Assembly (NCBI GenBank): GCA_002501285.1
Contig: DLSG01000110.1
Span: 1 to 34,547, forward strand
Origin: Christensenella sp. UBA7868
GTDB lineage: Bacteria > Bacillota > Clostridia > Christensenellales > UBA1242
Direction: 5' to 3'
Length of the DNA stretch: 34,547 bases
Below the pieces are notes generated by a model. That model was not told where the DNA came from. It was given only the letters and a program-made list of their open reading frames with translations, and searched no databases. Positions within the stretch are counted from its first letter, which is position 1. Each line of letters opens with the position of its first letter. This document shows, piece after piece, positions 1 to 34,547 of the stretch. Both the position numbers and the translations under genes were made by a program.

Positions 1-65
1 AATCTTTTTTATGTTTTTAAAATTTTTTCAAATGTTTTATTAATATTTTTTCGGTAATTCACTTA

Positions 66-93
66 AACGCAGGTTTTTCCACTGCGTTTTTTT
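66..93 (+). terminator. Rho-independent terminator for a plus-strand gene ending upstream of the window
   Basis: Stem AACGCAG (66-72) pairs with CTGCGTT (82-88) around a 9-nt loop, followed by a T-run (87-93). Confidence 0.6.
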
Positions 94-166
94 ATGCCCA
101 TTTTTAACAATACAATTACAATATAATAATAACTATATCTACTATTTAACTATGCTTAAAAAATAT

Positions 167-206
167 AAATAAATAAATAAATAAATATAAATGTAAATGT
201 AAATGT
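167..206. repeat. Short tandem repeats: (AAAT)x5 then (AAATGT)x3 in an intergenic AT-rich spacer
   Basis: Read directly: AAAT units at 167-186 and AAATGT units at 189-206. Confidence 0.8.
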
Positions 207-261
207 TATAATAAAATAAAGATCCAATGGGATTATCATTTCTTATTAATATTTTATATAT

Positions 262-293
262 AAAAAAACCTAAACTTTCGTTTAGGTTTTTTT
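262..293. terminator. Bidirectional Rho-independent terminator, ending the giant minus-strand gene
   Basis: A7 (262-268), stem CCTAAAC (269-275), loop TTTC, stem GTTTAGG (280-286), T7 (287-293). It lies 64 nt downstream of the stop at 357. Confidence 0.8.
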
Positions 294-356
294 AAAGTGT
301 TTTAGTAATCAACTATATGATTTTTAAGTAAATCTATACTCAATTATTAAGTAAAT

Positions 357-3300
357 TTATGCCCCTGTAAATGAGCCAGTGCCCGCATTTGTATAGAAAG
401 TACCATAAATCAAATCATACATACCCAACACTCCTGAACTATTTTTAGCTGGTACAAGATCTCTCACTAGATTCGTTCCATTCCAAATTTTGAAGTAATA
501 CATGGTTAATGCACCACACTTTCCTTGTCCTTTAAATATCTTAAATGTTCCTGAAGAAGTATTTCCACTATCATCAGATGCAGCAATCGAAGACCTTGTA
601 GATCCGCTAATAACAAGCATTGAGCTATTTGAAGCTGATACAATATAAGTTCCTGAAGTTGAGAATGAAGTGTACATATGGCATTTAGATGCTTGTGGAA
701 CCCATCTTAACTGTGTAGCAGTAGCAAGCCTTGTTAAAGTTCCAATCCAACCATCTGTTCCACAAACAGCGCCGGAATTAATACTAGATGTATAATTAGC
801 AAATTTTACTTCAATTTTTAATGAAGTACTCCAACTTAATCCTGTATTAATATATTGAGTTCCTGTAGATTTTAAATAATTCAATTTAGTATATCCAGTT
901 GGAAGTGCTTGACCTTGAAGTGGATGGAAAGTACTATCATAAACATTCCATAGTCCTTTTGTTCCCGTAGTGTTATTAACAACTGGAATAAAGAAATCTG
1001 TTCCTACACTACATAAATAAATTTTTCCTCGGAAACCATTTGAAGTATCTGCTACTCCATTATAATTTAGTGCCCCTATATATAATGTCTCAAAGCTTGC
1101 AATCCAGCTGGCAGTAGAAGAATGTGTAGCACCATTACTATCAAAATAATACCTTTTAGAAGATGTGATACCTACTGTGTGGATTTGTGAACTATCTCCA
1201 TAATTCATTGTATTTATAGTTCCACCCATATTAGCCTTTACAGTTGATGTCCCAGTAGATGATTTATTTAAATTATTGTGATACATAATAAATTGTCGTT
1301 GCGAAGGACTATTTTGAGACCCGAAAAGAATCATATCATGCGTTGTGTCTGTAAATGAATTTACAACTGAAACATTCGTTGTGTTGTTAAACATATAATA
1401 ATAACTTGCTTTGGCTCCGGTATCTACATACTCACTTCCTGTAAATTCAAGATAATCTAGAATTCTATAACTTGATGAGCCCCTGTAAAGAGTTTTTCCT
1501 GCATAAGTTGATGTCATTGAAGAAATTGATGTTGCTGAGCCAGCATATTGAGAGAAATATTTAGTAGTTGAACCATTTGATGTTGGTAACGCTATTGCTT
1601 TGCCAATAGATTTAGGTGCTTTAATAGAACTTAAAACAAAATGGTTATTGCTATTATTAATAGAAAGCATATCAGTAACATTAGCAGAACTTAAAATTTC
1701 AAATCTCGATAAGTCTAAACTAGCCAAACTATAGCAATCTTTAAACATTTGAGTAAAGTTTGTTACTAGACCAGTGGTAAATGAAGAACCGAATGTAATT
1801 TTTAACAAACTATAACATTCTCCGAACATATAAGACATATTTGTTGTTACATTTGTATTAAAAGCTGATAAATCTATAACCCTTATATCATTACAAGCAT
1901 AGAACATGTTAGACAAATTTGTTGCTTTTGTACAAACAAAATTTGAACCAGTTGTTAAAACCTTTAAGCTTGTACATGTATCAAACATGCTAGCCATTGT
2001 TGTTACACTTGCTGTATTCCAGCCTTCAAGATCCAAACTTGTTAACTTATAGCAATTTGCAAACATATTGCTCATGTCTGTCACATTGGCTGTTTCAAAA
2101 TCAACAATACTCAATAAAGAAGTAAGGCTTGAGCAACCAGCGAACATTCCAGCCATTTCAGTTACTGCTGAAGTGTCGAAACTAAAAACATTAACATCTG
2201 CAAGGCTAGAACAATTTTGGAACATATAGCGCATGTTTGTAACCTTCGCAGTGTCAAAGTTTGATAAGTTAAGATTGGCTAGCTTTGAACAACCGCGGAA
2301 CATATAACGCATTTCCGTAACATTTGATGTATTAAAACTTGAAAGCCTTACCGCAGTTAGGCTCGAACAGCCGTCAAACATAGCTTGCATATCTGTTACA
2401 TTTGATGTGTCGAATTTAATCAAATCCAACCTAGTTAATGCTTTACAATTTGCAAACATATTGCTCATTGTTGTAACTTTTCCTGTGTTAAAGTTAGAAA
2501 CAGTAAGTGTTGGTAATTTTTCGCAACTATAGAACATTGCATACATTGTCGTTACATTTGCTGTATTAAAACTGGTTAGGTTTAGAGAAGTTAAGTTAAC
2601 ACAACTATGGAACATACCATGCATTTCTTTAACACTTGTTGTGTTAAATTTTGATAAATCAAGTGAACTTAAACTAGAACAATTTCTAAACATAAAACTC
2701 ATGCCTTCTACTTTGCTTGTATCAAAATTGTAAAAGGTGATTGATGTTAAGCCACTTAAACCATCAAACAATTCGTTAGAGTTTACTGGTCCATAAATTT
2801 TATCTGCAACAAATGCAATTTCAGTTATTCTGCTTACTGCATTGTTTTGATAAACTTTAATTCCGCTTGTTAATTTCCCAGCATATTTATATGTTGAAGG
2901 AAGAGAAGAAGGTGTCTCAAATATAATTGATGTAATTTTATTTACTGCTGTTATTTCTGGCATCTTTAACGCAACAACTTGTGTTTTCCAATTTGTATCT
3001 AGTGATGCTGTTAAAGTTAGAACCAAAGTCTTTCCTGCCACAGAACTTTTAAATTCCGTAACAACAGTATTTGTATCTTTAATATACCAAGTTTTATCTG
3101 CTGGAAGAGGAATTGAAACTCCGCTTGCAATAGTTGTTGGTGCTATAATAGTTTTTAATGAACTGCAACCATCAAGGAAGCCTGTTCCTATTGCTCCCGA
3201 TTTAATGTTGAAGCATGTAAAGTCTATTTCATTCACACTAGCGCATCCAGCAAACATATTGCTAAAATCGGTTACATTTGAAGTTGAGAACGCCCCTGAT

Positions 3301-6300
3301 GACCCAAAAGACATATAACTTCCCGAACCACTCCTACTAAACATTCCTTTCATGCTTGTAGCACTAGAAGTGGAAATTTGACTTAGCGATCCATTAAAAC
3401 ATGAAACTCGTGTTCCAGCAAAGAAATAATCAAAAATCTTTGTTTGTGAAGTAAATAAAACTTGATGGTCTCCAGAAGTGTAAAAAGCAATTTCTCCCAA
3501 ATTTGCGAATAAACCAGTTGAATCTATTGGTGTGATAATTTCTGGATAAGACAACCAAATTGACAATTCTCCTTCGCTATTTTCGCCATGCTCAACCAAA
3601 ATCCCGCTTTTTAACTTAATAGCATTATAAGCCATATTGGCATTTATTGAATCAGGTGATGCAATCATTAAATAAGTAGAATTTGTTACAGTTACTCCCG
3701 CATTTTCTAATTGACTTCTCCAATCAGAGTCTAATGTAGCTCTTAGAATATAAGCTAAAACTTCTGTGCATTTATAGCCATATGCATAAGTATTACTACT
3801 TAAAGTTGTTACAACCGAATCAAAGAAGCCGCCTTGATACCAAGTTTTTCCTGTTGGAAGTGTTATTGGATAACTTGATTGAATGTTTTGTGGAATAACG
3901 ATTCTTGTTAAAGCCGTACAACCAGAAAACATATCACTAACACTTGTTACTTTTGTCATATCAAAAGAAGATAAATCTAATTCTTCTAGACTAGGACAAT
4001 CAATAAACATCTGTTGCATAACAATAACATTTGAAGTATTGAAACTTGAAAGATTTACTGTTTTTAAAGCCGTACAATGAGCAAACATAAATTGCATATC
4101 TGTTGCTTTTGAAGTGTCAAAACTTGAAAGGTCTAGGCTTGTTATGCCGCTAACACGCCAGAACATTGCTCTAAAATCTTCAACATTTGATGTGTTAAAA
4201 TTTGAAACATTTAGGGTTGATAACAAAACACAGCCATCAAACATACTATGCATATTAATTACTTTTGAAGTGTCAAAGTTTGAAACATTTAGGGTCGATA
4301 ATTTATTACAAGCTTCAAACATTTGTTCCATTGTTGTTACATTTGATGTGTTAAAACTTGAAATAACTAGCGATGCTAAAACTCTACAGTTATAGAACAT
4401 TTTAGCCATGGTTGTTACTTTTGGAGTTTTAAAATTTGAAAGATTTAAACTTGTTAATGCATTACAATTAGCAAACATACTCTGCATAGATGTTACATTT
4501 GATGTGTCAAAACTTGAGACATTGATTGTTGTTAAACTACTGCAACCGTCAAACATTTCACGCATGCTTGTTACTTTTGCCGTGTTAAAACTTGATAAAT
4601 CCAATGATTGTAAGCTTGAACAGTTTTGGAACATTGCCTGCATTGTTGTTGCTTTGCTTGTATCAAAGTTTTTGAATGTTAATGTTTTTAAAGCGGTTAA
4701 GCCTTTAAACAAGCTAGATGAAGTTGCTGGCGCATAGATTTTTTCACAAACAAACGCAATGTCTAAATCGCTTGAAGAACTTTTGTAAACTTGAATTCCG
4801 CTTGTTAAAATTTTATTAGTGTTCGTATAACCTGATGGAATTTCAGTTGGTTTTAAGAATTGAATTGAATTGATTTTTGTAACATCAGTTATTCCAATTC
4901 CTAGGTTTACAATTTTTGTTTGCCAATCAATGTCTAAAGTTGCTTCCAAAACATGGTCTAAAATAACTTTTCCAAGAACTGTTGAATCATTTGTAATTGA
5001 TGTTTTTTTGTTAGCATTATTTCCTTCAACATACCAGTTTTTCCCTGTCGGAAGAGAAATAAAAGCGCCCGAGCTTAAAGCACTTGGTGCCGTAATTTTA
5101 GTTAACGCCGTTGCCCCAGAAAGCATACTTGCAACTTTTGATGCCGCAGACATATTTAAACCACTTAAATCAAGTTCGGTTAAACTAGCACAACTACTAA
5201 ACATAGTTAAGAAATTTGTTGCAGAACTTGAACAAGAAACTTTAACGCTTGACAGTTTACTGCAACCATTAAACATCCAAGACAAATTTGTTGCTTTAGG
5301 TAAAGAAATTGCAGGCAATGAGGTTAAACTTGAGCAATTCATAAACATATAAGAAACATCTGTTACAAGCGAGAAATCCCACCCAGAAATATCAATTGAA
5401 GCAAGTTTATAACAAAAACTAAACATACTTGTCATTTTTGTTACTTTGCTTGTGTTAAACCCCGAAACATCAACACTTGAAAGGTTTTCACAACCTCTGA
5501 ACATATAACTCATATCAGTTACTTTGCTTGTGTCAAAGTTTGTTTTGTTTAGTTTTATAGTGGTTAAGTTTTCACACCCATAAAACATATAATTCATATT
5601 TGTTACATTTGATGTGTTAAATTTAGTTAAATCTAAAGTTGTCAACTTTGAGCAATTATAGAACATACCACTCATACTTGTTACTTTTGAAGTGTCAAAA
5701 CTTGAAACATTTAAACTTGTAAGTTTTGTACAACTTTCAAACATATAACTCATACTTGTTACTTTTGATGTGTTAAAACTTGAAACATTTAAACTTGTTA
5801 AACTAGAACAGTCAGAAAACATACAATCCATAGCTGTTACTTTTGAAGTGTTGAAACTTGTTAAGTTTAAAGAAGTAACACTAGAATATGCAAACATTTG
5901 TTCCATAGTTGTTACATTTGATGTGTCAAAACTTGATAAATCTAAATCGCCCACCAATTGAACACCATAGAACATATAACTCATATCTGTTACTTTTGAA
6001 GTGTTAAAATTGTTTAAACCCGTAATGTCAGTTAAACTACCACGACAATTTTCATTTTCATCAGCGTCAATATAATCGCAATAAAACATACTGCTCATAT
6101 TTGTTACATTAGATGTGTCAAAGTTTTCAAACTCTATCCAGCCTAACTGCTCTAAAATTCCATTATCTGGTGCAAACAAATAAGAACAATCTGTTGGGGC
6201 AATAATTTTTCCATAAACAAAGGAGATGTCGTATTGACTACCATCTAATATATAAATTCTAATTCCTGTTGAAAATTCTTTTCCTGTGTCAAAGTAGGTA

Positions 6301-9300
6301 AAACCATTTTCATTTTCATAATTAGCAAGTGTTTCTGGTGTATCAAATCTGATTGAGGTTATTTCATTGTTTGTCATAGGAGAAACTGTGCCAAAATTTT
6401 CAAGTTCAAATTCTGTTGTAAATAAACTATCAAATTCAGCAAGCCAAGCCATATCATGTGCAGTTGGGAACAACGCCCCTTCAAGGACATGGTCGATAAC
6501 TGTTACTTTTGTTGAAGCGGTGCTTGCAAACACACTTGTTAAAGTAGCGTTTGGAACAAGTGAGAAGCCGTTTTTATACCATGTTTTTCCGTTTGGAAAG
6601 CTCTCTTCCCCCATTTCTAAACAACCAGGAAGATAAATTGGATAATCATCTTTTATCCCTTGTGGAGTTACAATTTCAGATAGTTTTGCACATTCATAGA
6701 ACATATCTGTCGCATCCTCAACTACCGAGACCATATTGAAACTCGATAAATCAAGATATGTTAGTTTAGAACAATAAGCAAACATTCGCCCCACAGCTGT
6801 TACAAGTGAAGTACTAAAACCAAGTTTTAATGTTGTTAAATTTTCACAACCTCTGAACATCTCTGTCATATCAGTTACTTTGCTTGTATCAAAATGAGAT
6901 AAATCTAATGTTTGTAATGCTCTGCACCCATAAAACATGTTAGCCATATTATTAACTAATGATGTGTTAAAACTTGATAAATTAATAGTTGTAAGCCCAG
7001 AACCATCTTGGAACATATATTCCATTTTAGTTACTTTTGCAGTATTAAAACTTGTTAAATCTAGACTCGTCACTTTTTTAAGTCCTAGAAACATTGCTCT
7101 CATTGATGTAACATTTGCAGTATTAAAGTTTAATACATTAAGAGATGTTAAATTGCTACAGCCTTGGAACATATTTGCCATAGTTGTAACATTACTTGTG
7201 TTAAAACTTGAAACATTAATACTTGTTAAAGATGAACTGTTATAAAACATTTGTTGCATATTAATAACTTTGCTTGTATCAAAACAAGATAAATCTAACA
7301 CTTTAAGGCTACCAGTATGCCCTTCAAACATATGACTCATTGTTGTAACATTTGATGTGTCGAAATTTTTAAACACAAGAGTTGCAAGATTTGTAAGCGT
7401 TACGCCATTTGTGTAAGCGAACAATGAACTACAATTTGCTGGTGCTTTAATACTTCCCGCAACAAACGCAATGTATGTTGATTTAGAATCACTAACCCAA
7501 ATTTCAATTCCGCTTGGAAGTGTTTTTCCTGAATTTGAATAACTAACTGAATTAATTGTTAATTTTTTAGTTGACGAATTGAAACTTGCATAATCGTCAA
7601 ACGCAATTCCTGTTATGTTAGAAGCCGTTGTAATTCCAGTAAGTCCAAGGCTTGCAATTTGAGTTCTCCAAGAAGTTGAAAACTCAACAGGTTTTATATA
7701 ATCGTAAATAGTAATTTTAGCCGAAACGGTTGAACTTAACCCTTTTGTTAATTCAACAACTTTTGCAATTCCTTCTTTATACATGTGTTTATCTGTACTA
7801 TCTGCTTTTTTAGTTGGAAGTGCAATTTTATAACTATCACTAATATTTTTTGGAGTAACCAAAACAGATAAGTCTGTCATGTTATTAAGCATATTTGTAA
7901 CTTTAGTTACTTTTGTCATATCAAAACTTGACAAGTCTAAATTTGTTAGTTTTACGCAGTTTTGGAACATTCCACTCATATCAGTTGTGCTTGATGTGTT
8001 GAATGGAATAGTTAAATTTTTAAGAGCGATACAACCATCAAACATATAACTCATGTCTGTTGCTTTGCTTGTATCAAAATGTGAAAGATCTAATGTGTTA
8101 AGTTTTTGACAATCATAGAACATTCCGTTCATATCAGTAACTAAACTTGTATTAAAACTTGAAATATTTACATTTACAAGACTACTACATCTTGTAAACA
8201 TATTTCTCATTGTTGTAACCTTGCTTGTGTTAAAACTTGATAAGTCTAAATTCGTTAGGCTCCTACAACTATCAAACATATAACTCATATTTGTTACATT
8301 GCTTGTGTCCCAACCTGAAAGGTTAATACTTTGAAGATTTGAACAACTTAGGAAAAGCCCATATAAACTTCCAGCATTGCTTGTATTAAATCTTGATAAA
8401 TCCAAAGTTTTTAAAGATGTACAGTTATAGAACATTTGATTTAAACTTGTAACACTTGTAAACTCAGGTAGATTTAAAGTAGTTAATGAACTGCAACCAT
8501 AAAACATTAAATAAGTTGCTCTTGCTTTTGGTACATTCCAGCCAGATAAATCTAATGTTGTCAATTTTGAAGCACCACAGAACATATCTCCTAAATTTTC
8601 AGCAATTGAAGTGTCAAAATTATTAAAGACTAATGAATTTAAGTTTGTAAGAGGAATAGCATTTGTTCCGTCACCTGTGCCATCTGCTCTAAACATTCTG
8701 TAACAACTTGCTGCTGTTTTAATTGTTCCATAAACAAACGCAATGTTTGTTGGGTTACTTGTGCTTTGATAAACTCTAATTCCGCTTGCAAGTTTCTTTC
8801 CAGTGTTTTTATATTCGCTTGGGACTGTTGTTGGATTATCAAACCTTATTCCTGTAATTTCGCTTGCTGATGAAATTCCAGTTAATGAAAGTCCAGCAAT
8901 CTCCCCTCTCCATGTTATTGGGAAAGTTGCAACAAAACTAGATTCTGTGTATGTTGCAGTATATTCTTGTTTGCCACTAACCGCCGCAATTGTAGGATTC
9001 CAAGCTTTAAAAGTATATTCAACTTCACTTGTTGCTTCTTTTGTTGCAGTATCCCCAAAACTAGGAGTTACTCCATATTGAGCATGATCAATTTTTAAAA
9101 TTTTTCCATCATCGTTTTTAAAACTAATTAAATAACTTGATTTATCAGTTGATAAGTTTTGCCATTCGCTTTCACCGCCAACTTGACAATAATCAACATA
9201 ATATGTAACAGTAGTTTTTAAATCGGTTTTTAATGCGCCACTTGAATCTCTTAAAACTTCGTCATTGATTTTGTCGGTTACATTAAACGCAAAAGACAAT

Positions 9301-9728
9301 GTTAATTTTGTGCTTTTAAGAGGAGTTAAAGAGTTTGCATTTGTAACTGAATAGTAAAATTTGTTATCTTTTCCTTTGATTGTACTATCCACGCCCACAC
9401 ATTCAACAACATCGTTTTTAACAACCGTATTTCCGCTTGAATCTAGCGTTTGCATCGTAACTTTTGCATAGGTCCTGATATAGACATCTTCTTTTGAAGA
9501 AAGATTAACTGAAATATCTTTAATAAACCAGTTTCCAGCAACCAAATCTTTTGGGTCTAAACTATTATCAACCTGTGCATTTCCGCTTGCTTGGGAAATA
9601 GTTATGTTAATATCTGCTCCTTTTTTATCACTAAACCACGAAAAAGTTAGTGCTGTAATAGAAGCGATTGCAACCATTACTACACCAATCCAACCAAATA
9701 TTTTTAATCTTTTAGTTTTTCCTCTCAT
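357..9728 (-). CDS. Giant 3123-aa surface protein. It has a TasA/camelysin-like N-terminal domain with a SipW-type signal peptide, one Listeria-Bacteroides (Flg_new)-like repeat, six BspA/DUF285-type LRR modules and two C-terminal lectin-like domains.
   Basis: Uninterrupted 9372-nt ORF. SD AAGGGG sits 6 nt upstream of the ATG at 9728. The N-terminus is K/R-rich, followed by a hydrophobic helix and 'TFSWFSD'. About 59 units of 24-25 aa resemble 'LTNLDLSSFNTSKVTTMRNMFTRCSS', which I recall as the DUF285/BspA LRR signature. A terminator lies at 262-293. Confidence 0.9.
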   Translation of the reverse strand: MRGKTKRLKIFGWIGVVMVAIASITALTFSWFSDKKGADINITISQASGNAQVDNSLDPKDLVAGNWFIKDISVNLSSKEDVYIRTYAKVTMQTLDSSGNTVVKNDVVECVGVDSTIKGKDNKFYYSVTNANSLTPLKSTKLTLSFAFNVTDKINDEVLRDSSGALKTDLKTTVTYYVDYCQVGGESEWQNLSTDKSSYLISFKNDDGKILKIDHAQYGVTPSFGDTATKEATSEVEYTFKAWNPTIAAVSGKQEYTATYTESSFVATFPITWRGEIAGLSLTGISSASEITGIRFDNPTTVPSEYKNTGKKLASGIRVYQSTSNPTNIAFVYGTIKTAASCYRMFRADGTGDGTNAIPLTNLNSLVFNNFDTSIAENLGDMFCGASKLTTLDLSGWNVPKARATYLMFYGCSSLTTLNLPEFTSVTSLNQMFYNCTSLKTLDLSRFNTSNAGSLYGLFLSCSNLQSINLSGWDTSNVTNMSYMFDSCRSLTNLDLSSFNTSKVTTMRNMFTRCSSLVNVNISSFNTSLVTDMNGMFYDCQKLNTLDLSHFDTSKATDMSYMFDGCIALKNLTIPFNTSSTTDMSGMFQNCVKLTNLDLSSFDMTKVTKVTNMLNNMTDLSVLVTPKNISDSYKIALPTKKADSTDKHMYKEGIAKVVELTKGLSSTVSAKITIYDYIKPVEFSTSWRTQIASLGLTGITTASNITGIAFDDYASFNSSTKKLTINSVSYSNSGKTLPSGIEIWVSDSKSTYIAFVAGSIKAPANCSSLFAYTNGVTLTNLATLVFKNFDTSNVTTMSHMFEGHTGSLKVLDLSCFDTSKVINMQQMFYNSSSLTSINVSSFNTSNVTTMANMFQGCSNLTSLNVLNFNTANVTSMRAMFLGLKKVTSLDLTSFNTAKVTKMEYMFQDGSGLTTINLSSFNTSLVNNMANMFYGCRALQTLDLSHFDTSKVTDMTEMFRGCENLTTLKLGFSTSLVTAVGRMFAYCSKLTYLDLSSFNMVSVVEDATDMFYECAKLSEIVTPQGIKDDYPIYLPGCLEMGEESFPNGKTWYKNGFSLVPNATLTSVFASTASTKVTVIDHVLEGALFPTAHDMAWLAEFDSLFTTEFELENFGTVSPMTNNEITSIRFDTPETLANYENENGFTYFDTGKEFSTGIRIYILDGSQYDISFVYGKIIAPTDCSYLFAPDNGILEQLGWIEFENFDTSNVTNMSSMFYCDYIDADENENCRGSLTDITGLNNFNTSKVTDMSYMFYGVQLVGDLDLSSFDTSNVTTMEQMFAYSSVTSLNLTSFNTSKVTAMDCMFSDCSSLTSLNVSSFNTSKVTSMSYMFESCTKLTSLNVSSFDTSKVTSMSGMFYNCSKLTTLDLTKFNTSNVTNMNYMFYGCENLTTIKLNKTNFDTSKVTDMSYMFRGCENLSSVDVSGFNTSKVTKMTSMFSFCYKLASIDISGWDFSLVTDVSYMFMNCSSLTSLPAISLPKATNLSWMFNGCSKLSSVKVSCSSSATNFLTMFSSCASLTELDLSGLNMSAASKVASMLSGATALTKITAPSALSSGAFISLPTGKNWYVEGNNANKKTSITNDSTVLGKVILDHVLEATLDIDWQTKIVNLGIGITDVTKINSIQFLKPTEIPSGYTNTNKILTSGIQVYKSSSSDLDIAFVCEKIYAPATSSSLFKGLTALKTLTFKNFDTSKATTMQAMFQNCSSLQSLDLSSFNTAKVTSMREMFDGCSSLTTINVSSFDTSNVTSMQSMFANCNALTSLNLSNFKTPKVTTMAKMFYNCRVLASLVISSFNTSNVTTMEQMFEACNKLSTLNVSNFDTSKVINMHSMFDGCVLLSTLNVSNFNTSNVEDFRAMFWRVSGITSLDLSSFDTSKATDMQFMFAHCTALKTVNLSSFNTSNVIVMQQMFIDCPSLEELDLSSFDMTKVTSVSDMFSGCTALTRIVIPQNIQSSYPITLPTGKTWYQGGFFDSVVTTLSSNTYAYGYKCTEVLAYILRATLDSDWRSQLENAGVTVTNSTYLMIASPDSINANMAYNAIKLKSGILVEHGENSEGELSIWLSYPEIITPIDSTGLFANLGEIAFYTSGDHQVLFTSQTKIFDYFFAGTRVSCFNGSLSQISTSSATSMKGMFSRSGSGSYMSFGSSGAFSTSNVTDFSNMFAGCASVNEIDFTCFNIKSGAIGTGFLDGCSSLKTIIAPTTIASGVSIPLPADKTWYIKDTNTVVTEFKSSVAGKTLVLTLTASLDTNWKTQVVALKMPEITAVNKITSIIFETPSSLPSTYKYAGKLTSGIKVYQNNAVSRITEIAFVADKIYGPVNSNELFDGLSGLTSITFYNFDTSKVEGMSFMFRNCSSLSSLDLSKFNTTSVKEMHGMFHSCVNLTSLNLTSFNTANVTTMYAMFYSCEKLPTLTVSNFNTGKVTTMSNMFANCKALTRLDLIKFDTSNVTDMQAMFDGCSSLTAVRLSSFNTSNVTEMRYMFRGCSKLANLNLSNFDTAKVTNMRYMFQNCSSLADVNVFSFDTSAVTEMAGMFAGCSSLTSLLSIVDFETANVTDMSNMFANCYKLTSLDLEGWNTASVTTMASMFDTCTSLKVLTTGSNFVCTKATNLSNMFYACNDIRVIDLSAFNTNVTTNMSYMFGECYSLLKITFGSSFTTGLVTNFTQMFKDCYSLASLDLSRFEILSSANVTDMLSINNSNNHFVLSSIKAPKSIGKAIALPTSNGSTTKYFSQYAGSATSISSMTSTYAGKTLYRGSSSYRILDYLEFTGSEYVDTGAKASYYYMFNNTTNVSVVNSFTDTTHDMILFGSQNSPSQRQFIMYHNNLNKSSTGTSTVKANMGGTINTMNYGDSSQIHTVGITSSKRYYFDSNGATHSSTASWIASFETLYIGALNYNGVADTSNGFRGKIYLCSVGTDFFIPVVNNTTGTKGLWNVYDSTFHPLQGQALPTGYTKLNYLKSTGTQYINTGLSWSTSLKIEVKFANYTSSINSGAVCGTDGWIGTLTRLATATQLRWVPQASKCHMYTSFSTSGTYIVSASNSSMLVISGSTRSSIAASDDSGNTSSGTFKIFKGQGKCGALTMYYFKIWNGTNLVRDLVPAKNSSGVLGMYDLIYGTFYTNAGTGSFTGA
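360..1472 (-). repeat. Two tandem C-terminal domains of about 185 aa (aa 2753-2940 and 2941-3123), probably lectin/LamG-like jelly rolls
   Basis: Both begin with 'Y(R/T)(I/K)L(D/N)YL(E/K)(F/S)TG(S/T)(E/Q)Y(V/I)(D/N)TG'. Both end with an 'I(Y/F)...(V/I)....L(I/V)P......G(L/M)(W/Y)(N/D)......F(H/Y)' type motif, for example 'LVRDLVPAKNSSGVLGMYDLIYGTFYTNAGTGSFTGA'. Confidence 0.6.
1473..8933 (-). repeat. Six tandem LRR modules inside the giant CDS
   Basis: Approximate module bounds from counting residues: M1 7695-8933, M2 6489-7694, M3 4959-6488, M4 3750-4958, M5 3015-3749 (short, degenerate, about 3 LRRs), M6 1473-3014. Each module opens with a head like 'W(R/K/Q)(T/S)Q(I/V)..L..... I(T/N)(G/S)I.F......SGI.(V/I)(Y/W)....IAFV...I.AP'. 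It then carries 9-14 LRRs and closes with 'L..I..P..I.....I.LPTGK.WY'. Confidence 0.8.
8943..9140 (-). other. Listeria-Bacteroides repeat (Flg_new / InlB B-repeat)-like segment, aa 197-262
   Basis: 'ISFKNDDGKILKIDHAQYGVTPSFGDTATKEATSEVEYTFKAWNPTIAAVSGKQEYTATY' fits the Y.V.F....G......v.yG......P...G..F.GW......v.....YtA.Y pattern. Confidence 0.5.
9144..9728 (-). other. TasA/camelysin-like N-terminal domain of the giant protein (aa 1-195) with a SipW-dependent-type signal peptide motif
   Basis: 'MRGKTKRLKIFGWIGVVMVAIASITALTFSWFSD' resembles the signal-anchor plus (A/T)xAYF(S/T)D motif of the TasA/CalY families. 'AGNWFIKDISVNLSSKEDVYIRTYAKV' resembles the conserved PGD..K...V.N.G..D.Y.R strand pair. 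Confidence 0.55.
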
Positions 9729-9807
9729 AATTTACCCCTTTTAAGCCTTTTCCTATAAAAGAAAATAAAGTATATATATAAAAATAGATATACCTTAATT
9801 GTTTTTG

Positions 9808-10476
9808 CTAAATTTCAGTTTGCAAATCATCATAGCCTTGTTGTGAAATAACCGCAGAAATGTTGATGACAAAGTTTTTGCCACAAAGGTCTGTGTCTGC
9901 AATATCTTCTCCGACTTTCACACTATTTATAATGGTAGCCGCATTTGCTCCTTTTGCCGTCAAACCAATTTTAGTATCTGGAAGGACAATACTGCTATTT
10001 TTCTCTACGCTATAAGAACTTGAAACAAGTTGAATATAATAACTATCGTTTCCGCAAGAGTTGTCAATGTTATTTACAACGGTTGTCCCATTTTTAAACA
10101 CAACCGCAAATTGAACATTTGTAACAACAGCGTCAACGTTACCTGCATTTTTTATTTTAATAGGCAAACTAAATGTGCCTGAACTTAATGTTATTGTTTT
10201 AGTGGTAGAGCCACTTTTAACTTGAAGGCTAACCGCCCCACTTGACGAAATCGTTCCAGTAATTCCGTTTTTATCAATTTTGTAATCTGTCGTTCCGTCA
10301 TTATAATAAAATTCTAGCGAAACATAAGGATTGTTTGTTGAATTGTTATTTGAAAAAGTTCCGCTTAAATAAGCATAGGTCACGCCAAAAATTGTGCTAA
10401 TTACGCACAATGCTAAAACCAAAAACATAAAGCTATAATTTCTTTTTCCTATATTTTTATTTTTCGTTTTCAACAT
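9808..10476 (-). CDS. TasA/camelysin-like secreted protein (222 aa) with a SipW-type signal peptide, directly upstream of the giant gene
   Basis: SD GGAG lies 4-5 nt from the ATG. The N-terminus reads 'KRNYSFMFLVLALCVISTIFGVTYAYLSGTFS'. 'LPIKIKNAGNVDAVVTNVQF' is a TasA-like strand motif. Same strand as the giant gene, 79 nt from it. Confidence 0.55.
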   Translation of the reverse strand: MLKTKNKNIGKRNYSFMFLVLALCVISTIFGVTYAYLSGTFSNNNSTNNPYVSLEFYYNDGTTDYKIDKNGITGTISSSGAVSLQVKSGSTTKTITLSSGTFSLPIKIKNAGNVDAVVTNVQFAVVFKNGTTVVNNIDNSCGNDSYYIQLVSSSYSVEKNSSIVLPDTKIGLTAKGANAATIINSVKVGEDIADTDLCGKNFVINISAVISQQGYDDLQTEI

Positions 10477-10714
10477 TTTTCTCCAATTTATTTATATAAT
10501 AAAATATTTTTCAAAAAAAGTCTAGTATTTTTAGTCATTTTCTAACAGAAATCTTAATTTTTTATATAATATATATATTTATTATTTAAAATAAAGCAAG
10601 AAATATTTATAAACTAATCAAATTGTTAATTTTACGCCCAAATTTGCTTAATCTCCACAAATTAACGCTTTAAATATTTTAATTTTAAAGATATTTTAAA
10701 CAAAAAAAATGCCG

Positions 10715-11296
10715 TTAATCAGCATTTTTTGTTATCAAGCAAACTCCATCTTCAAGGTCAATTAATTCGCTTTCAATTTTATCATTATCTTTCACCATTT
10801 TTAAAAACAATCTTAAATTATTTACAATTGTTCGGTGTTTTTTTTCTACTATTCCCTCATTTAAAACAAGCCCGCCAAACAAAACATTATCACAAAAAAT
10901 CATACCACCAACATTTAGCATTTTTAATAAATGTGGTAAATATTTTGGATATTGTCCTTTAGGTCCATCTAAAAATATGAAATCAAATTTCTGATTTTCT
11001 TTTTCAATAAAATCTATTGCATCACCAAAAATAAGTGTTACCCTATCGTTAAAACCTTCTTTTTCAAAGTTTTTTAGTGCAATATTTTTCATATTTTCAT
11101 CTTTTTCCAAAGTGGTTAGTTTCGCACTAGAATTTTCAAGCATTAATATGCCCGAATACCCAATTGCCGTTCCAATTTCTAAAATTTGAGATGGATTAAC
11201 TTCTTTAATTTTTTCAATCAAAAGTTTGCTTGTTTTTGGTCTTACAATCGGAATAAAATTTTCTTTTGCAAACTCTCTTATTTCGTTCTCTTTCAT
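10715..11296 (-). CDS. Class I SAM-dependent O-methyltransferase (family 3, YrrM/TrmR-like)
   Basis: SAM motif I 'ILEIGTAIGYSG', 'FDFIFLDGPKGQY', 193 aa. Its start overlaps the RNase J stop as TAATG at 11294-11298. Confidence 0.75.
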   Translation of the reverse strand: MKENEIREFAKENFIPIVRPKTSKLLIEKIKEVNPSQILEIGTAIGYSGILMLENSSAKLTTLEKDENMKNIALKNFEKEGFNDRVTLIFGDAIDFIEKENQKFDFIFLDGPKGQYPKYLPHLLKMLNVGGMIFCDNVLFGGLVLNEGIVEKKHRTIVNNLRLFLKMVKDNDKIESELIDLEDGVCLITKNAD

Positions 11297-13230
11297 TAGT
11301 TCTCCACAACAATAGTTAAAATCATTGGGCGTCTTTTCATCTTTTTATAAAAATAATTTGCCAAGAACTTTCTAATATTATTTTTAACCGAACTTAAATC
11401 GTTTTCTTTTAAAGATACAGCATCTAACGCTTCTCTAATTGCGTGTCTTGCCTCAGACACAAGTTTTTGCGCTTCATTTGTATAAATTAAGCCCCTAGAA
11501 ATAATTTCAGGTTCTCCAATAATTTCTCCAGTTAATTTATCAAGCATAGTGATAGAAACCAAAACACCATCTTCGGCAAGTTGTTTTCTATCTCTTATAA
11601 CAACGCTTTCAATATCACCCATGCCATTTCCGTCAACAAGTCGTTCACCAGCAATAATATTTGATGTCTTTTTAAATGTATTTTTATTAACTTCAACCCT
11701 ATTTCCATTTTCACAAATCAAAATATTTCTTTCAGGCATTCCTAAATTCATTGCTAAATCTTTATGGAATTTTTGATGTCTAAATTCTCCATGAACGGGC
11801 ATGAAATATTTAGGCTTAACAAGGTTATGAATAATTTTCAATTCTTCCTTATAAGCGTGACCTGAAGCATGAATTTCAGCCAAACTATGATAAACAATTT
11901 CACAACCAAGTTTATACAAATTGTTCATAACATTATTAACATTTCTTTCATTTCCAGGAATTGGAGAAGCACTCATAATTATTACATCATTGCTGTCAAG
12001 TTTAATTTTTGGGAAATCATTATTTGCCATTCTAGTAAGTGCACTCATAGGTTCACCTTGACTTCCAGTAGAAACAATTAAAAGTTCGCTATCTTTATAT
12101 CCGCCAATTTTATCAATATCTAAAATATTATTTTTATCAAATTTAAGTTCACCAATTTTATAAGCAGTTTCCGCAACATTTTGCATACTTCTTCCAGTAA
12201 ACACAACTCTTCGTTTATGCTTTTCTGCCAAATCTAAAATTTGTTGAAGTCTTAAAACATTACTTGCAAATGAAGCCACTAAAATACGCTTGTCCGCATA
12301 TTTACCAAACAAAACATCAAGGTTTTGTGCAACTTTCTTTTCACTCATCGAATAGCCGTCTTTTTCAACGTTTGTGCTTTCACAAGTTAAAAGCAACACT
12401 CCTTTTCTGCCAAGTTCAGCAAACCTAGCAAGGTCTGTTGGCTTTCCGTCCATACTTTCAAAATCAATTTTAAAGTCACCAGTGTGAACCATTAACCCAA
12501 CTGGGGTAGTTATTGCAAAAGCAAGTGAACCTGGAATTGAGTGGTTTACATGAATAAACTCAATTGAAAAACAGCCAAGTTTAATAACTTGTTTTGGTTT
12601 TACACTAATCATTTTTGCTTTTATTTTAGGAAATTCTCTTAACTTGTTTTCTACAAGCCCAAGAGCAAGTCTAGACCCATAAATAGGAGCATTAATTTCC
12701 CCCATAACATACGGAATGGCTCCAATATGATCTTCGTGTCCGTGAGTTAAAACAATACCTCTAATTTTATCTCTATTTGCTTTTAAATATGTGATGTCTG
12801 GAACCACCAAATCAATCCCAGGCATATCGTCAGACGGAAATGTAGCACCGCAATCTAAAACGATTATATCGTTACCATACTCCAAAACCATCATGTTTTT
12901 CCCAATCTCGCCAACTCCACCTAAAAACATAACTTTTAAATTAGAATTTGCTTTTCGATTTGTAACTTTTAAAATATCTTGTTTTTCGGTTTTATCATCT
13001 TCCATTTGATAAAAATCGGTTAAAAGTTTGATATTTTTATCATCATTTTCAATATTTTCGCTATTTTCTTCATTGTTTTTATTATTTTTTATGGTATTTT
13101 TATTATTAAATCTTTTCTTTTTAAAATTGTTCTTTTTTACATTTTCGGTTGAAAAACTTTCCATTTTGTTAGATTCATTATTAACAAAAACACGGGTTAA
13201 ATCAACCTTTTTCTCTTCATTATTTTCCAT
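11296..13230 (-). CDS. rnj: Ribonuclease J (metallo-beta-lactamase/beta-CASP) with an N/K/E-rich N-terminal extension of about 95 aa
   Basis: 'LGGVGEIGKNMMVLEY', 'HGHEDHIGAIPY', 'ASGHA', 644 aa. A strong SD AAGGAGA 4 nt upstream of the ATG at 13230 supports the long N-terminus. Confidence 0.9.
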   Translation of the reverse strand: MENNEEKKVDLTRVFVNNESNKMESFSTENVKKNNFKKKRFNNKNTIKNNKNNEENSENIENDDKNIKLLTDFYQMEDDKTEKQDILKVTNRKANSNLKVMFLGGVGEIGKNMMVLEYGNDIIVLDCGATFPSDDMPGIDLVVPDITYLKANRDKIRGIVLTHGHEDHIGAIPYVMGEINAPIYGSRLALGLVENKLREFPKIKAKMISVKPKQVIKLGCFSIEFIHVNHSIPGSLAFAITTPVGLMVHTGDFKIDFESMDGKPTDLARFAELGRKGVLLLTCESTNVEKDGYSMSEKKVAQNLDVLFGKYADKRILVASFASNVLRLQQILDLAEKHKRRVVFTGRSMQNVAETAYKIGELKFDKNNILDIDKIGGYKDSELLIVSTGSQGEPMSALTRMANNDFPKIKLDSNDVIIMSASPIPGNERNVNNVMNNLYKLGCEIVYHSLAEIHASGHAYKEELKIIHNLVKPKYFMPVHGEFRHQKFHKDLAMNLGMPERNILICENGNRVEVNKNTFKKTSNIIAGERLVDGNGMGDIESVVIRDRKQLAEDGVLVSITMLDKLTGEIIGEPEIISRGLIYTNEAQKLVSEARHAIREALDAVSLKENDLSSVKNNIRKFLANYFYKKMKRRPMILTIVVEN

Positions 13231-13239
13231 TATATCTCC

Positions 13240-14190
13240 TTAAATTATATATCTCAATTTATTCATTTTATCTAGTTCTTCTTTTCTTAAAGGCGACCTA
13301 ATTTCATCGCCCACATAATATCTCATACCGTTACATTCATAGTAAGAAATAGTCTTAAACAAATCAAGTACAACAATCGAAATTGGTATAGTAATAATTA
13401 GTCCAGCAAAGAAACTATAAACCACTATAAAAATGTTTAAAACTAAAAGTACAAACACAAGCATAATGCTTGAACTTAACAATCTGAAATATTTTTTGCT
13501 AACTGTTTTTAAACCAGTTTTTAAACTTTTAAACACGCCATTATCATTAATAATAATACTTGGACTAAACCCAGCAATTAAACTTAAATATAACCCACTT
13601 ATTAATGTAATCGACAAAAACATAAGCATAGGAATTAAAACTTTAACAATTCCGCTTACCCCATCAAAAAGAGTAAAGCCATAATAAAGAATTAACCCTA
13701 AACAAGCATAGTAAGGCAAACTTACAATAAATTTTATTACACTTTTAAGCATACTTTTAAAAGTCTTTCCAACCAAACTTTTAAAAAATGATAATTTTGT
13801 TTTACTTGTTAAATTTGCATTAATTACATCAATACACGCAAGTTCATCAAGAGAACCAAACAAAACTAAAATTAAAATAAACACAGTAATTGCCAAAGCA
13901 CTGCTTACAACAATTGATGGATCTAAATTTATTAAAATCTCAATAATTTTTAAAAATATGTCTTTAAATCCAATAAAAATGTTAGAAATATTAAAACTTT
14001 CAAACATAAAAACAAGTTTATCGCCAATAAACCCAAAAAAATCTATGCTTAATAAATGCGTAATAAGTGGCATACCAATGGTGCCCCCAATTCCTAACGC
14101 AAAAAGCAAAACAAAAAGTTTATACAAAAAAACTTTATATGTCAAACTAAAATTAGTTAACAATAACTTAAATGTGTTTTTAAAAATCAT
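13240..14190 (-). CDS. Multi-pass integral membrane protein, function unknown (316 aa)
   Basis: Hydrophobic segments run throughout. SD-like AGGAAA. Same operon-like string as rnj. Confidence 0.6.
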   Translation of the reverse strand: MIFKNTFKLLLTNFSLTYKVFLYKLFVLLFALGIGGTIGMPLITHLLSIDFFGFIGDKLVFMFESFNISNIFIGFKDIFLKIIEILINLDPSIVVSSALAITVFILILVLFGSLDELACIDVINANLTSKTKLSFFKSLVGKTFKSMLKSVIKFIVSLPYYACLGLILYYGFTLFDGVSGIVKVLIPMLMFLSITLISGLYLSLIAGFSPSIIINDNGVFKSLKTGLKTVSKKYFRLLSSSIMLVFVLLVLNIFIVVYSFFAGLIITIPISIVVLDLFKTISYYECNGMRYYVGDEIRSPLRKEELDKMNKLRYII

Positions 14191-14198
14191 AATATTTC

Positions 14199-15023
14199 CT
14201 ACTTTATTTGAAAGTATTTTCTTTCGTCATAGCGTGATAAGTTAGAAAGGTCAAAAAATGCAGTAAGCGCAAAAGAAGAATAGTACATTATAGAAATTAT
14301 CAAACATATAGTGCTTACTATATGAAGTGCGATTGAACTAAAATTAAATATTGAAATTAATGGAATGATAATAACATAAGGCACTAAATAAGCAAGAAGT
14401 AAAGCAAAAAAGTTTTTTCCAAGTAAATTTACAGTGCTTGAAATTGCTTGTTTAAAGTTATAGCCATTAATCATCATATTAGGAACATTTATAAGTAGTG
14501 CAAGTCCAACAAAACTAATCACACAAAAATAAAGTGTGAAGAAAATTATTGCACAAATCATGCACCCAACCCCAGCGGTTGTGTTTAATCCGTTAATAAT
14601 TACATGAAACAAATATATTAAAGTTCCACACAAAAATGAAACAATAAAATTTATAACAACAAAAATCATTAGATTTAATAAAATTGTTAAAATGTTGTTA
14701 TTAATGTAATTTTTGAAATTATAATAATTGCGTTTTCCACTTCTAAAATGATTTTCAATTTCACCGCAAATTACGCTTGCGAAAATGCTAATCAAACCAA
14801 AACCAATAATATAAAATAATATTTTAAGCCAGCTTATATCAATAATTGCATAAAACACATCACCAAAGCCAGTTACAACTAAATTTGCGTAATTATTTAT
14901 AAACTCCAAAAATTTAAACGGACTAACTAAACTTCCTATAAAAACCGCAGGAATTAAACTCATTAAAAACAAAAATAAAATGTTTTTAAAACAATATTTA
15001 AAACTTAGTTTTATATAACGCAT
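14199..15023 (-). CDS. Multi-pass integral membrane protein, function unknown (274 aa), possibly a distant paralogue of the downstream 316-aa protein
   Basis: Multiple hydrophobic helices. SD AAAGGAAG. The basic N-terminus followed by a TM segment is similar in both proteins. Confidence 0.6.
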   Translation of the reverse strand: MRYIKLSFKYCFKNILFLFLMSLIPAVFIGSLVSPFKFLEFINNYANLVVTGFGDVFYAIIDISWLKILFYIIGFGLISIFASVICGEIENHFRSGKRNYYNFKNYINNNILTILLNLMIFVVINFIVSFLCGTLIYLFHVIINGLNTTAGVGCMICAIIFFTLYFCVISFVGLALLINVPNMMINGYNFKQAISSTVNLLGKNFFALLLAYLVPYVIIIPLISIFNFSSIALHIVSTICLIISIMYYSSFALTAFFDLSNLSRYDERKYFQIK

Positions 15024-15123
15024 CTTTAACTTCCTTTCTTAATTATATAACAAAAAATAATAAATTACAATTATTTTATAAAAATTATTTTAATAGTTTA
15101 ATAATTTTTAAGAAAAAATTGAT

Positions 15124-16782
15124 TTATAACAAATCAATTCTTCTTTTTATTTCATCTTTCCCCAAAATTTTGCAAATTTCATACAAATCTGGAGTATTTT
15201 TCTCTTTTGTAATTGCCATTCTAATAATTCCAGCAATATCCGCATAACTGCCTACATATTTATCAGGATTTTCCTTATAAACTTTCATGTCAGAGCAAAA
15301 TCCTAAATCTTCACCAAGAACTTTAATTTTCGAGAACCAAACATCTTTTTCATCAAGTTCATTATAACCATCAACATATCTTGAAAGTAAAGTTTTAATG
15401 TCGTTTAAATTAAATCTTTCTTCAAAATCATATCCAATTTTCTTATCAAATAAACTTTCAAAGAAATAATAATATAAATTTTTTATATCTTTAAAACTAG
15501 CAATATCTTTTCTTGGTTTTTTTGTTCCCCTCTCAATAGAGAACATTTTAATAGCATAATCTTTTTTATCACAAATCAAATTATATAATTCTTCATCATA
15601 TTGTTTTGAGTATGCCAAAACATCGTTATAAACTTTTTCCGCACTAAATCTACTTATTACATTTTTAGAAATATAATTCAATTTTTCATGGTCAAATTGT
15701 GCCCCACTTTTGTTCATGTTTGAAATTTTAAATTGATAATCACCCATGCTTGCAAGTGGATTATTTAATCTAAATGTTTCAAAGCCAGAGTTTAATAATA
15801 TCATTAAATATTCTCTAATTGCTTCACTAGGAATTCCCGCTTCCAAAAATTTTCTACTATCAGCCCAAGGGTCATAACGCTTACTAACTTTTCTTGCATT
15901 GCCCGTTTTTTCGTCAATTGTCAAAATTTGAGCAGTGTGCAAATATTTTGGATGAGGAAGATTAGCAAACTCAAACAATTGCATATGAAGAGGAACAGAA
16001 GGAAGCCAACTCTCATCTCTTACAACAAGTGAAGTGTGCATTAAAGTGTCGTCAACAAGGTGTGCTAGGTGATAAACCGCTTGACCATCTTCTTTTAACA
16101 AAACATAATCAATAAAGTTTTTTGGAAGCGAAATTTTTCCTCTTAATTCATCAGTAAAAACAATTCTTTGTTCGCCGTCACCATCTGCTTTAATTCTAAT
16201 TTTAAAAGGTTTATGAGCCTTTAAGTTTTCTTCAACTTCTTCTAAACTTAAATTCCTACATTTTGCCCACTCGCCATAATAACCAGTTTGAAGCCCAAGT
16301 CTTTTTTGTTCTTTTCTATAATCACAACTATCGTCTTCGTCGTCCCCACTACAAAAACATGGATAAGCCTTACCCATTCTTACCAAATCTTTACAAAAAG
16401 CCTGATAAATTTCTTTTCTTTCGCTTTGTTTATATGGTCCATAATCTCCAATTTGCAAGTCGCTACTAACATATCCTTCCATAGGTTCAACGCCAAAATC
16501 TTTTAAGCAAGGATACATTATATCAGCCGCACCTTTAACTTCACGTTTTTCATCTGTGTCTTCTATTCTAAGCAAAAACACACCGCCACTTTGCTCTGCA
16601 AGAGTTTTGTTAAGTAGTGCTTGATAAACAGTTCCTATATGTAAATATCCTGTTGGACTTGGTGCCACACGTGTAACCAAAGCACCTTCCTTCAAATCTC
16701 TTTTAGGATATTTCTTTAAATAATATTCAATATTTTTATCTATGTTTGGAAATAACATTTCCGCTAATTTTTCGTAATCCAT
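15124..16782 (-). CDS. gltX: Glutamate--tRNA ligase (class I aaRS, long 552-aa form)
   Basis: HIGH region 'PSPTGYLHIGT', 'LLRIEDTD', KMSKS-like 'KVSKR'. SD AAAGGGGA. Confidence 0.85.
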   Translation of the reverse strand: MDYEKLAEMLFPNIDKNIEYYLKKYPKRDLKEGALVTRVAPSPTGYLHIGTVYQALLNKTLAEQSGGVFLLRIEDTDEKREVKGAADIMYPCLKDFGVEPMEGYVSSDLQIGDYGPYKQSERKEIYQAFCKDLVRMGKAYPCFCSGDDEDDSCDYRKEQKRLGLQTGYYGEWAKCRNLSLEEVEENLKAHKPFKIRIKADGDGEQRIVFTDELRGKISLPKNFIDYVLLKEDGQAVYHLAHLVDDTLMHTSLVVRDESWLPSVPLHMQLFEFANLPHPKYLHTAQILTIDEKTGNARKVSKRYDPWADSRKFLEAGIPSEAIREYLMILLNSGFETFRLNNPLASMGDYQFKISNMNKSGAQFDHEKLNYISKNVISRFSAEKVYNDVLAYSKQYDEELYNLICDKKDYAIKMFSIERGTKKPRKDIASFKDIKNLYYYFFESLFDKKIGYDFEERFNLNDIKTLLSRYVDGYNELDEKDVWFSKIKVLGEDLGFCSDMKVYKENPDKYVGSYADIAGIIRMAITKEKNTPDLYEICKILGKDEIKRRIDLL

Positions 16783-16821
16783 AAAATCCCCTTTTGTATA
16801 ATAATTTTACCTTAAAATTAT

Positions 16822-16844
16822 AAAAAAGGCAACAAAAGTTGCCC
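16822..16844 (-). terminator. Rho-independent terminator after the lipoprotein operon
   Basis: The minus strand reads GGCAAC-TTTT-GTTGCC followed by T6 (plus-strand A-run 16822-16827). It lies 14 nt after the stop at 16858. Confidence 0.75.
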
Positions 16845-16857
16845 GTTATTTAACAAA

Positions 16858-17895
16858 TTATAAACTTTTTAAATAAGAAATTAATTTGTTAGAATAATCT
16901 AAAAGTTTGTTTTTGTAACTTTCAATAAATTCTTGTTTATATTTGTCTTCTTCTTTAATTGAAGAGAAAACTTCTTTTTTATTTTTTTCTAATAAATCGT
17001 CAAAAATTTCTGATTGTTTTTTAACGCCATCTTCTAAAACTCTTGAAATTTTATAACCTTCAAGTTTTTCACTTTCTGTTACATCATCACTTTTTAAAGA
17101 AATTTGAAGTGATAGAATTTCTTTCAAATTCGAAATTAATTCTTTATTTTCAAGTGCGTTATTTTTAATATTGATTGAATAATTTAAAATATAATCTGAA
17201 ATTAATAAACTACAATCGTTAATAAGTTGATTGTTCGCAGAATAATCAATCGTTACATTTCCGCCATAAAGTAAATCGTCAACAGATATAATTTTAACTA
17301 TATCATTATTAACCGCATCGCCATAAACTTTATTAAATTCAAGCAAATCTTTTAAACATTTATTTAAACTGTTGTAATAATTTGTTAAGTTATATTTTGC
17401 AATATCTTCTTTAGCAATAATCATATAAGATTTTGAACTATTGTTAAAAACATTTTCAAGAGAGCGTTTTGTACTGTTTAAACTTCCAATGTGTGATTGT
17501 AAATTTTCAAGTTGAATATACATATTCTTTTTATATTCTTTTCGTGTTTGAGCGTTATTTGTAACGGACAAAACATCATTTGTTAAATATGTAGAATTAA
17601 TTCCTCTATACAAAATTCCATAAACACCAAGATTGTCAAAACTCATTCTATCATCATTAGATAATAAATTGTTAAAATCAGTAAGGTCGTCATCACTAAT
17701 TGCAAGTGTTAATTTTTCGCTTTGATAATTTGGGTTAAACACATCTCCCACAAAAACATTTTCATTGTTTAAACTTATGTAATTATACTTTTCTTGAATA
17801 GAAAGAAGTGTTGCATTATCGGCATGAGTACAACCACTTAAAACAGCCACAATTAAAACAAGAAAACTTAAAACTAATGTACTAAACTTTTTCAT
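16858..17895 (-). CDS. Lipoprotein, function unknown (345 aa)
   Basis: Signal peptide with lipobox 'VAVLSGC'. SD AAGGAGG. Overlaps the upstream gene by 14 nt. Confidence 0.75.
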   Translation of the reverse strand: MKKFSTLVLSFLVLIVAVLSGCTHADNATLLSIQEKYNYISLNNENVFVGDVFNPNYQSEKLTLAISDDDLTDFNNLLSNDDRMSFDNLGVYGILYRGINSTYLTNDVLSVTNNAQTRKEYKKNMYIQLENLQSHIGSLNSTKRSLENVFNNSSKSYMIIAKEDIAKYNLTNYYNSLNKCLKDLLEFNKVYGDAVNNDIVKIISVDDLLYGGNVTIDYSANNQLINDCSLLISDYILNYSINIKNNALENKELISNLKEILSLQISLKSDDVTESEKLEGYKISRVLEDGVKKQSEIFDDLLEKNKKEVFSSIKEEDKYKQEFIESYKNKLLDYSNKLISYLKSL

Positions 17896-18733
17896 AATAA
17901 GCCTCCTTATTTATGTAAGACAATAAAAGATTGAAATCTGAAAAACTTACTTTATTTTCTCCGCCAATATATTCATCGCTTTCAAAATATTCATTAAAAC
18001 AAGTTTGCCACTCAGCCTTTGTATATTTGTTATACAAAACAACAAATTTAACCATTTCGTTATCTATTTTATCTTTATTCTGATTTAACAATTCAATTTT
18101 AGCGTTCATGCTTATTACTAAATCCGCATTTTTCATGCTAGAACTTAAACTAGCATTTGTTAAAATATTTTTCATTCTAACAAGATTAAATTCAGGATCA
18201 TAACTTTTTCCAGCATAAATTTTGTTTTCGCTAATTTCAAGCATATCATCATTTAATTTTAAAAATTTACTTATAACAATGTTAAATTTTTCATTAGCCT
18301 TGTTTTCTCTTCCAGTAAGTTCAGTGTCATTTCGCTCACTTGAAGGCAAATCTAAATAAGCCTTTAAACTAGCCAAAGCATTATCTAAATCTTTTAGACT
18401 TTCACCAAATTCTTTAAATCCGTTTTTAATAATATTTGCTTCTTGTGCATTTAAAGTTGTTGAACTTAACAAATTTTCCGCATAAACAAGCCCATTTTTA
18501 ATTGATTTATAAATTTCATAATTTTGTGAATATTTATCATAATTCAAACTTGTAGAACTCATTTTTTGTTTTACAACATCAATATTGTTCTCCGCTTCTT
18601 GATTTGACTTATTTTGATTAATCACAAAAGTTTCAACAACAAAAGGTGCATTTTTGTTTACAAGTGCGAAAATTCCAAATCCAATTCCGCAAACTATAAT
18701 CAAAACCACCAAAAGTCTAACTACGTGTTTCAT
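17882..18733 (-). CDS. N-terminally membrane-anchored protein, function unknown (283 aa)
   Basis: 'MKHVVRLLVVLIIVCGIGFGIFALV' signal anchor. SD AGGAGAG. Overlaps the DUF1858 gene by 17 nt. Confidence 0.65.
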   Translation of the reverse strand: MKHVVRLLVVLIIVCGIGFGIFALVNKNAPFVVETFVINQNKSNQEAENNIDVVKQKMSSTSLNYDKYSQNYEIYKSIKNGLVYAENLLSSTTLNAQEANIIKNGFKEFGESLKDLDNALASLKAYLDLPSSERNDTELTGRENKANEKFNIVISKFLKLNDDMLEISENKIYAGKSYDPEFNLVRMKNILTNASLSSSMKNADLVISMNAKIELLNQNKDKIDNEMVKFVVLYNKYTKAEWQTCFNEYFESDEYIGGENKVSFSDFNLLLSYINKEAYYEKV

Positions 18734-18941
18734 TTTCTCTCCTGTATGCTTCGTTTAATTTTTCTAAAACTAAATTTATGTCAATTCCATGACCTTCGCA
18801 AGCCTCTTCCAAAGTTTCCATAACCGAATGTGGACAGTGCAAACAATGCATTCCAAATCCAAGTAAAATTGGTTCAGCCTCATCTACAAAATCAAGAATA
18901 TCAGCTAGTATTGTATCTTTATTAATTTTAAATTCTTCCAT
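18717..18941 (-). CDS. DUF1858 / hybrid-cluster-protein-associated redox disulfide domain protein (74 aa)
   Basis: 'ILLGFGMHCLHCPHSVMETLEEACEGHGIDINLVLEKLNE' matches the fGMhC.gCP....etleeA...HGid signature. SD AAGGAGA. Confidence 0.7.
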   Translation of the reverse strand: MEEFKINKDTILADILDFVDEAEPILLGFGMHCLHCPHSVMETLEEACEGHGIDINLVLEKLNEAYRRENETRS

Positions 18942-19132
18942 AATAATCTCCTTTATATTTTAAATTATATAATTTATTCTTTATTTTGTCAATATGTGGA
19001 AATAACTTTATTTCATAAAATTAAAGTGCAATCAAATAAAATCATATAAATATTTCTCAAACAATAAAAGTTTTAATCATATAAAATTTAAAAATTTAAT
19101 TTTCATTTTGTTTCAACTAAATTTATTTGTTA

Positions 19133-20254
19133 TTAATGAATAATAACGCTTTTACAATTTGGGCAAACAAAATCGGTTTTTCTTACTTCACACCCGCAAT
19201 TTTCACAAACTTCTTTTTCGATAAAACTTTTTCCGCAAACAAAGCACCTTGTGCTACTAGACGGAAGTTTCGCCCCACAGTTATCACACACAAAATAAGC
19301 CACATTTTCAGTTTTAATATCGTCTAAATTATAAATCGACTTTTTCTTAAAACCATAACCCGAATTCTCATTATCCCCGCCTTTATTTTCATTTTGTTTA
19401 ATCGAGTTTTCAATACCCACTTCGTTAAGTGACAATATTTTATCATTAATATTTTGAAAATTATCCTCAATATTAACGTTTTTTCCGCTAAAATCATCAT
19501 TTATATTGTCAAAATTTTGATTTTCTCTAATCTTTTCATTTTCGCCGTCAAAACTATTCTCTTCGCCAAATTTATATCCATAATCTAAATCATAATTATC
19601 ATCACTATTTACTTTTTCACCAATTGTTTCCAAATTTTTTATGTCTTTTCCGTCATCTTTAAGTTCAAATTCAATAATTTCTACTCCAATTTGTTTAAGT
19701 TTGGTTACAACATAATTTTCTATTTTCTCTTTATAGTTATTTTTGTTATCTAAAACATAATAATAAATTAATTGACTTGTATAAAAAGTTAGTTCTTTAA
19801 AAGCATAATCATTTTCAAATACAATTTGTTCTAAAAACAAAAATTCTAAAAACTTTTTAGGATTAAAAATCTTTACTTTAAAACAATATTCAATTTCTTT
19901 TTTAAGTCTTTCAATAAACACACCATCTTTAATTATGGTTTCACTTAAATTAACATAATAAATGTCAGCGTTAAATTCAGTTTTATATCCCTTTTTTGTT
20001 GGCTTATCTAATTTGTTAATTTTACAGACCTTTGGAAAATTGAGCCCACTAATTTCAAATTCTCCACTAGGCACTTCATCTAAAAGTTTTTCACGGCTTA
20101 AAAAAACAGCACAAAAACTATCCGGCACAACAATTTTGCTTGAAAGTTTAATTTTGTGCTTTGGCATAAGCATAACAACCAAATTATCTCTATTTTTCAC
20201 ATCTAATTCATATTTAATTTCTTTTTTCTTAAAAAGTTTGCTAAAAATACCCAT
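19133..20254 (-). CDS. SPFH-like (COG4260 / YdjI 'virion core protein-like') protein with a D/N/E-rich linker and two C-terminal zinc ribbons
   Basis: The N-terminus 'KLSSKIVVPDSFCAVFLSREKLLDEVPSGEFEISGLNFP...FNADIYYVNLS' is patterned like YdjI. The C-terminus carries 'CDNCGAKLPSSSTRCFVCG' and 'CENCGCEVRKTDFVCPNCK'. Confidence 0.55.
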   Translation of the reverse strand: MGIFSKLFKKKEIKYELDVKNRDNLVVMLMPKHKIKLSSKIVVPDSFCAVFLSREKLLDEVPSGEFEISGLNFPKVCKINKLDKPTKKGYKTEFNADIYYVNLSETIIKDGVFIERLKKEIEYCFKVKIFNPKKFLEFLFLEQIVFENDYAFKELTFYTSQLIYYYVLDNKNNYKEKIENYVVTKLKQIGVEIIEFELKDDGKDIKNLETIGEKVNSDDNYDLDYGYKFGEENSFDGENEKIRENQNFDNINDDFSGKNVNIEDNFQNINDKILSLNEVGIENSIKQNENKGGDNENSGYGFKKKSIYNLDDIKTENVAYFVCDNCGAKLPSSSTRCFVCGKSFIEKEVCENCGCEVRKTDFVCPNCKSVIIH

Positions 20255-20261
20255 TAAAAAA

Positions 20262-20270
20262 ATTATATCA
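20262..20270 (-). promoter_or_regulatory. Extended -10 promoter (TGaTATAAT) 7 nt upstream of the ATG at 20254, suggesting a leaderless mRNA
   Basis: The minus strand reads ...TTTGTGATATAATTTTTTTAATG. No SD can fit between the -10 and the ATG. Confidence 0.5.
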
Positions 20271-20350
20271 CAAAATAAAGTAAATTCAATCGTTTTGTTA
20301 ATAAAAACGCAAACTTCCGCATATTGTATAATAAATTCTAGGAGGATTCA

Positions 20351-21325
20351 ATGATTAATTTAACCGATATTTTAACTAAACCAGTTTTAAGTTTAAGTTG
20401 CACAAAATGTGAAGGGATTGTAAAGTCTGCAATATTTAATCACAATTTTAAAAGACTTAAATATCTTGTATTATTTGATGAAGAAGAAGATTTAGAAGAC
20501 AAAGTTTTGCATTACTCTTCAATTTTTTCAAACGGCGAAAATGCAATTGTCATTAAAGATGACCAATACTTAACCCCACTTTCAGCAAGTTTAAATGCAT
20601 TAGACAAGCCTTCTCCAATAAACAGTAAGGTTTACACTTTTTTAGGCAAATATTTAGGAACTATTCAAGAAGTTGTTCTATCGGATTCTTTTTTTGTTCA
20701 TTCAATAAAAACCGCAAATCAAGAAATTTTATCGACTGACATAATTTCTTTTGGTGAAAATGTTATTTTTGTTCAAGACGAAAATAAAAAAGCAAAAATA
20801 TCAAGTTTAAAAAAGAGGAAATCTAATTGCGTAAAAATTCAAGATATAAAAGTTTCAGCCGACCAAAAAGTGTATATTTTGTCACCTACAAGTAGTAGCA
20901 AAAAAAATTCAAAAAAAACTCAAACTTTGCAGCCAGATAGCACCGTTTTAAACGCAAAACCACAAAATATCAACCTAAACGAAAACATCGAAAAAGATGC
21001 CGAAGCAGAAGATATCTCAATTTCGCCAATTACGCCTACAGAAATAAATTCAAGCGAAGATGCCTCAAATTTAGACGAATTAAATAATTCTGCTCAAACT
21101 GCACCAGAAAAGCCAAAACTCGTTTATTCCCTAACCGAAGAGCCATCAAAACCAGGACTGGTTATTTCAAATTTTGAATTTTTAATTGGAAGAAAATTAG
21201 AACAAAATATATACTCTTCAAACAACGAATTAATAGCACGAAAAAACACAAAAATAACAACAGACACAATAATCAAAGCACGATTATTTAATAAAACTCG
21301 TGAACTCGTAAAATTTTCTCGTTAA
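20351..21325 (+). CDS. PRC-barrel (YlmC/YmxH-like) repeat protein with a low-complexity linker (324 aa)
   Basis: There are two segments of the type 'L..PV.....C.K.G.V......'. The C-terminus 'LIGRKLEQNIYSSNNELIARKNTKITTDTIIKA' resembles PRC-barrel proteins of Firmicutes. SD TAGGAGGA, with a TATAAT upstream. Confidence 0.4.
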   Translation: MINLTDILTKPVLSLSCTKCEGIVKSAIFNHNFKRLKYLVLFDEEEDLEDKVLHYSSIFSNGENAIVIKDDQYLTPLSASLNALDKPSPINSKVYTFLGKYLGTIQEVVLSDSFFVHSIKTANQEILSTDIISFGENVIFVQDENKKAKISSLKKRKSNCVKIQDIKVSADQKVYILSPTSSSKKNSKKTQTLQPDSTVLNAKPQNINLNENIEKDAEAEDISISPITPTEINSSEDASNLDELNNSAQTAPEKPKLVYSLTEEPSKPGLVISNFEFLIGRKLEQNIYSSNNELIARKNTKITTDTIIKARLFNKTRELVKFSR

Positions 21326-21351
21326 AAACAAACATAAAACTATAAATCAAT

Positions 21352-21383
21352 AAAAAACACTAGGAAAAATTCCTAGTGTTTTT
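21352..21383. terminator. Bidirectional Rho-independent terminator between convergent genes
   Basis: A6, stem CACTAGGA (21358-21365), loop AAAAT, stem TCCTAGTG (21371-21378), T5. Confidence 0.8.
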
Positions 21384-21387
21384 ACAA

Positions 21388-21636
21388 CTAATCAATTTCC
21401 AAATCATTAAAATCAAAAAGTTTACTATCAAAAAATTCTTGCATACTTAATCCAAGTTCACGAATAATTAATGCCATGTTTTTAAAATTTGGAGTTTGAT
21501 ATTTACAATTTAAAATATCTGTAAGCGTACTATGATACAATCCTGTTTGTTGACCAAGTTTGTATTGTGTTATTCCCTTCTCTTTTAATATTTCTCTAAC
21601 CCTTAATGCAAAAGCCTTATTAAGTTTCATTTTCAC
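21388..21636 (-). CDS. XRE-family helix-turn-helix transcriptional regulator (82 aa)
   Basis: 'LRVREILKEKGITQYKLGQQTGLYHSTLTDILN' is an HTH_3-type motif. SD AGGGGAAG. Confidence 0.8.
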   Translation of the reverse strand: MKMKLNKAFALRVREILKEKGITQYKLGQQTGLYHSTLTDILNCKYQTPNFKNMALIIRELGLSMQEFFDSKLFDFNDLEID

Positions 21637-21736
21637 TTCCCCTATATAGTGTTTTCACTACATACATATTACTTTACATATACGGAAAAACTATTTAAGG
21701 AAAAACGGACTTTTTTGTAATATTTGAATTTTTTTA

Positions 21737-21745
21737 TGCTATAAT
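21737..21745 (+). promoter_or_regulatory. Extended -10 promoter (TGcTATAAT) for the SLOG/DUF1273 gene
   Basis: TG at 21737-21738 and TATAAT at 21740-21745, followed about 27 nt later by SD AAAGGAGA and the ATG at 21788. Confidence 0.5.
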
Positions 21746-21787
21746 AGGCATGGAAAACCCGAAACAGTATAAAAAGGAGAATAACAA

Positions 21788-22357
21788 ATGAGAATTAATG
21801 AAAAAAAACTATTAAATCAATCCAAACAAAAAATTAGCAAAATTATTAACATATTAAAATCTAAAACCTGTTGTTTTACTGGTCACAGACCACAAAATTT
21901 ACCTTGGGGCGAGAACGAAGAGGATTTTAGATGCCAATTAATGAAAATTCATTTAAAAGACGAAATTATCAAATCTATCAATTATGGTTATGTTTATTTT
22001 ATTTCTGGCATGGCTCTGGGTTTTGATATCATTGCCGCTGAAACCATTTTACAACTCAAAAAGGATTTTCCTCAAATCAAACTTATTGCCGCACTCCCTT
22101 GCAAAGATCAGTATAAGTTATGGAAAAATTATCAGATTGAAAGATATCAAGAAATACTTTCTAAATGTGATAGTATTCGCTGTTTATATGGAACATATAA
22201 TAACAAATGTATGCTAGAAAGAAATATGTATATGCTAAACAATTCTTCACAAGTAATTAGTCTTTATAATGGTAAAGGTGGCGGAACTCTTTACACTTTA
22301 AAAAAAGCAAAAGATTTGGATTTAAAAATAATATTAATAAAATGTAATTTAATTTGA
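21788..22357 (+). CDS. SLOG-superfamily DUF1273 (YpsA-like) protein (189 aa)
   Basis: 'CCFTGHRPQNLPWG', 'FISGMALGFDIIAAE', 'LIAALPC', 'ERNMYMLNNS'. TGA stop at 22355. Confidence 0.7.
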   Translation: MRINEKKLLNQSKQKISKIINILKSKTCCFTGHRPQNLPWGENEEDFRCQLMKIHLKDEIIKSINYGYVYFISGMALGFDIIAAETILQLKKDFPQIKLIAALPCKDQYKLWKNYQIERYQEILSKCDSIRCLYGTYNNKCMLERNMYMLNNSSQVISLYNGKGGGTLYTLKKAKDLDLKIILIKCNLI

Positions 22358-22375
22358 TTAAAATTTTTTAACTAT

Positions 22376-22415
22376 AAAAAAGAGCACATTTTAGAAAATA
22401 AAATGTGCTCTTTTT
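22376..22415. terminator. Strong bidirectional terminator closing both the SLOG gene and the phage-like late/lysis operon
   Basis: A5, 12-bp stem AGAGCACATTTT (22381-22392), loop AGAAAAT, stem AAAATGTGCTCT (22400-22411), T-run. Confidence 0.85.
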
Positions 22416-22441
22416 ATTAATTTAATTTTATCTTCAAATTT

Positions 22442-22768
22442 TTAATCCAAATTTTCAGGTAAAACATCTTCTATGCTTTCTTTTTCAGTTTTTGATTCTT
22501 TAGTAGTGTTTTGATCATCTTCCTCTTTTGCTTCATTTTTGTTTTCTTTGGAAAATTCTTCTAAATCTTCTTTTGTTTTAATATCTTTGTCTGTTTTATC
22601 TTTATCAACAACACCAATTGTAACCATAAGTCCAATCAATGCCACCGAAATTGATATTACGGCTTCAATATTCAAATTTATTTTGAAAACATCCATTAAA
22701 ACTTCAAGTAAAACAACAACACTTGCCAAAACGGTCATCAAAAACTTATAATTCAAAAATTTTTTCAT
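22442..22768 (-). CDS. Phage holin, phi LC3/holin_4_1-like (108 aa) with an acidic C-terminal tail
   Basis: Two TM segments 'FLMTVLASVVVLLEVLMDVF' and 'AVISISVALIGLMVTIGVVDKDKT' fit the ...a.l.lL..lGiv.D.t pattern of this holin family. It is the last gene of the operon. Confidence 0.55.
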   Translation of the reverse strand: MKKFLNYKFLMTVLASVVVLLEVLMDVFKINLNIEAVISISVALIGLMVTIGVVDKDKTDKDIKTKEDLEEFSKENKNEAKEEDDQNTTKESKTEKESIEDVLPENLD

Positions 22769-22779
22769 AATTTTATCCT

Positions 22780-23019
22780 TTAAACCACTTTGGTTTTATT
22801 TTTTGCTCTAATTTTAGAATTTTCAATGTCCTCTTTAATTTCTTCAACATTTTTTTCAATATTTTCAACAGCATCTAAATGCCTATTCAAACTTTCAATC
22901 GTCTGAATATATTTTTTTTCACGCTTACTGCTGTCTTTCAATTGAAATATTAAAAGACCTAAAAACAACACCGCAAAAAGTCCATTTTGTATGGCCAAAT
23001 TAACTATTTGTTCCCACAT
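22780..23019 (-). CDS. BhlA/UviB-family holin-like protein (79 aa)
   Basis: 'NGLFAVLFLGLLIFQLKDSSKREKKYIQTIESLNRHL' aligns by eye with B. licheniformis BhlA 'QGPFAVLFCWLLFYVMKTSKERESKLYNQIDSQNEVL'. Confidence 0.7.
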   Translation of the reverse strand: MWEQIVNLAIQNGLFAVLFLGLLIFQLKDSSKREKKYIQTIESLNRHLDAVENIEKNVEEIKEDIENSKIRAKNKTKVV

Positions 23020-23045
23020 AAAACACTCTTTTTAAATATTGTAAG

Positions 23046-23273
23046 TTACAAGTTTAAAGTTTTAATTTTTTTAATATCCAATGTTTCGTATGCTTCTTGT
23101 TTTTCTTTTTCAAGTTTTTCGCTATCTTCTTTTTCCGAAAAATTACATTCAAAACTTTTTAAAATTTTTTCTAAATCGTCTTTCATAAACATTCTCTCTT
23201 TTTCAAAAGTTTTATAAAATTTAATTTCAAGTTCGTTTTTAACTTTTTCTTTACTTATTAAATCCATATTCAA
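23046..23273 (-). CDS. Small acidic coiled-coil protein (75 aa), a possible tail plug/needle or assembly factor
   Basis: K/E-rich heptad-like sequence. Overlaps the end of the 524-aa gene by 23 nt. Its function is inferred from position only. Confidence 0.3.
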   Translation of the reverse strand: MNMDLISKEKVKNELEIKFYKTFEKERMFMKDDLEKILKSFECNFSEKEDSEKLEKEKQEAYETLDIKKIKTLNL

Positions 23274-24825
23274 TTAAATCTATGCTCAATTTCAAATTTG
23301 TGATATACGCCTTATCAATTGTGCTTTTAATTTTTATACCAATTTGTTTGCCCTTTAAGTTTACCCTTATTCGATTTAACGTATCTTTCCCTTTAAGGCT
23401 AAAACTTTTGCTTTCGTTTTCAGTAAAAATAGTAATTTCAGCATCATATTTTGAAAGAATAGTAAAATCTCTAACAAATTTAATTTTATTAGAATATCCA
23501 AGGTCACTTAAAGGAGAAATCCATTCTTTAATAAGTGGTTGGTCAAAAAATTTCCCGTTACTATTAAGTTCCAAAACTCTTTGAGTTTCAACAGAATTTA
23601 AAAGGATTGCAATTTTGTCCATCTTGTTTAATTTTATAGAACACAAACAAGCAATATCAACGCCTCTTAAAATTTCGTATTCATTTGTGCTTGCATTTAA
23701 AATAACCAAAGCATTATTTTTATAACTTGTCTGATTTTCACAACCAATAATGTTGTCATCATCAAAATTAAGTCTGCACGCTAAATAATATTTCCCCGAA
23801 TGAAAAACTGCTTTTGCAAAATCATTATTTTGATTTTTAAGCATTTCGTTTACGCCCAAATTTAAAACCTTACTGGTTACACCATTAAAACTGCAAAGTC
23901 CGTCTTTTGTAAGCATAATCATTTTATCCGAACAAATACAAACTGTGTTTTCATAAATCCTGCTTCCCGACAAACTTAAATGAATAATGTCCAAATTAGA
24001 TTTATTTTCATAGCAAATTATTTTAGTTATTCCATAATCACGAATAGCATAAACATAGTCTAAAAACGAAACAACCTTGTTAATTTTGCCTCTATCGTCA
24101 TTCATCTCAAAAACATTGTTTAAAACATGGGTAATAAACTCCCCAGTTTCTTCGTCAATAATTTCATAAGTTTCAGTGTAACTAGGAAGCCAAGTTGTGA
24201 AATTTGTATCGGCATGATAATACAAAACATTTCTTTCGCCATAACCACTACCGAACAATTTACCCTTGTTTTCACACATACTATTTAGTTGCGGAAAACT
24301 CTCCATTTTTGTTGGATTTCCAAGCCCAGCGAATTTATACATTCCAAGAGTTTCCGATCCAAAAATGGTGTAATCTTTACCATCTTTTTTAATGTTATAA
24401 CTAAAAGTAGGTGGACTGTCGAATGTGTCAGTTACATAATCAAAAATATACGGAAATTCACAAATAATTCTGCTAAAATAAATTCGTTTATCTGCCCCAT
24501 AAAACAATAACTTATCCGTTCTTCCACCATTATCGGCTTCATACATTTTATAAAACCACATAGTTTTAAAGTCCACCCAATCAACATTAGGGGGCTGAAT
24601 CATCGGTGCCAAATCATCATTTACATAATTAGGGCACATTAGATTACTAAAACCATAACCTTCGGTCAAAACGCCTTTTCCATAAGCAAAATTATAAACA
24701 GCAACGCAGTAATTAGGGTCAAGAACATTTTCTTCTTTGTCAAAATTAAGTCCCTTTGAAAAGTCGTTAATTTTAACAACAATTCTTTCGGTTTTAGGTT
24801 TGCTATCACTTTTTTTAACAAACAT
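23251..24825 (-). CDS. Phage structural protein (524 aa), a candidate tail hub/nozzle with a beta-propeller-like sequence
   Basis: I moved the start to the ATG at 24825. SD GAAGGTGG lies 3 nt upstream, and the ATG overlaps the upstream stop as TAATG. The track start at 24879 would add 'MCYAGKKKYCYAKKKVAI' inside the upstream gene. 'INDFSKGLNFDKEENVL' and the repeated G-x-hydrophobic strand pattern are tail-hub-like. The gene sits after the adaptor-size gene. Confidence 0.45.
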   Translation of the reverse strand: MFVKKSDSKPKTERIVVKINDFSKGLNFDKEENVLDPNYCVAVYNFAYGKGVLTEGYGFSNLMCPNYVNDDLAPMIQPPNVDWVDFKTMWFYKMYEADNGGRTDKLLFYGADKRIYFSRIICEFPYIFDYVTDTFDSPPTFSYNIKKDGKDYTIFGSETLGMYKFAGLGNPTKMESFPQLNSMCENKGKLFGSGYGERNVLYYHADTNFTTWLPSYTETYEIIDEETGEFITHVLNNVFEMNDDRGKINKVVSFLDYVYAIRDYGITKIICYENKSNLDIIHLSLSGSRIYENTVCICSDKMIMLTKDGLCSFNGVTSKVLNLGVNEMLKNQNNDFAKAVFHSGKYYLACRLNFDDDNIIGCENQTSYKNNALVILNASTNEYEILRGVDIACLCSIKLNKMDKIAILLNSVETQRVLELNSNGKFFDQPLIKEWISPLSDLGYSNKIKFVRDFTILSKYDAEITIFTENESKSFSLKGKDTLNRIRVNLKGKQIGIKIKSTIDKAYITNLKLSIDLIEYGFNK

Positions 24826-25430
24826 TATAGCCACCTTCTTTTTGGCATAACAATATTTTTTCTTGCCCGCATAGCACATTCTAAACTTTCTTCAAATTTA
24901 GATTTGTAAACTCCACTTTGGTCGTATTCCCCCGAAACATAGCAATATTCTTTATTAAGTCCAAGAGCCAAAACTCTATCCGTCAATTTCCCATTAAAAT
25001 CAGAAACTTCACTATTCAAAGTTGCAAACTCAGGTTTATAGCAATAAACTATTCTATAATTCCCGTCTTTTACATACAAAACATTGTCGTAAATTTCACA
25101 CTTTACTTCAATTCCAAATTTATTTTCAAGCCTGCAAAGTTTATAAAAATCTTTATCTAATTTAGATAAACTAAAACTTCCGCCACTAACTTCAATATTT
25201 TCTACTATTGCCAAAGGAATATAATCAGTTGCAATTTCCTTATAAACAAGATTAAAGCATCTGGTTAAAAGTTCAAGCGTTTTTTCTTCACTCGACTTAA
25301 CTGTCCCTTCGGTTATTTCATTATATTCTTTTTCTATGTCAAAAGTTTCATCATAAATTTTACTTCCGTCCAAAAGTTCATCAAGTCCCAGCATAGTTGA
25401 CGATAATTTCACAATATCTCTAACTTTCAC
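24825..25430 (-). CDS. Phage structural protein (about 201 aa), a candidate head-to-tail adaptor
   Basis: The likely start is the GTG at 25430, preceded by GGAGGA with a 7-nt spacer. The track start, GTG at 25445, is itself part of that SD. In position and size it is analogous to P22 gp4 and T7 gp11. Confidence 0.4.
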   Translation of the reverse strand: MKVRDIVKLSSTMLGLDELLDGSKIYDETFDIEKEYNEITEGTVKSSEEKTLELLTRCFNLVYKEIATDYIPLAIVENIEVSGGSFSLSKLDKDFYKLCRLENKFGIEVKCEIYDNVLYVKDGNYRIVYCYKPEFATLNSEVSDFNGKLTDRVLALGLNKEYCYVSGEYDQSGVYKSKFEESLECAMRARKNIVMPKRRWL

Positions 25431-25431
25431 T

Positions 25432-25698
25432 TTAATTTCCTCCACTTAATTTGTCATTAAATTTATCAATTTCATCAAATATTTCATCAGCGTTTTCAAT
25501 TTTAGTTTTGTTAATTAAATTAATAATCCTGTAATCTAGCGTATCATACGGACACACAAGTTCCAAGGTTAAATTAACTCCTCTTTTAAAATAAATTTCA
25601 AATCTGTGTTTAACAATATTTCTAAAAACTCTGTAACAAGGATTAATTTCTTTAATCTTTCTTACAATATCTAATAAATCGTTTTCAATTTCGTTCAT
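25432..25698 (-). CDS. Small phage protein (88 aa), function unknown
   Basis: SD TGGAG. Lies between the capsid and adaptor-size genes. Confidence 0.5.
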   Translation of the reverse strand: MNEIENDLLDIVRKIKEINPCYRVFRNIVKHRFEIYFKRGVNLTLELVCPYDTLDYRIINLINKTKIENADEIFDEIDKFNDKLSGGN

Positions 25699-25717
25699 TT
25701 TAACTCCATTATTAGTT

Positions 25718-25744
25718 AAGGCTGAAAAATAAAATTTCAGCCTT
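25718..25744 (-). promoter_or_regulatory. 10-bp stem-loop immediately after the major capsid gene, without a U-tract
   Basis: AAGGCTGAAA (25718-25727), loop AATAAAA, TTTCAGCCTT (25735-25744). It lies between the capsid stop at 25768 and the next start at 25698. Confidence 0.6.
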
Positions 25745-25767
25745 CCTAATAAATATTTTAGTGTAAA

Positions 25768-26934
25768 CTATTTAGTAATTCCGCTAATTTTTGCTTGACC
25801 ACAAGGTTTAGAGCAAATTAAATCAGCATATTTAACAAGAGTAGCAGTATAAGCAGGATAACCAGGTTTTTGACGAATTATTTTTCCGCCTTCGTCTTCA
25901 AGCCATCTCCAATCACATAGTTGATGTAGTTCAAAATCTTTTGTAGAAAGCAAATACATAGTTCCATCAGCAACAAATCTATCATTAACAACAGGAATAC
26001 CGTTATAAGAAAGTGCTTTAAATCCTCCTTGTAAATCCATAACATCAATGTTACTTCTGCAAGCAGTTAATAATTTTTGATAAATTCTTCTAACATCGTT
26101 AGAACAAGTAATATAATCAACAACACTTCCGCCAATTTCATCAATATCGTCAATACAATTTTGCATTAAGTCTTCTGTAAGTTTTCCATCCGTTGCAGTT
26201 TTCTTAACAGGGCTCATCCAACTATAATCTGCTTTTGTTACGCCATAAAGAGAAGTGATAGAATCATCAAAAATTGCCCCAAGACCAGTAATTTCTTGAT
26301 TTAAACTATTTTGCATAGCAAGATAATAAGTATCATTTCCCATAGTGATTGAATTAGATTCACTTAAATAAACCTTTTTATTTGCTCTGTCTATTTTTGT
26401 TATTCTTGCAGTTAAACTAGCGGCAGAGTTTCCAGTTTTAAATAGTTGAACCATTTGTCCTTCCATTAAATTTTTAACGCTACCAACTGTAACATTATTT
26501 GCCGCAATTGCACTAACATCAGCAAGTTTACCAGTGCCATCACCAAATAGCATTCTAGAAAAGTTGAAGTTAGATGCTTTAATTAAGCCTTCCATTTCTG
26601 CATTTAATAAATTTACAAAAGCGCCTGCATTGCTTTCACTTGCTCTTATTGCTTTGTCGGAAATTTCAATTACGCCATACAAATTTTTTAAACTTGTAAC
26701 AAATTTAACATAATTGTTTCCCGCACTTTCTGGAAGGGCGCCAGTTTCAGTGCCAGCGCCAACACCACCATTAACACCAAAAGTTGTTAATTTAATAATT
26801 TCTTTGCCCCAAACATCATTGCTTGTTTGTTTAATTCTTGCTAAAAGCGGATTAGCCTTAATATTTAACGCTTCGCTAACAACATCAAGATAGGCATCTT
26901 TTAATGCATTTTGAGCATTATCAATAGTAACCAT
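25768..26934 (-). CDS. Major capsid protein, HK97-fold-like (388 aa)
   Basis: It follows the scaffold gene. Its size and sequence are typical of the Phage_capsid family ('LYGVIEISDKAIRAS', 'GIPVVNDRFV'). SD AAGGAGA. Confidence 0.75.
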   Translation of the reverse strand: MVTIDNAQNALKDAYLDVVSEALNIKANPLLARIKQTSNDVWGKEIIKLTTFGVNGGVGAGTETGALPESAGNNYVKFVTSLKNLYGVIEISDKAIRASESNAGAFVNLLNAEMEGLIKASNFNFSRMLFGDGTGKLADVSAIAANNVTVGSVKNLMEGQMVQLFKTGNSAASLTARITKIDRANKKVYLSESNSITMGNDTYYLAMQNSLNQEITGLGAIFDDSITSLYGVTKADYSWMSPVKKTATDGKLTEDLMQNCIDDIDEIGGSVVDYITCSNDVRRIYQKLLTACRSNIDVMDLQGGFKALSYNGIPVVNDRFVADGTMYLLSTKDFELHQLCDWRWLEDEGGKIIRQKPGYPAYTATLVKYADLICSKPCGQAKISGITK

Positions 26935-26943
26935 AATTTCTCC

Positions 26944-27600
26944 TTATTTTTTCAAAATGTGCATTGCAAATTTTCCCGCCTCGGATAAATCTTTTGGCTT
27001 AAATTTGGGGCTAGAAACAACATTTGTTCCCACCCCGCCAGAAATTAATTGCACATTTTTTCCATTTTTCAAATTTAACAAATAATCTTCAATAATTTTG
27101 TTTTTAATTTTTTCATTGTTATAAACAAACTCGTTCAAAAATTCTTCGTCATTTGCTAATTGTTCTTTGGGCACAAAATTTTGTTTAAGCACCCTAGAGT
27201 ACGCAAGTTCCAAAGCATCATCTTTTTTAGCCAAATCTTCATCAGAAATTAAGATTTCAGCAATTTGTTTAACATAATTTTTGGCATTTTCATTTTGGGC
27301 TAAAAACTCGCCAGTTTTTTTAAGCCAATCTTCTCTTTCATATTGTGGCAGAACAGTTTCAGATTTTTCTTTATCTTCTTCTGTTTTATTGCCTGAAAGT
27401 GCACTCAACTTTTGACACTTTTTAGTAAATTCTTTTTCCAAATTTTCATAAGCCTTCAAAAGTTCTTCTGTGCTTTTAAATTTTGAAGAGCCAGTAAGCG
27501 ATAAATCGTCCGTTTCGTTTTTTTCTAATTTTTCATCAAGCGTTCCTGCTTTAAGGTTGACATTTTCGCTGTCTAGTTGTTCTCCAATGTTTTCTATCAT
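26944..27600 (-). CDS. Phage scaffolding protein (218 aa)
   Basis: Acidic, K/E-rich and helical. Lies between portal and capsid. SD AGGAGA overlaps the portal stop. Confidence 0.65.
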   Translation of the reverse strand: MIENIGEQLDSENVNLKAGTLDEKLEKNETDDLSLTGSSKFKSTEELLKAYENLEKEFTKKCQKLSALSGNKTEEDKEKSETVLPQYEREDWLKKTGEFLAQNENAKNYVKQIAEILISDEDLAKKDDALELAYSRVLKQNFVPKEQLANDEEFLNEFVYNNEKIKNKIIEDYLLNLKNGKNVQLISGGVGTNVVSSPKFKPKDLSEAGKFAMHILKK

Positions 27601-27611
27601 AATAAAATCTC

Positions 27612-29489
27612 CTAATTCAAAATTTCTTGTTGTTTTTCTTTTCTTAACAACTCTTTATGTTTTTCAATATGGCAAAGCATAACTTCTTTAATTTGTGGCA
27701 TAACTTTTTCCGCTTTCGCATATTCTTCGCCAAGCATAAAAGCGATATGTTCATCAATGTGAAGTTCATGATTGTCAATAACCAAAGGCTCGTCAATTTT
27801 AGCATTTTTAACCGCACTCAAATTTTCTTTTCCCGCCTTTTTCATGTGAAGTTCTTCAAGGTCATATTGATTATCCCACATACCAAATCCCAGCATTTCA
27901 AGAGTTTTTGCTTTAATTCTCGTTGTCAATTTGCCGTCCTCGTTAGAAAGCAAACCTTTTTCTAAAAGTTCAAAAATTAAACTGCGTTTTTGCGCTTTCG
28001 TTTCCCCAATTTCATTTTCAGTTTGAAACACAATATCATCACTAGAAATGTCACTATTTCCGAAATAAAACATTTCTATGCTTCCGTCTTTACCAATAAC
28101 TTTTGCTATTCTAACAGAATTTACAAATTGTTTATAAAGTCTTAAAATATTTGCAGCAATACATTTAATTGCAAACTTAATTTGGTCAGACGAAACATTT
28201 AATCTATTACTATCTTGTTCAAGTAAAAGTTCAAGAGTAACACCCGATAAATTGTTCTTATTAATGTTTTTAATCATTAAATCCGAAACCCCACTAATCG
28301 AGGTAAATTCTTCAAGCAACTTATCTTCTTCTTCCTTAAAATCAGAAGGGATTGTCCCATTATCCATAATTTTAGGAGCGTTACTTCCTTGCCTATACAC
28401 CAAAACCTTTCCTGGGCACAAACCTTCCTCTTCAAGATTTTCGCAGTCCACAGACCCATCTTCAACAGTCAAAATTCCCATCGAAAGCCTGTTTAAATAT
28501 TCGTGTTTACGATTTTTAACAGCGTTATAACTTCTTTGAACAGGAATAATTCTTTCAATTATGCTTGTTCCAAAAAAACAATTTGGTTTTTTAATTGAAA
28601 CTTGCTTAATAAATGGAAAACCTCTTTTACCATCTTCTCGGTTTACAAAAGGTAAAATTCCGTCATACACAAGCGTTTTCCCTGCAACAATAATTAACCT
28701 TCCGTCAGGATATTCGCTTGTTGGAGCAACATATTTTTCAATAACAAGAACTTGGTCATGTTTAATCATGCTTTTCATCTTGCTTTTTTCCACCATGCTT
28801 GTTTCTACATCATCTAAACTAAACACATCAATATCGCTTCCCAGTTCTTCCACGCCCCAAATTTTCTTAACCACATCTTGATGATAACTTTTTGCATGAA
28901 TAATACTCATACAATCATCAACATTTTCATAACTTGTGCTGTCTGGAAAAATTTCAAACGGCGAAACAACTTCTACATCAACATCACCTTCAAAAACATC
29001 TTCGCCGTCAACCACGCCAACTTTCTTGCCTTTTTGGCTGTTCCAAAACACTTTGTAAATTCCTGTTCCACAAATTTCACTAAAATGAGTGCAACTAGCA
29101 ATCTTGTCACTAATATTCAATTTGTGATAAACACAGTTAATCAAGTTTTTCGACACCTTCGCAGTAGAAATATCTTCTTCGCTATTGGTCGCTGGAACAA
29201 CACTCATTGCTGGTCTAATTTGTCCAAGTTTAGCAATTCTACTTTCAACAACTGGCGCAATATGGTTAAAAACTTCTCTTTCTTGCCAAAAATATTGTTT
29301 ATCAAAATCTTCAACATCGCTTCTAACAACCATACAATACTGGTCGCCATACAAAAAGTTCATATTTAAAATCCACTGGGCTTCAATCGGTTTTCGTTCA
29401 AGTTGTCTTGCTTTAAAATCTTCAATAGTTTCTTTAACCAAGTTTTCTTTATACTTATCAACAACTTTTTTAGAAATCTTATTTTTCAT
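27612..29489 (-). CDS. Phage portal protein (625 aa)
   Basis: Assigned by size and position between the terminase and scaffold genes. SD AGGAGA. Confidence 0.7.
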   Translation of the reverse strand: MKNKISKKVVDKYKENLVKETIEDFKARQLERKPIEAQWILNMNFLYGDQYCMVVRSDVEDFDKQYFWQEREVFNHIAPVVESRIAKLGQIRPAMSVVPATNSEEDISTAKVSKNLINCVYHKLNISDKIASCTHFSEICGTGIYKVFWNSQKGKKVGVVDGEDVFEGDVDVEVVSPFEIFPDSTSYENVDDCMSIIHAKSYHQDVVKKIWGVEELGSDIDVFSLDDVETSMVEKSKMKSMIKHDQVLVIEKYVAPTSEYPDGRLIIVAGKTLVYDGILPFVNREDGKRGFPFIKQVSIKKPNCFFGTSIIERIIPVQRSYNAVKNRKHEYLNRLSMGILTVEDGSVDCENLEEEGLCPGKVLVYRQGSNAPKIMDNGTIPSDFKEEEDKLLEEFTSISGVSDLMIKNINKNNLSGVTLELLLEQDSNRLNVSSDQIKFAIKCIAANILRLYKQFVNSVRIAKVIGKDGSIEMFYFGNSDISSDDIVFQTENEIGETKAQKRSLIFELLEKGLLSNEDGKLTTRIKAKTLEMLGFGMWDNQYDLEELHMKKAGKENLSAVKNAKIDEPLVIDNHELHIDEHIAFMLGEEYAKAEKVMPQIKEVMLCHIEKHKELLRKEKQQEILN

Positions 29490-29497
29490 ATTTTCTC

Positions 29498-29800
29498 CTA
29501 AATTTTATTTTCTTCTTTAAGTTTTTCAATCAATTTATCTCTTTCAATTAAAAGTTCTTCATCGGTCATTTCAGTCAGTTCACTTTCTTTAAAGCCTGCT
29601 TGCATTTCAAGCAAAACTTTAACCGCACTAATATCTGGTGGAATATTTTTTTTCGTAACTTTACGTTTCGTTAAAACCATCTTGCCCTCTTCTTCTTTGC
29701 AAAATTCTTCCGTCACTTCCTTGTTTAAATATCCAAGAGCCCGTTTTATTAACGCTTTATTAAGTTTTTTGTTATATTCTTCTTTTTCCATATCTTTCAT
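29498..29800 (-). CDS. Small phage protein (100 aa) with a terminase-small-subunit-like C-terminal motif
   Basis: 'KRKVTKKNIPPDISAVKVLLEMQ' resembles the K..lPPd..A..f.L motif I recall from some TerS proteins. Overlaps the TerL 3' end by 29 nt. Confidence 0.3.
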   Translation of the reverse strand: MKDMEKEEYNKKLNKALIKRALGYLNKEVTEEFCKEEEGKMVLTKRKVTKKNIPPDISAVKVLLEMQAGFKESELTEMTDEELLIERDKLIEKLKEENKI

Positions 29801-31211
29801 TTTTTGCCTTTCTAAATAATCTTTCTTTATCTTTTTGAATACTGTTTTTTGTGGTTTTTAAATGGTTTTCTGGGTTACTCATAACATAATATCGAAGTTC
29901 GTCCATAGCATGGTCATCTTTTTTAATCGGGCAATCACCATTTCCCCAAAAATAGCCTTTAATTTCTCTAATCATATTTACGCAGTTTTTAAAAATGTAA
30001 AGTTTTCTTTCGCCCATGCTATTACAAATTAAACTTTTAACCCTGTTTATCCCACTAAATAAATCTTTATTAACATTCGTATTTACACAAATTCCATAAT
30101 CATAAAACAGTTGAGCCACACTTTTTTGACACGCAAGTGTCGTTTGATTTGCCGCACTATCAATTAATGCTGAAAGTTTTCCATTTCCAAGTCTTGGCCA
30201 GTTTAACCTATCCGCAATTTCCAAAATTTTTTTACTATGATATTCCATATCCTTGTCCGCCTGATAATGTTCGTCAATAACATAAATATTTCCGTCAAAG
30301 TCAACCGCATAAAAATGACAAGAAAGCGGATTTCTAAAACCTGGGTCAATACTTATATTGTCATACCATTCTTTTGGACAATCAAATGGTTCAATAACAT
30401 TAATTCTTTCATCAAAATTATTGTAAACAAGCCCGCCACTAAAACTAAATTTCCCGTCACATCTACTTTCAAGTTCGTCACTACTCATAGTCTTTTTTAA
30501 TGCATCAATTTCTTTCGAATCTAAAAACGGATTATCTTTCCAACTTAAAAATTCGCACCAAACTTCATCATCTTGATTTTCATTCAAATAAATTGTGTTA
30601 TAAACCCAAGTCAGCCCTTTAAGCGGTGTCATAGTCCCAAAAATTTCTCCACACTTATCAATAACTCTCATCTTACATTCAATATAAATATCTTGCGGAG
30701 GTTCTTCATCAAACCACACAAAATCTAAACTTGTTCCCTGAAATTTTTCTCTTCCCTGGTCACAACTTTTAAAACCAATCGTGCTAATCCCACCAAACAC
30801 ATTTTTAATTAAAATCTTATCAATAACGCCACATTCCAAACTATCTTTTCTGCCACTTATCATCACAATATCTTCAATCCAGTCGGGGTTTAAATAATGC
30901 AAAATTTTGCTTTGAGCAACATCTCTTTGAACTTGCGTAGATAAACTAACAACCCAGCCCTTAACATTCGGTTTATTTTGCTTATATGGGTGAATACCCC
31001 TTGCCAAATAAATTGCTTCGACGGCTCCACATTCGGTTTTGCCCGTTCGGTTCCCGCCAAACACCCACCTGTTTTTTTTGTTACATTTATGAAACAACAC
31101 TTGTTTTTCATGAATTTTTTCACCCGTGTTATACGAAAAAATTTTATTATTTTCTTTTCGCCTTAAAATTTCCTTGTCAATCAAATTAAGTTTTTCTATA
31201 AGTTCTTTCAT
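29772..31211 (-). CDS. terL: Terminase large subunit (479 aa)
   Basis: Walker A 'FGGNRTGKTE', Walker B-like 'SLDFVWFDEEP', and a C-terminal nuclease-like region 'DDHAMDELRY'. Confidence 0.85.
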   Translation of the reverse strand: MKELIEKLNLIDKEILRRKENNKIFSYNTGEKIHEKQVLFHKCNKKNRWVFGGNRTGKTECGAVEAIYLARGIHPYKQNKPNVKGWVVSLSTQVQRDVAQSKILHYLNPDWIEDIVMISGRKDSLECGVIDKILIKNVFGGISTIGFKSCDQGREKFQGTSLDFVWFDEEPPQDIYIECKMRVIDKCGEIFGTMTPLKGLTWVYNTIYLNENQDDEVWCEFLSWKDNPFLDSKEIDALKKTMSSDELESRCDGKFSFSGGLVYNNFDERINVIEPFDCPKEWYDNISIDPGFRNPLSCHFYAVDFDGNIYVIDEHYQADKDMEYHSKKILEIADRLNWPRLGNGKLSALIDSAANQTTLACQKSVAQLFYDYGICVNTNVNKDLFSGINRVKSLICNSMGERKLYIFKNCVNMIREIKGYFWGNGDCPIKKDDHAMDELRYYVMSNPENHLKTTKNSIQKDKERLFRKAKNERYGKRRI

Positions 31212-31312
31212 ATCTTCCCCACAGTTCTTAATGTTAGCCTTAAATTTTTGGCTATAAAAATTAAAATTGTATAAAATTATATTTATCGCAATATTATTAT
31301 TAAGAGGATAAT

Positions 31313-32044
31313 TTGAAAAAACATCTTATAGTTTTATGTTTAATACTTTATGTTATAGTTGGCGGAATTTTGCTTTCAAAATCCGAAAACCAACTATTTT
31401 TAGCCAGTGCAAATCAAGACAAACCCATTTATGCTAAAATTTCAGTTATAAACACGCCTCTTTTAAAAACTCCTTCAAACATTGAAGATTATTCAAATGT
31501 ATATTTTTTGCTTGAAGAAACCTATTTTGTCAAAATTCTTTCAAAAATTAATTCAAATTTTTATTATGTCGATTACAATGATATTCACGGTTATGTAAAT
31601 TCGGCAAAACTAACACTTGTCAACGAGCAAATTGAAAACCCGTTCTTAACAAACATAAAATTTAAAATTTCAAAAGAATGTTATTTGTTTTCCGAACCTA
31701 AAAATCTTGAAAAAAATCAAATTCAAAAACTTTCTCTCGACACAAATGTCACTTTTATAGGGAAAATTTTTTCAGACGAAATCTTCAAAAACAGCGGAAA
31801 CGAATGGTATTACAGCAAAGTTTCCACTCCTAGTGGCGACATTTACGGTTATATTCACAGTGCAAACACTTCGAATTTATCTCCAATAGATAAAAATAAC
31901 GAATACTCAACAACTCTCATTTCTTCCGAGCAAAACTCTCTTTTAAATTTAAGCGTAAAAACTCAATCAATAGTAATAACAATAATAAGCATTCCAATAA
32001 TTTTTTTACTTTTTATATTTTTAAAAGGTTTTAAAAAAGTTTAA
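31313..32044 (+). CDS. Membrane protein with two SH3b-like domains, an N-terminal signal anchor and a C-terminal TM helix (243 aa), TTG start
   Basis: SD AAGAGGA 4 nt upstream of the TTG at 31313. 'FYYVDYNDIHGYVNSAKL' and 'EWYYSKVSTPSGDIYGYIHSANT' are SH3_3-type motifs. C-terminal TM 'IVITIISIPIIFLLFIFL'. Confidence 0.55.
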   Translation: MKKHLIVLCLILYVIVGGILLSKSENQLFLASANQDKPIYAKISVINTPLLKTPSNIEDYSNVYFLLEETYFVKILSKINSNFYYVDYNDIHGYVNSAKLTLVNEQIENPFLTNIKFKISKECYLFSEPKNLEKNQIQKLSLDTNVTFIGKIFSDEIFKNSGNEWYYSKVSTPSGDIYGYIHSANTSNLSPIDKNNEYSTTLISSEQNSLLNLSVKTQSIVITIISIPIIFLLFIFLKGFKKV

Positions 32045-32595
32045 ACATAGCCAAATTTTTTGTTTACTGCCAAATTATGAACTGCCAAACTAAAAATACT
32101 TGAATTAGAAATATCTGGTTCAGCCTTTTTAGAAATTTCTTTTTCATAATACTCATTAAATAAAAACAAAATCCATTTTTCGTTTTTAATAAGTTTAATT
32201 ATTTTGTTTTCGTCATATCCAAAGGTTAAAAGATTAGAAGCAAATCCACAAATTGCCTCATTGTATTTTCTATAATAAGTACGTCTTTTTAAATCAAGCG
32301 CCTTCATTACCATATCGTGCGACATTTTGTCCACAAACCTAAGTGTTAAAATTTTACATTCTGTATCATCAAGCGAAAGTAACATTTTTTCAATTAAAAC
32401 CTTAATATTAACAAGCGTTACTTTCCTATCTGTAATATTAATAATTCTCTGCATTTCTCTAAAAGTGTTGTCAAACCCATAAAAATTACAACTATTTAAT
32501 GCAAAATTCTCCACAATTTTGTCAATTTCATTTGTTAAACTAAACAAACAATCATAAACATTAAGCAATGTTTTGCTCCAAACTTTTAATCTCAT
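32041..32595 (-). CDS. ArpU / sigma-70 region-4-like phage late-gene transcriptional regulator (184 aa from the ATG at 32595)
   Basis: 'ECKILTLRFVDKMSHDMVMKALDLKRRTYYRKYNEAICGFASNL' is patterned like ArpU and sigma region 4. SD AGGAGGG lies 3 nt upstream of the ATG at 32595. The track GTG at 32640 coincides with the predicted transcription start. Confidence 0.5.
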   Translation of the reverse strand: MRLKVWSKTLLNVYDCLFSLTNEIDKIVENFALNSCNFYGFDNTFREMQRIINITDRKVTLVNIKVLIEKMLLSLDDTECKILTLRFVDKMSHDMVMKALDLKRRTYYRKYNEAICGFASNLLTFGYDENKIIKLIKNEKWILFLFNEYYEKEISKKAEPDISNSSIFSLAVHNLAVNKKFGYV

Positions 32596-32646
32596 AAACC
32601 CTCCTAATAGTGCGATTAAACAGGCATTTTTTTGCCTCACACAACA

Positions 32647-32676
32647 ATTATAAGGTATGAAATTTTACAAAGTCAA
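32647..32676 (-). promoter_or_regulatory. Near-consensus sigma-A-type promoter for the regulator gene
   Basis: On the minus strand, TTGACT (32676-32671), an 18-nt spacer, then TATAAT (32652-32647). The predicted transcription start is near 32640. Confidence 0.65.
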
Positions 32677-32691
32677 AGTTTAGTGCCAAAA

Positions 32692-32721
32692 TTTTGTAAA
32701 AAATTACATTTTTTTACAAAA
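32692..32721. promoter_or_regulatory. Perfect 12-bp inverted repeat, TTTTGTAAAAAA-N6-TTTTTTACAAAA, a candidate operator
   Basis: Arms at 32692-32703 and 32710-32721. A third copy of the core TTTTACAAA lies at 32663-32671 and overlaps the -35/spacer of the promoter. Confidence 0.4.
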
Positions 32722-32925
32722 ACCCACATAAATCGACATTTCAGTATATTTAAAGTATAAAAAACCCTTTTGTTCAACACTTTCTAAAATAATTTACGCA
32801 GTATCGCATTACATTACTTTTCTAGCAAAGAAATTAATCATATAATTTTAAAAACAATAAAACTCGTTTATAAAATTAATAATTTTGTCAAAATTTAAAA
32901 ATATATATACATTTATTAAACTTTT

Positions 32926-32934
32926 TGGTATAAT
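32926..32934 (+). promoter_or_regulatory. Extended -10 promoter (TGgTATAAT) 6 nt upstream of the ATG at 32941, suggesting a leaderless mRNA
   Basis: Reads ...CTTTTTGGTATAATAAATGTATG. There is no SD. Confidence 0.5.
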
Positions 32935-32940
32935 AAATGT

Positions 32941-34547
32941 ATGAAAAAATTTTTATTATCACTTTTCATATTGCTTCAAGTATTGTTTATTCCAATTCCT
33001 TTAAACAATACTATTTATGCTGAAAATCAGATGCTTTCAGATTTTTCATCAAATAATTATTCAAATTTTACAATTTTATCTCAAACCGAATTTTATTGCG
33101 TAGATAATCAAACAAATCAAGTTGTACACTATAAAAACGGAAACACAACATCTTTTGGAAAATATGGCGAAGAAAGCGGTGAATTTGCACAAATTAAAAA
33201 ATTATTAATATTAAAAAACGGAGAGATTGTTGTTTTCGACAATCTAAACAAACTTCACTTTTTTGATAATAACTCAAATTTTCTTTCAACCATTACATCA
33301 ACTAAAATTGACAATTCCCTAACCCCACTAGGACAAGTGTATGATATTCAATCCGACATCTATTCAAATGTATATTTACTAGACTCAACCAATAACTATA
33401 TTTTAAAAGCGTCAAGTGACAGTAAAAATTTTAGCGTTGTAAGTTCAACCACGCTAAACAGCAATACAAAATTCACGATTCTAAACAATTCTCAAAATTT
33501 TGTTATTTTAGACGATTGCAAACTTCAAAGTGGTGAAAATCAAATTTCACTAGAAATTGCCCCAAAAAGTTTGTTTACTGATGCTAAAAATTACATCTAT
33601 CTTGTTTATGATGAAAAAATAGAAAAATATAATCAAAACTTAACATTAATAACCAAACTCGAAATTAATTTAGGAGAAAATTATTCTATAAACCTAGAAA
33701 ATGGTGAAATCTATTATTTTCAAGATGCAGAAATTAAAACTCTTAAAGATTTTGCTTCAAATCTAGAAGATTACACTCCCCCAATAGATGTCAAAAACAA
33801 AACTCCATTATCTGAAAATATTGTAATTTTAACGCCATTAAGACAAGTAAATTTACTATCAAACCCTTATTCCAGCAAAACACTTAAAGTTTTAAACACC
33901 CAAGACAAATTAATTCTACTTGCAAAAACACAAGATTTTGAAACTCAATTTTGTTATGTTATGTATCAAAATGCAAACGAAACTTTCACAGGTTTTATTG
34001 AAGAGCGTTATCTAACGACACTTGAAATACCTTTAAAAAATGAAGAAATTATTTCGGTACGAAACGATGTTCCATATTACAAATATCCAAATGCAAAAAT
34101 CGATTACAAAATTTCAAATTTCACAGAAAGCACTCTTTCTATGCTAAACGAATTTGAACTTGACGGCATAACGTATTATCAAATCAAATTAAACGATTTT
34201 GTTGTCTTTGCAAAATCTGATGATTTTATAAGTTCAGACATTTCATGGGTAAATGTTTACTTAATTACAAATGCTCAAATTGCACCATATAACAACGAGA
34301 ATGTCACCTTATATCTTGATGAAAACAAAACTGAAATTTTAACTACATTAAACACAACGCAAAATGTAAAATTACTTGAAAAGCAATCAAACGGATTATC
34401 AAAAATTCAAGTGCTTTATAGCAACGAAATTGTTTCGTGTTATGTTGAAACAAAATTTATTGTTCCAAACAACGATTTATCTTTGCCACTAACTATTGTT
34501 TTAAGTTTAATTTGCTTAATAACAATAACAGTATTACTTATTAAATT
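32941..34547 (+). CDS. Secreted protein (535 or more aa; the frame runs to the window end without an in-frame stop) with a signal peptide, a beta-propeller/NHL-like region, about three SH3b-like domains and a TM helix at the end of the window. Not in the supplied ORF track.
   Basis: I translated the frame by hand. An in-frame TAA lies upstream at 32917, the first ATG is at 32941, and no stop follows to 34547. The N-terminus is 'MKKFLLSLFILLQVLFIPIPLNNTIYA'. SH3b-like motifs include 'FCYVMYQNANETFTGFIEERYL', 'ITYYQIKLNDFVVFAKSDDF' and 'KIQVLYSNEIVSCYVETKFI'. The final residues 'LPLTIVLSLICLITITVLLIK' are hydrophobic. Confidence 0.7.
   Translation, partial: MKKFLLSLFILLQVLFIPIPLNNTIYAENQMLSDFSSNNYSNFTILSQTEFYCVDNQTNQVVHYKNGNTTSFGKYGEESGEFAQIKKLLILKNGEIVVFDNLNKLHFFDNNSNFLSTITSTKIDNSLTPLGQVYDIQSDIYSNVYLLDSTNNYILKASSDSKNFSVVSSTTLNSNTKFTILNNSQNFVILDDCKLQSGENQISLEIAPKSLFTDAKNYIYLVYDEKIEKYNQNLTLITKLEINLGENYSINLENGEIYYFQDAEIKTLKDFASNLEDYTPPIDVKNKTPLSENIVILTPLRQVNLLSNPYSSKTLKVLNTQDKLILLAKTQDFETQFCYVMYQNANETFTGFIEERYLTTLEIPLKNEEIISVRNDVPYYKYPNAKIDYKISNFTESTLSMLNEFELDGITYYQIKLNDFVVFAKSDDFISSDISWVNVYLITNAQIAPYNNENVTLYLDENKTEILTTLNTTQNVKLLEKQSNGLSKIQVLYSNEIVSCYVETKFIVPNNDLSLPLTIVLSLICLITITVLLIK

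Follow-up and report, generated by a model that had tools for sequence, protein, structure and literature searches.

A two-gene locus with a giant reading frame

The window, meaning here the whole stretch of 34,547 nucleotides that was analysed, is a contig of Christensenella sp. UBA7868, a bacterium of the human gut with a tiny genome. Its minus strand, to which all coordinates below refer unless stated otherwise, carries between positions 357 and 9728 a frame with an ATG start that is open throughout 9.4 kb, encodes a protein of 3123 aa and makes up nearly 1% of the host genome DNA. This giant gene is the second of a two-gene unit bracketed by terminators. The first gene (9808-10476), annotated as co-transcribed, encodes a 222-aa protein with a related leader, FGVTYAYLSG, and a beta-rich body containing LPIKIKNAGNVD; it is separated from the giant gene by a 79-nt gap without a terminator. 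The upstream limit of the unit is a terminator-like hairpin (10704-10730) that follows a methyltransferase gene, and the operon terminator is a symmetric A-tract/T-tract hairpin of 15 pairs (261-294, no strand assigned), located 63 nt beyond the stop codon.

The upstream gene and its partner are conserved as a pair. In relatives, the syntenic locus, marked by GluRS, RNase J and an O-methyltransferase, contains the same upstream gene, 200-220 aa in product length, and the gene after it encodes either the N-terminal domain alone (199 aa) or this domain with one to six DUF285 modules. The pair is kept in the related loci L004 (55% identity), L005 (32% identity, E=5e-33) and L007; in L005 the homologue of the upstream gene precedes a bare 199-aa domain, and in L004, whose contig came from Hadza samples, it precedes a 2733-aa ortholog of the giant protein. 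The N-terminal domain is thus found both in stand-alone homologues (173-200 aa) and in fusions (258-2733 aa). Since the second gene at one and the same locus can be bare or loaded with modules, this domain is an autonomous unit, termed the handle below. A search of 1.84 billion representatives yielded only 22 relatives, and many of these are stand-alone proteins ~195 aa long. These 22 members form the handle family alignment (A3), which was used together with alignments of a paralogue handle family (A2) and of the upstream-protein family (A4). The latter family comprises only four clusters. The 222-aa protein has no match in Pfam or the PDB and only noise in NCBIfam, and shows no recognisable relation to the handle (hhalign against A3, probability 18%, leader only). 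It is a candidate partner subunit.

DUF285 modules and terminal lectin-like domains

The bulk of the protein consists of LRR-like repeats. Both PF03382 (DUF285; 925 bits against a cut-off of 25, E=2.2e-284, 18 stretches) and TIGR02167 (the PARCEL 26-residue repeat; 1180 bits against a cut-off of 30, 50 stretches) match strongly, and NF045896 matches below threshold. The borders of the modules are set by conserved heads, containing W..Q(I/V)..L, ITSI.F, SGI.VY and IAFV, and each module ends in a conserved cap, I.AP..I....I.LPTGK.WY. Six self-contained modules, as proposed in the initial annotation, are supported by the family HMMs and by the heads and caps. Modules 1 (7689-8924, residues 269-680) and 2 (6477-7688, residues 681-1084) each consist of a head, 11 and 9 repeats, respectively, and a cap. 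Module 3 (4944-6476, residues 1085-1595) has 12-13 repeats and the cap LPTGKNWY, and module 4 (3741-4943, residues 1596-1996) has 10 repeats and the cap LPTGKTWY. Module 5 (3009-3740, residues 1997-2240; cap LPADKTWY) had been described as degenerate with about three repeats; it retains its head and 2-3 repeats, and is only 33-37% identical to the other modules. Module 6 (1470-3008, residues 2241-2753) combines a head and 13-14 repeats with a variant cap, LPTSNGSTTKYF.

An HMM built from the units of the protein itself finds 57 of them at i-E<0.01, distributed over the six modules as 11/9/12/10/2/13. Two weaker matches raise the total to 59, in line with the estimate of about 59 made from the sequence at the outset. 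The repeat length of 24-25 aa given in the same estimate has to be corrected, as the measured period is 26 aa (78 nt).

The name "BspA/DUF285" originally given to the modules holds for DUF285/PARCEL only. The BspA-like proteins (LRR_5, PF13306), which occur in gut and oral bacteria, also form LRR solenoids and are related but distinct: they belong to another Pfam family, have another repeat length and, unlike the giant protein, usually terminate in Big or Por/LPXTG anchors. The structure search yielded no solved member of the DUF285 family; closest to module 4 come two LRR_5 surface proteins, 4FS7 and 4GT6, both of them distant. The same 26-residue amphipathic LRR-like repeat is instead found in DUF285/PARCEL proteins, such as LppQ of Mycoplasma mycoides and the Mbov_0838 family, which resemble the present case in that they are variable, are exposed at the surface and abound in genomes ~1 Mb in size (Roske et al., 2010, PMC2996958). 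However, the known examples are mostly lipoproteins or membrane proteins with a single array, whereas the giant protein strings together six complete head-repeat-cap modules, lacks a lipobox, and has its array placed between an N-terminal domain resembling a fibre subunit and C-terminal lectin domains.

As the gene is rich in repeats and lies where a MAG contig ends, in an assembly that is 81% complete, one may suspect that mis-assembly of repeats produced the six-module length, or that the frame is the decaying fusion of pseudogenes. Both are highly improbable. The DNA copies of the repeat are only 60-80% identical and pairs of modules only 43-53% identical in protein. Moreover, collinear 3123-aa proteins are encoded in three independent assemblies (contigs of 39, 48 and 72 kb), with the other two copies each one residue off that in the window. 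Given this agreement and the low identity between modules, the six-module length, for which an assembly artefact had been considered earlier, is not an artefact. Two further points against it are the frame, open over its whole length, and the 2733-aa ortholog that a different species has at this locus.

The modules are followed by two ConA-like lectin domains, of which the first (894-1469, residues 2754-2945) is the more diverged copy. The second (360-893, residues 2946-3123) starts with YTKLNYLKSTGTQYINTG and ends with GMYDLIYGTFYTNAGTGSFTGA. A family HMM matches residues 2754-2923 (E=1.2e-9) and 2945-3121 (E=8.8e-32), the two copies being 28.7% identical; searches of the C-terminal 382 aa with Pfam and NCBIfam returned only noise. 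Paralogues of domain 2 were located by tblastn on five other contigs. The fold was modelled for one paralogue, P0023 (pLDDT 81 overall and >90 across much of its C-domain), and carried over to the giant protein by the HMM matches above. The C-domain of P0023 is a ConA-like jelly roll that matches pentraxin, an agrin LG domain and galectin at TM 0.46-0.58 (target-normalised), and the model also matches LamG and sialidase-lectin folds. Because the lectin domain dominates the fold search made with the whole P0023 model, this search says nothing on the handle of the paralogue. The lectin-like nature of the C-terminal domains, suggested initially, is thus upheld by the fold of the paralogue and the family HMM. 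Through the paralogue model, the same fold is seen in galectins and in the ConA-like/LamG receptor-binding domains of phage tail proteins. Those of the giant protein differ in being cellular, tandemly duplicated and without a PHROG or Pfam sequence match. Among viral proteins, the best fold matches come from gut Siphoviridae (uncharacterised proteins; E=6.6e-12, and E=8.2e-11 with TM 0.74), but PHROGs searches with the lectin domains gave no match, so that a direct phage origin is not supported by sequence.

Leader, candidate signal peptidase and search for anchoring signals

The leader (9639-9728, residues 1-30) comprises a basic n-region, MRGKTKRLK, and a 20-residue hydrophobic core, directly followed by a putative SipW-type cleavage site, T28-F-S30↓W31-F-S-D34. 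The motif T-F-(A/S)↓(W/Y)-F-S-D-K-K is kept across the handle alignment, and its Asp (D34) is near-invariant. The cleavage motif of TasA is T-W-A↓A-F-N-D, with which T-F-S↓W-F-S-D of the giant protein lines up residue for residue. An aromatic-F-(N/S)-D motif past the cleavage site likewise links the leader to the TasA/CalY/BsaA/AbpX superfamily. For TasA itself, a Phe at P2' and dependence on SipW are described, and an aromatic P2' residue is reported to block cleavage of the LepB type (PMC10269814). The model of the SipW-type signal, TIGR04088 (34 positions, cut-off 19 bits), gives no reportable score on the giant protein; a stand-alone homologue of the handle reaches 14.9 bits, and paralogues reach 12-20 bits, two of them above the cut-off. 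Other types of leader were considered. A type IV pilin-like leader is ruled out, as there is no G↓F-T-L-x-E motif in the sequence.

The genome encodes a SipW-like protein of 200 aa on another contig, C27, unlinked to the locus of the giant gene. It has no Pfam match and stays below every curated cut-off (best matches: TIGR02228, 36.9 bits against 51.85; NF046067 SipW, E=1.7e-4; SEC11A, E=0.11), and its Ser and His boxes are aligned. The gene heads an operon whose next two genes encode small proteins that have leaders of a similar kind. This operon is also kept in a second genome of the genus (G066). At least 13 paralogues in the genome have the same kind of leader as the giant protein; such proteins have undergone a genus-specific expansion, next to the SipW-like peptidase. 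Alignment of the handle family with the paralogue handle family (hhalign A3 against A2) gives a probability of 96.6% over 40 leader columns, and by HMM and hhalign comparison homology between the handle and the paralogue handles is seen in the leader only.

No other means of attachment was found in the protein. The segment at residues about 8-33 is its sole hydrophobic stretch, and the C-terminus, ending in FYTNAGTGSFTGA, has none. LPXTG is absent, with a single internal "LPTSN" that is due to chance, and there is no lipobox, which rules out a lipoprotein. The initial annotation had already noted that these anchors are missing. Furthermore, a search of the 81%-complete genome for sortase (PF04203) gave no match. 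One could thus envisage a released multivalent agglutinin, exported with an ordinary Sec signal and processed by the housekeeping peptidase, that cross-links cells, mucus or food particles, with the N-terminal domain as an extra binding or stabilising domain. Many binding modules, lectin folds included, and the lack of a retention signal of any known kind would suit such a protein. We nevertheless regard it as quite improbable, because the aromatic P2' residue would be expected to block the housekeeping enzyme, if the TasA report holds here, and because neither the conserved pairing with a small upstream gene nor the expansion of same-leader proteins beside a SipW-like peptidase is explained by it.

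The handle domain and a possible display of the binding array

The handle (9144-9638, residues 31-195) is a predicted beta-sandwich. The AlphaFold2 model, built from the 22 sequences of A3 only, has a mean pLDDT of 76, with residues 27-48 below 50. Within this low-confidence part lies a candidate donor strand (residues 37-45, ADINITISQ), which is amphipathic and has a conserved pattern of alternating hydrophobic residues. Foldseek places the TasA fibre first among PDB matches of the model (8AUR; E=2.5e-4, probability 0.99; TM only 0.26-0.29, rmsd 19 A), and no other PDB match has E<1e-3. The next matches are FimG, the pilin domain of PapG, CfaB, cannulae and the 0406 thread, and generic Ig-like beta-sandwiches also score. 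Profile searches, by comparison, are silent. The camelysin model PF12389 (Peptidase_M73) has no match on residues 1-280, even at E<=10; in a six-frame search of the genome, it finds seven sub-threshold paralogues (best 19.1 bits, cut-off 22.5), and the giant gene is not among the matches. Pfam and NCBIfam return only noise for the N-terminal 280 aa and for two paralogues, and the A3, A2 and A4 profiles identify no TasA or pilin among PDB sequences.

Between the handle and module 1 lies a linker beta domain of ~70 residues (8925-9143, residues 196-268) with the pattern Y.I.F.N.DG..L...YG..P...Y.F..W.P....V.G...YTA.Y. PF09479 (Flg_new) does not match these residues at E<=10, and the best Pfam match of the N-terminal region and linker is DUF4367 (E=0.009). 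The unit recurs many times, however, in giant surface proteins annotated with PF09479, so that the linker is related to this family by association only, the HMM itself being silent. HMM support anticipated for a TasA-like domain, a SipW-type signal and Flg_new was accordingly absent, with none of the three models matching at E<=10. The TasA-like N-terminus first proposed is thus supported in part and indirectly, by the leader motif, by the profile similarity of the leader to that of the paralogue family, two of whose members pass TIGR04088, and by the top fold match to 8AUR, with its weak TM.

Members of the TasA family differ widely in sequence yet keep the fold and the donor-strand mode of assembly (PMC11580942). 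Besides the leader and the small beta-sandwich best matched by the TasA fibre, the giant protein shares with this superfamily the occurrence of several paralogues per genome. A putative archaeal-type signal peptidase, its gene next to those of small candidate substrates, is encoded elsewhere in the genome. Attachment would likewise be independent of sortase. There are also clear differences. The giant protein has no membership at the HMM level, and its polymerisation is hypothetical. TasA, CalY, BsaA and AbpX are ~200-260 aa long, whereas this handle carries a passenger of ~2900 residues. In contrast to tapA-sipW-tasA of Bacillus and sipW-bsaABC of C. perfringens, the locus contains no peptidase gene (PMC9674648; PMC11580942; bioRxiv 10.64898/2026.01.04.697558). 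Operons with more than one paralogue hint at heteropolymers (PMC11580942), and AbpX/Tafi loci are predicted to include tip or adhesin components (bioRxiv 10.64898/2026.01.04.697558). A similar logic is seen in the chaperone-usher tip adhesins FimH, PapG and CfaE, where a pilin-type beta-sandwich joined to a lectin part plugs into a donor-strand fibre. However, these are Gram-negative proteins that depend on a chaperone and an usher, with the lectin domain at the N-terminus and a passenger of ~150 aa. The giant protein carries its handle at the N-terminus and a passenger of 20 times that size, and there is neither chaperone nor usher.

We put at roughly one half the probability that the giant protein serves as the subunit which bears an adhesin in a fibre, or a surface assembly, of the TasA superfamily. 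It would be exported through Sec and cleaved after Ser30 by the diverged archaeal/ER-type (SipW-like) signal peptidase of the genome. The amphipathic N-terminal strand thus freed, together with the beta-sandwich, would then allow donor-strand exchange with the upstream 222-aa product, with other handle proteins, or with both. In this way a 300-kDa binding array could be held on a fibre or surface polymer of the TasA superfamily without sortase, where the LRR modules and lectin domains may provide multivalent binding to gut glycans or proteins.

Alternatively, the signal may remain uncleaved and tether the protein to the membrane as a stalk adhesin, with the beta-sandwich and linker as a spacer across the wall and no polymer. 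A single 20-residue hydrophobic segment after five basic residues, in a protein without another anchor and an assembly without sortase, would fit this arrangement, as does the failure of the protein itself to score with TIGR04088. Oligomers of C. perfringens BsaA behave as membrane-anchored rather than wall-linked (PMC11580942), and membrane retention therefore occurs in the TasA superfamily. We still consider such a tether unlikely. The strictly conserved small-x-small↓aromatic-F-S-D-K-K past the core is expected of a processing site and not of a mere anchor, a handle that in the conserved pair also occurs on its own, as a protein of 195 aa, would make little sense as a spacer, and its best fold matches are polymerising subunits.

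Extended to the genus of ~1-Mb gut Christensenellales, display on a TasA-superfamily assembly leads to a scheme that we advance tentatively, as one that may well prove wrong. A sortase-independent fibre or mesh would use TasA-superfamily handles as a universal plug, matured by SipW-like cleavage. The 13-16 further paralogous handles would bear lectin or other heads, and the subunit of the locus would be bare in some species and in others have grown, module by module, into the 3123-aa adhesin. In the literature searched, no description was found of an architecture that combines a fibre-type domain, LRR modules and lectin domains, which agrees with the first impression of novelty. The architecture is not unique to the giant protein, though, since homologues with one to six modules exist.

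Uncultured Clostridia with small genomes are common inhabitants of the human gut, and the locus bears on how they may adhere to mucus, food particles or partner cells. The evidence points to a sortase-free route of adhesin display, in which assembly into a fibre is what we infer. The conserved gene pair, with its second gene bare or loaded, offers a ready comparative test system. If the N-terminal domain polymerises by strand exchange, it would offer Gram-positive cells a simple and portable way of displaying binding arrays of very large size. If so, the TasA superfamily would extend from matrix scaffolds to adhesin carriers, and a minimal tag of 165 residues would be at hand for surface or fibre display. 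Such a system would constitute a new display route, a Gram-positive counterpart of tip-adhesin pili whose passengers are interchangeable and very large.

Architecture of the giant protein

The window spans the opening 34.5 kb of contig C32, from a 1.08-Mb MAG (81%-complete, ~30% G+C). NCBI assigns a close homologue of the gene beside the giant gene to Christensenellales. Its giant gene (357..9728, minus strand) is intact, with an ATG start and an AAAGGGG ribosome-binding site 5' of it, and encodes 3123 aa. Further along the window lie a phage-type gene block (22376-32676), which includes a probable capsid gene and has Pfam matches for a large terminase (29772-31211) and a P22-like portal (27612-29489), and an open-ended 535-aa ORF (32941-34545) with a signal peptide, a C-terminal hydrophobic segment and no Pfam match.

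Conserved heads and caps delimit the parts of the giant protein: a leader (residues 1-30), an N-domain or handle (31-195), a linker of about 70 aa (196-268), modules m1 (269-680), m2 (681-1084), m3 (1085-1595), m4 (1596-1996), m5, which is degenerate (1997-2240), and m6 (2241-2753), and the terminal domains C1 (2754-2945) and C2 (2946-3123). DUF285 (PF03382) matches 18 stretches in Pfam (E=2.2e-284), with generic LRR families weaker, and the NCBIfam model of the 26-residue PARCEL repeat (TIGR02167) matches 50. An HMM of the protein's own repeat finds 57 units, 11/9/12/10/2/13 over m1-m6, or 59 including two weak ones. The initial annotation's count of ~59 repeats in six modules, with m5 degenerate, is therefore borne out, but its repeat length of 24-25 aa is not, the measured spacing being 26 aa (78 nt). 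Identity between modules is 43-53% (33-37% for m5 versus the rest) and at the DNA level the repeats share 60-80% identity, which is too little for assembly collapse or expansion. Moreover, the three full-length members of a 90% cluster, on contigs of 39, 48 and 72 kb, are each 3123 aa long; one is the window's copy, from which the remaining two differ by a single residue each. That the six-module length is an artefact is thus so improbable as to be negligible.

An HMM of the C-terminal-domain family matches the giant protein at residues 2754-2923 (E=1.2e-9) and 2945-3121 (E=8.8e-32), and tblastn with the C-terminus places paralogues of this domain on five other contigs. Pfam and PHROG hold no sequence-level match to the C-terminal domains. 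The AlphaFold2 model of one paralogue, P0023 (46-sequence alignment, pLDDT 81), assigns its C-domain to the concanavalin-A-like jelly-roll class, with matches to pentraxin, agrin/laminin LG domains, galectins and sialidase lectin domains and, among viral models, to uncharacterised proteins of gut Siphoviridae and to tail proteins annotated as ConA-like/LamG. At the level of predicted fold, this model supports the lectin-like terminal domains proposed initially, which would presumably bind sugar. In addition, many proteins of 200-260 aa (within P0055-P0100) start 'MIDF..(A/V)KS(I/M).IPEGEV' and comprise almost nothing but a 'YLESTGTQWIDTG...FYN.GTG.F' ConA-like domain; their fold resembles that of the gut Siphoviridae proteins, so a role as receptor-binding proteins of phages or prophages is possible.

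Classical anchors are absent. A Kyte-Doolittle scan detects a single hydrophobic segment (residues about 8-33), and neither LPXTG nor a lipobox occurs in the 3123 aa, in agreement with the initial annotation, which had also noted the lack of a C-terminal TM segment. No sortase match is found in the 81%-complete genome, whose two penicillin-binding proteins show that the organism has a wall. With no classical anchor, the protein might be shed freely as an agglutinin, which appears improbable; retention of the hydrophobic segment as an uncleaved signal anchor at the base of a stalk is a somewhat better, still unlikely, alternative.

The N-terminus and a candidate peptidase

The N-terminus had been read as TasA-like with a SipW-type signal. 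At the HMM level this reading fails: neither PF12389 (camelysin/TasA) nor TIGR04088 (SipW-type signal), nor PF09479 (Flg_new), finds a match in residues 1-280 at E<=10, six-frame genome searches with the first two list other genes and not the giant gene, and a 22-sequence N-domain profile finds nothing among PDB sequences. However, leader motif, paralogues, predicted fold and, more tentatively, a candidate peptidase lend it indirect support. The leader ends in A-L-T-F-S↓W-F-S-D-K-K, and the consensus of its family (A3) is T-F-A↓W/Y-F-S-D-K-K, with a near-invariant Asp; the corresponding TasA cleavage site is T-W-A↓A-F-N-D. An aromatic P2' residue is reported to be why TasA needs SipW and not LepB (PMC10269814). 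The leader aligns with that of A2, a second handle family in the same genome, at an hhalign probability of 96.6%. In the six-frame searches TIGR04088 scores twelve A2 members, two above the curated cut-off, and PF12389 scores seven, all sub-threshold. TIGR04088 is also the top NCBIfam match of a stand-alone N-domain homologue (14.9 bits).

The AlphaFold2 model of residues 1-200 (pLDDT 76, pTM 0.64) consists of a leader helix, a stretch of low confidence (27-48) and a beta-sandwich. In the PDB only the TasA fibre solved by cryo-EM (8AUR) matches it at E<1e-3, followed by FimG, the PapG pilin domain, CfaB, CS20, archaeal cannulae and the Sulfolobus 0406 thread, all donor-strand-complemented filament subunits. 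The TM-scores of 0.26-0.29 are low, in part an effect of including the helix and floppy strand in the model. Leader and predicted fold are fibre-subunit-like, and the latter gives moderate evidence for a TasA-like N-domain.

A peptidase that might cut such leaders is a 200-aa membrane protein with N- and C-terminal TM segments, encoded on contig C27. In its best matches it scores 36.9 bits against the archaeal-type signal peptidase I model TIGR02228 (cut-off 51.85), E=1.7e-4 against Bacillus SipW (NF046067) and E=0.11 against human SEC11A, whose Ser and His boxes align opposite its 'NSSAP' and 'VTHQIV'. Since it has no Pfam match, these similarities are only suggestive of a diverged archaeal/ER-type (SipW-like) signal peptidase. 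Its gene heads an operon (C27:12214-13945; L016:1501-3266 in the same genus) that continues with two genes whose products, of 182-196 aa, carry SipW-type-like leaders. The operon is kept whole in the complete sister genome (69% identity), where a gene for a large beta-helix-like protein lies 5' of it.

Handle families and a conserved gene pair

Counting the C27 pair and up222, the 222-aa gene upstream of the giant gene, this kind of leader occurs in at least 17 genes of the ~1-Mb genome. A 5814-aa ORF (C16:6495-23939), a putative giant surface protein, has a hydrophobic segment of another kind at its N-terminus. The A2 expansion is genus-specific: 13 copies occur in the window's genome (contigs C16, C71, C69, C70, C49, C34, C33, C50, C7, C30, C27 and C103) and 16 in the sister genome, and 58 other genera of the family yield only one weak partial match. 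The C-terminal heads of A2 members are interchangeable, consisting of one to four ConA-like domains (four in tandem in the 954-aa C27 member), other beta domains, or none. Across 301 genomes of the order, the A3 handle occurs at full length in this genus alone.

When 1.84 billion representatives are scanned in full with HMMER, residues 1-200 have only 22 relatives. About nine stand alone (173-200 aa); the others are fusions of 258-2330 aa, among them proteins of 592, 1005 and 1287 aa that carry one, two and three DUF285 modules, respectively, and a 2330-aa protein with Flg_new repeats, DUF285 modules and a C-terminal lectin domain as in the giant protein. In the window, up222 (9808..10476, minus strand) is separated from the giant gene by 79 nt with no terminator inside, and terminator-like hairpins lie on both sides of this bicistronic pair. 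The hairpin at 261-294, beyond the giant gene and close to the end of the contig, is symmetric, with 15 pairs and A-tract/T-tract flanks, and is likely a bidirectional terminator. An ortholog of 2733 aa (56% identity), on a contig from a Hadza human-gut metagenome, lacks the lectin domains and shares the locus (GluRS, two membrane proteins, RNase J, O-methyltransferase); ahead of it lies a 222-aa gene with 55% identity to up222. In a more distant relative, the locus carries an up222-like gene of 201 aa (32% identity, E=5e-33) and then a handle of 199 aa, bare and ending in its own stop codon, a pair seen again in a second sample and a third contig. The two-gene unit is therefore conserved, its second gene having gained from 0 to about 2900 residues of passenger, and the handle is an autonomous module within it. 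This autonomy within a conserved gene pair is the most informative result of the analysis.

Proposed display of the array

The favoured reading, to which we give a probability of roughly 0.5, is an exported adhesin held by its fibre-subunit handle, assembled by strand exchange and displayed multivalently. The protein would be exported via Sec and cut at Ser30↓Trp31 by a SipW-like enzyme; the amphipathic strand A-D-I-N-I-T-I-S and the sandwich would then engage in donor-strand exchange with up222 and/or other handles, and the displayed LRR and lectin array could bind multivalently. Each step has a published precedent in the superfamily. TasA assembles by donor-strand exchange (PMC9674648), and its minor partner TapA provides strand complementation (PMC10151520). 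The superfamily conserves its fold despite extreme sequence divergence, its operons encode multiple paralogues, and BsaA polymers are retained at the membrane, not the wall (PMC11580942). Tip/adhesin and minor subunits are predicted at the AbpX and Tafi loci (bioRxiv 10.64898/2026.01.04.697558).

Papers on DUF285 deal with mycoplasma lipoproteins, Lactococcus adhesion and algal or viral proteins. Within the searchable library, SipW, TasA and leucine-rich repeats are not brought together in any paper, which accords with the earlier impression that the architecture was undescribed. The giant protein joins two known kinds, the TasA superfamily and the PARCEL adhesins. It is distinguished by the largest passenger in this analysis (six modules plus two lectins), by its own handle family (22 relatives worldwide), and by a syntenic series that leads from a bare to a loaded subunit.

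Follow-up and report, generated by a model that had tools for sequence, protein, structure and literature searches.

A podovirus-type GTA, FpGTA, has been described in Faecalibacterium prausnitzii (Nat Commun 2026;17:2046; PMC12946183). In FpGTA I, TerL and portal are followed by genes for a Prp-like protein, the MCP, a small protein, the adaptor and the nozzle, and the 40-nm particles contain 8.4-8.9 kb of host DNA (PMC12946183). The same paper reports GTA-like packaging of ~4-7 kb fragments in the Christensenellaceae HGM11616 and QANA01, with no gene cluster assigned. In the RcGTA type it is established that TerS lacks a DNA-binding domain and that accessory genes are located elsewhere (as in PMC12946183).

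The DNA analysed here (the window) is a stretch of 34,547 nucleotides from Christensenella sp. UBA7868. It contains a cassette whose tightly packed minus-strand unit extends from 22442 to 31211; the operon measures 8.8 kb, or 10.2 kb including the regulator. The ORF calls and coordinates of an initial annotation, made from sequence alone, held on re-examination, and the identities which it had given to TerL, portal, coat and BhlA holin were confirmed by matches to family models. The features are listed below.

32647..32676, minus strand: sigma-70-like promoter 5' of the regulator gene (TTGACT-18-TATAAT, consensus match)
32041..32640, minus strand: ArpU/RinA/DUF1492-type late-gene activator with sigma region-4-like HTH (profile matches)
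31313..32044, plus strand: 243-aa membrane protein with SH3b-like repeats (weak SH3_3 match)
31263..31276, minus strand: TTTTATACAATTTT element, candidate operon promoter, -10-like (conserved motif; function inferred)
29772..31211, minus strand: TerL, packaging ATPase and nuclease (PF03237, phrog_2)
29498..29800, minus strand: TerS-like protein, 100 aa (weak PHROG matches)
27612..29489, minus strand: portal, P22/SU10 type, 625 aa (PF16510, phrog_156)
26944..27600, minus strand: scaffold candidate, 218 aa (inferred from position and pI 5.0)
25768..26934, minus strand: major capsid protein, HK97 type, 388 aa (NF033394, phrog_14242)
25432..25698, minus strand: 88-aa virion-module protein, role unknown (conserved position)
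24825..25430, minus strand: head-to-tail adaptor, 201 aa (AF2 model and Foldseek)
23251..24825, minus strand: tail nozzle/hub, 524 aa (AF2 model and Foldseek)
23046..23267, minus strand: 73-aa charged helical protein, role unknown (window clade only)
22780..23019, minus strand: BhlA-family holin (PF10960, phrog_2429)
22442..22768, minus strand: second holin-like membrane protein, 108 aa, acidic tail (PHROG holin families)
22377..22415, no strand assigned: bidirectional intrinsic-terminator hairpin closing the operon (17-pair stem, flanking A and T runs)

The cassette resembles FpGTA in being a ~10 kb operon of about ten genes in the chromosome of gut Clostridia, and in its gene order of TerL, portal, head-assembly protein, MCP, small unknown protein, adaptor and nozzle (no direct sequence comparison was made). 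In both, the TerS candidate has no DNA-binding domain, the neck is of podovirus type and integrase and replication genes are missing, and both are nearly ubiquitous in their host clade. They differ in the coat, which is named 'N4-gp56 family' in FpGTA whereas that of the cassette belongs to NF033394 capsid_maj_Podo, and in the gene between portal and coat, which encodes a Prp-like protease in FpGTA and the 218-aa scaffold candidate in the cassette. FpGTA has its holin, endolysin, fibre and RBP genes at a distance of 125 kb, in a second operon; the cassette operon ends with two holins, and a second locus is not known. The cassette includes its own ArpU-like regulator. FpGTA particles and their DNA were shown experimentally; none have been shown for the cassette. 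A connection with the packaging signal published for the Christensenellaceae is possible, but the evidence is circumstantial and the cassette has not been shown to be present in HGM11616 or QANA01; the operon, with or without its regulator, is longer than the ~4-7 kb fragments.

The comparison with other genomes gave the new result, which concerns inheritance: the cassette is vertically inherited and has been kept intact across at least 80 species of Christensenellales. Of 303 matches in species-representative genomes 80 loci were retrieved, from at least 80 species-representative MAGs; the comparative data come from MAGs only. Gene order was identical in 80/80 loci. RNase J-OMT lay on the downstream side in 29 of 51 loci, the neighbours were shared by the more divergent cassette L145 as well, and no presence/absence pattern was seen among the retrieved loci. 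The core genes were all intact wherever the contig covered them (at least 63 full loci, coat identities 54-87%). dN/dS was 0.08-0.15 for TerL and portal, compared with 0.07-0.12 for GltX; these values are rough, because dS was saturated (~1). Distances between the cassette genes correlated with RNase J distances (Mantel r = 0.92 for TerL, 0.96 for portal and 0.89 for coat; p = 5e-4), with the reservation that physical linkage of RNase J to the cassette leaves the test without an unlinked host marker. The GC content of the cassette followed that of its flanks from 28 to 58% (r = 0.97, n = 50). Within these limits of the dN/dS estimates and the linked marker, the data show that the locus is fixed, the genes are intact, selection is purifying and the cassette has diverged along with its host. 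The conserved order and neighbours, the intact genes, dN/dS of ~0.1 and the tracking of RNase J and GC together argue for excluding a decaying prophage or a mobile satellite. The initial annotation had left open a GTA-like domesticated element, a satellite and recent decay, and had proposed to compare position, selection and att repeats. This comparison favoured the first option and rejected the other two: position was conserved, the genes were all intact, selection was purifying and cassette and host co-diverged across at least 80 species. No att-like direct repeats were found flanking the cassette.

The packaging and head genes were examined individually. TerL matched PF03237 (1.6e-11) and phrog_2 (8e-30), and its Walker A (GGNRTGKTE, residues 52-60), Walker B (VWFDEEPP) and nuclease motifs (DPG, DSA, DDH..D.LRYY) were conserved to 95% or more across 63 species (dN/dS 0.08-0.11). 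The TerS-like ORF overlaps the 3' end of TerL by 29 nt and followed it in 70/71 loci. Its assignment is weak: the only matches were to PHROG terminase-small families (phrog_309, 1.4e-6, covering profile positions 191-276 of 319, and phrog_23444, 3e-5), Pfam and NCBIfam gave none, and no DNA-binding domain was recognised. The portal matched PF16510 P22_portal (1.5e-22) and phrog_156 (3.7e-39), the nearest solved sequence being the portal of phage GP4 (8jov_0, 1.8e-5); its dN/dS was 0.09-0.15. An ORF of varying length (120-330 aa) was kept between portal and coat in 76 loci. Profile scans of PHROG, Pfam and NCBIfam gave no family match for the 218-aa protein of the window, and its putative scaffold role is inferred from position, pI and positional conservation. 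The coat scored 257 bits against NF033394 capsid_maj_Podo (cut-off 80) and 5.7e-54 against phrog_14242. It was slower-evolving than RNase J (mean distance 0.29 vs 0.41; mean column identity 67% in 25 species), with dN/dS of 0.12-0.26. The 88-aa ORF (dN/dS 0.07-0.24) separates coat from adaptor in 67 loci, and two true phages, L136 and L142, have it too; family profile scans gave no match, and the protein is a possible head completion or decoration candidate of unknown role.

For the neck and tail the initial annotation had guessed that the 201-aa protein was the adaptor and the 524-aa protein the tail hub or nozzle. The AlphaFold and Foldseek check proposed there was run, and both assignments held at the level of predicted structures, the two models having podovirus adaptor and podovirus nozzle folds, respectively. 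The adaptor model (pLDDT 88.3) matched, among PDB entries, the P1 connector, KHP30, the SU10 adaptor (7z47_A, 5e-5) and Pa223 (9nwi_A, 5.5e-5, rmsd 2.8), as well as N4, GP4, VP1 and T7 gp11. A homologue (P0246) matched PF24175 SU10_adaptor at 9e-6, just short of the cut-off (26.7 vs 27 bits). The nozzle model (pLDDT 89.3, pTM 0.89), a beta-propeller with a C-terminal beta-sandwich, had the Pa223 tail as its best PDB match (9nwi_Y, E 9e-19, TM 0.68-0.70), followed by VP1 (8zkk_O), GP4 (8jov_A), SU10 (7z4f_G), P22 gp10 (8u10_1) and T7 gp12; its BFVD matches included proteins named 'P22 Gp10'.

In 64/80 loci the nozzle is followed by a DUF7934 coiled-coil gene, which the window clade has lost. 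The ORF following the nozzle in the window had been described as 75 aa long; it is present, and the gene call is 73 aa from ATG. The protein is confined to the window clade, where it is poorly conserved (50-86 aa, dN/dS 0.45-0.65) and absent in L006. It was considered as a DUF7934 relative, and this was ruled out by an hhalign probability of 1%.

The BhlA holin matched PF10960 (1.6e-13) and phrog_2429, with dN/dS of 0.07-0.12; BhlA stands last in the cassette in 18/80 loci, as it does in L145 and L153. The 108-aa protein matched three PHROG holin families (phrog_297 at 1.5e-5, phrog_962 and phrog_13404, up to 1.8e-3) and had no NCBIfam match. Its earlier description as an LC3-type holin thus held for the holin-like character, whereas the LC3 label was not reproduced.

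Integrase, replication, tube, sheath, tape-measure, fibre and endolysin families were not found among the window ORFs scanned, nor in the 2.4 kb past the right end. There were no recognisable ejection proteins in the window or in these 2.4 kb, and neither a receptor-binding protein nor a primase module at the locus. The absences listed in the initial annotation (integrase, replication, tube/sheath, tape measure, fibre, ejection, endolysin) held, and its claim that the gene set was too incomplete for an autonomous phage was supported by the true phages with a related coat, which are 48-64 kb long and have many more genes. The left flank, described there as housekeeping-like, needed correction: the immediate neighbours are a YpsA/HTH pair, with GltX and RNase J further left.

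On balance, and with moderate confidence, we read the cassette as a domesticated, GTA-like remnant of a podovirus-type phage that has been passed on vertically; particles, packaged DNA and transfer have not been demonstrated. It would have retained only the genes for building particles, filling them and opening the membrane. The ArpU/RinA-like activator would switch on the single operon, and portal, scaffold and HK97-type coat would form a small procapsid, to be filled with DNA in headful fashion by TerL and its small partner. An adaptor dodecamer and a nozzle hexamer would close the portal, and particles would leave a lysing subpopulation through the two holins and a wall hydrolase encoded elsewhere or unneeded. 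Because the locus lacks replication, integration and excision functions, the particles are inferred to carry host DNA. It is likewise an inference that particles are produced, package random DNA, are set free when cells lyse and deliver their DNA to recipients. If the GTA reading is true, the cassette would by analogy be the Christensenellales counterpart of FpGTA.

Other known systems share fewer features with the cassette. RcGTA-type elements of Alphaproteobacteria are also domesticated head-and-packaging clusters inherited vertically at order level or deeper under purifying selection, with replication and integration genes missing. They are, however, siphovirus-like, with tube, tape-measure and baseplate genes where the cassette has only adaptor and nozzle, and the proteins are unrelated (GTA neck proteins appeared in the adaptor Foldseek list only at E ~0.08-0.15). 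With the phages GP4 (Ralstonia), Pa223 (Pseudomonas), VP1 (Vibrio), SU10 (E. coli), P22 and T7 the cassette shares the folds of portal, adaptor and nozzle as well as the order of these genes, as the initial annotation had proposed for P22 and T7. In contrast to the cassette, these phages are autonomous and have fibres or spikes, plug or needle, ejection, replication and lysis modules, and sequence identity is just 8-14%. PBSX of Bacillus subtilis, whose particles contain host DNA and leave the cell by lysis, is likewise a chromosomally fixed defective phage-like element of Firmicutes, but it is a 28-kb myovirus-like killer particle with a full contractile tail. Capsid-forming PICIs have a similarly compact head-and-packaging set with their own terminase, but they are mobile (integrase, replication, att) and helper-dependent, whereas the chromosomally fixed cassette lacks these functions.

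The alternative that survives best, although we regard it as unlikely, is a domesticated particle maker selected for something other than gene transfer, with DNA possibly packaged and not delivered. Proposed functions are programmed lysis with release of eDNA, a PBSX-like killer or decoy particle, and a source of capsids that is used against infecting phages or exploited by them. The evidence of conservation and selection fits it equally well, PBSX packages DNA without delivering it (PMC12946183), and delivery competence of the window clade is doubtful because DUF7934 has been lost and fibre or receptor-binding, ejection and endolysin genes are not at the locus. Missing fibre and lysis genes are, however, weak evidence, since other GTAs keep them at distant loci (FpGTA II). 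Against this alternative, constraint on TerL, the TerS-like protein and portal equals that on the coat, which indicates selection on DNA packaging itself, and a nozzle without fibres or sheath gives a killer particle no obvious killing mechanism. A cf-PICI-like satellite, for which a helper phage would supply tail fibres, replication and lysis, agrees with the compact set, the own terminase and the missing virion and lysis functions. It is very unlikely and largely refuted by the missing integrase, replication or primase module and att repeats, the same locus and neighbours in at least 80 species, the co-divergence with RNase J, the host-like GC and the self-encoded adaptor and nozzle. A recently decayed, functionless prophage remnant, suggested by the incomplete gene set and the relaxed constraint on the 73-aa ORF, is all but excluded by the intact core genes, the low dN/dS, the conserved catalytic motifs and a coat more conserved than RNase J.

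The GTA-like reading places the operon under its activator, whose start according to the gene caller is 32595 (184 aa). The protein matched phrog_248 (transcriptional activator, 6.5e-9) and, under the family cut-off, TIGR01637 phage_arpU (5.6e-6), and a weak match to PF07374 DUF1492 is on record. A homologue was present 5' of TerL in 54 of the 55 loci with sufficient upstream DNA, and in the true phage relative L151 a DUF1492 gene precedes the packaging genes. The near-consensus promoter proposed earlier at the regulator held as the best sigma-70-like site of the region: TTGACT-18-TATAAT was the top consensus match across 21300-33000 (11/12 positions). Promoter-like sites as a class were not enriched over shuffles in this AT-rich region, and the role of the site as promoter of the regulator gene is inferred from the consensus match only. 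The terminator called at the operon end also held. TTTTATACAATTTT, a putative -10-like operon promoter element, lies within the 100 nt that separate TerL from the 243-aa gene, and is kept in the window and in L003, L004, L005 and L007 while the intergenic DNA around it varies. The 243-aa gene is divergent from TerL and syntenic with the cassette: a homologue occupied the same site and orientation in 53/55 loci. Its product evolves fast, with ~50% identity inside the window clade and dN/dS of 0.18-0.37.

The cassette forms a single set of co-directional, closely packed genes on the minus strand of the window, running from 31211 down to 22442. The surrounding DNA has a low GC content (~30%) and belongs to a 72-kb metagenome contig (ENA ERZ808297 NODE_59). 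The features were assigned as follows.

Features of the cassette and its regulatory region (window coordinates)
32676-32647: sigma-70-like promoter at the regulator, the best of the region
32041-32640: ArpU/RinA/DUF1492-type regulator, standing at the head of the cassette
minus strand: TerL, matching PF03237 and phrog_2, Walker A motif GGNRTGKTE
minus strand: TerS-like protein of 100 aa, weak PHROG matches to small terminases
minus strand: portal of 625 aa, PF16510 P22_portal, with the GP4 portal as the nearest solved sequence
minus strand: mildly acidic protein of 218 aa without family match, scaffold by position
minus strand: coat of 388 aa, NCBIfam NF033394 capsid_maj_Podo (257 bits) and phrog_14242
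minus strand: ORFs of 88, 201, 524 and 73 aa after the coat
minus strand: BhlA holin, PF10960
minus strand: holin-like membrane protein of 108 aa
22377-22415: hairpin with a 17-pair stem, closing the cassette unit

This confirmed the description of the cassette in the initial annotation; the one exception was the second holin, for which the label 'LC3-type' was not reproduced. No match was found in Pfam, PHROGs or NCBIfam for the 88-aa, 218-aa and 73-aa proteins, and the 218-aa protein had no Prp or peptidase match. When the coat was searched against NCBIfam at E <= 0.01, NF033394 was the sole family obtained, with no match to N4-gp56. Its nearest relatives in cultured phages (25-29% identity) belong to actinobacterial siphoviruses, and the label 'podovirus' therefore rests on the neck and the nozzle, not on the coat.

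The 201-aa and 524-aa proteins had been proposed to be the adaptor and the tail hub/nozzle, respectively. This assignment held when AlphaFold2 models were compared with known folds by Foldseek. Every one of the 95 homologue clusters of the 524-aa protein is annotated as hypothetical. Its model, calculated from an alignment of 50 of these clusters, was all-beta and confident (pLDDT 89.3, pTM 0.89). The top PDB matches were podovirus tail nozzles or hubs, namely those of Pseudomonas phage Pa223 (E 9e-19, TM 0.68-0.70), Vibrio VP1, Ralstonia GP4 and SU10 as well as P22 gp10 and T7 gp12. In BFVD the matches were phage proteins, some uncharacterised and some named 'P22 Gp10'. The model of the 201-aa protein (pLDDT 88.3) matched the head-to-tail adaptors of SU10, Pa223, GP4, VP1, N4 and T7 (gp11), and one member of its family matched Pfam SU10_adaptor (9e-6). 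Only fold comparison was successful: sequence-based profile searches of the PDB gave nothing useful for the nozzle, the adaptor, the coat or DUF7934, a coiled-coil protein of related loci. One criterion for a podovirus tail, adaptor and beta-propeller nozzle folds encoded directly 3' of the head genes, is met. Another, the presence of tail fibres or spikes and of ejection or internal proteins, is not, none being recognisable in the window by family scans; the locus likewise has no recognisable fibre/RBP or ejection protein.

Family scans covering all ORFs of the window and 2.4 kb past its right end gave no match to families of integrases, replication proteins, tubes, sheaths, tape measures, fibres or endolysins, and the same lack of integration, excision and replication genes was found in 80 related loci. 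The locus thus satisfies one definition of a gene transfer agent (GTA), a chromosomal cluster of phage-like structural and packaging genes without integration, excision or replication functions. Candidate att-like direct repeats around the cassette were rejected as AT-rich chance matches.

Relatives were searched for with the coat protein against one genome per GTDB species, which yielded 303. The best 80 were 54-87% identical and all derived from Clostridia or Christensenellales MAGs, with hosts including the guts of human, chicken, rabbit and ruminant. Gene order was identical in every fetched locus: regulator, 243-aa membrane protein (on the opposite strand), TerL, TerS-like protein, portal, scaffold, coat, 88-aa-like protein, adaptor and nozzle. 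In many loci an extra ORF of 70 aa lies between the TerS-like protein and the portal. Among the loci with enough DNA, the regulator was found upstream in 54 of 55 and the membrane-protein gene in 53 of 55. Genes for RNase J and an O-methyltransferase (OMT) were present within 10 kb downstream in 29 of 51 loci. The window also contains the g274-g316-RNase J-OMT block, ~7 kb farther off, beyond an inserted block that includes GltX. Even a more divergent cassette, whose coat falls into a separate 50%-identity cluster (locus L145), adjoins RNase J-OMT-U32. The core genes were all intact wherever the contig reached, and TerL, portal, coat, adaptor and nozzle were encoded on a single contig in 63 of the 80 loci.

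The ATPase and nuclease motifs of TerL were at least 95% conserved across 63 species. Relative to the five closest species, TerL and the portal had a dN/dS of 0.08-0.15, the coat of 0.12-0.26 and the nozzle of 0.09-0.21, against 0.07-0.12 for the glutamyl-tRNA synthetase encoded nearby. These values are rough because dS was saturated. Pairwise distances correlated with the RNase J distances (Mantel r = 0.92 for TerL, 0.96 for the portal and 0.89 for the coat, p = 5e-4), and the coat was the more conserved of the two proteins (mean distance 0.29 versus 0.41 for RNase J). GC content of the cassette followed that of its flanks from 28% to 58% (r = 0.97, n = 50). Synteny, intactness, purifying selection and co-divergence together show long-term vertical inheritance under selection, and a second property of GTAs, inheritance with the host combined with purifying selection on the cluster, is met. 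There is little doubt that the cassette is a domesticated, vertically inherited head-neck-nozzle module of podovirus origin, maintained by purifying selection.

With 3824 clusters at 50% identity (E <= 1e-3) and at least 6790 clusters at 90% identity, the coat belongs to a large family, whose more distant members are found in genuine phage genomes of 48-64 kb. Two of these phages (L136 and L142) have structural genes of Ig-domain and Hoc-like type, a third (L149) encodes an SU10_adaptor protein along with a polyvalent protein of 2648 aa, and a fourth (L151) has Mu Gam, SSB and methylases, with a DUF1492 regulator immediately before the packaging genes. The cassette is thus a reduced form of podophages of this kind, and the late-gene activator of the ancestor probably survives as its regulator. 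In IMG/VR, 62 contigs (L083-L144) carry the cassette or the coat, and most of them are short host fragments flagged as viral. The 'viral' entries that are fragments of the cassette represent host loci, not virus genomes.

The region after the nozzle is variable. In 64 of the 80 loci the nozzle gene is directly followed by a gene for DUF7934 (Pfam), a charged coiled-coil protein of ~310 aa (e.g. L016 14576-15538 and L027 13405-14337), which is also encoded by a true phage of 48 kb (L136 19828-20808). Since it is found next to the nozzle in these cassettes and also in a true phage, DUF7934 is a protein of the virion module; it might serve as a needle, a plug or an internal protein. In the window clade (the window together with L003-L010 and L013) DUF7934 is missing, and only a poorly conserved 73-aa ORF occupies the place. 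The idea that this ORF is a leftover of the lost DUF7934 gene was rejected (hhalign probability 1%). Some lineages encode proteins of 790-805 aa and 400-680 aa without Pfam match after the nozzle; such gene pairs (791-805 aa plus 406-683 aa) directly follow it in L089 (7988-11597), L091 (11968-16419) and L095. These large proteins could be fibres or spikes that the window clade lacks. BhlA-type holins terminate the cassette in 18 of the 80 loci.

Among published systems, FpGTA, the GTA of Faecalibacterium prausnitzii (PMC12946183), comes closest; published only in 2026, it is the first GTA of podovirus type in a gut commensal. Its operon I (10.5 kb, ten ORFs) encodes TerL, portal, a Prp-like protein, MCP, an unknown protein, adaptor and nozzle, an order read from the locus tags and the function column of Supplementary Data 2. 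The genes for baseplate, fibre and RBP, as well as those for holin and endolysin, lie in another operon at a distance of 125 kb. The capsids measure ~40 nm and carry 8.4-8.9 kb of host DNA (PMC12946183). The cassette has the same order of TerL, portal, head-assembly protein, MCP, small protein, adaptor and nozzle. However, the FpGTA coat bears the name 'N4-gp56 family' and has a Prp-like protease as its neighbour, whereas the coat of the cassette is capsid_maj_Podo beside a scaffold candidate; this comparison relies on annotation names only, not on sequences. DUF7934 is reminiscent of the abundant FpGTA particle protein annotated as 'TolA' (RCH50844.1), a resemblance not based on direct comparison.

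In the mechanism we propose, the cassette would make DNA-filled particles behaving as a GTA. This reading, in which particles, packaging and delivery are all inferred, is modestly favoured by the packaging motor that has been kept, the absence of self-replication and excision functions, the operon-terminal holins and the precedent of FpGTA. The initial annotation had likewise interpreted the locus as possibly GTA-like, and we judge it correct in that the feature is real and GTA-like. Of the rival explanations, a role of the cassette other than DNA transfer survives best. The locus lacks fibre, ejection and endolysin genes, the window clade has lost DUF7934, and without experimental data on the cassette such a role stays open, but we regard it as unlikely. 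A mobile phage satellite is all but ruled out by vertical inheritance and co-divergence with the host; integrase, att sites and a replication module, as expected of a capsid-forming PICI or satellite, are missing, and the locus is fixed in 80 species instead of showing presence/absence polymorphism. A recently decayed prophage is practically excluded by the intact core genes and by purifying selection across species.

We regard the cassette and FpGTA as analogous, perhaps independent domestications, orthology having been judged from annotation names only. A bolder view derives the cassette and FpGTA operon I from one ancient podovirus domestication in the ancestor of Christensenellales and Oscillospirales. 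They would then represent a Clostridia-wide GTA lineage, a Firmicutes analogue of the alphaproteobacterial RcGTA and the unidentified machinery of GTA-like packaging in several gut families. The common order TerL, portal, X, MCP, small protein, adaptor, nozzle and charged coiled-coil protein fits a single origin, but the different coat family names oppose it, and we consider this scenario improbable in both its parts.

GTA-like packaging has been reported in Christensenellaceae, with reads of 4.1 and 7.1 kb in HGM11616 and 6.3 kb in QANA01, and these genomes were not searched for a gene cluster (PMC12946183). The cassette operon measures 8.8-10.2 kb, compared with these shorter reads; near-random packaging of host DNA in sub-cluster-sized pieces is inferred by analogy, and the reads bear on the cassette only circumstantially. 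Within the collection of papers searched, no other describes such an element in Christensenellales. GTAs are known from very few lineages. With the same guarded preference for a GTA, the cassette would be new as a GTA-like element spanning the order and a candidate cluster for the orphan packaging signal. Intact in hundreds of Christensenellales species, it offers a concrete and directly testable candidate for the packaging genes of Christensenellaceae. Christensenellales are health-associated gut bacteria. If the cassette is active, capsid-borne exchange of ~4-9 kb DNA would be an inbuilt trait of the whole order, and GTAs would have been domesticated from short-tailed phages in Clostridia at least twice, or once very early.

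Several observations concern the neighbourhood of the cassette. Two envelope proteins with SH3b-like repeats are encoded on either side of the regulator (31313-32044 and 32941-34547). Both keep synteny with the cassette in most species but diverge rapidly (41-54% identity among members of the window clade, dN/dS 0.18-0.44); they could be members of the system, e.g. a receptor, sensor or anti-activator, or mere neighbours. Immediately past the cassette terminator lies a gene pair encoding YpsA (SLOG, PF06908) and an XRE-type HTH protein (21388-22357). The closest relatives, L003 and L004, lack the pair at that site. In two other loci, L085 and L121, the pair is inserted directly after the coat together with two Dcm methyltransferases and McrBC. 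Because of this patchy distribution and its association with Dcm and McrBC, the pair resembles a component of a mobile defence island that targets the locus. In L121 (12181-19467), as in L085, the island YpsA-HTH-Dcm-Dcm-McrB-McrC follows the coat and two small ORFs, and no adaptor or nozzle gene was present in the fetched DNA of either locus. The cassette may have been split by the island, or the neck genes may have been lost in this lineage.

L145 and eight further contigs (15.8-16.6 kb) of nearly equal length (~15.8-16.0 kb) recur in many samples and contain a minimal nine-gene version of the cassette, with neither the regulator nor the 243-aa gene upstream. The possibility that such recurrent ~16-kb contigs with coat homologues are complete mini-phages was rejected, as they are host contigs with the same cassette beside RNase J. 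They consist of host DNA, with genes for cation efflux, BPL, RNase J and U32, so the recurring length suggests that assembly breaks at conserved points on either side. Three cassette-bearing contigs with 47-49% GC (L029, L033 and L051; JAMPEJ01, JAMPAB01 and JAMPHX01) come from MAGs labelled 'Corallococcus sp.', and L033 shows the RNase J-OMT synteny; almost certainly the label is wrong or the bins are contaminated. Elsewhere in the window, a surface protein of 3123 aa, which includes 17 stretches of DUF285 repeats (PF03382, E 2e-284), is encoded at 357-9728. It is paired with a 222-aa protein (9808-10476) that precedes it and has a similar signal peptide; by eye, the signal peptide of the large protein is TasA/SipW-like.
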